Virus record (IMG/VR): IMGVR_UViG_3300045988_081431
Coordinates: 3,220 to 67,219 of that record
Reading direction: 5' to 3' (one strand)
Source: a virus
Length of the DNA: 64,000 nt
The number at the start of each line of letters is the position of its first letter. Position 1 is the first letter of the stretch. Under the pieces are notes generated by a model that was given only the letters and a program-made list of their open reading frames with translations, had not been told where the DNA came from and ran no database searches. The translations under genes were made by a program, and so were the position numbers. Shown piece after piece: positions 1-64,000 of this stretch.

Positions 1-395
1 TGCAACCATCGGAAGAAACCGAAGTTGTTAACACCTATAATCAACAAAAGAACTTGCTTGATATGGTCGAAACACAAATCGAGATGATACAACTGTTTAT
101 AGACGACTTGCAATGTCAACAGGCGACTGGTTCTTCGGATGCCGATGTGATTTACAAACGTATGAAAGACTTAATGTTAGACCAAGAGAAGTATATCGCA
201 AGAAAGCAATCTATCTTGAAAGACATGCAAGCCGTAGCAGAGAAGATTTATACATTCCAAGCTATGAACTCTATTATTATTGAAATCATGGAGATTATCA
301 AGAAAGAAGACCCTGTTTTGGCGAATAAAGTCAAAGAACAGATGAAAGATAATAAGATTTTATTGGCAAATTATGCAAAAATTCAACAAAATTAA
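1..395 (+). CDS. hypothetical protein, C-terminal part (ORF open to window edge); small-terminase candidate by position only
   Basis: The frame of track ORF 54..395 has no stop back to nt 3. The sequence is helical and heptad-rich, and it lies directly upstream of the large terminase. Confidence 0.5.
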   Translation, partial: QPSEETEVVNTYNQQKNLLDMVETQIEMIQLFIDDLQCQQATGSSDADVIYKRMKDLMLDQEKYIARKQSILKDMQAVAEKIYTFQAMNSIIIEIMEIIKKEDPVLANKVKEQMKDNKILLANYAKIQQN

Positions 396-433
396 CACTT
401 TAAATGAAAAAAGTGTTACAAAATTAAAGTGTT
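394..433. repeat. 10-bp inverted repeat AACACTTTAA/TTAAAGTGTT with a third AAAGTGTT copy in the loop
   Basis: Arms 394-403 and 424-433 are perfectly complementary. An extra AAAGTGTT sits at 410-417. The element lies in the intergenic gap before terL. Confidence 0.6.
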
Positions 434-478
434 TGATACTATATATAGAGAACAATTTTCTACTAGGGAGGTGTGTTA

Positions 479-2161
479 ATGGCTGAAAATATCTTAGACA
501 CGCTACTAGGGGCATCTCGAGCGAACACAGAGCCAAGTGATAACACACCAACCGATAAAGATATTGGTGCGACTAACTTGGAACACTTCGCCAAGACTTA
601 TTTCCCCCATATATTCTCTACACCATTCTGCGACTTTCATCATTCGATGTTCAAGGATGCAGAAAATATGATACTGCATTTTGACAACTTGCAAAACAAG
701 TTTGTTCGTGCGGCACCACGAGGTCACGGCAAAAGCCGTATTATCTCGGTCGTATTCCCAATATGGTTAATCGTGTATGGCTATCGAAAGAACATACTGA
801 TTATATCTGATACCTTTGAACAAGCCAAAGAGTTCATACAGACGATTAAAGACGAACTAGAAGATAATGAACGTCTGAAAAAGGACTTTGGTCTTCTCAA
901 GGGTGACAAGACATGGGCAAGCGACAAGATTGTCACCAAGAACAAAATTCAAGTGTTTGCAAAGTCAAGCGGTCAATCTTTGCGTGGCTCTAGTTATAAC
1001 AATATTCGACCAGAAGTTGTTATCTTAGACGACCTTGAGAATGACGAGGCAGTAGAAACAGAAAACCAACGCAAGAAATTATACGATTGGTTCATGAAAG
1101 TATTAATGCCGATTGGCAATCCTAGAACGGTATTTTTGTATGTCGGTTCGGTATTGCACTATGAGGCTTTACTGTATAAAGTATTGACCGATTCTAAGTT
1201 TAACAACTGGAATCGTGCGATATATAAAGCTGTATACACGTTCTCTGAAAGTCCATGTTGGACCGTGTGGGAAGAAATCTTTAACGACTTGTCAGACCCA
1301 GATGCGGCAAAGAATGCCGCCGATTATTTTGAAGAACATCGAGAAGAAATGATGGATGGAGTCGAAGTAATGTGGGAGGGTCGTAACTTCGGTTTGTTTG
1401 AACACCTAGATTGTTCATACGAAGAAAAAATGAGAATGTCTCGTGATAACTGGTATCAAGAACTCATGATTTTACGTATGCAAGATGACGAGGCTTTCAA
1501 CTCCGAGTATCAAAACAATCCTATGACCGAAGCAAGTCGAGTGTTTAAAGAGTCGTGGATTAAGGCTAACTATTATGACGAAACGAACTTACCTAAGATG
1601 AAACAGATATATGCATCTGTTGACTTGTCTATGGGTAAGTCAAGAACATCTGATTATTCTGCAATTATATTTGTCGGTCGTGGCGTAGATAATTATTTCT
1701 ATGTATTAGAAGCCGACATTGAACGCAGGTCACCAGATATCATTATTAATGATATACTGTTGTATTTAGACAAGTACAATGGTCGTTTAGACGGCTTTAT
1801 TGTCGAAGAAAACGTATTCCAAGAGTTCTTCTCGAAGACATTACAGCAGACTGCCATTGATATGGGTCTGTATGTAAACTGGATTTCTGCTCGGAGTACG
1901 GCGAGCGATAACAAGGGTACTCGGATACGCTCGCTTGCACCGAAGATTAAACAAGGGTATATCAAGTTTAATAAAAACCATCGTGTTCTCGAAAGTCAAC
2001 TTAAGAACTTTCCAAAAGACCACGATGATGCACCTGACTGTTTAGAACGGTGTATCTCTAAATTCTTAGAAAACTCATCAACCATCAATGTTGGTGCGAT
2101 GGGTACGATTCGTAAGAAACGAATGGACACATTATCATTCATGAAAGGTTGGAAACGATGA
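479..2161 (+). CDS. terL: terminase large subunit
   Basis: Walker A-like PRGHGKSR and Walker B-like VVILDDLEND, with a C-terminal nuclease-like half. GGGAGG lies 8 nt before ATG 479; the track start GTG 473 is too close to the SD. Confidence 0.9.
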   Translation: MAENILDTLLGASRANTEPSDNTPTDKDIGATNLEHFAKTYFPHIFSTPFCDFHHSMFKDAENMILHFDNLQNKFVRAAPRGHGKSRIISVVFPIWLIVYGYRKNILIISDTFEQAKEFIQTIKDELEDNERLKKDFGLLKGDKTWASDKIVTKNKIQVFAKSSGQSLRGSSYNNIRPEVVILDDLENDEAVETENQRKKLYDWFMKVLMPIGNPRTVFLYVGSVLHYEALLYKVLTDSKFNNWNRAIYKAVYTFSESPCWTVWEEIFNDLSDPDAAKNAADYFEEHREEMMDGVEVMWEGRNFGLFEHLDCSYEEKMRMSRDNWYQELMILRMQDDEAFNSEYQNNPMTEASRVFKESWIKANYYDETNLPKMKQIYASVDLSMGKSRTSDYSAIIFVGRGVDNYFYVLEADIERRSPDIIINDILLYLDKYNGRLDGFIVEENVFQEFFSKTLQQTAIDMGLYVNWISARSTASDNKGTRIRSLAPKIKQGYIKFNKNHRVLESQLKNFPKDHDDAPDCLERCISKFLENSSTINVGAMGTIRKKRMDTLSFMKGWKR

Positions 2162-3453
2162 ACCTACGAGAAAAAATTTACGCATGGATGAGTGCTTTCG
2201 TTACACGAGATACTATTGCCAATGTCACACAAACATGGTTTGGTCGTTGGGGTGTTAGAAAACGCAAAAACACGGAAACAAAGTTGAGTGTGGAAGCGTT
2301 ACGAAACATGGCAAGAACACCTATTGCTAGAAGTGCTATTAATCAAATACGAGAGGGCATCCTAGCATTGCCATGGGAGGTTGTTTCGATTGACGATAAC
2401 GAAAATAAAAAAGCAATTCGCAAAGTCACCGAGATAATTAAACAACCTAACCCTGTGGATGATTACCATGACTTCATTGGTAAACTATTTGAAGATTTAA
2501 TTGTGTTAGACCTTGCGTTCTTTGAACAAAAGGTTGTCAAAAGGGATAGACCTCTGTATTTATTCCCTATTGATGCTCAAACAATCGAGGTTGTCACAAA
2601 TTGGACTGGCGATTTAAACCAGCCACGATATATGCAGAACGCTAACGGTGTTCAAGAGTGGTATAAATGTGACAAAATCGCTATGTTGCAACGAACGAAG
2701 CTGACTTATGATGAGTTTGGTTTTTCACCATTAGAACAAGCATATCGACATATTAAGTATCTATCTGAGGTACAAGAGTATGCAAACGATATTTCTTCTA
2801 ATGCGATGCCAAAGTATTTAATTAACCTTGGTGCAAACGCATCTCAAGAAGAAATTGAGAAAGTTCGAGTGTATATCGAAAGTGAAATCCAAGGTCAATC
2901 TGCCGTTGCGATTGTTGGTACAACACAATTAGATGCAAAACAAGTGTCTCCGATTGGTGACGAGTCAGCATCTCTAAATTGGCAAAAGTTATTACTACAG
3001 ATTATTGCCACATGCTTTAATATTCCACCAGAACGACTTGGGGTTGCCATCTCAAATGACCGTTCGACATCATCTGAAAAAGACAACGAGATGTTGGAAT
3101 ACACAATTAAGCCATGGGCGAAAATATTTGAACGTGCCATCAATAAGTATGTCATTGACAGGCTTGGCTATGGTGGCAAAATCGAGTTCCGTTTTGTGTT
3201 TACACCAACCAAGGCACAACAAGCCGATGCCGTTGAACGTGTTCGTAAACTTGTTGATGGTAATGTTATCACAATTAATGAGGCTCGTCAAGAACTAAAT
3301 GGTGTTCTTGGTATTGAACTTCCTGATATTCAGTCAGGGAATAAACTCCTTGATGAATATAAATCATCTCTAATTGAACAACGAGTGACATCCACCCCAC
3401 AAGATGTTCCTTTGGAGAAATCTACGGAGAAAGGAGAGACAGACAATGAATAA
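2158..3453 (+). CDS. portal protein
   Basis: About 431 aa, immediately after terL with an ATGA stop/start overlap (track TTG 2149 is an alternative start). Size and position are typical of a portal; there is no motif-level proof. Confidence 0.75.
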   Translation: MNLREKIYAWMSAFVTRDTIANVTQTWFGRWGVRKRKNTETKLSVEALRNMARTPIARSAINQIREGILALPWEVVSIDDNENKKAIRKVTEIIKQPNPVDDYHDFIGKLFEDLIVLDLAFFEQKVVKRDRPLYLFPIDAQTIEVVTNWTGDLNQPRYMQNANGVQEWYKCDKIAMLQRTKLTYDEFGFSPLEQAYRHIKYLSEVQEYANDISSNAMPKYLINLGANASQEEIEKVRVYIESEIQGQSAVAIVGTTQLDAKQVSPIGDESASLNWQKLLLQIIATCFNIPPERLGVAISNDRSTSSEKDNEMLEYTIKPWAKIFERAINKYVIDRLGYGGKIEFRFVFTPTKAQQADAVERVRKLVDGNVITINEARQELNGVLGIELPDIQSGNKLLDEYKSSLIEQRVTSTPQDVPLEKSTEKGETDNE

Positions 3454-4351
3454 GCAAAAGGTATCTCTACAGGCTAATGCAATAAGTGTCACCCTAGATA
3501 ACTTGCACCCTAATGCGATGCGTTTTACAGGTACTTGCATGTTCTTGAATACACCATCTGATTATACTCCAAACGGCGTTGACAGACCAGTGGTATTATC
3601 TTCGGAAGAAGCTGAAAAGTGTGCATCTACGATGAACCTAATGGGTATTAACTGTGATTATGACCCATGGTTGTTCCCTGATGAACTCATGACTGCTCAC
3701 AACTGCAGAAATAAAATTGGTGTTGTTGAAAAGTGTTGGGTAGACGGTGATGAACTCAAGTTTACAGGCATCATGTATAAAAACGACTTCCCAGATATTG
3801 CAGACTTCATTAAAAAGACCGTTGACTCCCTTGGGTTCTCCGTGGAAGCCATGTTTAATCTTCGAGAACACGATGATTATATTGAAATGGCAGATGTCGA
3901 ATTTACTGGTGTTGCTATGTTGTTTAAAAATGCAGCCGCATACCAAAATACTTATATCGCTGAGATTGCCGCTAAGGCGAAAGGAAAACAAGTAATGGAA
4001 AAACAAGAAATCTTACAACTTATTGATGAAGCTATCAAGGCAAACATTGAGGCTAGTGCTAAAGAAGCACAAGCAAAAGCTGAAGCTCAAGCATTAAAAG
4101 ATGCACAAGCAGAAGTTGAACGCTTGACTGCTGAATGTTCTGCAAAAGACGAAGCAATCGCAGAAAAAGATGCGAAAATCGCTGAACTCGAAAAAGCAGT
4201 TGCTGAAAAAGATGCAGAAATCGAAGCATCCGCAAAAGAAACAGTTGTTGTTTCCGATGTTAAAAACCTTGAAACAAAAGCAAAATTAGATGCTGGTAAA
4301 AAAGAAGAAAAATTCTCTGACTTCGCTGGCATGGTTAAATCTGTATTATAA
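3446..4351 (+). CDS. scaffolding protein (possibly a prohead protease-scaffold fusion)
   Basis: GGAGAG SD before ATG 3446. The C-terminal ~110 aa form an A/E/K-rich coiled coil (AKEAQAKAEAQALKDAQAEVERL...). The gene lies between portal and capsid. Confidence 0.6.
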   Translation: MNKQKVSLQANAISVTLDNLHPNAMRFTGTCMFLNTPSDYTPNGVDRPVVLSSEEAEKCASTMNLMGINCDYDPWLFPDELMTAHNCRNKIGVVEKCWVDGDELKFTGIMYKNDFPDIADFIKKTVDSLGFSVEAMFNLREHDDYIEMADVEFTGVAMLFKNAAAYQNTYIAEIAAKAKGKQVMEKQEILQLIDEAIKANIEASAKEAQAKAEAQALKDAQAEVERLTAECSAKDEAIAEKDAKIAELEKAVAEKDAEIEASAKETVVVSDVKNLETKAKLDAGKKEEKFSDFAGMVKSVL

Positions 4352-4400
4352 TACGGAAAAACATTATTGATACACTACTAATAACAGGAGACTACATAAT

Positions 4401-5423
4401 ATGGCAGTAACAAAAACAGGTTTTATCTCTGCGGCAGCAGTTGCAGACTACAATCAATCTCACTATATCGAACTTCCTAAGTTCCAAAAAGAAATACTTG
4501 ACCTATTAAATCGTCAAGTGACAATCCGTGACCGTATCAAATCCGTAATGGCGACAGGTCATCCATCTCGTTATTGGGAGCAAACTAAGATTGCTCACAA
4601 CGCAAAATTCGTAGATGCACGCACAGGTGATGCAGGCAAATACGGTGTGACAGGTACTTATGACGAAGATTACGGTCGTAAAGAACGTGCGTTGTTCATC
4701 AAAGCAATCACTTCTGGTATTAAATACTCTTTGTTCGACCAAGACGTTGTAAAACAACAAGGCGATGCACTTGCTGAACAAATGTTGAACAAAGACATGG
4801 CTGATATGCTTGTTGATTTATACCAAACTGCAAACAAAGGCATCTGGACAGGTGCGGCAACTTCCACAGAAGATTCTACATCTACTGAATACTGTGGTTT
4901 GGCTACACAAATTACAGATGCAGTAACTGTGGCTAACCCTTACAGCTTTGCAACAGGCACAGGCGAGTTTGTAACTGATACAATCCGCACTAAAATGGCT
5001 AAAAACTTGGCTGATACTAAGTTCATTGGCATGCCTACTGCAATCTATGCAAACCCAATGACAATCGATTACTTGTCTCGTGCAGAACTTCGTCGCCCTA
5101 ACTTTAGCGTAGACCAATCTGCGGACAAAGTTGACTTGGGTAACGGTTTCATTGTAAACACAATCCGTACACAAGCTGGTTATTTACCACTTATTCCAGA
5201 TAACTACATTCCATTCGATGCAGGTACTAAGAAACACACATTATATGTTGTGAATGAAAACTTGATTGAACGTCATTGGATTGGTGACTCTGAGGCTCGT
5301 GTGTACAAAATGGGCGACACTAAAGAGTTGTTGGATGAATACGTTGCAGTATTATTCGATGCAGTTGTTGCTAAAGGTACAGGTGCTGGTGCTCACTTCA
5401 AAGTTGAGTTTACAGAGGCTTAA
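4401..5423 (+). CDS. major capsid protein
   Basis: 340 aa with an AGGAG SD and strongly biased codons (cgt, ggt, tct). It follows the scaffold and is followed by a hairpin terminator. Confidence 0.75.
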   Translation: MAVTKTGFISAAAVADYNQSHYIELPKFQKEILDLLNRQVTIRDRIKSVMATGHPSRYWEQTKIAHNAKFVDARTGDAGKYGVTGTYDEDYGRKERALFIKAITSGIKYSLFDQDVVKQQGDALAEQMLNKDMADMLVDLYQTANKGIWTGAATSTEDSTSTEYCGLATQITDAVTVANPYSFATGTGEFVTDTIRTKMAKNLADTKFIGMPTAIYANPMTIDYLSRAELRRPNFSVDQSADKVDLGNGFIVNTIRTQAGYLPLIPDNYIPFDAGTKKHTLYVVNENLIERHWIGDSEARVYKMGDTKELLDEYVAVLFDAVVAKGTGAGAHFKVEFTEA

Positions 5424-5446
5424 TATCCATTATAATTAAACTGTAT

Positions 5447-5474
5447 GGGGTGTCTTAATGGCACCCCTTTATTT
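5447..5474 (+). terminator. intrinsic terminator after capsid gene
   Basis: 8-bp stem GGGGTGTC/GGCACCCC, 5-nt loop, then TTTATTT. Confidence 0.7.
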
Positions 5475-5494
5475 AAAACGAATGGAGATTACCT

Positions 5495-5722
5495 ATGTTA
5501 GTAAAACTTAAAGAACTCGATGCTAAACGTATCTACTTATGTGGTCGCATTATTGAGGCAGACGATGCAGGCTGTTTCGAGGTCACAGAAGACGAATATG
5601 CATTGAACGAAATGGTGTTAGAACCATTAGATAAAAAGGCTGGTAAGGTCGTTAAACCTTTAGAAGACAAAGAAGCTAAAGTGAAAGAGACTGAACCTGA
5701 GACTAAGAAAGCGAAAAAATAG
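5495..5722 (+). CDS. hypothetical small head-module protein
   Basis: GGAG SD; 75 aa with a K/E-rich C-terminus. Confidence 0.55.
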   Translation: MLVKLKELDAKRIYLCGRIIEADDAGCFEVTEDEYALNEMVLEPLDKKAGKVVKPLEDKEAKVKETEPETKKAKK

Positions 5723-5732
5723 GAGAGTCAAT

Positions 5733-6305
5733 ATGTCGATGTACTTAGAACAAAATGAGATTGACGAATATAGCACAATCATTCCTTTTGATGAGACTCA
5801 TGTTCGTTTCGCATCGACAATGATTGATGCCTATGTTGGAACGAACAATGGTAAATCCAAGTTCTCATCCAATGTTATTACCGAAGTGGTTCATCCGAAC
5901 CGCAAAGGTGTTCTTATTCTTAAAAACGACCCTGTGATAGATATTGAGTCTATCCAAGGTATTCATACACGAGATGTAAATGAAGTTGGTGTTGAAATAG
6001 AACCCTATCTGTATGACTTTGATGGCAGTAAATATGTTTATCTATTGAATAACACCGACAGAATGTCATATTCAAAAATATTCTTGCGTGGTGCAAGATA
6101 CTACAAGGTCACATACAAATACGGATTCGATGAAATCCCAGAAGAAGTAAAGACTGCATGTGCTATGCTTGCCATGAATATATCTCAAGTATCAACCTTT
6201 ACTGCATTAGACTCAATGACTACACTTGATGCTAGATTTTCCCTTGCTGACCCTAATTTGTTTACGAATGAGATTAAGTCTCTATTGTCTCGCTACAGAT
6301 TTTAA
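5733..6305 (+). CDS. head-tail connector/adaptor protein (by position)
   Basis: GGAGAG SD; 190 aa; first gene after the capsid block. Confidence 0.5.
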   Translation: MSMYLEQNEIDEYSTIIPFDETHVRFASTMIDAYVGTNNGKSKFSSNVITEVVHPNRKGVLILKNDPVIDIESIQGIHTRDVNEVGVEIEPYLYDFDGSKYVYLLNNTDRMSYSKIFLRGARYYKVTYKYGFDEIPEEVKTACAMLAMNISQVSTFTALDSMTTLDARFSLADPNLFTNEIKSLLSRYRF

Positions 6306-6317
6306 CGGAGGTGCTAT

Positions 6318-6905
6318 ATGAAAGAAAAGTATACACCAAAGTTTGACTGTACTCGGATGTTCGCATCATGGAGAGAAACGGTTAAATGCGATGGCAAGAA
6401 ACCTGAGTTTGTACTGTTTACACGAATCGGTCGTGGTACTAAACGGTTTCTTGTGAATAATGTCAGATGGGGAAATCTAATGTCTGACTCTGCACTTGAG
6501 TGTGGAGACATCTGCGAACGCAAGAATGGCGATACGTTGTTCTTAGTCGCAAAAACAAACTCATTTAATGGAGACAAAGGTGAGTTTTATACAACAAATA
6601 CCACAGTAAATATCTATAGTGTTGACAACCAGCTAGACGAATATGGTAACACGGCAGGCACCACCGCTACACTAAAGGTTAAAGACCTGAAATGTGTATA
6701 CGAAGATGTTTCTGCTAAAATGCATATGTTTGACTATGGCTTGCTACCAACTACAACCAAGCGTTTTATTTTACCCAAAGATACAGAAATCGCACTACTT
6801 GATAGAATCGAAATCAATGGACAGTTCTTACAAATTGATGTAATTAACAGGTTCGATTTTGCTCCGTTCTTGTATGTGCAGTGCTCACCAGATGAGCGTG
6901 GCTAA
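6318..6905 (+). CDS. hypothetical neck/head-closure protein (by position)
   Basis: GGAGG SD; co-directional, tightly packed late gene. Confidence 0.45.
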   Translation: MKEKYTPKFDCTRMFASWRETVKCDGKKPEFVLFTRIGRGTKRFLVNNVRWGNLMSDSALECGDICERKNGDTLFLVAKTNSFNGDKGEFYTTNTTVNIYSVDNQLDEYGNTAGTTATLKVKDLKCVYEDVSAKMHMFDYGLLPTTTKRFILPKDTEIALLDRIEINGQFLQIDVINRFDFAPFLYVQCSPDERG

Positions 6906-6907
6906 CC

Positions 6908-7516
6908 ATGGAAACAATCCAAGATGTTGTCTCTAAGGTAGTCAAAGACCATTTATTTGTTTTAACCGAACGCATTGAACAACAATGGAGTGCGACCGAC
7001 CAAGGCAAGTATACGGCTCACGATATAACACTTAGAAGATATACACCAAGCAAAAACATGGTTAGACTTGGTTTAGACTTTGAGGGTCTTGGTGCTTTTA
7101 TCCTTGAGTATGGCTCTGGGTCACTTATGGTGACCAACAGTAGTGCAGAAATTGGAGACTTAGGTAACCCAGATGTCTCAGACTATATGAACTCCTCGTG
7201 GTTTAATGATGCCAGAAGTGCTAATGGAAATGCAATCACAGGTCGTGCCAAAGGAGAGACTGTTCATTCTCCAGCAAGAGATGGAAAGGATACAACCTCT
7301 AGTGGTAAACTATATGGTAAAAACTTAGAGAAACCGTTACCACGGAAAAACTCTAAGTCAAAACCATTACCACCACTAGAACCACAAGAACCACTACATA
7401 TTGTGGAAGAACAAGTCTTTTATTGGTGTATAGAACTTGAAGATGCAATTAATGAGGCAGTTGATGAGTGGTTAATGAACTCAATAGAGGGGTGTTTTAA
7501 GGGAGCAAACGCATGA
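6908..7516 (+). CDS. hypothetical neck protein (by position)
   Basis: Starts 3 nt after the upstream stop; 202 aa. Confidence 0.45.
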   Translation: METIQDVVSKVVKDHLFVLTERIEQQWSATDQGKYTAHDITLRRYTPSKNMVRLGLDFEGLGAFILEYGSGSLMVTNSSAEIGDLGNPDVSDYMNSSWFNDARSANGNAITGRAKGETVHSPARDGKDTTSSGKLYGKNLEKPLPRKNSKSKPLPPLEPQEPLHIVEEQVFYWCIELEDAINEAVDEWLMNSIEGCFKGANA

Positions 7517-7932
7517 AGTATACGGTACAACTATTAGATGAACTATGGGATTTATTCCGTAAGGATGAGACCATGGCAACACTACTCAAGGTGAAAGACA
7601 CCTCTAGTCTTGCTGAGTGGAACACGAAAATGAGACGAGGGCTCGCAGGTGCTGAACTCGTTGATGAAAAACAAGATATTTACTTTGTCATGTCATTTAT
7701 ACCATCCGTAGGTGGAACAAAGAATTGGATGGTAAATAAGAATATGCTTGAGTTTCGACTTATTGGTCGTAGCAATAATCGTAAACTTATGAATGACTTA
7801 TATATCCACCTGAACAAATTATTGAAAAAACATTATGAAGACATGTCTGTATATGCCGAGGGTTCATTCTCAACAGGCACAGCAGGTCTCATTGGTTATA
7901 TGTTTAGAGTTCGACCATTTACTTGGTCTTAA
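7513..7932 (+). CDS. tail completion/terminator protein (by position)
   Basis: ATGA overlap with the upstream gene; immediately precedes the tail tube gene. Confidence 0.45.
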   Translation: MKYTVQLLDELWDLFRKDETMATLLKVKDTSSLAEWNTKMRRGLAGAELVDEKQDIYFVMSFIPSVGGTKNWMVNKNMLEFRLIGRSNNRKLMNDLYIHLNKLLKKHYEDMSVYAEGSFSTGTAGLIGYMFRVRPFTWS

Positions 7933-7950
7933 TTACAGGAGATTTACTTA

Positions 7951-8751
7951 ATGGCTACACAAACAGGCAAAAACTTTGTATTGAATGGTGTTGGTGAAGC
8001 ATGGGCTAAACGTGTCGTAAACGGCAAGGCTGAGGCTTATAAACTTGGCACACTTCAAACAATGAAACTATCTTTTAGTTCCTCTGATGAAAAAGTGTAT
8101 GGTTCTGATGCACTTCCTCCAATCTATATCTTGAATAAAGAGTCCTCTGTATCTGCTTCCTTTACTGAAGCACGTTTCAACCTAGATTATTTAGGTGTAA
8201 CAACTGGTGCTGAAATCGACAACAAAGGTACTCTAATCTTTAGCGTTGCACCTACGTTGATTGCAAGTGGTACAACATTTACTGTACCTAATGTATCTAA
8301 TGTAATTCCAGAAGACACAATCGTTGTACTTGCTAATGACGTAAACATGGAAGATGAACGTGTGACATTGAAATATGTTAAATCTCAACTTCCATCTGCT
8401 GGTGAATTTACAATTACTGCAAGCGGTGCAATCACTTTGGGTGAGTCTGTAACAAACAAATACATCGAAGTATCTGGCTTGCGTACTGACACAACTTCTC
8501 GCCGTGCTACAATGAAAGCAACATCTGTGCCTCAATTCGTGGAAATCCGCCACGTTTCTAACCCTGTAGATATGGGCGATGGTAAAAAAGTTGTTCTTCA
8601 TACTCACATCTTCCGTGCTCGTGCGACAGGCAAGCTAGATATAGACCACGAACGTCAAAAGGCTTCCGCTCCTCAATTGGAGTTTGAAGTTATGTACGAC
8701 ACCACTCGTACTGACGGTAAAATCTTGGAAATCACTCAAGAAATTCAGTAA
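7951..8751 (+). CDS. major tail (tube) protein
   Basis: AGGAG SD; 266 aa; located just upstream of the chaperone frameshift pair and tape measure; followed by a terminator hairpin. Confidence 0.65.
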   Translation: MATQTGKNFVLNGVGEAWAKRVVNGKAEAYKLGTLQTMKLSFSSSDEKVYGSDALPPIYILNKESSVSASFTEARFNLDYLGVTTGAEIDNKGTLIFSVAPTLIASGTTFTVPNVSNVIPEDTIVVLANDVNMEDERVTLKYVKSQLPSAGEFTITASGAITLGESVTNKYIEVSGLRTDTTSRRATMKATSVPQFVEIRHVSNPVDMGDGKKVVLHTHIFRARATGKLDIDHERQKASAPQLEFEVMYDTTRTDGKILEITQEIQ

Positions 8752-8759
8752 TACTTATG

Positions 8760-8788
8760 GGGGCATCTTTATGATGCCCCTATTTTTT
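8760..8788 (+). terminator. intrinsic terminator after tail tube gene
   Basis: 8-bp stem GGGGCATC/GATGCCCC, 5-nt loop, then TATTTTTT. Confidence 0.75.
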
Positions 8789-8808
8789 CGTATATGGAGA
8801 GTTAACAG

Positions 8809-9192
8809 ATGGCAGACACACTAATACCTAAAGTGAAATACGTTGAGTTAAATGGGAAAGAATATCAAATCTATCCAATGAAACTTGGTGACTACGCAAG
8901 AGTCGAAAGGTTGTTGTCTAAGATTAATGACCAGTACTTATATTTGAATTTACCAACACCAATCACAAAAGATGATGGTACATTTGAACTTGATAAGAAT
9001 GGTAAAGTGAAATATGATTATGTGGCATTTAACGCCATGTGTGAATTATTTGAACTTGCTTTACACATTCCAAGAAAAGAAGTAATGGATGTTGTTGACC
9101 TTGACAGTGGTATTGAAATCTTAGATGAATACATGTGTATCTCTGGTTTAAAAAAAAAGATATTGAGCAGTCTACAGGAGATGGTGGACTAG
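8809..9192 (+). CDS. tail assembly chaperone (gpG-like, zero-frame product)
   Basis: 127 aa between the tube and tape measure genes; contains the slippery site near its 3' end. Confidence 0.8.
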   Translation: MADTLIPKVKYVELNGKEYQIYPMKLGDYARVERLLSKINDQYLYLNLPTPITKDDGTFELDKNGKVKYDYVAFNAMCELFELALHIPRKEVMDVVDLDSGIEILDEYMCISGLKKKILSSLQEMVD

Positions 9193-9404
9193 ATAACGTA
9201 ATCGCATCTCTTGTTCAACACACAAGTGAAACTAGGGCAAGTCTAATGGAATATACTTTGCCAGAACTTGAGGGTTTATCTACCGCTTTAAACGAAAACA
9301 ACAAAATGGATGAGTCAGATGGTGACTCTTTTGTGGACTCAAATTCCGTCACAGGGGCAGATGCCATCCGTGGTCTTTTGAGTTCTGGGTATGCATCTGA
9401 ATAG
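8809..9404 (+). CDS. tail assembly chaperone, -1 frameshift fusion product (gpGT-like)
   Basis: Heptamer A_AAA_AAG at 9153-9159 in the zero frame. The -1 frame (track ORF 9135..9404) is open from there and ends 15 nt before the tape measure start. Confidence 0.7.
9153..9159 (+). promoter_or_regulatory. programmed -1 ribosomal frameshift slippery heptamer A_AAA_AAG
   Basis: A run of nine A (9150-9158) followed by G. Zero-frame codons are aaa aaa aag; the -1 frame continues gat att gag. Confidence 0.7.
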
Positions 9405-9418
9405 AATGGAGAAAATGA

Positions 9419-12400
9419 ATGGCTAATAAAAAATTCGGATATGACATAAAGGTCAATTATGGCAATATTCATGATGATACCAAAAAGGTTATATCTGGTC
9501 TTAATGAACTTGACAAAGCAATCGGTCGCCTAAAGAATGTCAAGGATATTTCCATTAATGTTAAAGCAGGTGGCGACCAATTCAAGAAATTAACTGAGTA
9601 TGCCGCACAACTCGATAGAAGTCTTAAAACCGCATCCGATAGCGGTGATAAACTAACTGGGTCACTTGGGCGTGTGGTATCTCAGTTCTCAAACGTGCGT
9701 GATATGACTAAGGGTGTATCCAAAGAAGTCACCGATGCATCTCGCAACATTGAAAAACTTGGGCAAGCACTACAACGGTCAACTACAGTTGCCAAGGAGC
9801 AATCTTTTGCTGGACAAATTGCGAACCTAAAGAGGCAAGCTGAAGAAAACTATAAGCAAAACTTTACTGCTAATCCAATGGCTTACGCACAAAATGCAAG
9901 AGCATTAAACGCAGAACTACAAAAGTTATATCAAGCACAAAAAGCCGTAAACTTGGCAACAAGAGAAAACATTGGTTTGTTAAAACAATGGGGCATCGAC
10001 ACAGAAAACGTAGGTCATAGACTTGGTTATCTTGCAACACGAATGGTTGCATCATTCGCCCTAGATAAGACTATCCAAAGTTTCACACAAATGGCACATG
10101 TCGAAAAAGATATGGCTGGTTTTGCCCAAGTTATGAAACATGGCACAGGTCAAACTAATGCTTTCGCACGTAGTCTCATGGAAGTTGACCCATCGCATAT
10201 GGTCAACGGTCTTCAACTGTCAGGGAAAGAGGCAGAACACTTCAAGCATGAACTTGAGGAAATGCAAAGCAAGTTGCAATCTCTTGCCGTTAAATACGGT
10301 ACAACAAGTCATGAAATGATTGAGTCTGCCAAACTATGGGGTCGTGCGTATAAAGATAACAATACTGTTCTTGCGTTGACAGATGCAGCCACAAAACTTG
10401 CGGTTGCCGATGCGTTCGACATTGTATCTGCCAATAAAGCACTTGAGTCTTCAATCATGCAATGGGGTTTCCAAATCCACAATGCTAATGATGCTATGAG
10501 TGTTTCAAACCGCATTATTGACTCATGGACTGCATTGGCTCATAACTATACGGTTTCTGCACAGACATTATCCGAGGCTAACAAACGTATGGCACAATCT
10601 GCCGCCGAAGTTGGTGTATCTTTCCATTCTGCACAAGCACTTGTTGCGGTTATGGCACGTAAGACACAAGCCGAGGGTGGTGAAATCGGTAACGCCTTGA
10701 AATCAATCTTTGGTTCTATCCACTCTAAAAAAGCAATTACTGCATTACAAGAGTTTGGTATCGAGGTGTATAAAGTCGGTGAAAACGGTGAGAAATCATT
10801 CCGTAAAGTTGACGATGTATTGCTTGATTTAATGATTAAGGCTCAAGGCTCAAAGGAATCCATGGAGGGTCTTCTCAAGGCAATCTCTGGTGGTAAATGG
10901 CAATGGAATAAAGCCGATGCCATGTTAGACCTGAACGAATACCTCGAGGCATTAAAACAATCGTCTTCTTCTATGGGTTTCACCAATGCTCAAGTTGGTA
11001 TGCAATTAGATACCATTGAAACAAAACTCAAACAAGTGTCTGCTCAATGGGAGAAAATGACCTCTAGTAGCCATACTATGGGTAAAGCCTTTAAGGGTGC
11101 ATTAGATATTACCTTAAAGTTGTTGCAATGGCTTGACTCTGTTCCAACCTCAATGTATACAATCGTTGGTGCAACGGTTGCAGCCTTGATTGTCCAACGT
11201 AGATACGGTCAAGTCAGCCAATTTGTACTTAAGAATGTTTCTCGGTTGTGGTCTACGGCTACAACACATGTCAATAAATACATTGTTGCCGCACAAGAGG
11301 CATCTGTTGCGACAAGTGGTGTTGGTCGTGCTATGGCTACAACAAGTGGTGCAATCCGTGGTGTTGGTTCTGGCTTGAAAATGATGGCTGGTGGATGGCT
11401 TGGTATTGTTATGACACTTGCTTTGGTTGCAGATGTATTGATGGATATTTACAATGCATCTCAAGACACAACCAAGGCTTTGTATGAGGATTATTCTACT
11501 CATCAAAAACTTGCTCAACAATACGAAGAAACCGCATCTCGTATGGAAGAAGCCAGAGGTGTCGCAGAACAATATCTAACTATTCATGCACGACTAAAAG
11601 AAAAGATTGCTGATACTGCAACAACAGAACAAGAACGTATGTTGTTACAAAACCAAATACATGAGACTGAACAAGGTCTTATTGCAATACTTGGCGAAGA
11701 AGAAACTGCTTATGTGCTTGCCGCAGATAGTGCAGAAGAACAAAGCCAAAGAGCACAAAATGCGATTACACGCAAGAAAGAAGAACTTGAGAAGTCTGCT
11801 CAAGATGAACGTGCGGCAATCGCTGAGACTGCAAACCAATTAAGAGCGGCAACCAAAGAAAACATCGAGTCTCTAAAGAGTGAAGAAACTGGATGGATTA
11901 GACGGATGGCGTTGCTTCAAGAGTATATTGGTTGGGTTGGTCTTGCCCAACTTGCTTATGCCAAACTATTGCAGATTATCGGTGAATGGAAAGAAAAACG
12001 TGCGACCGCCAAGATTGACGAGTTAAAGAAACAACTTGAGGAAGATAAAGCCGAAGCCGAAGCAAGACGAGCAGAGGGTGACCTGCAAGGTGCACAAGCG
12101 TTTGAAAACAGAGCATCTGACTTAGAGCGACAAATGCACATCTCTCAAGAGTCTCTGTCAATGGCTCAACAATGGCAATCCGAGGCTCAAGATGTGATTG
12201 CGAAACTTAATGCACGAGCGATTGCAAACATTAAAGTTGAACAAGCGGAAAAACTAAATGAGTTAAACATGACTTCAAGTTCAGGTCATGCAGGCGGTGG
12301 TGCTATCGGTGGTGGTAACACAGGTGATTACGCTCGTAGTGAACTGCCTGATGGTGCTGGCGAAGAATCCAAGGGTAAAAAGGGTAAGTCCTCAAGTAAA

Positions 12401-14395
12401 CAGAAAAACCCTTTAGCGGAAACACGAGTTGGTGCAGCCATTGACTTCTTGATAAAGCAGGGTTTTACACCAAACCAAGCATATGGTATCGTTGGGAATC
12501 TACAAGTTGAATCCTTTGATGATATTAGACCATGGGCAGAAGACGGTACAGGTGCTTATGGTATTGCTCAATGGCAAGATAGTCGGTTAGAAGACTTGAA
12601 AGAGTTCGCAAGAGAAAACGGTTCGGATTATACTGCATTTGAAACACAACTTGCGTTCCTTGTGCATGAGTTGCAACATAAAGAACGTGATAATTGGCAA
12701 AAGGTTCTTCGAGATGCCGTTAATAATACTCCAGAAGAATACGCATCATACTTCGATAAACACGTTGAACGGTCTTCTCAAGAACATAACTGGTTAAGAC
12801 AACAAAAGGCTCGTGCTCTTGCTGATAACGGTTATGGCGATGAGGATAAAACCGCTGATAATCGTGCGAACAAAATCATGGACAAGCAAAAGAAGATTGA
12901 GAGTATTGCTCTGAAGCTGGCTAAGACTCAACTTGAGATGGAAAATGCCATGAAGCCAAAAGAACAGGCTGACTTCGCACAAGAGACTGCGGCTTTAACC
13001 GAAAAGTTAAAGAGCATGCAAAAAGAGATTGATGAGTTATTAAAACTCAATCCTCAAGCCAATGTCAAGAGTCTTCAAGAGACCATGAAAAAGTATGAGG
13101 CAACTATGACTCATCGTCTTCAAGATAAGTATCGTGATAAAGACTATGACGAAGCCACACAAATGATGAAAGACCGTCATGAAAACGAAGACTTAGACCG
13201 TGAGATTGCAGGCATATCTGAAAACTTCTGGGTATCTGACTTACGAACAGTCAACCGCTTGGTTGAAGAATACACAATCAAAACCAAGAAATACCATGAT
13301 ATGGTTGAGGCTTTTAAACGTGGTGACTCTGAATATACCGAGGCTGACATTCGTAAGACTGGTCTTGAGCTCAAGAAGCTAGAGAGTCAAATCAAGAAAA
13401 CAGGCAATGCACTTAACAAGAACATCAAGCAACAAACGCACGATGTATTCCATGGTTTACTGTTTGAGGGTAAAAAGTTTAAAGACATTTGGAAAGACTT
13501 GTGGAAACAACTTGCCGAAGATGCTTTGAAAATGATATTCAAAATCAATGATGGCAACGGCGGCTTATTCCAAAATCTGTTACGCAAGTTTGACAAGAAC
13601 TATCAAAAGGGCATTAACCCATCGCTAGACGGCAACGGTAAAAACGGCAATAATATCGGTGGTATTGACGAGAGTCTTAACCAACAAATGATGATTGCTC
13701 AGTCTACACGCAACTTAGACCAAAACTTTGCCACATGGATGCAAAACACTCAGGGCGGTACATCATGGCAACAAGCGACATTTACCGATGCTGTAATCTA
13801 TGGTAATGTCCAAGGCGGTGCATCCGATGTTAACTTGCCTGAAAACGCTACAGATGAAAAAGGTAAAACCGATGTATCTCAATACATTAACGCTGGTATG
13901 AAACTTGCTGGTGGTACTAATAACAAGTGGTTGAATGGTCTCGGTACAATCGCTGGTTTTGCTCAAAAGTTTGGTCTATTGAAGTTCGCAAGTGGTGGTT
14001 CTGTAGATAAAGACCAACTTGTCCGTGTTGGTGAGGGCGACAAGAAAGAATGGATTATTCCAACTGCTGATAAGGCACGTGGTCGCCAATTATTAAATCA
14101 AGCGGCAAAAGACCTTGGCGTTGGTGTCACAAACGGTATCGAACCGAAGTGGCAACACGAAGACACCAAGCATGGAGCATTGTCAGATGCATCCAAAAGA
14201 CAAGACCGCTTGATGAACCAAATGGTTGCCAATACGACTGCTATGACAAAAGGTATGAACTATATGGCAAACGGTGGTTCTGGTACGAAAGAGTCTATCG
14301 CTCAACCTGTGTTTATGAAACAAACGCTTTCAGACCAAGACTTCTTGGCTAAGTACCAAAAACTGATTGCTCTTGGAAAGTTAAAACATTCATAA
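9419..14395 (+). CDS. tape measure protein with internal lysozyme-like (phage tail lysozyme) domain
   Basis: 1658 aa, helical and coiled-coil-rich with internal TM-like segments. The motif block AIDFLIKQGFTPNQAYGIVGNLQVES...GAYGIAQWQDSRL lies at about nt 12436-12720. Confidence 0.9.
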   Translation: MANKKFGYDIKVNYGNIHDDTKKVISGLNELDKAIGRLKNVKDISINVKAGGDQFKKLTEYAAQLDRSLKTASDSGDKLTGSLGRVVSQFSNVRDMTKGVSKEVTDASRNIEKLGQALQRSTTVAKEQSFAGQIANLKRQAEENYKQNFTANPMAYAQNARALNAELQKLYQAQKAVNLATRENIGLLKQWGIDTENVGHRLGYLATRMVASFALDKTIQSFTQMAHVEKDMAGFAQVMKHGTGQTNAFARSLMEVDPSHMVNGLQLSGKEAEHFKHELEEMQSKLQSLAVKYGTTSHEMIESAKLWGRAYKDNNTVLALTDAATKLAVADAFDIVSANKALESSIMQWGFQIHNANDAMSVSNRIIDSWTALAHNYTVSAQTLSEANKRMAQSAAEVGVSFHSAQALVAVMARKTQAEGGEIGNALKSIFGSIHSKKAITALQEFGIEVYKVGENGEKSFRKVDDVLLDLMIKAQGSKESMEGLLKAISGGKWQWNKADAMLDLNEYLEALKQSSSSMGFTNAQVGMQLDTIETKLKQVSAQWEKMTSSSHTMGKAFKGALDITLKLLQWLDSVPTSMYTIVGATVAALIVQRRYGQVSQFVLKNVSRLWSTATTHVNKYIVAAQEASVATSGVGRAMATTSGAIRGVGSGLKMMAGGWLGIVMTLALVADVLMDIYNASQDTTKALYEDYSTHQKLAQQYEETASRMEEARGVAEQYLTIHARLKEKIADTATTEQERMLLQNQIHETEQGLIAILGEEETAYVLAADSAEEQSQRAQNAITRKKEELEKSAQDERAAIAETANQLRAATKENIESLKSEETGWIRRMALLQEYIGWVGLAQLAYAKLLQIIGEWKEKRATAKIDELKKQLEEDKAEAEARRAEGDLQGAQAFENRASDLERQMHISQESLSMAQQWQSEAQDVIAKLNARAIANIKVEQAEKLNELNMTSSSGHAGGGAIGGGNTGDYARSELPDGAGEESKGKKGKSSSKQKNPLAETRVGAAIDFLIKQGFTPNQAYGIVGNLQVESFDDIRPWAEDGTGAYGIAQWQDSRLEDLKEFARENGSDYTAFETQLAFLVHELQHKERDNWQKVLRDAVNNTPEEYASYFDKHVERSSQEHNWLRQQKARALADNGYGDEDKTADNRANKIMDKQKKIESIALKLAKTQLEMENAMKPKEQADFAQETAALTEKLKSMQKEIDELLKLNPQANVKSLQETMKKYEATMTHRLQDKYRDKDYDEATQMMKDRHENEDLDREIAGISENFWVSDLRTVNRLVEEYTIKTKKYHDMVEAFKRGDSEYTEADIRKTGLELKKLESQIKKTGNALNKNIKQQTHDVFHGLLFEGKKFKDIWKDLWKQLAEDALKMIFKINDGNGGLFQNLLRKFDKNYQKGINPSLDGNGKNGNNIGGIDESLNQQMMIAQSTRNLDQNFATWMQNTQGGTSWQQATFTDAVIYGNVQGGASDVNLPENATDEKGKTDVSQYINAGMKLAGGTNNKWLNGLGTIAGFAQKFGLLKFASGGSVDKDQLVRVGEGDKKEWIIPTADKARGRQLLNQAAKDLGVGVTNGIEPKWQHEDTKHGALSDASKRQDRLMNQMVANTTAMTKGMNYMANGGSGTKESIAQPVFMKQTLSDQDFLAKYQKLIALGKLKHS

Positions 14396-14431
14396 AATCC
14401 TGTTACAAAAACGGATTGTTTTATACTATAG

Positions 14432-14462
14432 ATAGAGGGGTATTCACCCCTCTATCATTTTT
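14432..14462 (+). terminator. intrinsic terminator after tape measure gene
   Basis: 9-bp stem ATAGAGGGG/CCCCTCTAT, 6-nt loop, then CATTTTT. Confidence 0.65.
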
Positions 14463-14476
14463 ACTATGGAGGTCAT

Positions 14477-14896
14477 ATGGAAGACATAACAAAATACCTT
14501 GGGTTGAAATATGGCTTTGATAAATCAAAAGGTCAATACCATTGTGCTGACATATGCAGAATGTGGTATAAAGACCATGGATATACATATTGTTTTGACG
14601 ATGGGAAGAAAGACCCTGTGTCGTGTGAAGATTTTCACAAGAACCATCAAATGAGACTTTTGAGATATTTATTGAAACATTTTGATAAAGTCAGAGATGC
14701 GAATGATTTACAACATGGAGATGTTGTGGTGTTCAATGTTGATGGTGATTTACACACAGGTATTTATTTACAGGGAGGACAAATATTGGCGATGCAAGTT
14801 CCTTGTGTCACAGATAAGTCATTATCTGCCGTATTCAAACGCAGTTATTGGCAACCTTTGTTCTACTGTGGTTTCCGTCAAGAAAGGAATAACTAA
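14477..14896 (+). CDS. NlpC/P60-family peptidase-like tail protein (gpK-like)
   Basis: GGAGG SD. Candidate Cys (YHCADICRMWY) and downstream His (DLHTGIYL) have spacing typical of the NlpC/P60 catalytic pair. The gene sits in the tail-tip module. Confidence 0.6.
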   Translation: MEDITKYLGLKYGFDKSKGQYHCADICRMWYKDHGYTYCFDDGKKDPVSCEDFHKNHQMRLLRYLLKHFDKVRDANDLQHGDVVVFNVDGDLHTGIYLQGGQILAMQVPCVTDKSLSAVFKRSYWQPLFYCGFRQERNN

Positions 14897-15270
14897 TGGC
14901 ACAATTACCAAAGTTTCCTTTGCCGTATATCTTCGAGGTTGAAAAAGGTCTTAAGTTCGCCACACAAGAGGTTGTCTTTGCAAGTGGTAAAAAACAAGTG
15001 AGACAAAATGCGGTCACACCTGTGAGAACTTGGAATATTAGCTTGCGTGGAACAACAGAGCAACAAAAGATATTTGAAGACTTTTGTGAAACCGTTGGTG
15101 GTAACACAAGACATTTTGTGTTTACCGATGAGTTTGGCAAAGACCAAATCTGCCGTTTCGCAACCAACGAGTTCAACCTGAAAGTGTTACGAGACTTTAC
15201 TGTGGAGAATGGTACTCACGGTAATGCCGTTGGTTTTACGGCGAATGTACAAATTGAAAAAGTAATCTAA
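14896..15270 (+). CDS. minor tail protein (gpM-like, by size and position)
   Basis: TAATG overlap with the upstream gene; 124 aa, immediately before the gpL-like gene. Confidence 0.5.
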   Translation: MAQLPKFPLPYIFEVEKGLKFATQEVVFASGKKQVRQNAVTPVRTWNISLRGTTEQQKIFEDFCETVGGNTRHFVFTDEFGKDQICRFATNEFNLKVLRDFTVENGTHGNAVGFTANVQIEKVI

Positions 15271-15281
15271 CAGGAGGATAT

Positions 15282-16100
15282 ATGATTAATCTACCTGTTG
15301 CGTTTCGTGATGCCATAGAGAGCGGTTCGGTGTTTGACATCGAATTATACGAAGTGCATATTCCAAACATGACATTATATTTATGTTCATGTGATATAAA
15401 TATACAATTCAACGGTCATACATACTTGGCGTTACCGATACGCCGAGGTGAGATTAATAAAACCGTTGACAGTTCTATCGACTCATGCGATTTAGAAATC
15501 TCTAATGCTACTGATAAGTTTACTCAACTGTTATTCAAGGGTATACCATTCACAGGTAGTCGCATCTATATCTACAGGATATTATATCCTGAGTCTCTTG
15601 CGAATAACCGATTGGTTAAACCTGTGTTTATGGGTCGAGTTGACTCACCAGAATTAACAAATGATGGCATCTTTAAGGTAACAGTCACAAGCGATGTTCC
15701 TAATGTGCGTGGCGGTCGTAGAACACAATACTCTTGCACATCTGTATTCGGCGATGCATCATGTAAAGCCGAAGTTAAAAAGATGCAACCAACGATTACA
15801 AACATACAACAAACAAGCAACGGATATGAAGTTACGTTAAATGCTGTTGTATCAGAACAAGATTACACCAATGGAGTATTAATCGTTGAGGGTGAAGCAA
15901 GAAAAATCGTTGGTTTTATCACCAACAAGACAATCAAATTAGAATATCCGCTGTTACAAGCGACAAATTATTTATTAAACAAACAATGTACGATACAAGC
16001 TGGGTGTGACAAAACACCATCTGACTGCAAACGACATAACAACCAAAAACGATATGCAGGATTCTTGTCCGTACCATTTGAATTTACAGTCAGAACATAG
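15282..16100 (+). CDS. minor tail protein, gpL / DUF2163-BR0599-like
   Basis: AGGAGG SD. The C-terminal Cys cluster CTIQAGCDKTPSDCKRHNNQKRYAGFLSVP resembles the gpL/BR0599 C-terminal motif. Confidence 0.6.
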   Translation: MINLPVAFRDAIESGSVFDIELYEVHIPNMTLYLCSCDINIQFNGHTYLALPIRRGEINKTVDSSIDSCDLEISNATDKFTQLLFKGIPFTGSRIYIYRILYPESLANNRLVKPVFMGRVDSPELTNDGIFKVTVTSDVPNVRGGRRTQYSCTSVFGDASCKAEVKKMQPTITNIQQTSNGYEVTLNAVVSEQDYTNGVLIVEGEARKIVGFITNKTIKLEYPLLQATNYLLNKQCTIQAGCDKTPSDCKRHNNQKRYAGFLSVPFEFTVRT

Positions 16101-16114
16101 AAAGCAGGTGACAT

Positions 16115-19100
16115 ATGGGTAAAGGCGGAGGCAAAGGCGGTAAAGGTCGTGTCGGTAAATTCCTTGGGATTGCCGTTGGTATTGCCTTTGGTTTTGGTGC
16201 TGGTGCTTGGGGTTTCCTAGGAACGATGAAAGCATTTACCGCAGCCATGTACGGTCTCTCTCTTGGTTCTGCTATTGGTGGTCTGTTTGATAAACAAAAG
16301 AACAATACACCAGAGTCTACGTTTGACTCTAAGAACAACCAAGTAACATCTGAGGGTACAATCCCAATTATTTACGGACAGTCTAAGGCTGGTGGTTTAC
16401 AAACGTATCACCACATGGATGTTGACGGTCGTAAACTGTTGAAGCATGTTATCGTTGGTGAGGGTGAAATCGATGGTTTCTTTGGTGCGACTGCCAATGG
16501 ATATTTACTGCCGATTAAAACAGGCGATACCGTCAATACAAAGGTTAAAATCTTTGGTATTCGCAATAATAAATGGCAAGATGCGACTGTTCAAGTAAGT
16601 GCTGGTACTGCACCAGCAAAAGGCTTTAGAGGGTTAATCCAATTACCATCTACTAGCCAGCAATCTATTTATCAAGACGACATTAATTATAAAGACTTTA
16701 ATAAATACCCTAAGTTGGTACTCAAGGCAAACGGCAAAGAAACATATATTTTCTTAACCGAAGATAACACCAAGATTGACGATAAGTACTCTCTTGCTTG
16801 TAATACATTCGGTAAAGTCTATCAGATTATCTTGGGCGACACATATCTATCTGACTTGCAAAAAGACGGATGGGAATTAGTAGACCCTGTAATCTGTCAA
16901 GACTCACCAAACAAAATACAAACCACAGAGGTAATGCCTTGTTATAAACGAGATATATTCTTTACGACAAACGGCGACCAAGATGCTAAAAAGAGTACTG
17001 TGGTATTGCACGAGGGTCAAGCCGATGCAGAAGCACCAAGCACATACAGAACAACAGGTGGTTATCCGAATATTGCTTATATGGTCGCAGACCTAAGATA
17101 TACCGATAAAATGGGTGCAGGCAATCCAACGATTACTGCTATTGTTCGAGGTCGCAAGGTCTACGATTGGCGTACAGGTAAGACTGAATACTCTAAAAAC
17201 CCAGCTGTGTGTCTATATGACTACTTGACAAATAATGTCTATGGTGCTGGCAAGTATATCACTCCAGAGGTTCTTGACCTTGAGTCATTTACTGATGTTG
17301 CAAACTATTGTGACGAAGTAATTACCTATGATGACCCTTATGGGGTAACGAAGTCAGAAAAACGATATGAACTTGATATAATTCTAAATGAAACAAAATC
17401 TCACTTAGAAAACATTCAGTCAATCTTAAATTCATTCCTTGGTTTCATTGTGTTCTCAAACAATAAAATCAAACTACGGTGTGAACGATTAGAAACACCT
17501 GTGTATGTGTTTAACGATGATAATATCGTTGAAAACTCTTTGTCGTACAAAGGTGCATCAATTGAACAGAGTCCAAACAAGTTTAATCTGACTTATGTTG
17601 AACCTGCATTGGATTATACTGCGGTTAAATTAATCGTAGAAGATGCAACTAACCAATTACCACCACCGATTGGCATTGGTAGACCTGTTGAACAAGACAT
17701 TGAGTTTAAGGGTGTCCGCAGACAAACCCAATGTTTGCGACTTGGGAAGATTGCACGAGACATCATTCGCTTGTGTCCGATTACTGTCACATTCAAGACA
17801 GGTCTTATGGCTTCTCATCTTGAGGCTGGCGATGTCGTAACAATCACAAAAACATTCATTGATGAAAATGGCGAAAAACAAACCTTGTTTGAAAACCAAC
17901 AAGTGCGTATCGTTGAAATGAAAGAAGAAGACGGTACGTTTGAAATTTCTGCCAAACAATACAACCCATCAATTTATGATGATGCCTTTGGTGCATCTCT
18001 TAAAGTATTCGCTCCAACAGGAGACAACTCAAAAGAGATTAACTTAATACCTGAGACTGTTAAACCTGTTGAGAATATTTCTGTTGAACAAGTGTATCGT
18101 CAACGTGTCAACGGTGTTCCGACTTATGATGCTGTTCTGAATTTTACAGAGCCAGACGACATCAATTATGGGTATGCTCAAGTATCTGTTCAGATTGAAC
18201 GCAACGGTGTACTCGGTGACTGGAAAGTCTATGGTGCAACACATGGTATCATGCCTGTGATTGGTCTACAACGGAACGACAAAGTACACTTCCGAATTAT
18301 ACCATACGACTCTAAAGACTTACCTCATGAAGAATCCATGGTGACATACACACACACGATTGTTCCAAAGATTGGCAATCCATCTGCTCCAACGAATGTT
18401 AATATTCGTTTTACAGATGTGGCAACCATTTCATGGAAACGTGTGACAACTGCTGATATAGACCGCTATGAGGTTCGCTCATCTGAGTCTTTGACTGCTG
18501 ACAATCTATTGTTAATGACATCGGAAATCAGCGGTGAGATTGACTTAACACGAATTGGTCGTAGTGGTACTGTATGGGTGTATGCAGTTAATTCCGAGGA
18601 AATCTATAGTGCTCCAACCAAGTATGGATACAATGTTAAAAAACCAACTGCACCTGCGGTGACGACAAAAGCCTTTATGCAATCCTTTAGAGTTACATAC
18701 GGAGACATTCCAAAGGGATGCACGGCAGTTGTGCGTATAGATAACAAAGATTATAAAACTAAAGATACATTGTTTGTATACAATGAAACAAACGGTCTAT
18801 TCAATGTGTCAGTTGCGTTTGAAGACTACTTTGGTCTTGGCGATTTTTCAGAAAAACAAATGGTTGAAATCGTTGCGACAATTCCACAAGAAATGCTTGA
18901 TAAGGAATCCTTGGGTATTAACGCAATCAACAAACATTTGGAAAACATTGACAAAACAACCGTTAATCTTGACAGAAAAATAGATGTTAAAGCTGGTGAA
19001 ATAACACAGACTGCCAAGGATTATGCTGATACTAAGGTAAGAGCATTAGATGGCACAGTTCAGTCTCAAATCACTCAGTTCTCTAATGCTATTCAATCTA

Positions 19101-20575
19101 AGGTTTCCTCGTTGGAGAAAGTCAATGATGTTACCTCTAGCTATGCACGAGCGATGCTTGCGATTTCTCATGCACCACAACTTATGAGAGACCCTGTGTT
19201 TAAGTCCGAACTAGAACTTGACTTATATACAAAAGACGGTCAACAGATTACCCAACGGTTTGGTGCAGCCAATGCGATTTATGATGATATTGTCACAGGT
19301 GGTCGCATGGTTGGTTTATCCATGGGTAATAACATCTATAGTTCCATTGGTTACGGTGGTTTTAAACTTAAGCCAAAACAACAATCGTTATCAGGTAAGT
19401 TAAATGGCACTTATATTGTCCGTATGGTTGCTAAGGTTAAACCATCAATGACTATTCATTTGAATAACAATGATATTGGTAACGGTGGTACAAGCGGATG
19501 GCTGACCGACAATACAGGTACAGACAAACCAGAAGAATACGTCTTCTATTGGAAGTACGGTAAATCTTGGAATGGTACAGATGCAAACAATCGTGAGTGC
19601 GGTTATGTGTATTTTAAAGACAAGTCAGGTCGTAGTGTCAACCCAAACTTCATCGCTTGGATTTACAAAATTGAGGTCTATGCGATTGATGAATACGACA
19701 ATTCTCTTGCGACTGTGCAATCGTCTATTACACAACTGGCAAGCAGCATCGATGCCAAGGTTCAAAATCTACAGTCTGGATTGTCAACACGTATCACCCA
19801 GCTAGACAACGCAATCAAATCTCAAGTACTGTCTGGTGATAAAGTCATGAGTGCTATCACGCAATATACAGGTGGTACACGCATTGATGGCAAACTGTTG
19901 CATGTCACAGGTCTTACCAAGTTTGATGACGACATTATTACTGACAAGATGCTTAAGGCAAATTCTGTTACCGCTGACAAAATCAAGGCTGACTCTTTAA
20001 GTGCCATTAGTGCAACCCTTGGGGATGTCCGCAGTGGTACAATCACAAGTGCAACCATTAGAAACGAGAACGGAACATTCTCTGTAGACCCAAATGGCAA
20101 TATCCGTGGTGCGAATATCACAGGCTCCACAATCAGTGCAGACTCCATTGTTAACGCTGGCTTTAAAGTCAAGAATATTGACTATGCGGTATTAACTGTG
20201 GCTCACGGTCAAGATATACCAGCGATTGGCAATTATAGTGTCAACGAATGTACATTTGTTCCGCTTGGGTATAACTTTACGGAAACTCACTCAAGAGACC
20301 AAAGCACTAGACAAGGTAGAGATACTTGGTCAAATCTTCAGCGGAGAAAGATTGATAGATGCACGATATATTTACAAGGTCAACAACCATGGGTATATAA
20401 TAGATATGGAGCGAGAAACTTAAAATCATTGGTTGGACTAAACGGACGAAAAGCCGTATGTCAATCCGAATGGGATGTCTATTGGGCATCTGGTGGCGAC
20501 AATGGTAATGACCATACGAATGAATTTGTCTCATTCGGTGTAATCTATGTTCTCGTGATTGGCAAGAAAGGGTAA
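16115..20575 (+). CDS. host-specificity / central tail fibre protein (gpJ-like) with gpI-like Gly-rich hydrophobic N-terminus
   Basis: 1486 aa. Contains the NPAVCLYDYLTNNVYGAGKYI motif (gpJ Phage-tail_3-like), an FN3-like segment (PSAPTNVNIRFTDVATISWKRV...YEVRSS) and C-terminal fibre-like heptad repeats. The N-terminal 60 aa are GKGGGKGGKG followed by a G/A-rich hydrophobic stretch. Confidence 0.8.
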   Translation: MGKGGGKGGKGRVGKFLGIAVGIAFGFGAGAWGFLGTMKAFTAAMYGLSLGSAIGGLFDKQKNNTPESTFDSKNNQVTSEGTIPIIYGQSKAGGLQTYHHMDVDGRKLLKHVIVGEGEIDGFFGATANGYLLPIKTGDTVNTKVKIFGIRNNKWQDATVQVSAGTAPAKGFRGLIQLPSTSQQSIYQDDINYKDFNKYPKLVLKANGKETYIFLTEDNTKIDDKYSLACNTFGKVYQIILGDTYLSDLQKDGWELVDPVICQDSPNKIQTTEVMPCYKRDIFFTTNGDQDAKKSTVVLHEGQADAEAPSTYRTTGGYPNIAYMVADLRYTDKMGAGNPTITAIVRGRKVYDWRTGKTEYSKNPAVCLYDYLTNNVYGAGKYITPEVLDLESFTDVANYCDEVITYDDPYGVTKSEKRYELDIILNETKSHLENIQSILNSFLGFIVFSNNKIKLRCERLETPVYVFNDDNIVENSLSYKGASIEQSPNKFNLTYVEPALDYTAVKLIVEDATNQLPPPIGIGRPVEQDIEFKGVRRQTQCLRLGKIARDIIRLCPITVTFKTGLMASHLEAGDVVTITKTFIDENGEKQTLFENQQVRIVEMKEEDGTFEISAKQYNPSIYDDAFGASLKVFAPTGDNSKEINLIPETVKPVENISVEQVYRQRVNGVPTYDAVLNFTEPDDINYGYAQVSVQIERNGVLGDWKVYGATHGIMPVIGLQRNDKVHFRIIPYDSKDLPHEESMVTYTHTIVPKIGNPSAPTNVNIRFTDVATISWKRVTTADIDRYEVRSSESLTADNLLLMTSEISGEIDLTRIGRSGTVWVYAVNSEEIYSAPTKYGYNVKKPTAPAVTTKAFMQSFRVTYGDIPKGCTAVVRIDNKDYKTKDTLFVYNETNGLFNVSVAFEDYFGLGDFSEKQMVEIVATIPQEMLDKESLGINAINKHLENIDKTTVNLDRKIDVKAGEITQTAKDYADTKVRALDGTVQSQITQFSNAIQSKVSSLEKVNDVTSSYARAMLAISHAPQLMRDPVFKSELELDLYTKDGQQITQRFGAANAIYDDIVTGGRMVGLSMGNNIYSSIGYGGFKLKPKQQSLSGKLNGTYIVRMVAKVKPSMTIHLNNNDIGNGGTSGWLTDNTGTDKPEEYVFYWKYGKSWNGTDANNRECGYVYFKDKSGRSVNPNFIAWIYKIEVYAIDEYDNSLATVQSSITQLASSIDAKVQNLQSGLSTRITQLDNAIKSQVLSGDKVMSAITQYTGGTRIDGKLLHVTGLTKFDDDIITDKMLKANSVTADKIKADSLSAISATLGDVRSGTITSATIRNENGTFSVDPNGNIRGANITGSTISADSIVNAGFKVKNIDYAVLTVAHGQDIPAIGNYSVNECTFVPLGYNFTETHSRDQSTRQGRDTWSNLQRRKIDRCTIYLQGQQPWVYNRYGARNLKSLVGLNGRKAVCQSEWDVYWASGGDNGNDHTNEFVSFGVIYVLVIGKKG

Positions 20576-20580
20576 AACAT

Positions 20581-21075
20581 ATGTTCTATATATTTGATAA
20601 TAACACAGGCTTATGCGTGTGTTCTTCACCGATTACTGTTACAATCGAGGGAACAACCGCTATTGAAACCGATGAATTTTATAACACATGGGAAATCCAG
20701 TTGGTAAACGGCGAGATTAAACCCTATGTGATTGAACAACCTGAGATTAATCCTGTAGAGCCATCCACAAATGGTTCTACTCAGGCATTAATCTTTCGTG
20801 TGAAACATGGGGATTCCGTTTTCACGGATGCATACCCAATGTCTAAATACAGGGCAACAATCGTATCGTTCCAAATGGCAGACGACAGATTTAATTCTCC
20901 GAATGTTGGTGCGATTGTTCAAAAACCAGAGTTTCCATTGTATCGTGGCTCTGATTATCTCGTTGGTATTAATTCTAGTGGTATTGCCTATTGTAAGAAC
21001 AATGGCACTTCCCTAGAGGATACAATATCTGGGTGGATTACTGTAGTATTAAATCCAATAAAGGCAGGTGATTAA
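20581..21075 (+). CDS. hypothetical tail-associated protein
   Basis: 164 aa, directly downstream of the gpJ-like gene. Confidence 0.5.
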   Translation: MFYIFDNNTGLCVCSSPITVTIEGTTAIETDEFYNTWEIQLVNGEIKPYVIEQPEINPVEPSTNGSTQALIFRVKHGDSVFTDAYPMSKYRATIVSFQMADDRFNSPNVGAIVQKPEFPLYRGSDYLVGINSSGIAYCKNNGTSLEDTISGWITVVLNPIKAGD

Positions 21076-21406
21076 TATAGATTACGTTCTTGACAAACCT
21101 GAGGTTCTTCATGTTGGTGCTGACTGGGAACGCTTGTATACCATAGTTGGTAAAAATGAAGATTTTACTTTGGATGATGCTTCTGCTGTATGCAAAGTTA
21201 GAGACACCAAAGACAATCTCTTGTGTACTGCTTTTTGCTCCATTAATAGTAATCAAGTATTGGTTCAAATCGGATACGAAGAAACACTAAAGATTAATAG
21301 ACAAGTTCGCAAGGGTAAATATGATGTATTCATCCAAAGAGATGGAAAGTCTTACAAGGTTTGCATGGGTGAAATCGAAATTATTCACGATGTTTCCATG
21401 CATTAA
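21068..21406 (+). CDS. hypothetical tail-associated protein
   Basis: GTG start overlapping the upstream stop; 112 aa. Confidence 0.5.
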   Translation: MINIDYVLDKPEVLHVGADWERLYTIVGKNEDFTLDDASAVCKVRDTKDNLLCTAFCSINSNQVLVQIGYEETLKINRQVRKGKYDVFIQRDGKSYKVCMGEIEIIHDVSMH

Positions 21407-21442
21407 TTTTTTGTATATTTTTGTATAAAAGAGGTATAAAAT

Positions 21443-22507
21443 ATGGCTGAAAATAACGAAGTAACAAGAGTGGCTTTTGCCGAACCAATCGAGGTAAATG
21501 TAAATATTCCAAACATTGAGGGCAGAGCAGGTCGAGATGGTCGTGATGGCGATGATGCCTACCGTGTTGCCGTTCGCAATGGTTTCTTAGGTACAGAACA
21601 AGAATGGCTCGCTAGTCTTGGTGGCGGAGGTCAGATTAAAGAAACGCTAAATGAATTTAAAAAGCATAATGTATGGCTAGATAGTACATCATTAGATAAT
21701 GTTTTGTTAAAAATAGTGACTTTATCACAATGCTTAAACAACGCAACTTATGCAGACTTGAGATATGACCCATATCGTCAAGGACAACTATTTATTGATT
21801 TCTATGGAGAACCTCATTTTTACATCAGAATAAACGATGGTGAAAAACGAGAATTTGTAGAGCAAAAATTGCGTGTTTCTCTTGATGGCTCTATGGGTAA
21901 TAAGCTATTGGTTAAATATTATGGCATTAATGATGAAGTTCTACAAACAGAATCTATTTCTCTTATTACCGAGGAAACTGGTGCTGAACAACTTGGTGCT
22001 TTGTTAAAAACATATACTATGGAGCAAGCTAGAAACGAACTTTATGTTTTGGCACTTCCATCTAAGGCTGAGGGCTCAATAGAAAAGCATTCTAATGGTG
22101 CAAAAATTACGTTCACAAATTATCCAACATCTCCTTATATGATTCATTCTATGTATAAAAACTTATTCAAGGCTCTCCGTCAAAACGAGAACTATGAGGA
22201 TGATGCAAACATTAATACATTTGTAATAGATGTAACATCTTGCCCACAAATAGCATCTGGTACATTCCCATCTACCTTACAAACATCCGTATGGATGGAT
22301 ATGTGGCAATACGCAGATACGATTGTGGTTAAACTTAAGCCAGAAAACCTACCAAACACCGCAACAAATAAATCTACTGTTGAAATTGTTGGTAGTGCAG
22401 GGAAACGTATCAAGGTTAACAATTCTGACATGATTACTTGTCAAGATGGTGAATTATATGAATATCATTTTGACACAGACTCTATCACGCAAGCTAGTCA
22501 TCTATAA
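21443..22507 (+). CDS. tail fibre / receptor-binding candidate with short collagen-like run
   Basis: AGAGG SD. The N-terminal segment GRAGRDGRDGDD is G-X-Y collagen-like. This is the last structural gene before a terminator and the lysis genes. Confidence 0.55.
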   Translation: MAENNEVTRVAFAEPIEVNVNIPNIEGRAGRDGRDGDDAYRVAVRNGFLGTEQEWLASLGGGGQIKETLNEFKKHNVWLDSTSLDNVLLKIVTLSQCLNNATYADLRYDPYRQGQLFIDFYGEPHFYIRINDGEKREFVEQKLRVSLDGSMGNKLLVKYYGINDEVLQTESISLITEETGAEQLGALLKTYTMEQARNELYVLALPSKAEGSIEKHSNGAKITFTNYPTSPYMIHSMYKNLFKALRQNENYEDDANINTFVIDVTSCPQIASGTFPSTLQTSVWMDMWQYADTIVVKLKPENLPNTATNKSTVEIVGSAGKRIKVNNSDMITCQDGELYEYHFDTDSITQASHL

Positions 22508-22515
22508 TCAACAAT

Positions 22516-22546
22516 GGGGAGACAACTACCGTCTCCCCAAGTTTTT
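22516..22546 (+). terminator. intrinsic terminator after tail fibre gene
   Basis: 8-bp stem GGGGAGAC/GTCTCCCC, 7-nt loop, then AAGTTTTT. Confidence 0.7.
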
Positions 22547-22584
22547 AAATATGTTTTTACTACAGAAAGGCAATCAGGCAATCA

Positions 22585-22851
22585 ATGGAACTATTGACAA
22601 TGATTTCCTTGATATGTGGCATACTTGTGTTTGTCGGTAGCTTTGTTGGGTTTGTCTTTAAGGTTATGATTATATCACCCTTAAAGGTATCCATTGACAA
22701 TCTATCGAACACAATTACTGCTATACTCAAGGATATTGAAACAAGTCGTGTTGACAGATATAATATGTCTATCAAACTCAGTGGAATGGAGTCTGACATC
22801 AAACACATTTCACAACGCATTGATGCCCTAGAGGAATATTCACGGAGGTAA
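22585..22851 (+). CDS. membrane-anchored coiled-coil protein (N-terminal TM), lysis-module accessory
   Basis: 88 aa with a hydrophobic N-terminus (LLTMISLICGILVFVGSFVGFVF) followed by a heptad region; immediately upstream of the holin candidate. Confidence 0.5.
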   Translation: MELLTMISLICGILVFVGSFVGFVFKVMIISPLKVSIDNLSNTITAILKDIETSRVDRYNMSIKLSGMESDIKHISQRIDALEEYSRR

Positions 22852-22854
22852 TCA

Positions 22855-23238
22855 ATGGGTCTATTTGAAAAAGCCAAGGAATACTATGGTCGATTACGAG
22901 ATGCCCATGTGAATATTCAGTCGTTGCAATTCGTAAAGTTTGTAATTACAACAAGTTTTGTTCCTATTTTTATATATCTCGTAGTATGGTTATACGCAAT
23001 CTATGCCATGCACATAGGATTAAACGTAAACATTCTCGTGTCTCTCTTGACGGAATTGCGATTGTTCGTTTCCGTAATCTTCTCAACACAAACAGTCACA
23101 GGTCTTCTTGCGTATGGAGTTGCTTTAATTGACTCCGATGGTAACGGTGAGTCAGATGAACTCGATTTAAAAGCACATAAACAATCGCAATCATTGCCTG
23201 TGTTTAATAATAATGACAAAGAGGGTGATAATACATGA
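22855..23238 (+). CDS. holin candidate
   Basis: GGAGG SD; 127 aa with 2-3 predicted TM helices and a charged C-terminus; ATGA overlap with the endolysin gene. Confidence 0.5.
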   Translation: MGLFEKAKEYYGRLRDAHVNIQSLQFVKFVITTSFVPIFIYLVVWLYAIYAMHIGLNVNILVSLLTELRLFVSVIFSTQTVTGLLAYGVALIDSDGNGESDELDLKAHKQSQSLPVFNNNDKEGDNT

Positions 23239-23786
23239 GACAAATCACAACAGACGAATTAATGACAATGGCAGAAAACGCTAGGGGTCAAATCGACAAA
23301 ATATACCTGCATTGGAGTGCTGGTCATTACAACCAAAGCCACACCGAAAGTTATCACATCTGCATTGACAACGCAGGTCGCTTATGGACAGATGTATACG
23401 ACTTGACAGAGCATCGAGACCACACATGGCTACGCAACAGTCGTGCCATTGGTATTTCCATCAACGGTTGTTGGGATGCAGTCAGTCCAACCAATATGGG
23501 TACTGAACCACCAACCGAGGCACAAATCTATGCATTATCATATGTGGTTGCACTATTGTGTGTTCAAATCGGTATTCCTTTGGACATACAACATGTCATG
23601 ACACATAATGAAGCCGCCGATTGCTTGGATGGAACATATCCTCACGAGCCATACGGCTATCGCAACGGATGTGAACGATGGGATTTACTCGTGCTGAGAC
23701 AGGGCGAAGAACCTGAAACAGGTGGAGACCAAATCCGTGGCAACGCACGTTTCATCGCCATGAATGACTGGGGGATTAACATATGA
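23235..23786 (+). CDS. endolysin, N-acetylmuramoyl-L-alanine amidase (Amidase_2/PGRP-like)
   Basis: Motifs IYLHWSAGHY and MTHNEAADC resemble zinc-ligand blocks of T7-lysozyme-type amidases; sits in the lysis position. Confidence 0.7.
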   Translation: MRQITTDELMTMAENARGQIDKIYLHWSAGHYNQSHTESYHICIDNAGRLWTDVYDLTEHRDHTWLRNSRAIGISINGCWDAVSPTNMGTEPPTEAQIYALSYVVALLCVQIGIPLDIQHVMTHNEAADCLDGTYPHEPYGYRNGCERWDLLVLRQGEEPETGGDQIRGNARFIAMNDWGINI

Positions 23787-24064
23787 TTCATTACCATATG
23801 GAAAAACCCCCTCTGTGGAAAACGATTGGAAGTGCCGTTTGTGTTTGCTTCATTGGTTTATTCGTGTGTGTATATCTGTTGTTTAGCGGTATAAAAACGC
23901 ACGAAGAACAACTAAAGAAAACCGAATATGAACTACAACAGACACAACTCCAATTAGAATACACGAGAAAAGAACGTGCGGAACTACAATGGAAAGTCAG
24001 CGTATTGGAAAATCTTGAAGTTGAACGTGGTAATTTACTTGTGGAGACCATGGAGAAACGATGA
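23783..24064 (+). CDS. N-terminal TM + coiled-coil protein (i-spanin-like topology)
   Basis: ATGA overlap with the endolysin stop. TM segment IGSAVCVCFIGLFVCVYLLF followed by a heptad-rich, E/Q/L-rich region. Confidence 0.55.
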   Translation: MIHYHMEKPPLWKTIGSAVCVCFIGLFVCVYLLFSGIKTHEEQLKKTEYELQQTQLQLEYTRKERAELQWKVSVLENLEVERGNLLVETMEKR

Positions 24065-24550
24065 ATGAAAATTTTAAAAATATATGGACTGCCTATAGGG
24101 GTCATATCGTTATTGGTTTGGTGTTTATCTTTTGTGTCGCCTGTGTATGGCTCTACGCCGACAGAAACAGTCGTATTGACACAAAGCCAATACAACACGC
24201 TACTGAAGAACTTCGACATGCTAGAGAGTACAATAGACAGTCAACTGAATACAATCAACGAATTAGAAACGCAGTTGTCCATAGCCAAGATGTCAACGAA
24301 CGAATCACAACAAGCGTTAATCGAAGCCTTGAGGCAACTAGACGAGCAGAGGACTCTATTGATAGAAGCACAGAACTCGTTAAGAGAACAAGAGAAGACT
24401 CTAATGCAGCAAAGGCTATCGTTAGAGAAAGCCGAGATATACTTAAATCAGCAAAAAGAGATAATCAAGAAAGCACAACAACAGAACCGCAACAGTGAAA
24501 TCTTAAATGTTGTTCTTGGTGCAGCTTTGGTGTATTCGCTTGCTAAATAG
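24065..24550 (+). CDS. signal-peptide + coiled-coil + C-terminal TM protein (unimolecular-spanin-like topology)
   Basis: GGAGA lies 8 nt upstream. The N-terminal signal-like segment ends VYG/ST, followed by a long heptad coiled coil and a C-terminal hydrophobic LNVVLGAALVYSL. It overlaps the alternative-frame ORF 24061..24498. Confidence 0.5.
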   Translation: MKILKIYGLPIGVISLLVWCLSFVSPVYGSTPTETVVLTQSQYNTLLKNFDMLESTIDSQLNTINELETQLSIAKMSTNESQQALIEALRQLDEQRTLLIEAQNSLREQEKTLMQQRLSLEKAEIYLNQQKEIIKKAQQQNRNSEILNVVLGAALVYSLAK

Positions 24551-24629
24551 GGATGGTGGTCTTCTTTATCTCTCTAGCGGACAAGAGTGGATGTCCGATA
24601 CAGTCTGTTAAATATTCTACATAAATATA

Positions 24630-24668
24630 ATGGGGAGTATACCGTAATTGGTATACTCCCCATTTTTT
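24630..24668. terminator. bidirectional intrinsic terminator between lysis operon (+) and polymerase gene (-)
   Basis: 12-bp stem GGGGAGTATACC/GGTATACTCCCC, 6-nt loop, with an A-run on the left and TTTTTT on the right. Confidence 0.8.
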
Positions 24669-24673
24669 GCGTT

Positions 24674-27600
24674 TTAAGCATTATTTTGTTTTAATTCCAA
24701 TGGTTTAACCTTGGTGATTGTGTCGCCACGCACTTGGATATAATACCCAACACCGACTTTGAGTTCCACCAAGTAGTTTGACCACATAACATATTTGTTA
24801 CCAACATGGTCGAATACATATGCCATAGGTTTGCCAGCCTTGGTTGTTTTCGTTTTGAAATCAGACACGATAATTGCCTTAACGTCACGACCGTTTGCCA
24901 AATTCGTGTTATATGCTTTTAAAGGGTCTTCAAACGTACACCCAAGGTATTCATACCTAAGAGATACCACAGGCATCCTACAGCTCAAATTTGGGCGTTC
25001 TATGAGCATTATAGAGTTGTACTTGTCTGTCCATTCTTGGATTTTCTTTTCGATGTTCTGTTTCTTTTTATCCAAAGACTTTAATTCTTTGTCAGAGAAC
25101 AACCCATCGTTTGTATACATGGTGTCTTCGTGTTGTTGCAACTTGGATTGCCACTCATGTATTTTATCTAAAGCGTTCTTACGGTCTTTATCATATGATT
25201 TATACTCAGGGATTAACGCCATGAGTTCATGTGTATTACCCAAGAAGTCCAATGCACCACTACCGACTAGACCCTGTAATTGTAACTTAGAGTATTTACT
25301 GAAGATGGCATCTATTGTGTATTCGTGTGGTTTTTCAATCTTGTTGATACCCTTGATGTACGAAAGACCAACACGCACAGAACCATCTTCAACTGTCCAT
25401 TCACGTTGACTGTGGCGTAAGTCAGGTGGTAAAATCTTGATGCCCTTACGTTGCATCTCTTGGATGTACGGCAAGATTTTCTCTTGGTTGCCATCTTCGG
25501 AGTTGATGGTTGCCACATAAAATTCAAGCGGATAGTGTGCCTTGAGATATGCCGTTATGTATGCCATGTATCCGTATGATTGAGAATGAGCCTTATTAAA
25601 TCCATAACTTGCAGCCGCAATAATCTGCTCAAGTATCTGCTGTGCGACATTTGGGTCTGTTCCATTAGAAACAGCACGGTCAACAAATTCAGATGTAATC
25701 TCTTGCATTAAATCATGGTCTTTTTTACCAACCGCTCGTCTCACAGTATCAGCTTCCGCCATTGAATATCCTGCGATAATCTGACATACACGCATAATTT
25801 GTTCTTGGAATATCATGAGACCATATGTTTCACCCAAAGGCTCTTCCAATCGTTCATCCAAGTATTCAAACGGCTTGCCTTTTCGGCGTTCGATATACTC
25901 ATCCAACATCCCTGTAATAATACACGCTGGTCTATATAATGCAACCACGGCGATTAAATCAACGAAGTTCTTTGGAGCAACACTCTTAAGAGTACGAACC
26001 ATACCAAAAGATTTCATTTGGAATACGCCGAGCGTATCGCCCCTACATAGTAAGTCAAGCGTTTCTTTATCATCCCAAGGTAACTTGGCTAGGTCAAGCG
26101 TGTCTTTAACACCTGCCATCGTTACGCAATCATTGATTACATCCAAGGTTCTAAGACCAAGTATGTCTTCTTTGAGAAACCCCATTGACTCTAAATGTTT
26201 AAAGTTTGTGGATGTCACAAAGGTTTCTTCTTTTGTTTGAGAGTTCTTTTGCATCTCCAATGAGCAATACTTGGTAATGTCTTGGTTGGAAACAATGACT
26301 GCCGATGCGTGTTTACCAAAGCCAGTCATGATACCAACCAGCTTCTTAGCGAGTTCAAACATCTTAGGATGTTTACCATCGTTTACATAATCAAGTTTAG
26401 CATACTCAAGGTCATTATCGTGAAAATCTTCATCATCGTCAAAAGATACATCTTTGATTTTCTTTGAGTATGCATCTGCGATATTGTGGTCTATATTAAG
26501 ACATCGTGCAGCCTCTTTTAATGCTCCAGATGCTTTCATATATGAAAATGTACGACATTGGTATACATATTTGTATTTCTTTTCTAAGTAATCAATGACC
26601 TCTCCTCGTCTAACTTTAGAGCAATCGTTGTCGATGTCACCAGCAGATACTCGGTTTGGGTTTGCAAACCGTTCAAAATACAAGTTGTTTGTAATAGCAT
26701 CCAAAGATGTAATATCGAGTAAATATGCACACTCACATCCACCAACGGAATTATGGACTATCGTTTGATTCCCAACATATGAATGGTCTACTACCACTTG
26801 AATGTCATATACTGTTGTATCTTTTTGAGGAACAGATTCAATAGAGTGGACTTGATGAACAAAATATTCATCTAAATCTAAATTAGGCTTTGCCGTCTTT
26901 TTAAATAAAGAGCAATTAAACCATTCACCAAACAATTCTACAAATCTCTCATAATAGGCTGGTTTAATAATCGTTTTATATTCGTTGCACCAGTTCTCGT
27001 TAGCATGTACTCTTTTTGTAATATAACTATCAATACCAAGCGTTGATAACACGAATTTAACTTGAGAACATAAGTCGTAGTTAATTGAACTATAGTTTAT
27101 TTTGTCTTTTGCTGTAATAACTTTTGGAACATAACCATCGGTAGAAAATAAACCCATTAGTAAATTAACCCTTTGTTCAAAAGTGCCGTGTACCAAAAAG
27201 TCAGGAATGTGTTTTGTACTTGCGTTCTCTCCAAGCATTTTTTTTAACACTTTAGCGAATACTGTAGAATATGTGTGTATTTGAACACAAGTATTTCTTT
27301 TATTCCAACTTTGAGATACATCGTGACCAAACAAAGATTGTACCAGAGAAATATAATCTTGGTGATACTTGCCTTGTTTATTGTTGAAAGCACACCCAAA
27401 ATTCCAGTTATTTTCTTTGCGAGTCCAGCCATTACCAATAAAATATCCAATAAATCTAGCAAGGTTTCCTGTGACTAGCAACTCTGGATTGTATTTGTTT
27501 TTTACGGCTTCAAAATGTTGATTACCAAGAAAAATTAAACCATTTTCTTCTCTATACTCATCTAAGTAATCTCGAAGATTGATTTTTTCTATAGCTTTGG

Positions 27601-29065
27601 TTGAGTCAGCAAAGCATTTTGGATAAAATACATAATCTCCTTTTTCTAATCCACTCACAGGCATCCATTGTGGCTCTGGTTTTATTTTATGACAACATTT
27701 TTTCTTGCAATTAACTGAGCAATATTTTCGTAATTTTGTATTACCATTATAAACAACACATTCTTTTTGTTTGATTGCAAGGAATTTATGGTCATTGGTA
27801 TAGTTCATTGGGTCATTTGAAGACACTTTAATTGTAGTCAACGGTTCTTTAATATTATAAGAGAACACATTTTCTACTACTCTTGGATTACCTGTATGAG
27901 ATACCACAATATCTCCAACACGAATATCTTCAATATTTTTAGTCATTCCATTAGACATTAATACTTTAGTGCCTTTTTCAGAGCATCCACGACCATGTCC
28001 AACTGGAATATCACGCTTTCGACAAGCATCGAGAATATCTTTGGTAATCAACAAGTAGTCCATATACCCAACTTGTTCCAAAATGTCAATCTCGTGCAAC
28101 ACACGCTCGTCAACACGCTTTTTAAATTCAGGCGTGACCTTACCGATAATCTTTTGTTTATATCCATCACGCAACGCCTGTAGAAACACAGGTTTTACAT
28201 CCCCATCTTTAACAAACTTAGGGTACACATCTAGGTTGAAATCAACCTGTGTATTACATTTGTCAAAAATAACATTGGTGTTTTCAACCATTGTTTCAAC
28301 CATATCAACACCGAATTGTGGATACAGACGGTCAAACACTTGTGCTTCCGATTGGATAAAGAAGTCGTTTGAACCATAGTATTGGTCTTCATCATCATCT
28401 TGTGAACGACCACGGAATGCCTTGTGGAGTGCATAATCTTCTTCGTATACATAATGGCTGTCGCATGCGGCAATCAATGGAACATCGTATTTTGCACCCA
28501 TTTCTGCAACCATTTCATTAAACCGTTTTTGGTCTTCATGTTGGTACGTGTGGATTTCAAAATACAAGTCGTCACCAAAGATGTCTTTGAACTGCGGAAT
28601 CAGAGACTCACGGTTCTCACCCTTTAACCATCCACCCATGCATGCAGACGTGCAGATTAACCCCTCAGAATACTTGCGTATCATATCAAGGTCACATCTT
28701 GACTTGTAATAATAATGCTTGTGTGCTTCACTAGTGAGTTTGAACAAGTTCTCAAGTCCGACTTGATTTTTCGCAAGAAACAAGATATGATTATATGACT
28801 TGTCCTTAATGTGGACATCATATGTATAATACAATTCAGAACCCATCACAAGTTTTAAATCTGTGCCATGTTTCTTGTTGTATTTCTGTAGATGCACATA
28901 TGTTTCAATCAAGCCTGAACAACCATTATGGTCTGTAAGTGCAAACCCTCGTTGCCCAAGTTCGTGTACACGCTTAATGATGCCATCCACAGAACTGATT
29001 GCATCTTTCATCCCATAGTTTGAAAACTGAGAGTGTAGATGCAGATGAATAAAGTTATCTGACAT
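24674..29065 (-). CDS. dnaE: DNA polymerase III alpha subunit (DnaE-type) precursor containing an intein
   Basis: PHP motif HLHLHSQFS and the GFNKAHSQSYG block. The conserved GxGRGS motif is interrupted (GHGRG|C...HN|SVGG). AGGAGG SD. 1463 aa precursor, about 1051 aa after splicing. Confidence 0.9.
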   Translation of the reverse strand: MSDNFIHLHLHSQFSNYGMKDAISSVDGIIKRVHELGQRGFALTDHNGCSGLIETYVHLQKYNKKHGTDLKLVMGSELYYTYDVHIKDKSYNHILFLAKNQVGLENLFKLTSEAHKHYYYKSRCDLDMIRKYSEGLICTSACMGGWLKGENRESLIPQFKDIFGDDLYFEIHTYQHEDQKRFNEMVAEMGAKYDVPLIAACDSHYVYEEDYALHKAFRGRSQDDDEDQYYGSNDFFIQSEAQVFDRLYPQFGVDMVETMVENTNVIFDKCNTQVDFNLDVYPKFVKDGDVKPVFLQALRDGYKQKIIGKVTPEFKKRVDERVLHEIDILEQVGYMDYLLITKDILDACRKRDIPVGHGRGCSEKGTKVLMSNGMTKNIEDIRVGDIVVSHTGNPRVVENVFSYNIKEPLTTIKVSSNDPMNYTNDHKFLAIKQKECVVYNGNTKLRKYCSVNCKKKCCHKIKPEPQWMPVSGLEKGDYVFYPKCFADSTKAIEKINLRDYLDEYREENGLIFLGNQHFEAVKNKYNPELLVTGNLARFIGYFIGNGWTRKENNWNFGCAFNNKQGKYHQDYISLVQSLFGHDVSQSWNKRNTCVQIHTYSTVFAKVLKKMLGENASTKHIPDFLVHGTFEQRVNLLMGLFSTDGYVPKVITAKDKINYSSINYDLCSQVKFVLSTLGIDSYITKRVHANENWCNEYKTIIKPAYYERFVELFGEWFNCSLFKKTAKPNLDLDEYFVHQVHSIESVPQKDTTVYDIQVVVDHSYVGNQTIVHNSVGGCECAYLLDITSLDAITNNLYFERFANPNRVSAGDIDNDCSKVRRGEVIDYLEKKYKYVYQCRTFSYMKASGALKEAARCLNIDHNIADAYSKKIKDVSFDDDEDFHDNDLEYAKLDYVNDGKHPKMFELAKKLVGIMTGFGKHASAVIVSNQDITKYCSLEMQKNSQTKEETFVTSTNFKHLESMGFLKEDILGLRTLDVINDCVTMAGVKDTLDLAKLPWDDKETLDLLCRGDTLGVFQMKSFGMVRTLKSVAPKNFVDLIAVVALYRPACIITGMLDEYIERRKGKPFEYLDERLEEPLGETYGLMIFQEQIMRVCQIIAGYSMAEADTVRRAVGKKDHDLMQEITSEFVDRAVSNGTDPNVAQQILEQIIAAASYGFNKAHSQSYGYMAYITAYLKAHYPLEFYVATINSEDGNQEKILPYIQEMQRKGIKILPPDLRHSQREWTVEDGSVRVGLSYIKGINKIEKPHEYTIDAIFSKYSKLQLQGLVGSGALDFLGNTHELMALIPEYKSYDKDRKNALDKIHEWQSKLQQHEDTMYTNDGLFSDKELKSLDKKKQNIEKKIQEWTDKYNSIMLIERPNLSCRMPVVSLRYEYLGCTFEDPLKAYNTNLANGRDVKAIIVSDFKTKTTKAGKPMAYVFDHVGNKYVMWSNYLVELKVGVGYYIQVRGDTITKVKPLELKQNNA
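26750..27985 (-). mobile_element. intein (412 aa) with LAGLIDADG homing endonuclease domain
   Basis: Cys1 codon at 27985-27983 and the terminal HN at 26755-26750, followed by Ser+1. Block B is TNDHKF. LAGLIDADG motifs are LARFIGYFIGNGW and LLMGLFSTDGYV. Blocks F/G are VYDIQVVVDHSYVGNQTIVHN. Confidence 0.85.
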
Positions 29066-29101
29066 ATTTTACCTCCTGTTTGAAAACATTTTTATTCGTT
29101 A

Positions 29102-29130
29102 TTGACATTATATCACAAGTGGTGTATAAT
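29102..29130 (+). promoter_or_regulatory. sigma-A-type promoter for SSB gene (TTGACA-17-TATAAT)
   Basis: -35 at 29102-29107, -10 at 29125-29130, 17-nt spacer. Confidence 0.7.
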
Positions 29131-29135
29131 TGCAA
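29107..29135 (-). promoter_or_regulatory. sigma-A-type promoter for polymerase gene (TTGCAA-17-TATAAT with TGn), fully overlapping the + strand promoter
   Basis: The reverse complement of 29102-29135 reads TTGCAA ttatacaccacttgtga TATAAT. Confidence 0.65.
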
Positions 29136-29188
29136 GTGAAGTTGATTGAACTTCAAAAGTATTTTTCCGACAGGAAGGACAAAAGCAT

Positions 29189-29794
29189 ATGGCAAAAGTA
29201 ATTGACAAAATCGTGGATGTAATGACTCCAGTTGGTGAGTCCGTGTTCTGCAAGATTAATGGTGTTGTTGATGACTATATGGGTCAAAACAAATACACAA
29301 TCACCATTAAATTGGATGACAATGATGCCAAAGCATTACAGAAACAATTAACCGAGATTTGGGAATCATCCAACACTCATGATGCACGAGTGGATGAAGA
29401 AAAAGAGGTTGATAGACCTAAGTTCCCAATCACGAAGTCAAAAGAGTATGGATGGCAACTAAAGGCATCTACCAAGACTGAGTTTACCGACAAAAACGGT
29501 AAGGTTCACGAGAATGTAATTCGTTTGGTAGACGGCAACAAAAAGCCAATGGATGAAAAGACTCAAATTTGGAAAGGGTCTAAAGTTGCATTATGGCTTG
29601 GTGCTAAACCATACGAAACACCAACGATGTACGGTGTGTCACTCAAACTCAAGGGTATCCAAGTTATCGACCTGATTACTGGCAGTGCAGGTGGTGCATT
29701 CGGTGGTTCTGCATCCGACAATGTACAATCCTATGAGGACTCTCCAATGACTGAAGCCTTTGGTGGCTCTGAGGATGACTCCATCCCATTCTAA
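29189..29794 (+). CDS. single-stranded DNA-binding protein, T7 gp2.5-like
   Basis: The overall pattern resembles T7 gp2.5 (MAK N-terminus, VSLKLKGIQVIDL block, Gly-rich linker) with an acidic C-terminal tail ending DDSIPF. Confidence 0.7.
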   Translation: MAKVIDKIVDVMTPVGESVFCKINGVVDDYMGQNKYTITIKLDDNDAKALQKQLTEIWESSNTHDARVDEEKEVDRPKFPITKSKEYGWQLKASTKTEFTDKNGKVHENVIRLVDGNKKPMDEKTQIWKGSKVALWLGAKPYETPTMYGVSLKLKGIQVIDLITGSAGGAFGGSASDNVQSYEDSPMTEAFGGSEDDSIPF

Positions 29795-29824
29795 TGTTTA
29801 AAACAACTGAATAATCCAAAATCA

Positions 29825-29851
29825 ACCCAAGTCAAACGGCTTGGGTATTTT
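29825..29851 (+). terminator. intrinsic terminator after SSB gene
   Basis: 7-bp stem ACCCAAG/CTTGGGT, 8-nt loop, then ATTTT. Confidence 0.55.
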
Positions 29852-29904
29852 GGCGTACAAACAATTATGTTGAAAATTTTGTGTCTAAATTTTGGTTTTC
29901 GCTA

Positions 29905-29933
29905 TTGACAAAATACAACTTTTGTGATACCCT
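29905..29933 (+). promoter_or_regulatory. candidate promoter (TTGACA-17-TACCCT with TGn extension) firing into the repeat array
   Basis: Perfect -35 at 29905-29910 and TGa at 29925-29927. The -10 at 29928-29933 is weak. Confidence 0.4.
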
Positions 29934-29940
29934 ATCAAAC

Positions 29941-30062
29941 TTAAGTATTAATACATAAGAATACCTTAGTATATACCTAAGTATGAATACCTAAGTTTGC
30001 ATACTAGGGTATGAATACTTGGGTATGAATACATTGGTTATTCATACCTATGGTATTAATAC
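29941..30062. repeat. array of about 9 degenerate tandem repeats of ~14 bp (core GTATGAATAC / GTATTAATAC), iteron-like
   Basis: Units end in ATAC at 29954, 29964, 29976, 29990, 30004, 30018, 30032, 30047 and 30062. Further half-sites occur at 30124-30133 and ~30141. Confidence 0.8.
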
Positions 30063-30153
30063 TTAAGTCTTAAAACTGTAGTTCCCCATACATATGTTTT
30101 CACTCTCTGTTTTTCTACTTAAGGTATTCATACAGTAGTGGAATACTTGTTTG

Positions 30154-30194
30154 GTAACATTAGTATTCTCATTACATTCGAATACTAATGTTAC
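30154..30194. repeat. perfect 15-bp inverted repeat GTAACATTAGTATTC / GAATACTAATGTTAC with 11-nt spacer
   Basis: Arms at 30154-30168 and 30180-30194; contains the GTATTC/GAATAC iteron half-site. Confidence 0.8.
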
Positions 30195-30224
30195 AACGAC
30201 AAACCATATGAATTGCTTCGCAAT

Positions 30225-30248
30225 AATCGGCAAGCCGATTGATTTTTT
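30225..30248 (+). terminator. small intrinsic terminator upstream of the 30270 promoter
   Basis: 6-bp stem AATCGG/CCGATT, CAAG loop, then GATTTTTT. Confidence 0.5.
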
Positions 30249-30269
30249 CTTAGTCAGACAAAAACTTTC

Positions 30270-30298
30270 TTGACTATGAGAAACAGGTATGCTATAAT
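30270..30298 (+). promoter_or_regulatory. consensus sigma-A-type promoter (TTGACT-17-TATAAT)
   Basis: -35 at 30270-30275, -10 at 30293-30298. Confidence 0.75.
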
Positions 30299-30349
30299 GA
30301 GTGCATAACAAGTCAGAAACAAATTATTGACCGACAGGAGGAACAAATC

Positions 30350-30670
30350 ATGGAACCAGTAGTAAGTCCAATTTTAGTGTATTTCATTTATTTAACTGAC
30401 ACGATTAAGATATTTGCTTTATTGATGGGTATTCTTTTATTGGCATTAGCATTAGCGTTTGATATGATAGAAGAACCAATTAAGTCTAAATGGGCATGCA
30501 TTATTGGAGTAATTCTGTTCTTGATTGGGATATTTACTCCATCAAGAGAAGCTATTATTGCAATGATTGTGGCTCAACACGTTACACCAGATAACCTTAA
30601 CATCGCAAACGAAGTTCTTCAAAACAATATTCATGATTACTTGACAATCATTCTTAATGCAAAACCATAA
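30350..30670 (+). CDS. small integral membrane protein
   Basis: AGGAGG SD; 106 aa with about 3 TM helices; first gene after the promoter. Confidence 0.65.
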   Translation: MEPVVSPILVYFIYLTDTIKIFALLMGILLLALALAFDMIEEPIKSKWACIIGVILFLIGIFTPSREAIIAMIVAQHVTPDNLNIANEVLQNNIHDYLTIILNAKP

Positions 30671-30681
30671 AGGAGCATACC

Positions 30682-31020
30682 ATGGCAACCGACTTTAAAA
30701 ACCAAGACCAAAAGAAAAAAGCATGGACACTTGCCATGCAATACTTTAAGAAGTGTACCAAGAATGGTGCTTTCAAAAATAACAAACCTACGTCAGAGTT
30801 CTTTAAGGTTCGCTCATTCTTCATGCAAATTGATGAGAACTCAATGTTGAAATTACATAAATACATGAACTCATTGGAATATAAAGAAATGTCATTAACC
30901 GACTTGTTCATTAAAGCAAACGAGTTAAATGCCATTCAGTTCGCAAAAGCGAATACGAATACAACCGTCAGAGAACGCAAACAGTTTGACATTGATAAAT
31001 GGTTGAACGACAATGCGTAG
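30682..31020 (+). CDS. hypothetical protein
   Basis: AGGAG SD; 112 aa, basic. Confidence 0.6.
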   Translation: MATDFKNQDQKKKAWTLAMQYFKKCTKNGAFKNNKPTSEFFKVRSFFMQIDENSMLKLHKYMNSLEYKEMSLTDLFIKANELNAIQFAKANTNTTVRERKQFDIDKWLNDNA

Positions 31021-31447
31021 AGTCAAACAACTAGGGTTCTTGGTTGTAGACAAGAGAAAACCAAGACCAAGACGTAAAATCGAAGACATAAACATTAACA
31101 CGTTCTTGACAAGACTAGGTGGTCACAAATATCTGACCAAGCTAAGAACATCTGATAAAGAAGAAGTGTTTCTTCAATTAGACTCTATTGCATCTGTTCA
31201 TAAATCTTTTGATTACCAATTAGTTGGTAATGCACTCAGGGTGGTCTTTGAGTCAGAGCCAAATCCTTTTGCACGAAATTGGAACATTGAACACATTGGC
31301 TTTGGTTCATACCAAAGAGACAAACGTTCATATCTGTTCATCTTTGATTATACCAAAAATGAAACATTTATATTCATCATCCGTAAACCATATCCAGAGA
31401 CAGAACTCGAGATATGGGAAATGTCAGACTTAAATTATTGGGGGTAA
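31013..31447 (+). CDS. hypothetical protein
   Basis: 8-nt overlap with the upstream gene; 144 aa. Confidence 0.6.
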   Translation: MRRVKQLGFLVVDKRKPRPRRKIEDININTFLTRLGGHKYLTKLRTSDKEEVFLQLDSIASVHKSFDYQLVGNALRVVFESEPNPFARNWNIEHIGFGSYQRDKRSYLFIFDYTKNETFIFIIRKPYPETELEIWEMSDLNYWG

Positions 31448-31448
31448 C

Positions 31449-32081
31449 ATGAATACCGAAAACCATTTGATATACTTTAGATTGTGGTACTCATTAGAGA
31501 TACGTAAGAACTTGATTAAGTTACTGAATTTGATATACGAGCATGGGTATCAAACAATACAACCGACCAATGATGGCTTATTGATTTTATCCAATGGAGA
31601 TTACTTGACCTCTCTTAGACATAAAGACTTTTGTTATCTCGGAGAACAATCTGCCATGACTCATAAGGCTATGCCTGTGGCTCAATTCATTCAAAAACGC
31701 AGAGACACCATTAGACGGTCATTTAAAAACCATCAAGATATTATCAATGACATCGAAAAAACATATACTCAATTACTAAGTGTTATGGAACATGTGAAAA
31801 ACCCATACAGTCCATTTGAAGAACTGTATCTGGTTGACCGTGAAAGAATTGTTCGTAACTCGACCATCAACAGTCATTTTGTGACTCACGTTGACCCAAT
31901 TAGTGAGTATCTACCGTTAATCGAAGTCAGAGACAACAAGCCTGTTCCTGTGAGAGAATTGGTTAATACTTTGTACTTGCTAAAGTGTTGTTTTGATGAT
32001 ACAATAGATTACGAAGTTAACACCCTAGTAAAGAAACTACAGGAGGAATACAGTTGGTATGAATACAATCTCAACACTTAA
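31449..32081 (+). CDS. hypothetical protein
   Basis: Starts 2 nt after the upstream stop; 210 aa. Confidence 0.6.
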   Translation: MNTENHLIYFRLWYSLEIRKNLIKLLNLIYEHGYQTIQPTNDGLLILSNGDYLTSLRHKDFCYLGEQSAMTHKAMPVAQFIQKRRDTIRRSFKNHQDIINDIEKTYTQLLSVMEHVKNPYSPFEELYLVDRERIVRNSTINSHFVTHVDPISEYLPLIEVRDNKPVPVRELVNTLYLLKCCFDDTIDYEVNTLVKKLQEEYSWYEYNLNT

Positions 32082-32973
32082 GTACAAAATCGACATTCAA
32101 GAACTTGTGGAAGAATACACCGAATTGTCACGAAACGGTGGTCGTATCCCAAGGGGTAAATGTCCGATATGTCATGGGGATAACCCAACGGAGTTCTGCA
32201 TCTTGGAAGACCGATATTACTGCCACAAATGCGGTTCATCTGGTGATGCAATTGGTTTTTATTCCGAAGTAGAGGGTCTACCATTCTATCAAGCGGTTGA
32301 AGCCTTGGCTGAAAAATACGAGGTGTCTACGGACGACCCTGTGTATCAAAAACAAAAAAGCATCGTTGGTCAGAACACTAAAGTTGCCATTAAGTATCAC
32401 AAAGCCGTTGATGCCGTTCGTGAATACATGAATGTTAAACGTGGCATTAATGATGAAATGTTGGAAGAATTTTTGATTGGATATGACAAGGGTGGATTCT
32501 TGGGTGTACAATCGTCTGGTATTGTCATACCGATTCAAGATGCATATGGTCGTATCGTTGGTTTCTCCAAAAGACGATTGGAAGAAACGAATGAACCAAA
32601 GTATAAGAATACAAAAGAAGACGATGTGTTCGTCAAAAGACAACTACTTTTCAACTATCACCGTGCGGTTAAGATGTTGCATCCGAATGGTGTACTTCAT
32701 GTTGCCGAGGGTTATCTTGATGTCATGTCCGCACACCAACAAGGGATTCCATGCGTTGGGTATCTTGGTGGTCGATTGACAAAAGACCAGATTGGTTTAC
32801 TCTGGGAGTTACAAAAGCGATACAATGGTGATATTACATTTGCATTAGCCGTTGACAATCCAGAGTGTGATGCCACAGGTCGTAAGGCATTGTTGAAGAC
32901 ACGAGAAGACATTAATAAATACGCACCAGATTTAAACGTGCGTGTGGTTAAATATCCGAAAAATGATGAGTAA
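32059..32973 (+). CDS. dnaG: DNA primase (DnaG-like: CHC2 zinc finger + TOPRIM)
   Basis: CPICHGDNPTEFCILEDRYYCHKCGSSGDAIGF zinc finger and a TOPRIM-like VAEGYLDVMS. Confidence 0.85.
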   Translation: MNTISTLKYKIDIQELVEEYTELSRNGGRIPRGKCPICHGDNPTEFCILEDRYYCHKCGSSGDAIGFYSEVEGLPFYQAVEALAEKYEVSTDDPVYQKQKSIVGQNTKVAIKYHKAVDAVREYMNVKRGINDEMLEEFLIGYDKGGFLGVQSSGIVIPIQDAYGRIVGFSKRRLEETNEPKYKNTKEDDVFVKRQLLFNYHRAVKMLHPNGVLHVAEGYLDVMSAHQQGIPCVGYLGGRLTKDQIGLLWELQKRYNGDITFALAVDNPECDATGRKALLKTREDINKYAPDLNVRVVKYPKNDE

Positions 32974-33142
32974 ATACGATAATCTACCGAAAAGAATCGG
33001 AATAAGAAAACAAATGTGGATTGATGCACAACCAATGTATTGCGAACCACCATATAATTATGCGTGTAAATTATGTTTGCGTTGTTGTGTCAATCGCAAA
33101 GGCAAAACAAGAAATCGTTGTGGTTTTAAGAAAGCTGGGTAA
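32963..33142 (+). CDS. small Cys-rich protein
   Basis: In-frame ATG 32963 overlaps the primase stop region. 59 aa with CKLCLRCC and a basic tail. Confidence 0.45.
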   Translation: MMSKYDNLPKRIGIRKQMWIDAQPMYCEPPYNYACKLCLRCCVNRKGKTRNRCGFKKAG

Positions 33143-33147
33143 ATACA

Positions 33148-33405
33148 ATGGGATATGCACTATTGGATGGTACTTGTGTATCATCAATGATTAACAAAGA
33201 ATATACGGTGAATAGGTATCGGTTTATTACACAATTTGACAATGGATGGATTGCCATTCGTTTTCTTGACGATGTACCAACCAATTGTATCAATCAATTC
33301 AGTAACATTGGTGCGTTCAATGAATATATCGAGTATTTAAAACGCAAACCACATCATGATGATTATGTAGCCATGGCAACATCAATGGAGGAAGACAATG
33401 GATAA
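33148..33405 (+). CDS. hypothetical protein
   Basis: 85 aa, co-directional and tightly packed. Confidence 0.55.
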   Translation: MGYALLDGTCVSSMINKEYTVNRYRFITQFDNGWIAIRFLDDVPTNCINQFSNIGAFNEYIEYLKRKPHHDDYVAMATSMEEDNG

Positions 33406-33619
33406 ACCTTTACTAGATAAGCTGTTTTATATCAATTCGGTGTTTAACTTTGTAGAGCCAATTAATAATCCAATAGAACTAATGATTGGTGATACGCTGT
33501 ATAATATCTATGTTTATTCTGGGTATAGAATCGTAGTAGATAATACGGCAACACAATCGTCAACCGAATTTAAAGACTTTATGAGATTCTATGATTTTAT
33601 CTTGGGAGAAAACAAATGA
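33398..33619 (+). CDS. hypothetical protein
   Basis: 8-nt overlap with the upstream gene; 73 aa. Confidence 0.55.
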   Translation: MDKPLLDKLFYINSVFNFVEPINNPIELMIGDTLYNIYVYSGYRIVVDNTATQSSTEFKDFMRFYDFILGENK

Positions 33620-34110
33620 AGATAGTGCATATGATTAAATATGGTTGTGGACAATGGGAAGACTACCATGAGGATGTTGAATATATGTATGAATCATTTA
33701 ACGAAGCCAAACAAAAATGTCTACAGTTACAATCAGAAATAGACCAACGATTACAAGATAATCAACATTGGTATGACACTTTAAATAAGCTAGATAATGA
33801 AGACATCGAAAGTGTTTATAATAGAGTTGTTAAACAGACAACTTTTGTTGTTGCGTTTTTTGAGTTTATTGACTCCCCTAATGATTTTCCAGAAATCTTA
33901 GATTTGTTTGATAAAGATATGCAAGATAAATTCTTATTGTATGCCGAAGCATCAGAGTATGTATCTTCCGTTAGTATCTTTGATAATGACTTTGATAACC
34001 CTCATTACTTTATGTCTGTATACAAATGGTTAGACGATGGTTCGATGAAATGGGTTGATTCCTTTGGTTCTGAAACTCTACAGGAAATGCCATTCTTAAA
34101 AGTAAACTAA
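33616..34110 (+). CDS. hypothetical acidic protein
   Basis: ATGA overlap; 164 aa. Confidence 0.6.
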   Translation: MKIVHMIKYGCGQWEDYHEDVEYMYESFNEAKQKCLQLQSEIDQRLQDNQHWYDTLNKLDNEDIESVYNRVVKQTTFVVAFFEFIDSPNDFPEILDLFDKDMQDKFLLYAEASEYVSSVSIFDNDFDNPHYFMSVYKWLDDGSMKWVDSFGSETLQEMPFLKVN

Positions 34111-34145
34111 TTTTTGTGTTTTTTAAAAATATTGTTTTTATAACC

Positions 34146-34174
34146 TTGACATATTGTGTGTCCTGTGATATATT
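34146..34174 (+). promoter_or_regulatory. sigma-A-type promoter (TTGACA-17-TATATT with TGn)
   Basis: -35 at 34146-34151, TGa at 34166-34168, -10 at 34169-34174. Confidence 0.7.
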
Positions 34175-34186
34175 AATGGTGTAAGA

Positions 34187-34280
34187 ACGATGGTTGAATT
34201 GCCAAGTCTTAATCCATCGTGTTTTGGGATTAGATTCCCAATTAGTAAAAAATATTCGTCCTATTGGGTTTTAAATCCCA
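34187..34280 (+). other. structured 5' leader: three hairpins / palindromes
   Basis: ACGATGG/CCATCGT (34187-93 / 34214-20); TTGGGA-ttagat-TCCCAA (34223-34240); TGGG-ttttaaat-CCCA (34265-34280). Confidence 0.5.
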
Positions 34281-34306
34281 GCTTATAACAAAGTGAGGTA
34301 AAAATT

Positions 34307-34474
34307 ATGCGAGTTGTATCTTATGAACATTTGTTTGGCGACAACAAGTATGTATCAAACAAATATGAACAATATGTTGTTACAAAAGATGGTATTAAGT
34401 ATCTGCCATTAGACATTGTTGAAGAAATCGGTTTCGATTATGAACAATCTGCCGTTATGGAGGTTGAGTTCTAG
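34307..34474 (+). CDS. small hypothetical protein (55 aa, below ORF-track cutoff)
   Basis: GAGG SD 8 nt before the ATG. Stop TAG overlaps the GTG start of the next gene (TAGTG). Translation reads MRVVSYEHLFGDNKYVSNKYEQYVVTKDGIKYLPLDIVEEIGFDYEQSAVMEVEF. Confidence 0.5.
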   Translation: MRVVSYEHLFGDNKYVSNKYEQYVVTKDGIKYLPLDIVEEIGFDYEQSAVMEVEF

Positions 34475-35196
34475 TGAATATTTTAATCGCCTGTGAGGAG
34501 TCTCAAACGGTATGCAAAGCCTTTAGGGAACTTGGGTTTAATGCCTATAGTTGTGACATCGTGGAATGTTCTGGAGAACATCCAGAGTGGCACTTTAAGG
34601 TAGATATATTCGATGTTATCAAACGCAAGGGTGGAGTTACCCAAAGTGGTAATCTTGTGTTTGTTGACAAATGGGATTTAATGATTGCCCATCCGCCGTG
34701 TACATACTTGACTTCTAGTGGTGCAAAATGGTATTACCACCCTGATGACAAACATCTACCGATTGAAGACCGCAGACCACATCCAAAGTTTCCAAATCGT
34801 AAGAAAGACCAAGAAGATGGTGCGAACTTCTTTATGGCTCTTATGAATGCAAACATTGATTATATTGCGGTTGAAAACCCTGTTGGTGTTATGTCAACGA
34901 GATACCGCAAGCCAGACCAGATTGTACAACCGTATATGTTTGGCGATTCAGCACGTAAGACCACTTGTTTGTGGCTAAAGGGTCTACCATTATTGCATCC
35001 TACGGAGATAGTAGATGAGGGTGAGACTTTGACATTCAAAAGCGGCAAGCGTATGCAAAAGTGGATTTCAGATGCATTAACTGAAACGAAAACTGCCGAA
35101 GAACGCAGACGGTTACGCTCTAAGACTTTCAAGGGTATGGCACAAGCCATGGCTAAACAATGGGGCGACTATATTAAACAACAGGAGGATAAATGA
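34474..35196 (+). CDS. C5-cytosine-methyltransferase-like protein lacking a recognisable FxGxG SAM motif
   Basis: HPPCTYLTSSG (PC motif IV-like) and AVENPVG (ENV motif VI-like). The N-terminus ILIACEESQ replaces motif I. Confidence 0.45.
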   Translation: MNILIACEESQTVCKAFRELGFNAYSCDIVECSGEHPEWHFKVDIFDVIKRKGGVTQSGNLVFVDKWDLMIAHPPCTYLTSSGAKWYYHPDDKHLPIEDRRPHPKFPNRKKDQEDGANFFMALMNANIDYIAVENPVGVMSTRYRKPDQIVQPYMFGDSARKTTCLWLKGLPLLHPTEIVDEGETLTFKSGKRMQKWISDALTETKTAEERRRLRSKTFKGMAQAMAKQWGDYIKQQEDK

Positions 35197-35996
35197 AAGA
35201 TTATAAACTGTTAAGGGGCAACGTCAGTCATGACGAGTACGTGAAATATCTGCATAATATCGTTTTCCATTATGCAACATTAGATGCTACGGTTGAAAAC
35301 ACTCAACAGATTTTGTCTTATGCAGATGCACTACATGATGCTTTGAAAGCTAATACCGATGGTGAAGAATCGTTCATTTACAGTCTGGCTACTGGTTTGG
35401 TACACCATTATAAACAACATGTTCAGTCTCAAGCTGAACCTGTGGAAGATACTCAGGAAGACTCATTAGACATGGTAAACACAGAAGAAAACACCACAGA
35501 TGATTCATATAGTGGTAAATTCAATCTTGGTGACCGTGTTGTTATACATGGAGAAAAAGCCTTTAATAAGCCAGAGTTTGGTACTGTTGTGTTGATTGAC
35601 GATGATATAAACCAAACCTATTACTTAGTGCAACTTGACAACAAAAACAAGGGGTGGAATGCATTAATCCATAACGAGGGTATCAACTGCAAGAACGTAT
35701 GGTGGAGTACAGAGGACAAAATGGTTCTTGCCAAAGACTTCTTACAGTTAGATACTTGGTATTGTAGTACAGATTACACCACGCATCAGTTAGGGGATAT
35801 TTTACCTGCAGGCTCCGAGGTTCGTATTACCAGTTTGTCTGACGAAGATGTCTATGGAACACCTGATAAAGAATTAACGCAACGTGCCATAGTAACAGCA
35901 ATTATTTCAAATGACGGAGATACATATCTCGTAACATCTGCCGATAACCACCCAAGAAAGTATTTTAAATTGTTTAAACGACAGGAGAAAATCTAA
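35193..35996 (+). CDS. hypothetical protein
   Basis: ATGA overlap; 267 aa. Confidence 0.6.
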   Translation: MKDYKLLRGNVSHDEYVKYLHNIVFHYATLDATVENTQQILSYADALHDALKANTDGEESFIYSLATGLVHHYKQHVQSQAEPVEDTQEDSLDMVNTEENTTDDSYSGKFNLGDRVVIHGEKAFNKPEFGTVVLIDDDINQTYYLVQLDNKNKGWNALIHNEGINCKNVWWSTEDKMVLAKDFLQLDTWYCSTDYTTHQLGDILPAGSEVRITSLSDEDVYGTPDKELTQRAIVTAIISNDGDTYLVTSADNHPRKYFKLFKRQEKI

Positions 35997-36250
35997 TGAA
36001 AAATCGAATTGAAGAACATCCAGTATTTACGTTTCGTTTAATCTATTGGGTGACATATATTGTGTTATTGGTGTTGTTAAACTTTCAGCATCCCTCCTTA
36101 GTAGCTTTGACTATTGGCATCTTTGGTATTCTCAGTATTAGCCGTATGGTTACAGGCTTGACGGCAATACTATTGGTTAAATACAAAGGGTATGTCCTTG
36201 ATGTTGAACCCTCAAGTATGCTAAAGGTTGATGGAAAACTGATTGGCTAA
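35996..36250 (+). CDS. small membrane protein
   Basis: TAATG overlap; 84 aa with 2 TM helices. Confidence 0.55.
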   Translation: MKNRIEEHPVFTFRLIYWVTYIVLLVLLNFQHPSLVALTIGIFGILSISRMVTGLTAILLVKYKGYVLDVEPSSMLKVDGKLIG

Positions 36251-36273
36251 TATAATTACAGGAGAGAAAAATC

Positions 36274-37191
36274 ATGAAATATACAAACGGAAACGCCAGT
36301 ATTTGGCTTGGTTTACAAGATGGCACACGCATTATTGAATATCCAGACAATCAGGGTTTAATCTTAGATACACCACTCAATATTGATATTCGTGTATCTA
36401 CACAATGTCCATATGGGTATAATTCTATCACGAGAAAATCTACTTGTGAATTTTGTCACGAGTCTGCCCTAGTGAATGGACAAGAGTGTGACTACAATAG
36501 ATTAACTCAAGTGCTAACAGATGCAAAATTGCCACGTGGCACAGAAATTGCCCTTGGGGTTAATCAGGTCACAGACGATTTAATTCAATTCGTGAAAGAC
36601 TTATGGAAACTTGGGTTGATTGTAAACATTACCATGAACGAGCGTTATATTACTGAATTTGGCGACACAGGATTGTTACAACTAAAGCCATACATATTTG
36701 GTCTTGGTATCTCTTATCGCTCCTTACAGGGGTGTTTATCGCTACCAGATTGGATTGCAGATTATCCACACACGGTTATTCATGTAATCAATGGTATTGA
36801 CGACTTTAATGATGTCGTTGAACTTGGGGTTAAATACCGTAAGTTATTAATCCTTGGGGAAAAGGACTTTGGCTTTAATACAGGTAAAGTCAACTTGAAC
36901 ACCCCAAGTCATATCGAATGGAAATCTAATGTTATGCAATTAACGAAAATATTCGATGTTGTCTCATTCGACAACTTGGGGTTGCAACAATTAGAAATCC
37001 GTGGTAAAATAACAGATGAAGAATACAAAACCTTTTACCAAGGAGAACACTCCATGTATATCAATGCGGTGGAACAATACTACTCGCCATCTAGTCGGAC
37101 AAGAAACGGTATTAAACACTTTAATGAAATCTCTTTGGTAGATTATTTCCAAGATTGTGAAAGAAAGCAGGTATCTCATGAAACTAATTAG
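36274..37191 (+). CDS. Cys-motif (C-x12-C-x2-C-H) putative metalloenzyme; radical-SAM-like is only a hypothesis
   Basis: AGGAGAG SD. The motif IDIRVSTQCPYGYNSITRKSTCEFCHES lies near the N-terminus, followed by an alternating beta/alpha-like pattern. The canonical CxxxCxxC motif is absent. Confidence 0.3.
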   Translation: MKYTNGNASIWLGLQDGTRIIEYPDNQGLILDTPLNIDIRVSTQCPYGYNSITRKSTCEFCHESALVNGQECDYNRLTQVLTDAKLPRGTEIALGVNQVTDDLIQFVKDLWKLGLIVNITMNERYITEFGDTGLLQLKPYIFGLGISYRSLQGCLSLPDWIADYPHTVIHVINGIDDFNDVVELGVKYRKLLILGEKDFGFNTGKVNLNTPSHIEWKSNVMQLTKIFDVVSFDNLGLQQLEIRGKITDEEYKTFYQGEHSMYINAVEQYYSPSSRTRNGIKHFNEISLVDYFQDCERKQVSHETN

Positions 37192-37669
37192 AACAGGCGT
37201 ATTTGAAACCAATAGTTCTTCTTGTCATTCTATGGCATATGTCGCAGATTTACGATTGAATAAGCCAAAGAATCAAACAATTACACAACAGTTTGGGTTC
37301 TTAGGTTTTACTCCTATGTTTAACGACCAGTCTTGGGAAGTCCATTTCGTGGATTATATATGGAAAGAACAAACATTATCTACACCACAAGAAAAGCTGT
37401 GGTTTTTACTAATGGAAATCTATAGCGAATCTTTGGTTGACGAAGTGTTTGGCGACCCATTTTATCTACAGATAAAACAATGGTTATCTGACATCGGCAT
37501 CTATTTAGAAGAAATTGGGTACGATGAAGACGACATTGTTGACTCAGTTCCGACCAACGGTGTCGTTAACAAAGAAATGTTTAAATCTAAAGAAGATTTA
37601 TATAAATATCTATTTGATAATAACCTTGTGATTGATGTTCGACAATATGCGGTAATGGCGGAGTATTAA
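37178..37669 (+). CDS. NSSSxHS-motif protein, paralog 1
   Basis: N-terminus MKLIRTGVFETNSSSCHSM. C-terminal KSKEDLYKYLFDNNLVIDV matches paralog 2. Confidence 0.6.
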   Translation: MKLIRTGVFETNSSSCHSMAYVADLRLNKPKNQTITQQFGFLGFTPMFNDQSWEVHFVDYIWKEQTLSTPQEKLWFLLMEIYSESLVDEVFGDPFYLQIKQWLSDIGIYLEEIGYDEDDIVDSVPTNGVVNKEMFKSKEDLYKYLFDNNLVIDVRQYAVMAEY

Positions 37670-37687
37670 TGAAAGGAATGAAAACAA

Positions 37688-38233
37688 ATGAAATTAATTC
37701 GTAGTGGTGTCTTTGAGACCAACTCTAGTTCTGCCCATTCTCTATCCTTTGGTACATCCAAGGTTGTCCGTGGTGCATCTTGGGGCATGCCACCTGATGA
37801 AACCGACTTTAGCAATCCTTTGTATCATCTAACGGAAGTGCCAAGTCACTATCAGGGATACTCTTTAGAAGAAAGTCTTAACGATTACGGATGGAATGGC
37901 TATGATGTAGATACACCACAGCAAAAACTGAGTTACTTATTAACCGCTCTGGGAGATGATATTCAAACTGTCAGAGAACATCCATTTTACACACAATTAG
38001 AAGAATGGTTGTCTGAGTTGGGTATTGGCTTTATTAAGGCAGAAGATTGCGATGGTTATACAGATGGTTATATCGACCATCAAAGCCATGGCATAGTCGA
38101 ACCAAGTCTATTTAAAACAAAAGAAGACTTGGTTACATACTTGTTTAATGACAACTTGATTATTCACATCGAGAACGACAATAGTGACTATCAAGAGTGG
38201 TATACAGGAGAATGCACACATGATGAATACTAA
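37688..38233 (+). CDS. NSSSxHS-motif protein, paralog 2 (retains extra DHQSHG His cluster)
   Basis: N-terminus MKLIRSGVFETNSSSAHSL, with GYIDHQSHG and KTKEDLVTYLFNDNLIIHI. Confidence 0.6.
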   Translation: MKLIRSGVFETNSSSAHSLSFGTSKVVRGASWGMPPDETDFSNPLYHLTEVPSHYQGYSLEESLNDYGWNGYDVDTPQQKLSYLLTALGDDIQTVREHPFYTQLEEWLSELGIGFIKAEDCDGYTDGYIDHQSHGIVEPSLFKTKEDLVTYLFNDNLIIHIENDNSDYQEWYTGECTHDEY

Positions 38234-38444
38234 GGTGTATATTGTTGTTATGGTCGATGAATATTTAACAGACCGTACCTATGATTCACCAGAATACATG
38301 TATTATACCCAAGAAGATGCAGTCGCAAAAATGCATGAGTTATATTGTAAAGATGAACACGAATGGTTCATTGACTGTTACGAGCGATTGGAGAACGGTC
38401 GTCTAATTCTCAATGATACACTCTGGGGTAAAGACATATGCTAA
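38220..38444 (+). CDS. hypothetical protein
   Basis: AGGAGA SD before the in-frame ATG 38220; 74 aa. Confidence 0.55.
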   Translation: MMNTKVYIVVMVDEYLTDRTYDSPEYMYYTQEDAVAKMHELYCKDEHEWFIDCYERLENGRLILNDTLWGKDIC

Positions 38445-38767
38445 AACACAGGTTGAGACAACAAGTTTTAACAACACTTGATAGAAACCGTCAAGTGAAA
38501 TCTATAAAGTCATTAAACCAAAATGTATATGTTGACGAACCACACTTAGATATGTTACAATGGGTTATACGGTCGTTTTCCACATGCGTTCGCAAGAGTC
38601 TCGATACGGCGTTGTTGCTGCATTTGGCAAGCAATTATACCGAAGAAGAATTGCGTAATTTACCCATGAGTGCTATCTCTCACTTGGTAGACGTTCGGTT
38701 TATTCGAGATGCAGACGGTGGTATTGGTTATGAGATACGACCAAAGTTACACACGGTAAAAATATAA
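38438..38767 (+). CDS. hypothetical protein
   Basis: Overlaps the upstream stop; 109 aa. Confidence 0.55.
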   Translation: MLKHRLRQQVLTTLDRNRQVKSIKSLNQNVYVDEPHLDMLQWVIRSFSTCVRKSLDTALLLHLASNYTEEELRNLPMSAISHLVDVRFIRDADGGIGYEIRPKLHTVKI

Positions 38768-38781
38768 CGCAGGAGGTCTGT

Positions 38782-39680
38782 ATGAAATTCATTGATTTAT
38801 TCGCTGGGATTGGCGGTTTTCATTCTGGTTTAACCAAAGCTGGTATGGAATGTGTTGGTTGGTGCGAACAAGATAAATACGCACAACAGTCATCCCGTGC
38901 GTTATATCCAACGGATAATCTTTGGTTTTCACCAGATGTTCGTGCATTAAGCGGTACAGAGATGCCGTATGCAGACCTGTGGTGCTTCGGTTTCCCATGT
39001 CAAGACGTTTCCATTGCTGGACTGAAAGGTGGCATGGGAAATACACGAAGCGGTTTATTTTATGAGGTCATGAGGTTATTAAATGAAACAGAACATAAAC
39101 CCAAATGGTTGCTTATTGAAAATGTTAAAAACCTCTTGTCAATTGACAACGGATGGGGATTTTACTCGGTTTTGTCTGAAATGGACAAAGCAGGGTATGG
39201 TGTCGCATGGCGTGTGTATAACACAAAAGACTTTGGACTTCCGCAAAACCGTGAAAGGGTGTTCATTGTCGGACATCTTGGAAACGAATGTCCATCCGAA
39301 GTATTATATCGACCAGACCAAAGCGAACAATCTATTATTCGACTCGGAAATCTCTTAAAGACTGAATCTTTTGGTGGTATCCACAAAGAGGTCGTGTGTA
39401 CTCACCAAGTGGGTTGTCTCCGACCGTTACTTGTATCAAGGGCGGCGGTCAAGAACCAAAGATTTTACTTAGTAAAAACCCCAATGTGATACGCAAGCTG
39501 ACCCCAAGGGAGTTCTGGCGATTACAGGGGTTTACAGACCAACAATTTGAAACCTGTGCGAAGATACAATCAGATGCACAGTTATATAAACAAGCTGGCA
39601 ATTCCGTCAGTATTCCCATTGTGTATGAACTTGGGAAGAATATTATTGAATGTCACAGGAGGTTACATGGCAATGGGTAA
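38782..39680 (+). pseudogene. dcm: DNA (cytosine-5)-methyltransferase split by a -1 frame change between motif VIII and motif IX
   Basis: Frame A carries FAGIGGF (I), GFPCQDVSIAG (IV), ENVKNL (VI) and QNRERVFIVG (VIII). Frame B, open from 39366, carries QRGRVYSPSGLSPTVT, RKLTPREFWRLQGF (IX) and AGNSVSIPIV (X). The frame switch must occur at about 39366-39390. Confidence 0.8.
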
Positions 39681-39933
39681 GTTTATTGATAATTGCAAAA
39701 AGGCTATATTGATGGCAAGTGAACACAATATAGATAGAGATGATTTATATCGCTCTTTAAACATTGTTTGGTTTTGTAAGACATTACAAAACCACAAAGC
39801 CTTAGTAATGTCTACAAATGATGCACTATATCATACATATTGGGAAGTTACATACAATGGTGCTAAAAACCAATATTATGTAGACGAATATTGTAAGAAA
39901 TCTAATACTGCTATTACACTTGCAGAGGTGTAA
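39667..39933 (+). CDS. hypothetical protein
   Basis: AGGAGG SD before ATG 39667; the track start 39547 lies inside the dcm C-terminal frame. 88 aa, with a YWEVTYNGAKNQYYVDEY pattern. Confidence 0.6.
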   Translation: MAMGKFIDNCKKAILMASEHNIDRDDLYRSLNIVWFCKTLQNHKALVMSTNDALYHTYWEVTYNGAKNQYYVDEYCKKSNTAITLAEV

Positions 39934-39935
39934 CA

Positions 39936-41093
39936 TTGAAACAATGTAAAGATTATAACGATTTGTTAATACAGAATGTTGACATTGGCTCTCTTGAGAC
40001 TGAACCCCTAGATATTACTTGTTTGAATGTTCTTCTTGAGGAGTATCCAAAGAAAGAAGACCAATATAAAAAGGCATCTCGGTTCTGTAAGTCAGTCACC
40101 GATAAAATGGTTCTTGCCGATATTGCCACAATGCTGGCAAAACGATGGGAGCGTTCCATTGAAGATGTCAAAAATTATCTCGATGTGACTGCAACGAGTG
40201 GTGAAGAACTTTGGGAAAAAGTCCATGGTTTTAATGACTCATTTGAAGACATGAAGACATTCATCGGTCAAGAGGGTGTTCCCCTTGGTTTTCCATCCTT
40301 GGATTTTGCAATCAATGGTGTTAAACGCAGAGAAATCGTGTTGTTGGGTGCATATACCAACCAAGGTAAGTCATTCTTTGCAGCCAAGGTTGCCGCACAT
40401 CGGTTAATGGACTCTAATGATAATGTCTTGATTTTCTCTTTGGAGATGCCACGAGGTCAATTTTTGGCTGAAATCGTCAAGGAAATTCTTGGGGTTGAAG
40501 AAGACGAGTTATTCGAGATGTTGCAAACAGAACAGGGTATCGAGATTTATTCCAAGGTGTCTGCTGTGTTAGACAAGCGTGTTCGTTTTGTTGATGAGCC
40601 GAATAAAACTATTGAAGACCTTGAGAAGATTACCGAGGTTTGTTATGCTAATGACTTCCCTGTAGATTTTGTTGTGTTCGACCACTTCCATTTGATACCT
40701 GACATTGATGATATTCCTGTGTTGTCTAAAAATGCAAACAAGATGAAAGAGTACGTTAAAAAGTTCAACTTGATTTTGTTTATGCTTTGCCAGTTCAACG
40801 AGGAATCTCAAAATACCTTTGGGAAAGAAAAAAGTAAGAAACCATATGAACCAATCTTGAGATACATCAAAGGTTCTAATGCGTTAAAAGCCATCGCAGA
40901 TATTATTCTGTTGTTGTGGCGACCATATATCACCGATACGCAACTTGATTTTGACGAAAGAGAGAAAGTCAAAAATCACACCTATGTTAAAATTGGTAAG
41001 ACTCGTAGAAAATTACGAGGACCAGCCAATATATTCCAATTCAAGTATGACGAGAAAACATCTCATTTGTCAGAGATTAATTATTTCTCATAA
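39936..41093 (+). CDS. dnaB: replicative DNA helicase (DnaB-like RecA-fold ATPase)
   Basis: Walker A GAYTNQGKS and Walker B-like VVFDHFHLI; TTG start; 385 aa. Confidence 0.7.
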   Translation: MKQCKDYNDLLIQNVDIGSLETEPLDITCLNVLLEEYPKKEDQYKKASRFCKSVTDKMVLADIATMLAKRWERSIEDVKNYLDVTATSGEELWEKVHGFNDSFEDMKTFIGQEGVPLGFPSLDFAINGVKRREIVLLGAYTNQGKSFFAAKVAAHRLMDSNDNVLIFSLEMPRGQFLAEIVKEILGVEEDELFEMLQTEQGIEIYSKVSAVLDKRVRFVDEPNKTIEDLEKITEVCYANDFPVDFVVFDHFHLIPDIDDIPVLSKNANKMKEYVKKFNLILFMLCQFNEESQNTFGKEKSKKPYEPILRYIKGSNALKAIADIILLLWRPYITDTQLDFDEREKVKNHTYVKIGKTRRKLRGPANIFQFKYDEKTSHLSEINYFS

Positions 41094-41119
41094 AATATGA
41101 CAAATATATAAATTAATAC

Positions 41120-41148
41120 TTGACTATGACGACTAGATGTGATATTAT
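41120..41148 (+). promoter_or_regulatory. sigma-A-type promoter (TTGACT-17-TATTAT with TGn) of the ncRNA/tRNA operon
   Basis: -35 at 41120-41125, TGa at 41140-41142, -10 at 41143-41148. Confidence 0.7.
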
Positions 41149-41154
41149 AATAGT

Positions 41155-41713
41155 GTACTAAGGGGGTTAGACAACCCTTAGTAAGCCTCCTTTCTTAACA
41201 TAGTCAACGGAGTAACATCCGTTGACACACATGGGTCGTGCAGGATGCAATCAACACACTTGATTTTGGGTTCAATTCCCAAGAGACCCAATAGCATAAA
41301 CGGTGCTTGCTACCGTGTCAAAAGTGAGCGTTCCATGTGACGAGAAAACATGGCAGAGACAACTGGGAACCATCACTATAGATGTAAAAGATGGGTCGCT
41401 TGGTTGATGTGCGACAAACAAACATCAAAAAACAGGTTACTGTTCAGCCTGTAGAATAAAAACAGGGTTGTGCCATTCCATAATCGCACCGTCAGACAAG
41501 ACGTAAATATCATATGTAAAAATGTAGAGCATTCCATTTTTACTGCCGTCAGACCAGACGTTAAAATCATGTAGTGCAGGCTGACATTAAAGTGTCTGCT
41601 ACGAGTGTACACATCTACCGCCGATGAGTATAGACGTATACGAACATAAGACATCGAGATTGCAATCTTTCGGTGGTCGAATGATACAACAAGGATTGTA
41701 TGGCGGTAGACAT
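41155..41713 (+). ncRNA. large highly structured non-coding RNA candidate (~560 nt; ROOL/GOLLD-class hypothesis)
   Basis: No credible ORF. Many strong helices by eye: 41158-81, 41203-26, 41300-16 and 41333-53. A pseudoknot pairs 41395-99/41411-15 and 41404-10/41422-28. A further helix pairs 41516-24/41535-43. A closing helix 41614-22/41702-10 encloses three hairpins. The segment abuts tRNA-Ser. Confidence 0.55.
41233..41290 (+). ncRNA. tRNA-like minihelix (acceptor + T-arm) with truncated body
   Basis: T-arm TTGGG-TTCAATT-CCCAA. Acceptor-like pairing GGGTC/GACCC. A 17-nt stem-loop AATCA-ACACACT-TGATT is present, but there is no D-arm and no CCA. Confidence 0.45.
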
Positions 41714-41805
41714 GGATGGTTGTCAGAGTGGTTTATTGAGTCTCTTTGCTAAAGAGATGTCGTTCATTAAAACGACCATAGGTTCAAATCCTGTACCATC
41801 CTCCA
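41714..41805 (+). tRNA. tRNA-Ser (anticodon GCT)
   Basis: Acceptor GGATGGT/ACCATCC, anticodon arm TCTCT-TTGCTAA-AGAGA, long variable arm GTCGTT/AACGAC, T-arm ATAGG-TTCAAAT-CCTGT, encoded CCA. Confidence 0.9.
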
Positions 41806-41810
41806 TTTAT

Positions 41811-41885
41811 TCTTGGGTAGTTCAATGGTAGAGCATCTGGCTGTTAACCAGAGAGTTATAGGTTCGAGTCCTATCCCAAGAGCCA
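41811..41885 (+). tRNA. tRNA-Asn (anticodon GTT)
   Basis: Acceptor TCTTGGG/CCCAAGA, anticodon arm TCTGG-CTGTTAA-CCAGA, T-arm ATAGG-TTCGAGT-CCTAT, encoded CCA. Confidence 0.9.
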
Positions 41886-41888
41886 CGT

Positions 41889-41978
41889 GGAAAGTTGGCA
41901 GAGTCTGGTTTATTGCATCGGTCTTGAAAACCGAAGAACAGTAATGTTCCGTGAGTTCAAATCTCACACTTTCCTCCA
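41889..41978 (+). tRNA. tRNA-Ser (anticodon TGA)
   Basis: Acceptor GGAAAGT/ACTTTCC, anticodon arm TCGGT-CTTGAAA-ACCGA, long variable arm, T-arm GTGAG-TTCAAAT-CTCAC, encoded CCA. Confidence 0.9.
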
Positions 41979-42278
41979 GAGCCAAGATATGTGTGTTACG
42001 GCATCGTATCGCCGAACGAGTTCTTTAAGGGGTTCTCGTTCGGATGGCATACATCGTGTTAATTGGGTAATAGTCCAAGAGACACGCATGATTTTTCCTC
42101 CTGACTGACTTGGGGTAAAACCCAAGTCGCTCATGCACTCATAGTTTAACGTAAAACGGCGTTTTATCATCTTCCGTCATGCAAGTTCGACTCTTGCTGA
42201 GTGCCACACTTCTACCTAACGATTATCTTTATCTTTAGTGTTCGCACTAGCACGTTAATCGTAGTGTACTCCTTGAAA
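41979..42278 (+). ncRNA. structured non-coding 3' segment of the tRNA operon
   Basis: Helices 41989-95/42083-89, 42012-20/42035-43 (9 bp), 42107-14/42121-28 (8 bp) and 42219-25/42256-62, the last enclosing a TTCG-capped hairpin at 42236-49. Confidence 0.45.
42135..42205 (+). ncRNA. degenerate tRNA-like element (tRNA geometry, unpaired anticodon stem)
   Basis: Acceptor GCACTCA/TGAGTGC (7 bp), D-stem GTTT/AAAC, T-arm GCAAG-TTCGACT-CTTGC. The 17-nt segment at the anticodon-arm position does not pair, and there is no CCA. Confidence 0.35.
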
Positions 42279-42323
42279 AGACCCAAGCGTTTTCCCTCCT
42301 TTCACGCTTGGGTCTTTTTTTTT
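42279..42323 (+). terminator. strong intrinsic terminator of the ncRNA/tRNA operon
   Basis: Stem GACCCAAGCG/CGCTTGGGTC, extended by A-T pairs, with a 15-nt loop, followed by nine T. Confidence 0.85.
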
Positions 42324-42338
42324 GCGTTTATAAAATGG

Positions 42339-42367
42339 TTGACAAACACAGACAAATACTGTATAAT
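42339..42367 (+). promoter_or_regulatory. consensus sigma-A-type promoter (TTGACA-17-TATAAT)
   Basis: -35 at 42339-42344, -10 at 42362-42367. Confidence 0.75.
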
Positions 42368-42393
42368 AAGTATATACGAAAGCAGGTGAATAC

Positions 42394-43269
42394 ATGAAAG
42401 AAAATTCATTTCTTTGTCCTGACGGCAAGACCATATTGGTTAAAGACTGCATGAAAGAATGTCGTATGGGGCAACGATGCCTTGCCAAACCATTGTTGGT
42501 AAACGCAAGTCGTCTCAGGAATTTAAATAGAGACCACTTCTCTGTCACCGAGGTATTGTCTCCAACGTTATATATGTATCTGAAAGCAAACAATCCAGAG
42601 ACAATCAATCCGTTCTCCTCGATTGCTGCAACAGTCGGTACATCCATGCATGGTATACTTGAGAATTGTCTGCCACAGAATTACGCAGGCGAGTTTCGAC
42701 TAAATTATCAAGGTCTCACAGGTCAGATGGACTGTATTGACTTAGAGCATCATACCTTGTATGACTATAAGGTCGTTGGTGCATACAAGTGTGCGACCAT
42801 GATGGGTGGTAGACCATTGTGGCGACCATACACAATCACACGTGGCAAACGTAAGGGTAAAACCGAGATGCGACAACAATGGGTGTACGATGGGTTGCAC
42901 CACTATGGTGATTACTGTAAACAACAGAACTTATATCGCATCTTGTTGAATAAACATGGTATCCCAATCAATGATATGTATTTACAAGTCATTATCAAAG
43001 AACCAATCAACACAATCAAGACATTCAATCTAAGTCAGCAATGCTATTTGATACAACTACCCAAGATGAACGACCAGCGGTTACTTGACTATGCGTTATA
43101 CAAGAAAGATGCCTTGGTAAATGCCATCGCCAAACAAGAATTACCACGAGAGTGTTCTGCAAAAGACCGATGGGTATCCAAGACATATCCAATGGGTCGT
43201 AAATGTAAAGAGTACTGCTCTGTATCATATTGTTGTCCATATTATCAGGAGAGGATTAAAAAGCGATGA
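42394..43269 (+). CDS. PD-(D/E)XK exonuclease with Cys clusters (Cas4/RecB-like)
   Basis: MDCIDLEHHTLYDYKVVG (D...D-Y-K motif). N-terminal Cys residues and a C-terminal CKEYCSVSYCC cluster suggest an Fe-S site. Confidence 0.6.
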   Translation: MKENSFLCPDGKTILVKDCMKECRMGQRCLAKPLLVNASRLRNLNRDHFSVTEVLSPTLYMYLKANNPETINPFSSIAATVGTSMHGILENCLPQNYAGEFRLNYQGLTGQMDCIDLEHHTLYDYKVVGAYKCATMMGGRPLWRPYTITRGKRKGKTEMRQQWVYDGLHHYGDYCKQQNLYRILLNKHGIPINDMYLQVIIKEPINTIKTFNLSQQCYLIQLPKMNDQRLLDYALYKKDALVNAIAKQELPRECSAKDRWVSKTYPMGRKCKEYCSVSYCCPYYQERIKKR

Positions 43270-43586
43270 TAAATATTAAAACTCAAGAGTTTCGTACTGT
43301 TGACCGTTACCGTGTGACAGCCATTCATCGACAATCAAGAACAGCATTTGTCAATGACTTGCGTGTTGGTGATGAGTTTTATATCTGTACGAAATTGCAT
43401 GGAGAACGAAGTCAAGCTGGCTATTTAGCACCACGAGTTAGACTGTATTTCCCAGATAAAAAGAAACATACTAAGTATATTACTCAAGAGCGTTTACAGA
43501 AAATCTTTAGCTTTAACTTTGATGCTGAACCCGTTGAACACGTTGAGCGTAGCGAAGTCGTTGGAACAACGGAGGTAATCGAATGA
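43266..43586 (+). CDS. hypothetical protein
   Basis: ATGA overlap; 106 aa. Confidence 0.55.
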   Translation: MINIKTQEFRTVDRYRVTAIHRQSRTAFVNDLRVGDEFYICTKLHGERSQAGYLAPRVRLYFPDKKKHTKYITQERLQKIFSFNFDAEPVEHVERSEVVGTTEVIE

Positions 43587-44209
43587 TTCTAGTCGGTCGT
43601 GCTGGTGTTGGTAAAGATACCGTTGCTGACATGTTTGGTGATATTCCTCGGTATGCATACGCAGATGCAATCAAAGAAATGGTTGCTATTGTTCAATCCG
43701 ATGGTGTCAACGCAGGTATGGAGTTTATATCTGACTTGAGTGGTCATTCAATCGAAGAATTACAGGGTATACTTCCTGTGGTGCAAACGATTGAGAAGAC
43801 CGTCTTAGATGGCAAACAACGAAAACACCTACAAGCACTTGGCAATGGTATTCGAGCGTTGTTTGCAGACTTCTGGTTGGTTGTCTTGCGTAACAAGCTG
43901 GTGAGAGATAACCCAGAGAAATATATCGTGACCGATTGTCGCTATCAAAATGAACTTGATATGTTAAAAGAATTGGATGTCGGAGACCCAGCGTTCAATG
44001 TGGCAATCTTTATCTCAGCGAACAAGAAAGAACGTATTAAACGAATGAAACGCAGAGATGGTTCTTGCGATGAAACACGACTCAATGATGTGTCAGAAAC
44101 ATCTGTTGACGAATTAAAGTCTCAATGTGATTTCGTGATTAACAATTCTAAAGATTTCAACCATTTGAAACAACAAGTGGATAAAATCAAAGATGCAATC
44201 GGAGAATAA
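43583..44209 (+). CDS. deoxynucleoside monophosphate kinase-like P-loop protein
   Basis: P-loop GRAGVGKDTVAD and the downstream TDCRYQNELDMLK pattern typical of phage dNMP kinases. Confidence 0.6.
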   Translation: MILVGRAGVGKDTVADMFGDIPRYAYADAIKEMVAIVQSDGVNAGMEFISDLSGHSIEELQGILPVVQTIEKTVLDGKQRKHLQALGNGIRALFADFWLVVLRNKLVRDNPEKYIVTDCRYQNELDMLKELDVGDPAFNVAIFISANKKERIKRMKRRDGSCDETRLNDVSETSVDELKSQCDFVINNSKDFNHLKQQVDKIKDAIGE

Positions 44210-44212
44210 ATT

Positions 44213-44395
44213 ATGGTAAAAGAATTACACATGCTTGCGATTATTGATTATCGAACCAATGAACTTAAAGCAGAGGTTCGCAGACGAATGTTGCAATCTG
44301 AACTATCTAAGCAAGAGGCAGTCCATCTCGTTGACAAGGCTTGCGATGATATTACAGATGCATTATGTCGATTGTATGATAAAGCGGAGGTTTAG
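44213..44395 (+). CDS. hypothetical small protein
   Basis: 60 aa, tightly packed. Confidence 0.5.
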   Translation: MVKELHMLAIIDYRTNELKAEVRRRMLQSELSKQEAVHLVDKACDDITDALCRLYDKAEV

Positions 44396-44398
44396 TAC

Positions 44399-44818
44399 TT
44401 GAAATTAATTTATTCAGCAACAGTAATGGGAGAGCCTGTACCGCAAGGTAGACCACGATTATGTGGTCGTGGTCGTTTCGTGAGAGCGTATGACCCTCCG
44501 AAGTCAAAGGCTTATAAGCAACTGATTAAAGACTCAATCGAACATCCGAAGAATGTGGTAGATGTTCCATTATTGTTTGAACTTGACATTTACCGTAAGA
44601 TACCATCTGGGGGTCGCAAGAAAGACCGTGAAGATATGAAATCAGGCTTAATTCTACCGACTAAGAAACCAGATGTGGATAATGTACTCAAAGGTGTCAT
44701 GGATGCCCTGAGTGGCATCGTATGGCATGACGATAACCAAGTGTGCGATGTAATCTGTAGAAAACGCTATAGTGAGCATCCACGCATCGAGTTCAAGGTT
44801 TACGATATTACACCTTGA
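44399..44818 (+). CDS. rusA: RusA-family Holliday junction resolvase
   Basis: GGAGG SD 8 nt before the TTG start. The KPDVDNVLKGVMDALSGIVWHDDNQV block is typical of RusA. Confidence 0.8.
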   Translation: MKLIYSATVMGEPVPQGRPRLCGRGRFVRAYDPPKSKAYKQLIKDSIEHPKNVVDVPLLFELDIYRKIPSGGRKKDREDMKSGLILPTKKPDVDNVLKGVMDALSGIVWHDDNQVCDVICRKRYSEHPRIEFKVYDITP

Positions 44819-44846
44819 CAAACTAACAGGCTAACAGGAGGTCAAA

Positions 44847-45407
44847 ATGTTAGAACAAAAATTAATCAATACAGATGGTTTAAATAAACTATGGGGAGAA
44901 CAACTGTTGTGGTTTAACGGTCAGTCTTACTGTTTGACATCAACAGACTCACCATCATGTGAAGACATTCGTAAATTACATCCGCATTGGCTTGTGTATT
45001 TAACTGGCGATGTAGACGAGGATACAAATGAGATTGCACGTCAAGCGTTCTTAAATGGTGAAGCATTGGATAAATGCTTGTGTGACTTGGGTGTGATTGA
45101 TGAAGCCTTTGTGGTTTTCCATGGCGACATTATTGTACATGCGTTTGTCAACGACCAAGGCGACATCGAAGAAGAATATTCCGTTACCGAATTTGATGAA
45201 GTCGAAAAAGAAAACACGATTGCCGTGTATCGCATAGATGAAGATAATCAATCCAAGGTGAATAAGATTGTGTCTGGTGCATTATTAAACGACTATACAC
45301 TAGAGGTTGGGTTAATTTGGGCGATGCAACTTGGGTACCAAGCACAAGACAGTATCGTTGATGAATTAAACCAAGCTGTGGATGCGGTGCAATCATGGAC
45401 TGTTTAA
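44847..45407 (+). CDS. hypothetical acidic protein
   Basis: AGGAGG SD; 186 aa. Confidence 0.6.
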   Translation: MLEQKLINTDGLNKLWGEQLLWFNGQSYCLTSTDSPSCEDIRKLHPHWLVYLTGDVDEDTNEIARQAFLNGEALDKCLCDLGVIDEAFVVFHGDIIVHAFVNDQGDIEEEYSVTEFDEVEKENTIAVYRIDEDNQSKVNKIVSGALLNDYTLEVGLIWAMQLGYQAQDSIVDELNQAVDAVQSWTV

Positions 45408-45524
45408 TCATTATGGTAGCACTACAAAAGTTAATCACCCTTGGTATGTTCGCAGGGTTTTCTTGGGTTTGTTACTTATGGGTAAAACAAGTGATTGAAT
45501 ACTACGAGAACAGGAGATAAACAT

Positions 45525-45857
45525 ATGAGTAAAATATTACACATCTTACGACTGGGGTTGCTTGCATTGGTGTTATTCGTGATTGGTACATTACCAACGC
45601 ATGCATACTCAATGCAAGCCGAAGTTTCTGCTTATAGTGACCACGGAACGATGGCAAACGGTGAATGGACACACGATGGTGCAGTTGCCGCAGACCATCT
45701 TCCGTTTGGTACAAAAGTATTAATCAATGGTCGAGTATATACGGTTAAAGACCGATTTGGCGGTGGTTATTCAAACGCATTTGATATTTGGATGCCATCG
45801 TATGATGAAGCCATTGAATTTGGTCGTCAGTATATCACCGTAGAGGTTCTAGTGTAG
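45525..45857 (+). CDS. secreted 3D-domain (MltA/RlpA-like) protein
   Basis: AGGAGA SD before ATG 45525. Signal-like LLALVLFVIGTLPTHA. The block SAYSDHGTMANGEW...AADHLPFGTKVLINGRVYTVKDRFGGG is a 3D-domain pattern. Confidence 0.65.
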   Translation: MSKILHILRLGLLALVLFVIGTLPTHAYSMQAEVSAYSDHGTMANGEWTHDGAVAADHLPFGTKVLINGRVYTVKDRFGGGYSNAFDIWMPSYDEAIEFGRQYITVEVLV

Positions 45858-45871
45858 CAGGAGGAAAGTGA

Positions 45872-46369
45872 ATGAGTAAAGCATTAAATAGTATACGGAA
45901 AAAACATGGCTTAAAGCCAGTTACACACAGGGTACGAGGTTTTGAGTATGTCAGCAGAGTCGGAGCAATCGTGAAAAAACCAACACGAGGCTCCATTCAT
46001 AGTGCTGGTTACGATATTTATGTCTATGATGATTATACAATCGAACCAAAACAATCCGTACTGATTAAAACTGGCATTAAAGCGTATATGCCACATGATG
46101 AATACTTGGATTTACGAGTGCGTTCATCTTTGGGGGTTAAACGTCAATTAATGCTTGCGACTGGTGCATCTGTTATTGATTCTGACTATTATAACAACGA
46201 AGACAACGAGGGTGAAATCATGGTTGTATTATACAATTATGGCAACACCACTCAATACATTTCAGCAGGCGAACACATAGTTCAAGGCATCTTTACAAAG
46301 TATCACTTGATTGATGATGATTGTACAACCGCAGTTCGCACAGGTGGCACAGGGTCTACAAATAAATAA
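45872..46369 (+). CDS. dut: dUTP diphosphatase (trimeric dUTPase)
   Basis: Motifs AGYDIY, VRSSLG, GASVIDSDYYN and RTGGTGSTNK. Confidence 0.85.
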   Translation: MSKALNSIRKKHGLKPVTHRVRGFEYVSRVGAIVKKPTRGSIHSAGYDIYVYDDYTIEPKQSVLIKTGIKAYMPHDEYLDLRVRSSLGVKRQLMLATGASVIDSDYYNNEDNEGEIMVVLYNYGNTTQYISAGEHIVQGIFTKYHLIDDDCTTAVRTGGTGSTNK

Positions 46370-46387
46370 CACAGGGGAAACACATCC

Positions 46388-46708
46388 ATGTTTAAAAGAT
46401 ATATGTTTTTAGTGGATATGTTTAAGAATGGGGAGTTGTATCGTGTTTCTATTTATGGTGAACACAGGGATTTGATACAACAATATTTATATTTGATTTC
46501 ACCAGAGGTAATCTTCTTGCGTGAAGACGAAGAAACCGAAAAACAACAAAAGAAACGTACCAAGGGTAAATATCGCAAGTTATTTTTCAATGGTAAAAAC
46601 ATCGGAACAATCATTCAATGTGAGTTCCGTACAGACCGTTGTCAATCCATCGGTGAACGCTCAAAGAAAATTACAGGTGTTGATGAAAGATATACGGTGG
46701 TCGCATGA
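46388..46708 (+). CDS. hypothetical protein
   Basis: 106 aa with a basic central region. Confidence 0.55.
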   Translation: MFKRYMFLVDMFKNGELYRVSIYGEHRDLIQQYLYLISPEVIFLREDEETEKQQKKRTKGKYRKLFFNGKNIGTIIQCEFRTDRCQSIGERSKKITGVDERYTVVA

Positions 46709-47358
46709 ATAAATTAATGGAGTTCTTCTGTTCTAACTCAGATGAACTGTTTAAAATACAAGAGTTTGACAACCGCATGTCTTTCAAAGAATTTAACCAA
46801 GAGAGAATATCCATGCGGTTAGTCCGCAAGATGAAACGCTACAGGGAATTTGATTATGAACGCTCACCAGAAGATATCTTGATTGAACAAGAAGAAATCA
46901 AAGAGTTAATGTATGCATTCTTGCGGCTCAGAAAAGAAATTGGCACAAGCAGCATGAAACGATTAATGCTACGGTATGGCTTACGTATGAAAGTCAGCGA
47001 GATTGCCAAACACTTTGGTGAATACAAAATGTTGACCTCAAGACGACTCAAGAAGTCATTATCGGTTGCACAACAAGTTCTACAGGAATTAATCGCCGAT
47101 GGTGTACTTGACGAGGATGTCTTGAGACCAAGCATTAGATACTATGAGGCAAAAACACCAATCATCAAAGTTAATTATCCGTTCGACTCTGCACGAGAGA
47201 CATTTAAACGAATGTATAAGTACGCAGGCGAACAACGACCAATGACAACATGTAAAGCCATTGAGTATCTGGATGAGTGCTTTGGTGATAATAAAACCAT
47301 CTGTAATTACTGTGGTAAACAATGCTCACGTTTGAAAGATATGGAGAAACGAGTGTGA
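46705..47358 (+). CDS. sigma-factor-like / HTH regulator candidate with C-terminal CxxC pair
   Basis: LMLRYGLRMKVSEIAKHFGE...RRLKKSLSVAQQVLQEL resembles sigma-70 region 4. The C-terminus carries CNYCGKQC. Confidence 0.35.
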   Translation: MNKLMEFFCSNSDELFKIQEFDNRMSFKEFNQERISMRLVRKMKRYREFDYERSPEDILIEQEEIKELMYAFLRLRKEIGTSSMKRLMLRYGLRMKVSEIAKHFGEYKMLTSRRLKKSLSVAQQVLQELIADGVLDEDVLRPSIRYYEAKTPIIKVNYPFDSARETFKRMYKYAGEQRPMTTCKAIEYLDECFGDNKTICNYCGKQCSRLKDMEKRV

Positions 47359-48164
47359 ATATAGCTGAACAATCATTAAATCTGAACAAACTAGATATGC
47401 GTGTCGAAGCAGACAGAGCATATATCGCAGATATATCCGATATTCATGTCGGTAATATCTATCACAATCGAGAGGCATTTGAGAAGTTCATTTCTCAAGT
47501 TAAAACGATTGACAATCTGTATTTGATTATCGGTGGTGACTCTACGGATAATGCAACAACGAGTTCTGCATCATCGGTATTTGAACAATCGGAACACGGT
47601 GGAGACCAAGTTCTATTGGCATACCGCTTGTTAGAACCGATAAAAGACCGTATTCTGTTCTGTCGTAGTGGCAACCATGGATATGAACGAGCGTTAAAAC
47701 ACAATCGTTTAATTCCTGAACAGATGCTGGCTGAGTTACTAGGTGTTCCGTTCTACCACGGCATGGCATCGGTGTTCTTGAATGTCAACAAGAACTTATA
47801 TGTCATTGGCACATGGCATAATTCTAAAAAGCCTGACAAAATGGAATGGCTGCATACCGATATTACGTTCTATGAGCATCTACATAAGACAACATATGAA
47901 CGCACTATGGTGGCAGAACCCAACCGTATTGCCAAGGCATGGTCTTTAATTGAACACTTGGATGTGCAAACAGGTTCATTCCTTGGTTGGGGCGGTTATT
48001 CCGCAGACAAGGGTTATCGACCAAACGATTGTGGTACATCCATAGTGGAACTATCTGGAGAGAGAAACAAAAAACAGATGCGAGTGCACGACCATATCGA
48101 CCGTGTTCTTGAATTGGAACACTTGCGAAAGGCAGTTGAACATGCCAAAGAAACAAACAAATAA
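47355..48164 (+). CDS. calcineurin-like metallophosphoesterase
   Basis: Motifs DISDIHVGN, GGDSTDN and SGNHGYE. The GTG start at 47355 (GGAGA SD, GTGA overlap) is preferred over the track start 47322. Confidence 0.65.
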   Translation: MNIAEQSLNLNKLDMRVEADRAYIADISDIHVGNIYHNREAFEKFISQVKTIDNLYLIIGGDSTDNATTSSASSVFEQSEHGGDQVLLAYRLLEPIKDRILFCRSGNHGYERALKHNRLIPEQMLAELLGVPFYHGMASVFLNVNKNLYVIGTWHNSKKPDKMEWLHTDITFYEHLHKTTYERTMVAEPNRIAKAWSLIEHLDVQTGSFLGWGGYSADKGYRPNDCGTSIVELSGERNKKQMRVHDHIDRVLELEHLRKAVEHAKETNK

Positions 48165-48312
48165 ACGAAAACGCAAGCCATCAAAACCAAAGACACCGCT
48201 CGATGCAATCCATAAGAAATGTCGAGAGTGTTGTTGTGGTACTTTGGCGGAAGTAGAGGCTTGTGAGATAGACGATTGTGCATTATGGCATTATCGTATG
48301 GCGGAAGAATAA
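48142..48312 (+). CDS. small basic zinc-ribbon-like protein
   Basis: In-frame ATG 48142. Sequence MPKKQTNKRKRKPSKPK...CRECCCG...CEIDDCALWHYR; followed by a terminator. Confidence 0.5.
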   Translation: MPKKQTNKRKRKPSKPKTPLDAIHKKCRECCCGTLAEVEACEIDDCALWHYRMAEE

Positions 48313-48331
48313 ATTTCTTCCGTCTTTTTTT
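48301..48331 (+). terminator. intrinsic terminator
   Basis: 8-bp stem CGGAAGAA/TTCTTCCG, 5-nt loop, then TCTTTTTTT. Confidence 0.8.
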
Positions 48332-48340
48332 ATTTTGTTG

Positions 48341-48369
48341 TTGACATACGCAATCAACCATGGTATCAT
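48341..48369 (+). promoter_or_regulatory. sigma-A-type promoter (TTGACA-17-TATCAT with TGn)
   Basis: -35 at 48341-48346, TGg at 48361-63, -10 at 48364-48369. Confidence 0.65.
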
Positions 48370-48407
48370 AATGGTGTAAACAAATTGTTTTTCACACAGG
48401 AGGAATT

Positions 48408-48710
48408 ATGGATAAAACAATTATTAAAGAATTGCAAGAACACAATGGCTTTAAATACACGACTATTTTGCCAAAGAACATTATGTATGAAGAACGGCAA
48501 ATGTGGTGGTTTTCATTTGATAATGGATATGATGTTGCCGTTATTCAATTCGAGTATACCGAAGACGATGGTGTCTTTTGTTTGGCACTATTGAGAGACG
48601 GCGTTATTTACCATGGTACTATGTTGTTGCCAGATGGAGATGTTACCAATGTTTGTCTTGAGACAGTACTGGAATATCTACAGGCGATTTCTGAATTGGA
48701 GGCACAATAA
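48408..48710 (+). CDS. hypothetical protein
   Basis: AGGAGG SD; 100 aa. Confidence 0.6.
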   Translation: MDKTIIKELQEHNGFKYTTILPKNIMYEERQMWWFSFDNGYDVAVIQFEYTEDDGVFCLALLRDGVIYHGTMLLPDGDVTNVCLETVLEYLQAISELEAQ

Positions 48711-49156
48711 TGGCAAAATTAACAAAACAACAAAAGAATTTATTTTTCGATTTATTCGCAGAGGGTTTTGACCTTGTGTATGGTTCGACAGGGGAATATC
48801 CATGGTATGCCGCCTTGGTAAGTGACTGCGAAGAAGACATAGATGGTTTTCTGTCGTATCATTACAAGAATGGAAACAAGTGGAAGCAACTGAGTGATGA
48901 AGACTCTCGAATTATCCCCCAACAGGTTTACTGTAATTTCATTCGTCTTCACGACTATTTAAATATTCCACAACAAAATAGAGTCCGTAGGGATGACTTA
49001 TTGCGTGTCAGAAATAATCATGATGACGAATGGGAATATGCTTGCTTCGCTCGTTTTGATGGTACAGGAGTGCAAGTGTTTGCCAATGGAACAAACTCTT
49101 ATACATCTAAAGACAAAGCTACAAAATTCTACAAGTATTATAAACGTGCAGACTAA
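48710..49156 (+). CDS. hypothetical protein
   Basis: TAATG overlap; 148 aa. Confidence 0.6.
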   Translation: MAKLTKQQKNLFFDLFAEGFDLVYGSTGEYPWYAALVSDCEEDIDGFLSYHYKNGNKWKQLSDEDSRIIPQQVYCNFIRLHDYLNIPQQNRVRRDDLLRVRNNHDDEWEYACFARFDGTGVQVFANGTNSYTSKDKATKFYKYYKRAD

Positions 49157-49170
49157 CACAGGGGAAACAT

Positions 49171-49647
49171 ATGATAGAATATGACATTATTCAAGCACTA
49201 GGGTATCACCTGTATTTAAAATATATATGTATTCCCAATGTATTAATGTTTGGAGACAACCGCAGTGAATATGAAGCGGATTTTATATACTTTAAACACA
49301 CTCAACGGTTCTTAACAGAAGTTGAAGCTAAGACTAATATTGAAGATTTTAAGCGAGACTTTAACAAGAAACGGTATCACGACTGTGAACATGTCAAGTA
49401 TTTCTATTACGCTATGCCACTACAGGTGTATGAGAAACATCGACAATTTGTCGATAATAAATTAAATGAAGTCGGTGCAGGTTTAATATTAATAGACGAG
49501 ATAGACACATGGGATTTCCGAGGTAACCTTTATTGCGTTCACAAGTATGTTAAACGAGCAAAAGTCCGCAAAAACTATCAGGAAATGTCTGAGGAAGAAT
49601 ACTTGCGATATTTACGCATCGGTTGCATGAAATGGGTTAGTAGATAA
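49171..49647 (+). CDS. PD-(D/E)XK-like (MmcB-like) nuclease-fold protein
   Basis: EADFIYF...TEVEAKT fits a D...E-x-K motif; 158 aa. Confidence 0.4.
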   Translation: MIEYDIIQALGYHLYLKYICIPNVLMFGDNRSEYEADFIYFKHTQRFLTEVEAKTNIEDFKRDFNKKRYHDCEHVKYFYYAMPLQVYEKHRQFVDNKLNEVGAGLILIDEIDTWDFRGNLYCVHKYVKRAKVRKNYQEMSEEEYLRYLRIGCMKWVSR

Positions 49648-49661
49648 CAGGAGAAAAACAA

Positions 49662-49844
49662 ATGACAACAATTATGATTGATGAACAAGAGTATTTATCT
49701 ATTGTTAAAGACGTGGAAGAAACAATGGCTAAGTTTGACGAGGAGGGTGCATCATATGAAGAATTATATGATTTATACGACCGTGCTTACAGCCGTTTAG
49801 ACTTATTGATTTATAATGCGTTATATACAAAAGTTGCAGAATAG
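49662..49844 (+). CDS. hypothetical small acidic protein
   Basis: AGGAGA SD; 60 aa. Confidence 0.5.
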   Translation: MTTIMIDEQEYLSIVKDVEETMAKFDEEGASYEELYDLYDRAYSRLDLLIYNALYTKVAE

Positions 49845-49856
49845 GAGTAGGCACAC

Positions 49857-50318
49857 ATGTTACAATCAAAATATTTAACACAAGATGGTTTACAGGCGTA
49901 TTTAAAAGACTGTTATAACTCTGGGTATAACTATGTGTTTTACCGTAAAGAAATTGATAGTTTTGCGTTGTCTGAGACAAAACCTGAACTTGACAATGGT
50001 AAATACATATGTCTGTTTGGTAAAACTAGAGTGTTATACTCGTTTTTCTCTAAGTTAGTCTTTAAGGATTTATTACAGGATAAAGACTATATCAAAATCA
50101 GCGACCATATTGATACTGTGGATTGGTCTAAAGTGCCTGTGGATACAAAATTAATCGTCTCTCATTCAGAAGCAAATCCAGACTATTGTCGTTATTTTGC
50201 AGAATATAAAGATGGTAAAGTTTATGCTTGGGATTACGGAGCGACATCATGGAGTAGCGATGTCAAAAGTAAAAGTTATTGGGAGCACGCCAAACTAGCA
50301 GAGGACAGAAATGAATAA
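49857..50318 (+). CDS. hypothetical protein
   Basis: 153 aa; followed by a terminator. Confidence 0.6.
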   Translation: MLQSKYLTQDGLQAYLKDCYNSGYNYVFYRKEIDSFALSETKPELDNGKYICLFGKTRVLYSFFSKLVFKDLLQDKDYIKISDHIDTVDWSKVPVDTKLIVSHSEANPDYCRYFAEYKDGKVYAWDYGATSWSSDVKSKSYWEHAKLAEDRNE

Positions 50319-50324
50319 AACATA

Positions 50325-50351
50325 AGAGACCACATAGTTGGTCTCTTTTTT
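50325..50351 (+). terminator. intrinsic terminator
   Basis: 8-bp stem AGAGACCA/TGGTCTCT, 6-nt loop, then TTTTT. Confidence 0.8.
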
Positions 50352-50379
50352 GTTAATGCAAAAGTTTTTAAACATATTG

Positions 50380-50408
50380 TTGACACCACATGGTATCTAT
50401 GTTATGAT
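50380..50408 (+). promoter_or_regulatory. sigma-A-type promoter (TTGACA-17-TATGAT with TGn)
   Basis: -35 at 50380-50385, TGt at 50400-02, -10 at 50403-50408. Confidence 0.7.
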
Positions 50409-50450
50409 ATACACATAAGATAACCATAGATTTAACTCAGGAGGAAACGT

Positions 50451-50771
50451 ATGACCTGTAGATTTGGCGGTGGTCGAAAGATACCGCAGAAACGAGAGTA
50501 TTTCATTGACTATGGCGATGGTTTTGACGATGTGTTAGACCGATGTAAGAAATTACATGGGTGTTACAAGTGTAAAACCAAGCCAATACCAATATTACAA
50601 CACCAGCGGTCAGCAGATGAACATTGGATATACTTGTGTTGTCCAAAGCATCCCAAGAACCGCACATATATGAATCTGGACTATATAGCCATGTTTAGAG
50701 CATGGCAGTTTTTACAAAAGATTGGTCGAGAAGAATTGAAGAACGTGAGGCAGGAACAAGGAAATGGATAA
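50451..50771 (+). CDS. Cys-rich (zinc-binding?) hypothetical protein
   Basis: AGGAGG SD. Carries a CYKCK pair and an LCCPKH pair. Confidence 0.55.
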   Translation: MTCRFGGGRKIPQKREYFIDYGDGFDDVLDRCKKLHGCYKCKTKPIPILQHQRSADEHWIYLCCPKHPKNRTYMNLDYIAMFRAWQFLQKIGREELKNVRQEQGNG

Positions 50772-50937
50772 AGAATTGATTATTGACATTAGACGAATGA
50801 TTGACATTTGTTGCTTGTTATTGATGAGTGGTTCATTCATCAGAACATTTGTTTTCAACGACCAAGAATGGCTTGGGGCGATGTTCTTAAGCGTTGTAAT
50901 CTTATGTATGTTCCCAAGAAAGGAGACTAAGAGATGA
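50764..50937 (+). CDS. small membrane protein (57 aa, below ORF-track cutoff)
   Basis: The ATG overlaps the upstream stop region, and the stop overlaps the next ATG (ATGA). Two hydrophobic segments. Confidence 0.45.
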   Translation: MDKELIIDIRRMIDICCLLLMSGSFIRTFVFNDQEWLGAMFLSVVILCMFPRKETKR

Positions 50938-51194
50938 GATTTCATGAAGCATACGAGAAGATGTGCGGTGGCAAGGGCATTAGACGACACCACTGGCCGC
51001 AAACACAATGTCTACGGATGAAAAAAGGTGTGATTTACGTTTGTACCGACCAATGGCACAAGCGGTTGAAATCAATAGATGCTACATGCATTACTTCATC
51101 TGATTGGACAACCACGGACATTCATCCGATTAAAAATACCACAGGCAAACAAGATATGCTTGAGTATTTCCGTAAATTAAACAAGACATTATAA
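50934..51194 (+). CDS. DUF2829-like small protein (Tad2-type anti-Thoeris sponge candidate)
   Basis: MRFHEAYEKMCGGKGIRRHHW...ITSSDW fits my recollection of the DUF2829 pattern M-F-x-EA-x5-G-x-x-[IV]-R-R-x-x-W ... DW; 86 aa. Confidence 0.4.
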   Translation: MRFHEAYEKMCGGKGIRRHHWPQTQCLRMKKGVIYVCTDQWHKRLKSIDATCITSSDWTTTDIHPIKNTTGKQDMLEYFRKLNKTL

Positions 51195-51205
51195 CAGGAG
51201 GAAAC

Positions 51206-51604
51206 ATGAAAACATTTGTACGTATCAAAGATAAGGTCTTCGAAGACAGCTACAAGAAATATGACGAAACATCCAATGTGTTAACCAAGTTGTTAGAGAC
51301 GTTTGAAGATGACACGTTTCAAACGGTTGAAGACTTACTTGGGTATATATATCTGTTACGTGATAACGTTAGTTCTCGCTATAGACCAAAATACGTTCGC
51401 TTGCGTAGAATGTTTAAAGCTAAGGGGTTACGACTCAATCAAGTTGCTGCCTATTTGGGTATTAGTCCATCTAGCCTATCCAATAGCATGAACGGAGAAC
51501 GATTATTCACTGAAAAAGAAAAAGACGACATCTTTAGATTGCTTGGTTTAACGTATTCATCTCAGATGGATAGGGAGTTATTCTATGACGAACTCGATGA
51601 TTGA
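51206..51604 (+). CDS. XRE-type helix-turn-helix protein
   Basis: The LRLNQVAAYLGISPSSLSNSMNGERLFT HTH lies in the C-terminal half. Confidence 0.6.
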   Translation: MKTFVRIKDKVFEDSYKKYDETSNVLTKLLETFEDDTFQTVEDLLGYIYLLRDNVSSRYRPKYVRLRRMFKAKGLRLNQVAAYLGISPSSLSNSMNGERLFTEKEKDDIFRLLGLTYSSQMDRELFYDELDD

Positions 51605-52298
51605 ACTACATCAATGCGATTGTCGTAACATATTGCCATCCATTAAGACACAACTACAGGAAGAAAACAAGCCATATATCATTGTTTCAGACCCTCCGTT
51701 CAACATTGGGTACCATTATAATGGCTATCACGACAGAATGAGCGATGGCGATTACAGACAGATGTTAAAACAGGTGTTTAACCCATCGCATCCATCTGTA
51801 TGTATCCATTACCCAGAACAGTTGTATCAACTTGCGATTGATATTGACAGACCACCGACTCGTGTGGTATCATGGGTGTACAATACAAACAACCGCAGAC
51901 AACATCGTGATATTGCGTTCTTTGGTATAATGCCTGATTTTAAACAGGTATTGCAACCGTATAAGAACCCAAACGATAAACGGATTAAACGGTTGATTGA
52001 AAACGGCTCTAAAGGCACACCGATTTACGATTGGTGGAACATCAATATCGTTAAGAACACCTCACGAGAAAAAACCGAGCATCCATGTCAGATGCCATTA
52101 CAGGTAATGAAAAACATTATTGGTATTCTGCCAGAGGGGTATACCATTATTGACCCATTTATGGGTTCTGGTACAACAGGTGTTGCAGCCGTTGAATTGG
52201 GTCGAGATTTCATCGGTATTGAATTAGACCCATTGTATTTTGATATCGCAAAACAACGGATTTTTAACGCACGAGAAACACAGGAGAAAAACATATGA
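51585..52298 (+). CDS. beta-class DNA amino-methyltransferase (N6-adenine or N4-cytosine)
   Basis: Motif IV SDPPFNIGY precedes motif I IIDPFMGSGTTGVAA. Confidence 0.8.
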   Translation: MTNSMIELHQCDCRNILPSIKTQLQEENKPYIIVSDPPFNIGYHYNGYHDRMSDGDYRQMLKQVFNPSHPSVCIHYPEQLYQLAIDIDRPPTRVVSWVYNTNNRRQHRDIAFFGIMPDFKQVLQPYKNPNDKRIKRLIENGSKGTPIYDWWNINIVKNTSREKTEHPCQMPLQVMKNIIGILPEGYTIIDPFMGSGTTGVAAVELGRDFIGIELDPLYFDIAKQRIFNARETQEKNI

Positions 52299-53161
52299 CA
52301 ACCCAACAAGCACTACAACAATTTGAAACGGTCGGTATTGACGGTATGTCAATCGAAGATTTAGACTTGGTGTTCATTCATTGGTTAGAAAACCCAAGTC
52401 AACACGAAAGCGACATCAAAGAATATATTCTGTTTTGTTCTTTCGGCAATTACGACTTGATTAAACAAGAAGAAATCGTTGGACATAAATATGTAACACG
52501 CAGACATATCTATAAGAACGCCATCACAGATACATACTGGTGTTTACAATTTGAAGAAGAAATGCGTATGCAAGAACGATGGGATTTCCAATGGTTTGAG
52601 GTATATCCAAAGACAAAAACTATTGTTGAATACCACAGAAAGCAGGTGCAACACATGTTTGTGTATGGAGACTTAATTACCGAAAGACATAACTATTTGG
52701 ATGCAGTTCATAATATATACATGTTTGTGCAATCTATATGTGTCGACCAAGACCATTGCATTGTGTATGACATCTATCGTAACGACCTTGTATTTAAAAG
52801 GGTATCTGACTTAGTGTCTCGCAAGAAGTACGTTGGTAACAAGTCATTAGAAATTAATTTATTCAATATAGCCAATTCTAGTGTCTACTATCAAGTACGC
52901 CAGTATATCCTTAGTCAACAAGATATTGCAAAACAAAAGTTTGTATTCTTGAGAGACGTGTTTGACCGTGGAGTCACCATCCGAGTCAATGGTTGTCACT
53001 TTAGACCAACAGGCGTATATTTTAGACCAAACAATTATGTATATTGGCAAGATATGATTGTGTTTACAGGTTATAGTCAAGTCGGTCATAACGACACGAT
53101 TCACTTGTCAACATTGTTGCCGAATTGCCAATATTTACAAAAACTAGTGGAGATAGACTAA
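52295..53161 (+). CDS. hypothetical protein
   Basis: ATGA overlap; 288 aa. Confidence 0.6.
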   Translation: MTTQQALQQFETVGIDGMSIEDLDLVFIHWLENPSQHESDIKEYILFCSFGNYDLIKQEEIVGHKYVTRRHIYKNAITDTYWCLQFEEEMRMQERWDFQWFEVYPKTKTIVEYHRKQVQHMFVYGDLITERHNYLDAVHNIYMFVQSICVDQDHCIVYDIYRNDLVFKRVSDLVSRKKYVGNKSLEINLFNIANSSVYYQVRQYILSQQDIAKQKFVFLRDVFDRGVTIRVNGCHFRPTGVYFRPNNYVYWQDMIVFTGYSQVGHNDTIHLSTLLPNCQYLQKLVEID

Positions 53162-53388
53162 TGAAGTACGGTGGCTATACAATAGACAATGACAATATCA
53201 TGCACAAGGTTATGGCTGTAGATACATACGAAGAGGCTTGCAAACAACTGCAAAAGCTATGTATGGAACATAACTGTTATCAAATAGGATATGCCGTTGG
53301 GCCGCATGAGGATGAAGACGGTAAAATATTCTATTTTGAATACCTTGATACATACAGAATGGATGAATACGGAGAATGGGTCGGATGA
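53161..53388 (+). CDS. hypothetical protein
   Basis: TAATG overlap at 53159-53163; the track start 53125 lies inside the upstream gene. Confidence 0.55.
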   Translation: MKYGGYTIDNDNIMHKVMAVDTYEEACKQLQKLCMEHNCYQIGYAVGPHEDEDGKIFYFEYLDTYRMDEYGEWVG

Positions 53389-53409
53389 AAACACAATACA
53401 GGAGAACTA

Positions 53410-53637
53410 ATGTACAAACTTGAATGGCAAGACACACGAACATACGAAATGAAGCACCATGGTCTATTCGAGACCGAAGCCGATGCCCTACAAGCGATTA
53501 AAGAGTGGTGGAATTATAATGGTTTCACACCACCGTATTATCGTATTATGCATAATCCATTGGGTATCACGGTTGACTATGGGTCACACTATTGTTTTTA
53601 CCATATTACACAGGAGGAAGACGAATGTCAGAACTAA
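53410..53637 (+). CDS. hypothetical protein
   Basis: AGGAGA SD; 75 aa. Confidence 0.55.
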   Translation: MYKLEWQDTRTYEMKHHGLFETEADALQAIKEWWNYNGFTPPYYRIMHNPLGITVDYGSHYCFYHITQEEDECQN

Positions 53638-54008
53638 TGGAAGCATACCAACGGACACATGAGACGATGGGCACTATTGCAAAAAACGTAGGCAAGAATA
53701 ACGAAACATTACAAACCGCAACCCTCCAACTAGGAGAATACTCAAGCACTATAGATGAACACCATAAACAAATTGAGGTTCTTTCAAAAACACAAGATGC
53801 TCATAGAGACTCTATTTCAAGCCTGCACGAGTCAACAGCAATGTTATTACAGGTTGCACAAATGCATACCGAGCGAATAGACTTACTGGGTGCACGAGTC
53901 ACAGACTTAGAGAAGCAGATGCATAAAACACATAAGCAAATCTTTTGGTATTTAATTGCAGTTATTGTGATTAATTGCGGTTCGTTTGTGTATTGGCTAA
54001 CGAGATAA
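53625..54008 (+). CDS. coiled-coil protein with C-terminal TM anchor
   Basis: AGGAGG SD before ATG 53625. A heptad region is followed by the hydrophobic IFWYLIAVIVINCGSFVYWL. Confidence 0.55.
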   Translation: MSELMEAYQRTHETMGTIAKNVGKNNETLQTATLQLGEYSSTIDEHHKQIEVLSKTQDAHRDSISSLHESTAMLLQVAQMHTERIDLLGARVTDLEKQMHKTHKQIFWYLIAVIVINCGSFVYWLTR

Positions 54009-54023
54009 CACAGGGGGCAATAC

Positions 54024-54188
54024 ATGAGGCAAACAGTAAAAATAATACATCCCAATAACTCAGTAGGACTTGAGTACATTTTAAATGACTATATTTCTAT
54101 TGGATGGTCGGTTGTAAACATTACACCGTTTACAGGAGAAGATGGTCTTATGTCATATATAGTGGTATTTCAAAATACGGAGGAATAA
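54024..54188 (+). CDS. small hypothetical protein (54 aa, below cutoff)
   Basis: GGGGG SD-like element before the ATG. The stop overlaps the next ATG (TAATG). Sequence MRQTVKIIHPNNSVGLEYILNDYISIGWSVVNITPFTGEDGLMSYIVVFQNTEE. Confidence 0.45.
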   Translation: MRQTVKIIHPNNSVGLEYILNDYISIGWSVVNITPFTGEDGLMSYIVVFQNTEE

Positions 54189-54646
54189 TGAAGTATTCTC
54201 TAGGCGACCTAGTATTGTATCATAACAAACCAGCCATAGTCGTAACAGAACAAATGTTGGGCGACTTGATTATTATACAAGATAATCACTTAATTACAGG
54301 CGTACTAAAAGAAGATGCCCATTATATTGGGAAATCTTCGTTTAACGAAAGTGTTTCTAAGATGTTAGAGCAAGTCGATAAAGCCAGACAAGAACATATC
54401 GGCTGTAATGTATTATTCATTGTTAAAGAACTTGAGTCTTGTCTCATAGCGGTCAATGGTGTAAAATATATGATGGCTGGCGATTACAAACAAGTGAATA
54501 ACAAATATTATATCTTGGTAACAGATAACCAATGTCAACAACATTGGGTTGAACTATCGTCTTTTCTATTGGGTGCATTAGGTGAACCGACAGGAGGTAT
54601 CAATGAATTATCTACGGATGCTACAGAAGAAATTACTACAGACTGA
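54188..54646 (+). CDS. hypothetical protein
   Basis: GGAGG SD before ATG 54188; the track start 54104 overlaps the small upstream ORF. Confidence 0.55.
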   Translation: MKYSLGDLVLYHNKPAIVVTEQMLGDLIIIQDNHLITGVLKEDAHYIGKSSFNESVSKMLEQVDKARQEHIGCNVLFIVKELESCLIAVNGVKYMMAGDYKQVNNKYYILVTDNQCQQHWVELSSFLLGALGEPTGGINELSTDATEEITTD

Positions 54647-54959
54647 GCAAAAAGTTAAACAAAGGACTCATGCCATCGACCAACTTGTGAGTGGACAAAC
54701 GGCGGCAAACCAACGGTCTATTGCAAACACAAAAGCAATCAGAGAGTTGCGAGCGATGATTAAAGACACACAGTCGATTATGATTGATACCAACATTGAT
54801 AACCGACTCAAGTTCCGTTCTATTGCTAATGAGGCACAGAAAAACAAGCGTACAATCTTATGGCTTAAAGCGTGGCTATTAGGATTGACACTATTTAATG
54901 TCATTATGATGGTCGCTATTACCATTTATATGCTAACACAGGAGGTGCAGGTTTTATGA
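54603..54959 (+). CDS. coiled-coil protein with C-terminal TM anchor
   Basis: AGGAGG SD before ATG 54603. A heptad region is followed by the hydrophobic WLKAWLLGLTLFNVIMMVAITIYML. Confidence 0.55.
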   Translation: MNYLRMLQKKLLQTEQKVKQRTHAIDQLVSGQTAANQRSIANTKAIRELRAMIKDTQSIMIDTNIDNRLKFRSIANEAQKNKRTILWLKAWLLGLTLFNVIMMVAITIYMLTQEVQVL

Positions 54960-55618
54960 AAGTAGAACTACAGAATTACACACCACTCAATACCGCAACA
55001 CATGCTATGGGTCAATGTTATGGTAAGGAATTAACAGAGGATGCCCTCGTTAGAGCCATTCATAGTGGACACTTGTCTTTACTTGAGCATACATTAGTAA
55101 CATTCGATATTGAAATGTCACAGAAATGCCTTGCACAAATCACTCGACACAGACATTTGTCTTTCACCGTGAAGTCTACACGGGGTACAGACTTTGGCGA
55201 TGCATCATGGTTTGATTCCACAGAACATCCAGAGATTACAAACGACATGGGTCAGCTAATGAATAAGCTAGTGGAGAACCAAATTCTTGAATACAGACGT
55301 TTGGTTGATGCAGGTGTTCCCTATCAAGTTGCATCATATGTATTACCATTGGCAACTAATGTTACCATGACCGTGAGTGGCTCTTTACGTACTTGGATGG
55401 AGTATCTGCCTAAAAGGTTATGCAAGAGAGCATCCACAGAACACCAACAAGTGGCACGAGCGATTTTTGAACGCTTGAATTACTTGTATCCATCTTTGGT
55501 GAATTTACAAACGCTTGGCATGTGTGAGTCCTGTAAAGAGACATCTTGCGACTTTACCACACATAAAAAGAAACCGAAGACACCTGTTCGAAAGGAACTA
55601 GAAAATGGAAACGCTTAA
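54956..55618 (+). CDS. thyX: FAD-dependent thymidylate synthase ThyX
   Basis: ITRHRHLSFTVKSTR matches the ThyX RHRxxS...S-x-R signature. ATGA overlap; 220 aa. Confidence 0.8.
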   Translation: MKVELQNYTPLNTATHAMGQCYGKELTEDALVRAIHSGHLSLLEHTLVTFDIEMSQKCLAQITRHRHLSFTVKSTRGTDFGDASWFDSTEHPEITNDMGQLMNKLVENQILEYRRLVDAGVPYQVASYVLPLATNVTMTVSGSLRTWMEYLPKRLCKRASTEHQQVARAIFERLNYLYPSLVNLQTLGMCESCKETSCDFTTHKKKPKTPVRKELENGNA

Positions 55619-55778
55619 AGATGGTACAGTTGTACAATTTTTTAACGATAAAGACCAAGAATTGGTCGGTGAAATTAAGTTATATAACCCAATAGGTAAC
55701 TTCTATTTGGTGCAAGCTGAAATTAACGGTCGTGTTTGGTATATACCATCCGAACGCATTATTAAACAATGGAGTTAA
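55605..55778 (+). CDS. small hypothetical protein (57 aa, below cutoff)
   Basis: The ATG lies inside the thyX 3' end. Sequence METLKDGTVVQFFNDKDQELVGEIKLYNPIGNFYLVQAEINGRVWYIPSERIIKQWS. Confidence 0.45.
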   Translation: METLKDGTVVQFFNDKDQELVGEIKLYNPIGNFYLVQAEINGRVWYIPSERIIKQWS

Positions 55779-55782
55779 ACAT

Positions 55783-56034
55783 ATGAGATTATTGACAGCT
55801 ATTATAGGTGCAATTCTTGCGGTTGCAATCGTTGTTCTTAGTATTGTCGCAAAGTTATCATGGCTTGCGGTTGCGATTGCGTTCGTTCTAGCACTTATTG
55901 GTATCGCAGGTGTAACCATGGCAATCGCATGGACTGTTCTTTGGTTTGCTGCAAAGATTACACTTGCGTTTATTATTTGTTTGTTGGTCGTTGGACTCAT
56001 GGGAATGGAGGATAGTAATGGAAAAGGTTTATAA
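55783..56034 (+). CDS. small membrane protein
   Basis: GGAG SD before ATG 55783; 83 aa, almost entirely hydrophobic (3 TM). Confidence 0.55.
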   Translation: MRLLTAIIGAILAVAIVVLSIVAKLSWLAVAIAFVLALIGIAGVTMAIAWTVLWFAAKITLAFIICLLVVGLMGMEDSNGKGL

Positions 56035-56248
56035 TGTTACATTTAGCGGTACATTCTACGGTGAAGCACGGATTACCGCCCATAGCGAAGAAGAAGCATA
56101 TGAGATTGCATCTGATTTAACAGATTGTTTCGACATTAATACAACTATTTGTCAATACGATGTGGATGGTCAGGTCGAAGAAGTCCATGTTAGCGATATT
56201 GAGTTGGAAGACTTAGATTACGAGGAAGACTATGAAGAAGATATATAA
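56018..56248 (+). CDS. hypothetical acidic protein
   Basis: GGAGG SD before ATG 56018; C-terminus DIELEDLDYEEDYEEDI. Confidence 0.55.
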   Translation: MEKVYNVTFSGTFYGEARITAHSEEEAYEIASDLTDCFDINTTICQYDVDGQVEEVHVSDIELEDLDYEEDYEEDI

Positions 56249-56516
56249 GTTTTCTAATAGAGACAACAAATTGTCTAATAGTGAACACGAGTTGCATGTC
56301 GGAGATGTATTCCTTTGGGAAGACAAACCTGTATTGATATACAAAGAGACACTCAAGACGTATCGTGTAATCTATGTGGTGTCAGGCGATTGTTTTTCAA
56401 CATCAACAATACAAAAGAAAGACATCATTGGTCGATATATCACGTTATACGAACACACCAATCTGAATTTGTTATTAGTGACACTCAAAGAAAGGATGCA
56501 CAAGTACAATGTTTGA
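56232..56516 (+). CDS. hypothetical protein
   Basis: 94 aa; overlaps its neighbours by a few codons. Confidence 0.5.
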   Translation: MKKIYKFSNRDNKLSNSEHELHVGDVFLWEDKPVLIYKETLKTYRVIYVVSGDCFSTSTIQKKDIIGRYITLYEHTNLNLLLVTLKERMHKYNV

Positions 56517-56820
56517 CGTCAAAGATATGTTCAATCTTGTGTCAGTCAATGGTTTCACATATGATTACACCGACAAACAATTCACAATCGTTGTTAACCA
56601 AGAGGTTGCATTTGACGACAACGCAACAATAACCCTTATGTATCATGCCTTTGTGATACGATTGAAAGACGGTCGGTTGGTATATGAATGTTCTTATGAA
56701 GACCACCCAGATGGTATCATTGATTGTGAATATCATGTATACACCGAGTTTGAAATCAATCAAATTGATTGGTTTTTGGAAGACTTTTATAAACACTTAC
56801 AGGAGACCATAGATGAATAA
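56509..56820 (+). CDS. hypothetical protein
   Basis: 103 aa. Confidence 0.5.
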   Translation: MFDVKDMFNLVSVNGFTYDYTDKQFTIVVNQEVAFDDNATITLMYHAFVIRLKDGRLVYECSYEDHPDGIIDCEYHVYTEFEINQIDWFLEDFYKHLQETIDE

Positions 56821-57238
56821 ACACACCCCAACAGTCGGAGACATCTACTTAGACGATACTGGATACACCATAATTATCTTCCGAATCGATACCGATGGTG
56901 AGCATTATGTTATGTTTGACGATGGCTCTTTCGATTCGTTATACGATATTACAGATGAGTATACATACATTGGACACTATGATGTAAAACAACTGTTTGA
57001 AGCCATGAGAGATGCTGAGAAGAAATACATGGACATCGACAAACAAGTGTTATCCGCAGTACAATACATGAACAAGCATGTGTTTGACCGAGACAAGAAT
57101 GCCAGATTGGTCGGTTGTGACATGCGTGTGGATAAAGACATTGACACGGTGTTCATCCAAGTGTATTCACAAATCGGTGCAGGCTATCAATGGGTATCCG
57201 TGGCAGATATAATGAACGAATACACGTTAAAACAATAA
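56813..57238 (+). CDS. hypothetical protein
   Basis: 141 aa; last gene of this transcription unit. Confidence 0.55.
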   Translation: MNKHTPTVGDIYLDDTGYTIIIFRIDTDGEHYVMFDDGSFDSLYDITDEYTYIGHYDVKQLFEAMRDAEKKYMDIDKQVLSAVQYMNKHVFDRDKNARLVGCDMRVDKDIDTVFIQVYSQIGAGYQWVSVADIMNEYTLKQ

Positions 57239-57273
57239 CAAAATAAAAAAATAAAAATTTGTCAAAATAATTG

Positions 57274-57302
57274 TTGACACACAAAACCCCAACTGATATA
57301 AT
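57274..57302 (+). promoter_or_regulatory. consensus sigma-A-type promoter (TTGACA-17-TATAAT) preceded by an A-tract UP-like region
   Basis: -35 at 57274-57279, -10 at 57297-57302. The A-rich region 57240-57270 lies upstream. Confidence 0.75.
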
Positions 57303-57381
57303 GTAATCAACAGGTAGAGAAAAACACCTGAGAAACATTAAACGGTCTGGGGTTTTATTTATAACGAAAGGCAGGAAACAT

Positions 57382-57582
57382 ATGAACCCAAGAAATGAAA
57401 TTCGCAGAAATTGTGATGAACGCACAAGAACAATCAAACAGTCAACACAAGATGGTATTCGCTTGACACCGCAAGAACAACAGTCGGCAAGAACATTAAT
57501 TGGTAACGCCATTAAATGGGATTGCGATAGTGCAGCATTTGCCTTGAGTGTGGCTTTGGAAGAAAACTTGGTGGTGGTCTAA
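57382..57582 (+). CDS. hypothetical protein
   Basis: AGGAAA SD-like element; 66 aa. Confidence 0.5.
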   Translation: MNPRNEIRRNCDERTRTIKQSTQDGIRLTPQEQQSARTLIGNAIKWDCDSAAFALSVALEENLVVV

Positions 57583-57583
57583 C

Positions 57584-57799
57584 GTGCAACCAACAGAAAA
57601 GGAATTAAAGAAAATTACCAAGTCAATCAAAGCTGGTCGCAAGTTATTAAAACAGGCTGAAAAGCCAAAGAAGACCAAAGAACAATTACAAGAATTATGG
57701 CAAGAACAAGCCAAATTATTACACGACCCATACTGTGCATGGTATTGTGCAATGGTGCGTGACATTATTAGAAATGAATTAAATGAACAGGAGAAATAA
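57584..57799 (+). CDS. hypothetical basic protein
   Basis: GTG start 57584 lies 2 nt after the upstream stop; the track start 57548 is inside the upstream gene. Confidence 0.45.
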   Translation: MQPTEKELKKITKSIKAGRKLLKQAEKPKKTKEQLQELWQEQAKLLHDPYCAWYCAMVRDIIRNELNEQEK

Positions 57800-57801
57800 T
57801 T

Positions 57802-58119
57802 ATGCTTTTTAAATTAAGTTTAGACACAAACACTACCTTTATTAAGACATTTACGTTTGATGCGACAAAATCTCAAATCATTATTTTGGATAATGAATTA
57901 TCTAACATGGTAATTAAAGTACCTGTAAGTCGAATTGATGCCGTATTATTATCTAAGATGTTTAATACACTAACTCATCAACTAATGGAAGATGCCGTAG
58001 TAACAAACAAAGGTTATGTGTACATTAACTTGCGAGCCTTTATTTCAAACTACGAGGCTGCATTAGAAGACAAACAGACCTCCAAGGGTCGCACACAACG
58101 CAAAACATATGAGTTCTAA
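57802..58119 (+). CDS. hypothetical protein
   Basis: AGGAGA SD; 105 aa. Confidence 0.55.
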   Translation: MLFKLSLDTNTTFIKTFTFDATKSQIIILDNELSNMVIKVPVSRIDAVLLSKMFNTLTHQLMEDAVVTNKGYVYINLRAFISNYEAALEDKQTSKGRTQRKTYEF

Positions 58120-58131
58120 TGGAGGTACCCT

Positions 58132-58410
58132 ATGTCTAAATTACCAGAATTTCTACAGGGAAAATCTTGCTTCGATGGTAGACCGCACCCAGCAGTACCA
58201 GAAGAATTTCTAAAGGGGTTCTACCAACGAGAAGCCGAACGCAGAAAACATATGAAACAATGCGAGTATTGTGGTCGTTGGTTTAAACCCTGCAGCCATA
58301 ACCAAAAGTATTGTACAACGACTTGTAAACAAAAGCACTACAGTCAGATATATAACGAGCAAAAAGAATTATTGATTAATGAAGAACTACAGAATGGAGA
58401 TTGGATGTAA
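58132..58410 (+). CDS. zinc-ribbon protein
   Basis: GGAGG SD; CEYCGRWFKPCSHNQKYCTTTCKQKHY. Confidence 0.55.
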   Translation: MSKLPEFLQGKSCFDGRPHPAVPEEFLKGFYQREAERRKHMKQCEYCGRWFKPCSHNQKYCTTTCKQKHYSQIYNEQKELLINEELQNGDWM

Positions 58411-58820
58411 TGGACACTAAAAATATTTTGGTAAATTCTATGGCAGGTTATCCGCTGACATTGTATATTGACCGTATGGCAGATAACATCGGTTCTCACA
58501 AAGAGGACAACATTGTATTAAATCATTTGCGATACTCTTTGTATCAACTATTGTTGGATGCTATTGGGGAACATTCGTTGTCATTTGAATTGTTACAACA
58601 ACAGGTTGCCGAATGGAAAACTATTAAGACAATCAAAGATATTACATTGTTGTTGCCTAATGCAGATACTGAACAATTAACAAAAGAAGACTTAAAATGT
58701 GTGAAACAGGTCGTCAAGGAACTAGACCAAGCGGTAACATTGGTTAAAAAACAGTTGGAAGTCGTGTGCGATAAATGTATATCGCTTGCTGATAAACATG
58801 AGAAACCACAGGAGGTCTAG
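58410..58820 (+). CDS. hypothetical protein
   Basis: TAATG overlap at 58408-58412 (track start TTG 58401 is an alternative). Confidence 0.5.
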   Translation: MDTKNILVNSMAGYPLTLYIDRMADNIGSHKEDNIVLNHLRYSLYQLLLDAIGEHSLSFELLQQQVAEWKTIKTIKDITLLLPNADTEQLTKEDLKCVKQVVKELDQAVTLVKKQLEVVCDKCISLADKHEKPQEV

Positions 58821-58821
58821 G

Positions 58822-59130
58822 GTGGATACACAAGCACTATATAGAACAATCGAAGAACAAAACCAAGTGATTATCGCCAAAGACGGCTATATCCAAGAAT
58901 TGCAACAACAGTTGGAAAAAACAAAGGATAAACTGAATGATGCAAGATGGGAGATTTCATGTCAAAAGTTTGACAAGAAATGGGCATCCGAAGCAATTCG
59001 ACAAAAAGCAGTTCATGTTATTGGTGGCTTTGAATATGGCACTCGGTATATGCCAATGGAACTGATTGTTATAACCGTTATTGTAACAATTTTACTGACA
59101 TTTGCTGTGACACGACAAGCGTTTTTATAA
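58822..59130 (+). CDS. coiled-coil protein with C-terminal TM anchor
   Basis: AGGAGG SD before GTG 58822. The C-terminus is the hydrophobic MELIVITVIVTILLTFAV. Confidence 0.5.
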   Translation: MDTQALYRTIEEQNQVIIAKDGYIQELQQQLEKTKDKLNDARWEISCQKFDKKWASEAIRQKAVHVIGGFEYGTRYMPMELIVITVIVTILLTFAVTRQAFL

Positions 59131-59144
59131 CACAGGAGGAATAA

Positions 59145-59372
59145 ATGGATACATACAGGATTCATGTCACTTACGGTGCTATAGAGCATTATTTGACGTA
59201 TAAGACGGACAAAACATTAAGTGAATTACAGTACATGATTCACATTGAGACTTCCGATAATACAGCTTTTTACCTGTTTGAAAGTTGTAATGATGCAACT
59301 AATAAGGTTTATGGTTTAAATCTATCTAGGGCAGATGCCATCAATATATATCAGGTAAACACTAATGAATGA
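59145..59372 (+). CDS. hypothetical protein
   Basis: AGGAGG SD; 75 aa. Confidence 0.55.
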   Translation: MDTYRIHVTYGAIEHYLTYKTDKTLSELQYMIHIETSDNTAFYLFESCNDATNKVYGLNLSRADAINIYQVNTNE

Positions 59373-59511
59373 TAGATACAGACAACGTAAAAAGATTTTA
59401 CACAGGAATTATGACTTGTTAATTTTGCATCTAATGGCTATGTTAGATGAAGAAACCAAAGAATATATTCGTCAAGTTGTAAAACGCTTAACAACAGGAG
59501 AAAACATATGA
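59365..59511 (+). CDS. small hypothetical protein (48 aa, below cutoff)
   Basis: The ATG overlaps the upstream stop region, and the stop overlaps the next ATG (ATGA). Sequence MNDRYRQRKKILHRNYDLLILHLMAMLDEETKEYIRQVVKRLTTGENI. Confidence 0.4.
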   Translation: MNDRYRQRKKILHRNYDLLILHLMAMLDEETKEYIRQVVKRLTTGENI

Positions 59512-59921
59512 AAACCAAAAACGACTCCATGGGAACACTAAAATTAAAACTAGAGATTACTCCAGAGAACATCGAACACCTTAGGGCATTGTTTGTAAAG
59601 CCTGAAAATAAGATTTCTAGTGGTGTTCCGACCATGCTATTTAATGGCAAGCCTGTAAATAGTTCTGTAGAAGATTTACCAACTATTGCTACGCTAAACA
59701 CTAAATACGGTTATCTCAGAGATGGCGATACAGCTATTGCACGTTCTAATGATAAACATGTTTATGTCGGTGTAGTCACTAGATTTACAGAAAAGACAAT
59801 ATATGTTAAAAATGTAATTTATGCTTTTGTTAATGAGTCAACAAATAACATTGGTATTCAATGTTTCAGCACTCATAGCTTTCCTGTTCAGGAGTTATGT
59901 GGTATAACCAAATGCCAATAA
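59508..59921 (+). CDS. hypothetical protein
   Basis: AGGAGA SD; 137 aa; last gene before the first long non-coding region. Confidence 0.6.
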   Translation: MKTKNDSMGTLKLKLEITPENIEHLRALFVKPENKISSGVPTMLFNGKPVNSSVEDLPTIATLNTKYGYLRDGDTAIARSNDKHVYVGVVTRFTEKTIYVKNVIYAFVNESTNNIGIQCFSTHSFPVQELCGITKCQ

Positions 59922-60000
59922 CCCAAATCCAAAAAATTAAAAACCAAAAATTAAAAAACAAGATTTCAAAAAATAAAACCCAAGAAAAACACATTGGTTA

Positions 60001-60030
60001 TTGACAACACAAACCGTCTTGTGTTATTCT
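60001..60030 (+). promoter_or_regulatory. candidate promoter (TTGACA-18-TATTCT with TGn) preceded by phased A-tracts
   Basis: -35 at 60001-60006, TGt at 60022-24, -10 at 60025-60030. A-tracts run through 59925-59995. The spacer contains the inverted repeat ACACAA/TTGTGT. Confidence 0.5.
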
Positions 60031-60167
60031 ATAAATGACAACAGATTGCAAACGCATGTAAACACCAACATTGTGTGATGCATCCCAAACACATCACACA
60101 GGCAATCATACCACCATTCACCACACGGAAATGTTCATGCGTTTCATCTACTGTTGTCACAGAAATC

Positions 60168-60290
60168 AAATACCACCGCATAAAAACCATGGCGAACACC
60201 TGCATGAAACAAACGTGCATCCGCAGCATATATGCTTATACATTATACGTTCGCTATGTGTCCACGTTTTATGCGGTGGTATTTTTTTTA
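60168..60290 (+). repeat. 18-bp perfect inverted repeat (AAATACCACCGCATAAAA / TTTTATGCGGTGGTATTT) spaced by 81 bp and followed by a T-run
   Basis: Arms at 60168-60185 and 60267-60284, followed by a T-run through 60289. Confidence 0.75.
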
Positions 60291-60455
60291 TTGGTATATG
60301 CCGTGGTATTGAATAAACGTACATATGTGTCGATGATATATGTATTTATCTATTGATGTGTATTGTGGTGTGTTCATGGGTTGTTATATTGATAAACCAC
60401 GGATGATACGATTAACATCAACAATCGAACATCTGTTTGTTTTAATCTTCTATGA

Positions 60456-60493
60456 TGCCACGTGGCAGCACCCATAAATGAACATATGTTCAT
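60456..60493. repeat. two perfect palindromes: TGCCACGTGGCA (12 bp) and ATGAACATATGTTCAT (16 bp)
   Basis: Located at 60456-60467 and 60478-60493. Confidence 0.8.
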
Positions 60494-60645
60494 ACGACCG
60501 CATCATCTCGTGAAATTCATTTATTTGCGTTGTACGGTGGTTTTCACATATGGGGTATACAAATATACCACCGTGGATATAAACACACCGTATAAACGAT
60601 TTAAATCAATTCTGTGGTGGTTTTTACTGTTTATATATATGATTT

Positions 60646-60766
60646 TGTCCACGGATTTTTACATTTGTATATATCTATATATATATGTCCACGGTATTTT
60701 ACATATGTATATATATATATATATATCCCACCTATTATATATACGTTCATATATTGATATACATAT
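60646..60766. repeat. three ~40-bp tandem units (GTCCACGG / GTCCACGG / TCCCACCT box + T-rich + TA-rich) including an (AT)n microsatellite at 60708-60726
   Basis: Boxes at 60647, 60687 and 60727, giving a 40-bp period. There is an uninterrupted alternating T/A run of 19 nt. Confidence 0.75.
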
Positions 60767-60802
60767 TTGTTTTTTCAAGCTATTACATATTGACCGCACG
60801 TG

Positions 60803-60855
60803 TGTTCGCCACGACCTGCAAGACCGCCTGCAACCAGCGAACATTTGTTCTGTTT
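60803..60855 (+). terminator. GC-rich hairpin followed by T-rich tract (terminator-like)
   Basis: Stem TGTTCGC/GCGAACA (60803-09 / 60837-43). The loop contains a direct CCTGCAA repeat, followed by TTTGTTCTGTTT. Confidence 0.35.
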
Positions 60856-61027
60856 AATACATTTAAAAAATTCGATTAGATTGAAAACTTTAGTTGGCTA
60901 AAGGTCGAAAACTTTCGATATGGTCTCATGCAATTCGGTTGTACACAATATAATTGCATGGGTAAACCCTGCGTTTGACGGTTTACCGTCATAGCTTTAA
61001 GTTATGACTAACCATAGATTTTTTCTA

Positions 61028-61057
61028 TTATGCAGATTGCCCCATTAGGTGTATAAT
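61028..61057 (+). promoter_or_regulatory. candidate promoter (weak -35, TATAAT -10) for the 61128 gene
   Basis: TATAAT at 61052-61057. The leader hairpin ACGAAAGA/TCTTTCGT lies at 61066-61090. Confidence 0.45.
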
Positions 61058-61127
61058 GAGTGTAACGAAAGATAATAAATGTCTTTCGTAGGTCTTTTAT
61101 AATTTTATATTGAAAGGGGTAAAACTC

Positions 61128-61406
61128 ATGAAAGAATTTTCTAGTTTATCAGCATTAAGCGAGTACGTATATAATAATGACTTATACGATACTCATAAGA
61201 AAATTACAATTATCTATAGTAAGGATAATTGGGAAAAGCCTTTCACAAAAACTCAGCGAACTTATGAGACTAACACCGACCAAAAGTATTTTAATGTAAA
61301 TGCTTGTGGCTGTAGTCTCTTTGGGGATTGCTTAGATGGTACCGATTTAGGCGTTCGCCTAGATTGGTATAATTGGAAAGCGGAAAAGGTTATTTTGCAT
61401 ATCTAG
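61128..61406 (+). CDS. hypothetical protein
   Basis: AGGGG SD-like element before ATG 61128; 92 aa. Confidence 0.55.
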   Translation: MKEFSSLSALSEYVYNNDLYDTHKKITIIYSKDNWEKPFTKTQRTYETNTDQKYFNVNACGCSLFGDCLDGTDLGVRLDWYNWKAEKVILHI

Positions 61407-61414
61407 GAAAATAT

Positions 61415-61438
61415 TGGCGGTAGTGATCACTACCGCCA
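61415..61438. repeat. 24-nt perfect palindrome TGGCGGTAGTGATCACTACCGCCA
   Basis: Self-complementary over 61415-61438, with no adjacent T-run on the + strand. Confidence 0.75.
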
Positions 61439-61468
61439 CATTATCAGAACTGAAAGAGGGAAAATACT

Positions 61469-61753
61469 ATGATGTACTTTATTATTGAACAAGAATATAA
61501 TGCTATGGACTTAATCGATACGCTAATTAATCAAGCAGATACAACGACAAAAACTATTTTGGAATTGTCTCAAGAATATCAATTAGAAGAGTGCTTGCTT
61601 GATGTAGTTGATAAGAATATAGGCGAACACGTTGCACCGTATGAAATTATTCAAGATATTGACGAAAACCCACAAGAATATATTAAGGCGTTACTTGATA
61701 ATGTTGATGAAGACTATAGGGAAGACTTAGAGGAGGAACTACAAGAACTATAA
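61469..61753 (+). CDS. small highly acidic protein
   Basis: AGAGGG SD; 94 aa, D/E-rich with few K/R. Confidence 0.6.
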   Translation: MMYFIIEQEYNAMDLIDTLINQADTTTKTILELSQEYQLEECLLDVVDKNIGEHVAPYEIIQDIDENPQEYIKALLDNVDEDYREDLEEELQEL

Positions 61754-61758
61754 GGAAT

Positions 61759-61790
61759 AAAGGCGGTACGCAAGTACCGCCTTTAGTTTT
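61759..61790 (+). terminator. intrinsic terminator with GCAA tetraloop
   Basis: 11-bp stem AAAGGCGGTAC/GTACCGCCTTT, GCAA loop, then AGTTTT. Confidence 0.75.
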
Positions 61791-61896
61791 GCCGTTGTAT
61801 TCTCAATTAGCATCAGCAAATGAGAAAAGCCAGCGTATTTGATAATTATTCTCAAATAAAAGTCTCTATATTTGCGTTGTATGGTCGTTTTCATAT

Positions 61897-62562
61897 GTTC
61901 CCCTTATGATTGTACATAAAACACCTAAACGAGCATATAAGCGAAAATACACGATTTTATGACATATGACTTTTTGCGTGTTTTAGCGTTTGTTTGTTTT
62001 TATGTACAAAATATATGAATGTGTACATGTACAATAGACATCACCACCATAGGCAGCTTAAATGAGAAATATTCTCAATACCATAAATCCTGCCAAATGG
62101 TACAATTAAATTGCATACAATCGATTATGACATATGAATGAGTGTTCATATGTACATATGTTAATCATGAGTTTTTCGCATAGGTATAAACATGAATAGT
62201 TGCTCATATGAATAACCGTTCATGCATGCGTTTTGGGAATACATGACGCATGAACATATGAACATACATTCATATGAAAAAACTGTTGCATGAAATTCGA
62301 TTGTATGCAATCATATTGTACGACCACCACCTACAAAAACCATATCGAAAATTTTGAATGTCAATCAATAATGATTACATTTGTCAATAACACATCGAAA
62401 ACATTCGATATACAACAGTATCCACCACAGAAAAACAAATTCATAACTTATGTATGCACACAAAAGACCTCTTGCGTATTCTCATTTAGACAATACCGCT
62501 AAAATTCATTTAAATGCGTTCTACGGCGTTTTTGGTCTTTTACATACAATCATAAGGGGAAC
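61897..62562. repeat. 18-bp perfect inverted repeat pair (GTTCCCCTTATGATTGTA / TACAATCATAAGGGGAAC) bracketing ~630 bp of repeat-rich non-coding DNA
   Basis: Arms at 61897-61914 and 62545-62562. The interior holds further imperfect inverted repeats (62099-62126 vs 62294-62322) and many CATATG-centred palindromes. Confidence 0.8.
62063..62077. repeat. palindrome TGAGAA-ATA-TTCTCA; ATTCTCA half-site recurs about 5 times in this region
   Basis: 62063-62077. Other ATTCTCA copies lie near 61799, 61847, 62478 and 62612. Confidence 0.65.
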
Positions 62563-62655
62563 TCTTTAGATACACCCTATAGGCTAAATAAATGAACGTT
62601 TTATTGAGAGACATTCTCATTTACCCAGCGTTTTTACATATTTTTCAAATTTTTG

Positions 62656-62684
62656 TTGACATGTGTAAAAATCTGTGGTATTTA
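62656..62684 (+). promoter_or_regulatory. candidate promoter (TTGACA-17-TATTTA with TGn)
   Basis: -35 at 62656-62661, TGg at 62676-78, -10 at 62679-62684. Confidence 0.5.
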
Positions 62685-62765
62685 TATATATTCATTAAAC
62701 ATGGGTATTTTGTCGGTGTTCGTTTGTCATAACCTTAGGCTATGGATAACCATAGATAAAAACTA

Positions 62766-62795
62766 TTGTACATTGTACCGCTTAAGCGGTACAAT
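62766..62795 (+). promoter_or_regulatory. candidate promoter (TTGTAC-18-TACAAT) whose spacer and -10 form a 24-bp perfect palindrome (operator-like)
   Basis: ATTGTACCGCTTAAGCGGTACAAT at 62772-62795 is its own reverse complement. The CTATGG-ATAA-CCATAG palindrome at 62740-62755 lies just upstream. Confidence 0.55.
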
Positions 62796-62841
62796 AAGAC
62801 CATAAATAAATAATCTTTATTTTTAACGGAGGTTTTAGCCT

Positions 62842-62940
62842 ATGGATTTAGAAGTTTTAAGAAATATCGGAGGTTGCATATTTGCGACTTTCTTAATTCA
62901 ACTTATTAGATGGGTGTATTTCACCCTAGGAGGTGAATAA
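62842..62940 (+). CDS. small hydrophobic peptide (32 aa) / leader ORF
   Basis: GGAGG lies 9 nt before the ATG. The stop is 1 nt before the next start. Sequence MDLEVLRNIGGCIFATFLIQLIRWVYFTLGGE. Confidence 0.35.
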   Translation: MDLEVLRNIGGCIFATFLIQLIRWVYFTLGGE

Positions 62941-62941
62941 A

Positions 62942-63271
62942 ATGCTAGATAGGGAAAGGGCAGAATATATATATAATCAATTAACTGATGTATATTCTGA
63001 AGATGATAGCAAAGAAATTTTACATAAGTTTGAACAACTCTATAACGCCAATAGTCTTTTATCAATGGATATTATCGAAGTAATCGAGGAAGTGGCGGAA
63101 CTAAATCATAATACGGAGAAATTACCGTATTGGCTTTATGATGTTGTTCCCTATAATGATTTTTGCGACTATTTAGAGTCATTGGAAGTTGTAGAAGTTG
63201 GCGAAGATTTTATAAAATTTGATGATAATGTATATTATCAAATAACCGATATTGTAAACAGTATTTGTTAA
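62942..63271 (+). CDS. small acidic protein
   Basis: AGGAGG SD 9 nt before ATG 62942 (track start GTG 62933 is inside the SD); 109 aa, D/E-rich. Confidence 0.6.
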   Translation: MLDRERAEYIYNQLTDVYSEDDSKEILHKFEQLYNANSLLSMDIIEVIEEVAELNHNTEKLPYWLYDVVPYNDFCDYLESLEVVEVGEDFIKFDDNVYYQITDIVNSIC

Positions 63272-63286
63272 CGGAGGTATAAAAGC

Positions 63287-63730
63287 ATGGAATTTAAAGA
63301 ATTGTTAGAACTAGGCAGAATGTTAAAAAGTGAAAAATGCAATAATATCAAGGAGTACCTTGAAAAAATATTAGAATTGAATAATACACAAATACAAGAT
63401 GTTTATTTAATTTCAGAAAATGGGGTTGATTTAGAAAAGGCTATTGATGGGGTATACGAGGGGTGCTATTATATATACGAAAACTTTTATGAATATATTG
63501 ACAATCTCACTAGTGAATTATGTATAGATTTACCAAATTTTATAGAACTAGATTACATCTCTATGTGGTACCGCACATTTAGATATGAAGATAATCTATA
63601 TATTGATTGGCAAGAATTAAAGTTGTTCAAAGACCGTGACGAATACGGAACGGCAGAACAAAAAGAAAACCAACGAGCGTATATCGAGTATAATCTTCAA
63701 TATTCACAAGTTATCGATTTCTACTATTAG
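63287..63730 (+). CDS. acidic hypothetical protein
   Basis: GGAGG SD; 147 aa, E/D/Y-rich. Confidence 0.6.
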   Translation: MEFKELLELGRMLKSEKCNNIKEYLEKILELNNTQIQDVYLISENGVDLEKAIDGVYEGCYYIYENFYEYIDNLTSELCIDLPNFIELDYISMWYRTFRYEDNLYIDWQELKLFKDRDEYGTAEQKENQRAYIEYNLQYSQVIDFYY

Positions 63731-63822
63731 GAGGTAAGTGCTTTGTCTTTAATCTTATTATCATTAATCGTTGTATTTATTCAACGGTCGAAAAACCAAA
63801 CATTATAACATAAGAATTTTAA

Positions 63823-63853
63823 CCACGGTTAGACCGTTTGTGTTTAACCGTGG
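63823..63853. other. 9-bp stem hairpin CCACGGTTA/TAACCGTGG (no T-run)
   Basis: Arms at 63823-63831 and 63845-63853. It carries the same CCACGG/CCGTGG core as the 60-kb iterons. Confidence 0.5.
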
Positions 63854-63890
63854 AATATAATCAGTAATGATCACATCGGAGGGAACACTT

Positions 63891-64000
63891 ATGCAATCAG
63901 TAGAATTATACAATAGAGACAATGAAATGTATTGGAACATAGAAGAATTTTTAAAAGTCTTTAGCTATAAGAATGTACAAGAATTTTGTGCTTATGAACG
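63891..64000 (+). CDS. hypothetical protein, N-terminal part (runs off window)
   Basis: GGAGGG lies 8 nt before the ATG. The frame MQSVELYNRDNEMYWNIEEFLKVFSYKNVQEFCAYE is open to the end of the window. Confidence 0.45.
   Translation, partial: MQSVELYNRDNEMYWNIEEFLKVFSYKNVQEFCAYE

What the first reader, a model, noticed from the sequence alone, without database searches (positions are those of the whole stretch)
60290..60780. Origin-like architecture: at least 10 CCAC(C/G)G boxes in both orientations, perfect palindromes, three 40-bp tandem units and an (AT)n tract
CCAC-core boxes recur on both strands: TACCACCG, GCCGTGGTAT, AACCACGGAT, ACGGTGGTT, ACCACCGTGGAT, TGTGGTGG and GTCCACGG twice. 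Two perfect palindromes are present: TGCCACGTGGCA and ATGAACATATGTTCAT. Three units with a 40-bp period (60647, 60687, 60727) each couple a box to a T-rich and TA-rich stretch. These culminate in a 19-nt alternating TA run, which is an obvious DNA-unwinding element. GTCCACGG partially resembles a DnaA box (TTATCCACA, core TCCAC). The track ORFs that give YIYIYI peptides here are artefacts of the TA repeats.
Basis: partly seen in the sequence, partly recalled or inferred. Interest (0 to 1): 0.65.

Follow-up and report, generated by a model that had tools for sequence, protein, structure and literature searches.

The report
Conserved origin-like non-coding module in phage
The flagged stretch is the core of a conserved 1.2-kb non-coding module in an uncultured human-gut phage: a newly recognised structured small RNA gene followed by repeated CCAC(C/G)G boxes and the most easily melted DNA in the window; it may be a replication origin, but that is unproven and a second, equally origin-like site lies among the replication genes.

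Summary
CCAC(C/G)G boxes are about 20-fold enriched, though the strict count is 7 in the stated interval and 9 in the gap, not 10. Both palindromes, the 40-bp repeats (the best tandem repeat in the window) and the 19-nt TA run are present. The box cluster and an adjacent low-stability element are conserved in more than 40 related contigs from two clades.

The interpretation needs revision:
- No DnaA boxes are present.
- Two boxes just left of the interval are the arms of an intrinsic terminator. It ends a promoter-driven, about 255-nt structured RNA (fold z = -8.9, with covariation).
- The left half of the interval (60,290-60,510), including both palindromes, is clade-specific. The conserved core is 60,510-60,870.
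- No initiator protein was identified.
- A rival iteron-like gap lies at 29.8-30.35 kb, next to the SSB and polymerase genes.

Best reading (about 0.35): a protein-binding site next to a DNA-unwinding element, that is an origin or an SPP1 oriR-like element, shielded from upstream transcription by the RNA terminator. Regulatory and packaging functions remain open. Interest is moderate.

The parts
59925..59992 (+). Run of A-tracts (period about 14 nt) upstream of the promoter, resembling an UP element. It contains the string AAGATTTCAAAAAATAAAAC, which is shared by both clades.
   Evidence: TRF rows at 59904-59978. Nearly invariant in relatives. Used as a probe. The UP-element function is inferred.
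60001..60030 (+). Sigma-70/sigma-A-type promoter-like site, TTGACA-18-TATTCT, with TG before the second hexamer.
   Evidence: Best promoter match of the right end. The divergent clade has TTGACA/TTGACG-17-TATAAT/TACAAT at the same place.
60036..60289 (+). Candidate small RNA of about 255 nt. It has a 5' hairpin domain (60036-60160) and a long 3' hairpin (60171-60281), followed by T8 (60282-60289), which together form an intrinsic terminator. Boxes 60173(+) and 60274(-) are the arms of the terminator stem.
   Evidence: RNA fold -85.1 kcal/mol, z = -8.85; the opposite strand gives z = -5.92. RNAalifold finds 56 pairs, 7 with compensatory changes, plus strand-specific G.U pairs. 97.8% of cells are paired against 28-51% in slid controls, and 0 of 500 shuffles reach the covariation score. 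The terminator hairpin is -44.1 kcal/mol. No Rfam match.
60290..60510 (.). Clade-specific spacer. It contains boxes 60301(-) and 60397(+) and the perfect palindromes TGCCACGTGGCA (60456-60467) and ATGAACATATGTTCAT (60478-60493).
   Evidence: Low conservation within the clade. Not alignable between clades.
60513..60611 (.). Inverted pair of a 31-nt element (60513-60544 on +, 60581-60611 on -) around a central ATACCACCGTGGAT double box (60568/60571). Box 60535(-) lies inside the left arm.
   Evidence: the repeat finder I3 and D3. Conserved in both clades, with the two arms drifting independently rather than co-varying. Further copies at 61860 and 62502 and at other intergenic sites in relatives.
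60610..60625 (.). Degenerate box CTGTGGTGG followed by T5. In L009 and the divergent clade this position holds CCACGG in the opposite orientation, also followed by a T-run.
   Evidence: Cross-clade alignment.
60632..60761 (+). About three 40-bp units, each with a box (GTCCACGG at 60647 and 60687, degenerate TCCCACC at about 60726), a T-run and TA-rich DNA. Includes the 19-nt TA run at 60708-60726.
   Evidence: TRF score 139, the best in the window. Units are conserved in both clades with variable spacing.
60620..60770 (.). Least stable duplex segment of the window, a candidate DNA-unwinding element.
   Evidence: Nearest-neighbour stability profile ranks it first at window sizes 40, 60, 100 and 150. 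The property is conserved in relatives.
60762..60870 (.). Nearly invariant block: TTTGTTTTTTCA, ATTACATATTGACCGC, then a GC-rich stretch flanked by GTTCGC...GCGAAC. It is non-coding, because relatives differ by a 1-nt indel.
   Evidence: Conservation map; alignment. TTTGTTTTTTCA and TTGACCGC are shared with the divergent clade.
60878..60925 (.). TCGAAAACTTT repeats and small hairpins. Copy number varies between relatives.
   Evidence: the repeat finder D12; search; alignment; fold z = -5.75 for 60860-61100.
61027..61089 (+). Promoter-like -10 element (TATAAT at 61050-61055) and a leader hairpin (61065-61089) for the next gene (61128-61406). This marks the right boundary of the module.
   Evidence: Read from sequence. 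Hairpin listed. The divergent clade has TGgTATAAT at the equivalent place. Promoter function is inferred.

Best explanation
The flagged interval is the middle of a conserved, modular non-coding region (59,922-61,127). It lies at the end of the rightward early/replication gene block of an uncultured siphovirus-like phage of about 65-69 kb found in human-gut metagenomes.

The module has two units. The first is a small-RNA gene: a strong host-type promoter drives a structured RNA of about 255 nt that ends in a very strong intrinsic terminator. The second is about 600 nt with no ORF and no convincing promoter. Its cross-clade core (about 60,510-60,870) holds an inverted pair of a 31-nt element around a CCACCGTGG palindrome, then three to four 'box + T-run' units in TA-rich DNA that is the easiest duplex in the window to melt, and then an invariant T-tract and GC-rich block.

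The most likely mechanism is inferred, not shown. An unidentified, probably phage-encoded protein would bind the boxes and the 31-nt elements and use the adjacent unwinding element to open the DNA. The site would then be a replication origin, or an SPP1 oriR-like secondary origin or fork-control site. The upstream terminator would shield it from read-through transcription.

Shown: the motifs, their enrichment and conservation, the RNA structure and terminator, and the duplex instability. Inferred: protein binding, DNA opening and replication initiation.
For: - Box enrichment is about 20-fold, and CCACGG/CCACCG are the top motifs in an unbiased k-mer test in three lineages.
- Clusters of 5-12 boxes persist in 11 IMG/VR relatives, 8 divergent-clade loci and 21 metagenome relatives, even where the flanks no longer align.
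- At one site the box flips orientation between clades while its position and T-run are kept. The two 31-nt arms drift independently. Both points suggest protein sites rather than an RNA stem.
- 60,620-60,770 is the least stable duplex in the window. The equivalent segment ranks first or second in most relatives and starts 660-730 nt after the UP element in both clades.
- The 40-bp array is the best tandem repeat in the window.
- The core is only weakly structured as RNA (z = -2.7), has no convincing promoter and is preceded by a -44 kcal/mol terminator. It is therefore probably not transcribed and acts as DNA.
- The non-coding block is as conserved as the flanking genes, at 77-86% identity.
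- Precedent: SPP1 oriR is a direct-repeat plus AT-rich origin in a long intergenic region far from the replication genes, bracketed by transcription signals (PMC6316719).
Against: - No initiator or box-binding protein was identified. The structure model of the best candidate was unusable, with pLDDT 41.8.
- The site is about 19 kb from the DnaB gene and 28 kb from the primase gene.
- A rival gap at 29,795-30,349, beside the SSB and polymerase genes, has about 11 tandem 14-nt units, is AT-rich and conserved, and shares no motif with this site.
- No DnaA boxes are present.
- Some boxes are plainly RNA stem arms. In the distant relative L053 the boxes are just the arms of an ordinary terminator.
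- The 31-nt, CATATGAACAT and TCGAAAAC motif families also occur in other intergenic regions of the right-end gene cassettes, which hints at transcriptional control.
- Nucleotide skew is uninformative.
- The T5 iss region shows that an origin-like repeat region need not be an origin (10.1101/866236).
Confidence: 0.35

Rival explanations
1. Transcriptional control hub. The boxes, 31-nt elements and palindromes would be operator or roadblock sites for a phage regulator (or RNA-level control elements). They would govern the switch between the early/replication block and the right-end cassettes of small acidic genes, and the small RNA would be part of that circuit. One version resembles P4 CI RNA with seqA/seqC: an RNA carrying box sequences that pairs with complementary boxes in a downstream leader.
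For: - The module lies exactly at a transcription-unit boundary. Consensus promoters dot 29-58 kb, with a terminator and new promoters here.
- The 31-nt element, CATATGAACAT inverted repeats and TCGAAAAC palindromes recur in other intergenic regions of the right end.
- A conserved inverted box pair lies directly upstream of a TATAAT that lacks a -35 hexamer, before the gene starting at 63893.
- Boxes occur in both orientations inside the small RNA and downstream of it, so RNA-RNA pairing is possible.
Against: - In the cluster the boxes overlap neither the small-RNA promoter nor the next gene's promoter.
- The 40-bp units lack an acceptable -10 hexamer (no T at the last position; read).
- Boxes do not recur upstream of terS/TerL, where late control would be expected.
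- The strong terminator should keep the downstream boxes largely untranscribed.
- No regulator with a recognisable DNA-binding domain is encoded nearby.
- This reading does not explain why extreme duplex instability is conserved at a fixed position.
Confidence: 0.25
2. Packaging recognition site (pac) for a headful terminase. Repeated short boxes on both sides of a bendable, AT-rich cleavage region would be bound by the small terminase, as in the P1 pac hexamers or SPP1 pacL/pacR.
For: - TerL is most similar (33-36% identity) to Mu-like headful terminases.
- Relatives' contigs close on themselves with 55- and 64-nt overlaps, consistent with circular permutation.
- Short boxes in both orientations flank an AT-rich segment.
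- In Mu-like phages pac lies far from the terminase genes (general knowledge, not tested here).
Against: - The site is about 8.5 kb upstream of TerL and about 8 kb from terS. In most non-transposable pac phages the site lies in or next to terS (general knowledge).
- Contig ends of relatives are scattered and do not coincide here. The one contig that ends inside the TA repeats is an incomplete assembly.
Confidence: 0.1
3. Entirely RNA-level element. The whole gap would be a long structured leader or a set of non-coding RNAs, and the boxes would simply be the GC-rich cores of successive hairpins or terminators, with no DNA-level role.
For: - Many boxes come as nearby inverted pairs (60173/60274, 60301/60397, 60535/60568, 60571/60649).
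- Six boxes are followed by T-runs on the + strand.
- The 60,480-60,599 window folds better on the + strand (z = -5.1 against -0.2).
- In L053 and in the small RNA the boxes are terminator arms.
Against: - Only the first hairpin with a T-run is a convincing terminator. The others need loose structures of 86-114 nt.
- 60,293-60,860 as a whole folds at only z = -2.7.
- The direct boxes in the 40-bp units have no conserved pairing partner.
- The 31-nt arms do not co-vary.
- No promoter lies downstream of the terminator.
Confidence: 0.1
4. T5 iss-like DNA-entry or other non-replicative cis site. This would be a conserved repeat-rich non-coding region next to host-takeover genes that acts during genome injection or circularisation.
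For: [quoted passage not shown]
- It is duplicated in part as a second block (61,754-62,932), with genes inserted between the two blocks.
- It lies beside small acidic early-type genes (10.1101/866236).
Against: - T5 iss lies in a fixed terminal repeat. Here the assemblies are circular or permuted and no fixed end was detected.
- The paired DnaA boxes that define the conserved T5 iss structure are absent.
Confidence: 0.05

Closest known systems
SPP1 oriR / oriL (Bacillus subtilis siphovirus SPP1)
   Same: Direct repeats plus an AT-rich unwinding element. oriR lies in one of the longest intergenic regions, far from the replication genes, bracketed by transcription signals and next to moron genes. 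The phage is a lytic Firmicute-type siphovirus with a DnaB-family helicase (PMC6316719).
   Different: - SPP1's two origins share the same gp38-binding repeats. The two candidate sites here share no motif.
- No gp38-like origin-binding protein was found.
- No sequence similarity to any cultured phage, SPP1 included.
- The flanking small RNA gene has no SPP1 counterpart that I know of.
Iteron-type theta origins (lambda ori, plasmid iteron origins)
   Same: Repeated short binding sites at roughly helical-phase spacing (about 40 bp) next to an AT-rich, easily melted segment. Repeats plus an AT-rich region are the generic hallmarks of such origins (reviewed by Rajewska et al. 2012, as cited in PMC7145576).
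   Different: - Only 2-3 good direct units are present.
- The boxes are 6-8 nt, not 17-22 nt, and occur in both orientations.
- The site is not inside or beside an initiator gene.
- There are no DnaA boxes.
T5 injection stop signal (iss) region
   Same: [quoted passage not shown] It is partly duplicated with genes inserted between the copies, lies beside early host-takeover genes, and has been described as origin-like without being the origin (10.1101/866236).
   Different: T5 iss lies in a fixed terminal repeat and is defined by paired DnaA boxes. Neither feature is found here.
Non-coding origins of lactococcal and streptococcal phages (the 'Per' elements; phage c2 transcribed ori)
   Same: In c2 the origin is associated with an early promoter and its transcript.
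   Different: They usually lie adjacent to the replication genes. There is no sequence similarity, and function here is untested.
P4 CI RNA with seqA/seqC (RNA-RNA transcription control)
   Same: From my own knowledge: a small structured RNA carries a short sequence that is repeated in complementary form in the neighbouring non-coding leader. Here box sequences occur both in the small RNA and downstream of it.
   Different: In P4 all sites lie on one transcript. Here a strong terminator separates the RNA from the downstream boxes. There is no sequence or structural similarity, and the parallel is untested.

Membership tests
Iteron + DUE replication origin (lambda/SPP1/plasmid type) | Three or more repeated initiator-binding sites (iterons) | tested here: met
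   7-9 strict boxes and 13 CCAC cores. About three 40-bp units. Conserved across clades. Binding itself is untested.
Iteron + DUE replication origin (lambda/SPP1/plasmid type) | Adjacent AT-rich DNA-unwinding element | tested here: met
   60,620-60,770 is the least stable duplex in the window. The property is conserved in relatives. Actual unwinding is untested.
Iteron + DUE replication origin (lambda/SPP1/plasmid type) | Cognate origin-binding initiator encoded by the element, usually nearby | tested here: inconclusive
   No initiator was recognised by Pfam or PHROGs among 40 proteins. The 210-aa candidate is restricted to this clade and its model had pLDDT 41.8. Many ORFs remain of unknown function.
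Iteron + DUE replication origin (lambda/SPP1/plasmid type) | Replication initiates here (marker-frequency peak, autonomous or phage-dependent replication of the fragment) | not testable with these tools
   No read data or experiments were available. GC skew and four-fold-site skew are uninformative.
SPP1-type dual origins | Both origin copies carry the same initiator-binding repeats | tested here: not met
   GTATKAATAC units occur at 29.9-30.1 kb but not at 60 kb. No CCAC boxes occur in the 30-kb gap of 13 relatives.
DnaA-dependent (oriC-like) origin | Cluster of DnaA boxes TTATCCACA / TTWTNCACA | tested here: not met
   No match at 1 mismatch or fewer in the gap, and the genome-wide count is at chance level (31 observed against 26 expected). 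No TTWTNCACA in the gap, and matches at 2 mismatches or fewer are near background density.
Promoter/terminator-bounded small RNA gene (applies to 60,001-60,290) | Promoter, thermodynamically exceptional fold, covariation, intrinsic terminator | tested here: met
   Expression is untested. No Rfam family matches.
T5 iss-like region | Location in a fixed terminal repeat, with paired DnaA boxes in conserved inverted repeats | tested here: not met
   Assemblies are circular or permuted and contig ends are scattered. No DnaA boxes.
pac site of headful phages | Terminase cut site or series-initiation end maps here, usually within or next to terS | not testable with these tools
   The site is about 8.5 kb upstream of TerL. 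No virion read data were available, and contig ends are uninformative.
Type III toxin-antitoxin antitoxin-like tandem RNA repeats (ToxI-like) | Regular tandem repeats of about 34-45 nt between a promoter and terminator, directly upstream of a toxin gene | tested here: not met
   Unit spacing is not conserved: 40 nt here, and 38 and 69 nt in L048. There is no promoter directly upstream. There is no downstream toxin-like gene.

The most novel reading that the evidence does not exclude
The small RNA and the downstream DNA site form one system built on a shared CCAC(C/G)G motif. The RNA's stems, made of boxes in both clades despite different sequences, would either mimic and titrate the box-binding initiator or pair with the melted origin. 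This would be an RNA-regulated phage replication origin of a kind not described for tailed phages. The same phage carries a second unit of the type 'promoter - repeat-packed structured RNA - terminator' at 29.9-30.25 kb, so this could be a general design in this phage family.
Probability: 0.08. Interest if true: 0.75.

Novelty: new member of a known kind. Interest (0 to 1): 0.42.

Why it matters
Origins and other cis-acting sites of uncultured gut phages are essentially unknown, and they cannot be annotated by homology. This module gives a defined, conserved candidate: boxes, an unwinding element and a new structured small RNA, present in more than 40 related contigs. It could be tested as soon as a host is found, or by read-depth analysis of existing metagenomes.

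The work also shows that repeats plus AT-rich DNA do not identify an origin uniquely. The same genome holds two such sites, and part of the flagged 'origin' signal comes from an RNA terminator.

Tried and rejected
- DNA similarity to cultured phages (near and distant modes) and to plasmids found nothing.
- Rfam, at gathering and permissive thresholds, returned only noise.
- DnaA boxes are absent.
- GC skew and skew at four-fold degenerate sites show no shift at 30 or 60 kb.
- Contig ends of relatives, tested as evidence of physical termini, are scattered. Two contigs are circular with k-mer-sized overlaps.
- A series of intrinsic terminators, proposed to explain the 'box + T-run' sites, fails: only the first is convincing.
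- Tandem sigma-A promoters in the 40-bp units are rejected. No spacing gives an acceptable -10 hexamer (reading), and the scan lists none.
- The boxes are not late-promoter activator sites, since none lie upstream of terS/TerL.
- A candidate binding protein was sought by Pfam and PHROGs on neighbouring genes and replication-module ORFs. Nothing turned up beyond an insignificant zinc-ribbon hit.
- A deep homology search on the 210-aa ORF found only clade-restricted relatives. The AlphaFold model had pLDDT 41.8, so no fold search was run.
- Host identification through bacterial genomes gave only chance matches of an A-rich 20-mer.
- Closest cultured phages by TerL or polymerase are under 37% identical and carry no usable annotation.
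- A ToxI-like antitoxin array and a parS-like palindrome (TGCCACGTGGCA) were rejected, because neither the unit spacing nor the palindrome is conserved.

Full report
**Context**

The window is most of the genome of an uncultured siphovirus-like phage. It encodes a large terminase (473-2161), portal, tape measure protein, a PolIII-alpha-like polymerase that is the only gene on the minus strand (24674-29065), a Gp2.5-like SSB, a primase, a DnaB-type helicase, several DNA methyltransferases and four tRNAs. No cultured phage is similar at the DNA level. TerL and the polymerase are under 37% identical to anything cultured. Related contigs of 58-72 kb come from human, including gut, metagenomes. Two of them close on themselves with 55- and 64-nt overlaps. 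Strong Shine-Dalgarno sites and TTGACA-17-TATAAT promoters suggest a Firmicute host; this is an inference.

The finding lies in the longest ORF-free gap of the window, 59,922-61,127. This gap sits between the last gene of a long rightward block with many consensus promoters (29-59.9 kb) and a set of small, AT-rich gene cassettes. It is about 8.5 kb upstream of TerL on the circular map.

**Checking the observation**

- Boxes. Strict CCAC[CG]G occurs 48 times in the window and 9 times in 60,090-60,800, about 20-fold enriched. Seven of these lie inside the stated coordinates, where there are 13 CCAC cores against 2.7 expected. Elsewhere the motif is almost always an in-frame GGT-GG Gly-Gly codon pair. 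An unbiased k-mer test ranks CCACGG and CCACCG first among motifs that are not simple repeats, here and in two divergent relatives.
- Palindromes and TA run. Both perfect palindromes and the 19-nt TA run are present.
- 40-bp repeat. It is the highest-scoring tandem repeat in the window.
- Unwinding claim. A nearest-neighbour stability profile puts 60,620-60,770 first at every window size tested.
- DnaA resemblance. It does not hold.

**What else is there**

Immediately left of the interval is the best promoter-like site of the right end (60001-60030), preceded by A-tracts. From the predicted start, 60,036-60,292 folds as RNA with z = -8.85. The fold has a 5' hairpin domain and a long 3' hairpin of -44 kcal/mol followed by T8. 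Boxes 60173 and 60274 are the arms of that terminator.

Nine relatives support 56 base pairs, 7 with compensatory changes, plus G.U pairs that work only on the + strand. With controls, 97.8% of cells are paired against 28-51% when partners are slid, and 0 of 500 shuffles reach the covariation score. The opposite strand folds less well. A divergent clade (TerL 91%) has the same promoter and a shorter RNA of about 185 nt with the same two-domain design. Its stems are again built from boxes. No Rfam family matches. This is a new candidate small RNA, and expression is untested.

**Anatomy of the flagged interval**

Within the closest clade, conservation is blocky rather than box-specific. The whole non-coding block is as conserved as the neighbouring genes.

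The cross-clade alignment is more informative:
- 60,290-60,510, including both perfect palindromes, is clade-specific.
- From about 60,510 the clades share a 31-nt element, its inverted copy, three to four 'box + T-run' units in TA-rich DNA, then TTTGTTTTTTCA and TTGACCGC.
- At one position the box flips orientation between clades while its place and its T-run are kept.
- The two 31-nt arms deviate from their consensus independently instead of co-varying.

Both of the last two points argue for protein sites rather than an RNA stem. As RNA, 60,293-60,860 is only weakly structured (z = -2.7). It has no convincing promoter, and only the first 'hairpin + T-run' is a credible terminator. The stretch is therefore most simply read as untranscribed, cis-acting DNA.

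In 21 further metagenomic relatives there are 5-12 boxes within about 730 nt of the promoter's UP element. The least stable 100-mer starts 660-730 nt downstream in both clades, even where no long TA run exists.

**Weighing the origin hypothesis**

In favour:
- Repeated sites and an unwinding element are conserved as an architecture.
- The site is insulated from upstream transcription.
- There is a real precedent in SPP1 oriR, a repeat plus AT-rich origin in a long intergenic region far from the replication genes (PMC6316719).

Against:
- No initiator was recognised. A structure model of one candidate was unusable.
- The site is far from the replication genes.
- Nucleotide skews are uninformative.
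- A second gap, 29,795-30,349, is at least as origin-like. It lies between the SSB gene and the following replication genes and close to the polymerase gene. It is AT-rich and carries about 11 tandem units of about 14 nt with a GTAT(G/T)AATAC core (34 matches in the window against 13.7 expected, 13 of them in this gap). It is conserved in 13 relatives. It has a similar layout of promoter, strongly folding repeat-rich segment and terminator (z = -8.3 on + and -7.4 on -). The two sites share no motif, unlike SPP1's two origins.
- The 31-nt, CATATGAACAT and TCGAAAAC motif families recur in other intergenic regions of the right end, including a second non-coding block at 61,754-62,932. A conserved inverted box pair lies just upstream of a TATAAT at 63,856. 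Both hint at transcriptional control.
- The T5 iss region is a documented case of a conserved, origin-like repeat region that is not an origin (10.1101/866236).

**Other rivals**

A packaging site cannot be excluded. TerL is of the Mu-like headful type, but the site is about 8 kb from the terminase genes and the contig ends of relatives do not coincide here. A T5 iss-like role lacks the fixed ends and DnaA boxes that define it. A purely RNA-level reading fails.

**Verdict**

The pattern is real, non-random and conserved. The DnaA link is wrong. Part of the signal is an RNA terminator belonging to a new small RNA gene. Half of the interval is not conserved. The genome also contains a competing candidate. 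Only read-depth, termini or binding data can decide between these readings.

Noticed in passing
window 60001-60289 (+): A new candidate structured small RNA of about 255 nt with its own promoter and a very strong intrinsic terminator. It is supported by covariation in two clades and has no Rfam match.
   Followed up: yes
window 29795-30349: A second origin-like gap beside the SSB and polymerase genes. In order it has a terminator after the SSB gene, a promoter-like site (TTGACA-17-TGaTACCCT), about 11 tandem units of about 14 nt (GTAT(G/T)AATAC core), a perfect 15-bp hairpin (30156-30196) and a terminator (30224-30241). It folds very strongly on both strands and is conserved in 13 relatives.
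   Followed up: partly
window 61754-62932: A second gene-poor block that repeats motif families of the first: the 31-nt element at 61860 and 62502, CATATGAA...TTCATATG inverted repeats at 62131-62276, and TCGAAAAC at 62345 and 62395. It also has long inverted repeats (62100-62124 with 62297-62321). Relatives such as L003 lack genes 61128-61753 and have a single fused non-coding block, which suggests recombination between the two modules.
   Followed up: partly
window 63823-63861: A conserved inverted box pair, CCACGGTTA-N13-TAACCGTGG, lies immediately upstream of a TATAAT with no -35 hexamer, before the gene starting at 63893. The whole roughly 70-nt block is invariant in 7 relatives. It could be an operator or activator site, or a 9-bp hairpin.
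   Followed up: partly
window 63753-63818 (+): A tiny ORF with a good Shine-Dalgarno site and a TTG start encodes a 21-aa hydrophobic peptide (LSLILLSLIVVFIQRSKNQTL). It may be a small membrane peptide.
   Followed up: no
window 24629-24664 and 24674-29065 (-): The 1463-aa PolIII-alpha-like polymerase is the only clear minus-strand gene. It is bounded by a bidirectional 16-bp terminator hairpin on one side and by divergent consensus promoters (29102 on +, 29135 on -) on the other.
   Followed up: no
window 41094-41713: A gap of about 620 nt lies between the DnaB gene and the tRNA cluster. It contains two 25-nt direct repeats (41489 and 41546), one intergenic CCACCG box (41671) and one of the least stable duplex segments of the window (41060-41159).
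   Followed up: no
window 58132-58410 (+): A 92-aa protein has a CxxC...CxxxC zinc-ribbon signature and only weak, sub-threshold NinG/DUF6076 and HNH-type hits. It is the only nearby protein with any hint of nucleic-acid binding.
   Followed up: partly
L006 (contig IMGVR_UViG_3300028959_000005), end of locus, equivalent to window 60674: This relative's contig breaks exactly inside the TA-rich 40-bp repeats, which probably reflects assembly fragility at the repeat rather than a genome end.
   Followed up: partly
L053 300-1700: The most distant relative (TerL 64%) shows cassettes of small acidic genes. Each cassette has a consensus TTGACA-17-TGnTATAAT promoter, a conserved leader (AGTTATTTATAAGC...) and an ordinary terminator whose arms happen to be CGGTGG/CCACCG. 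This supports the view that the genes upstream of the terminase are early cassettes.
   Followed up: partly
window 34474-35196, 38782-39489, 51585-52298: There are at least three DNA methyltransferase genes, plus a radical-SAM/Fe-S oxidoreductase-like gene (36274-37191). This suggests extensive DNA modification or anti-restriction functions.
   Followed up: no
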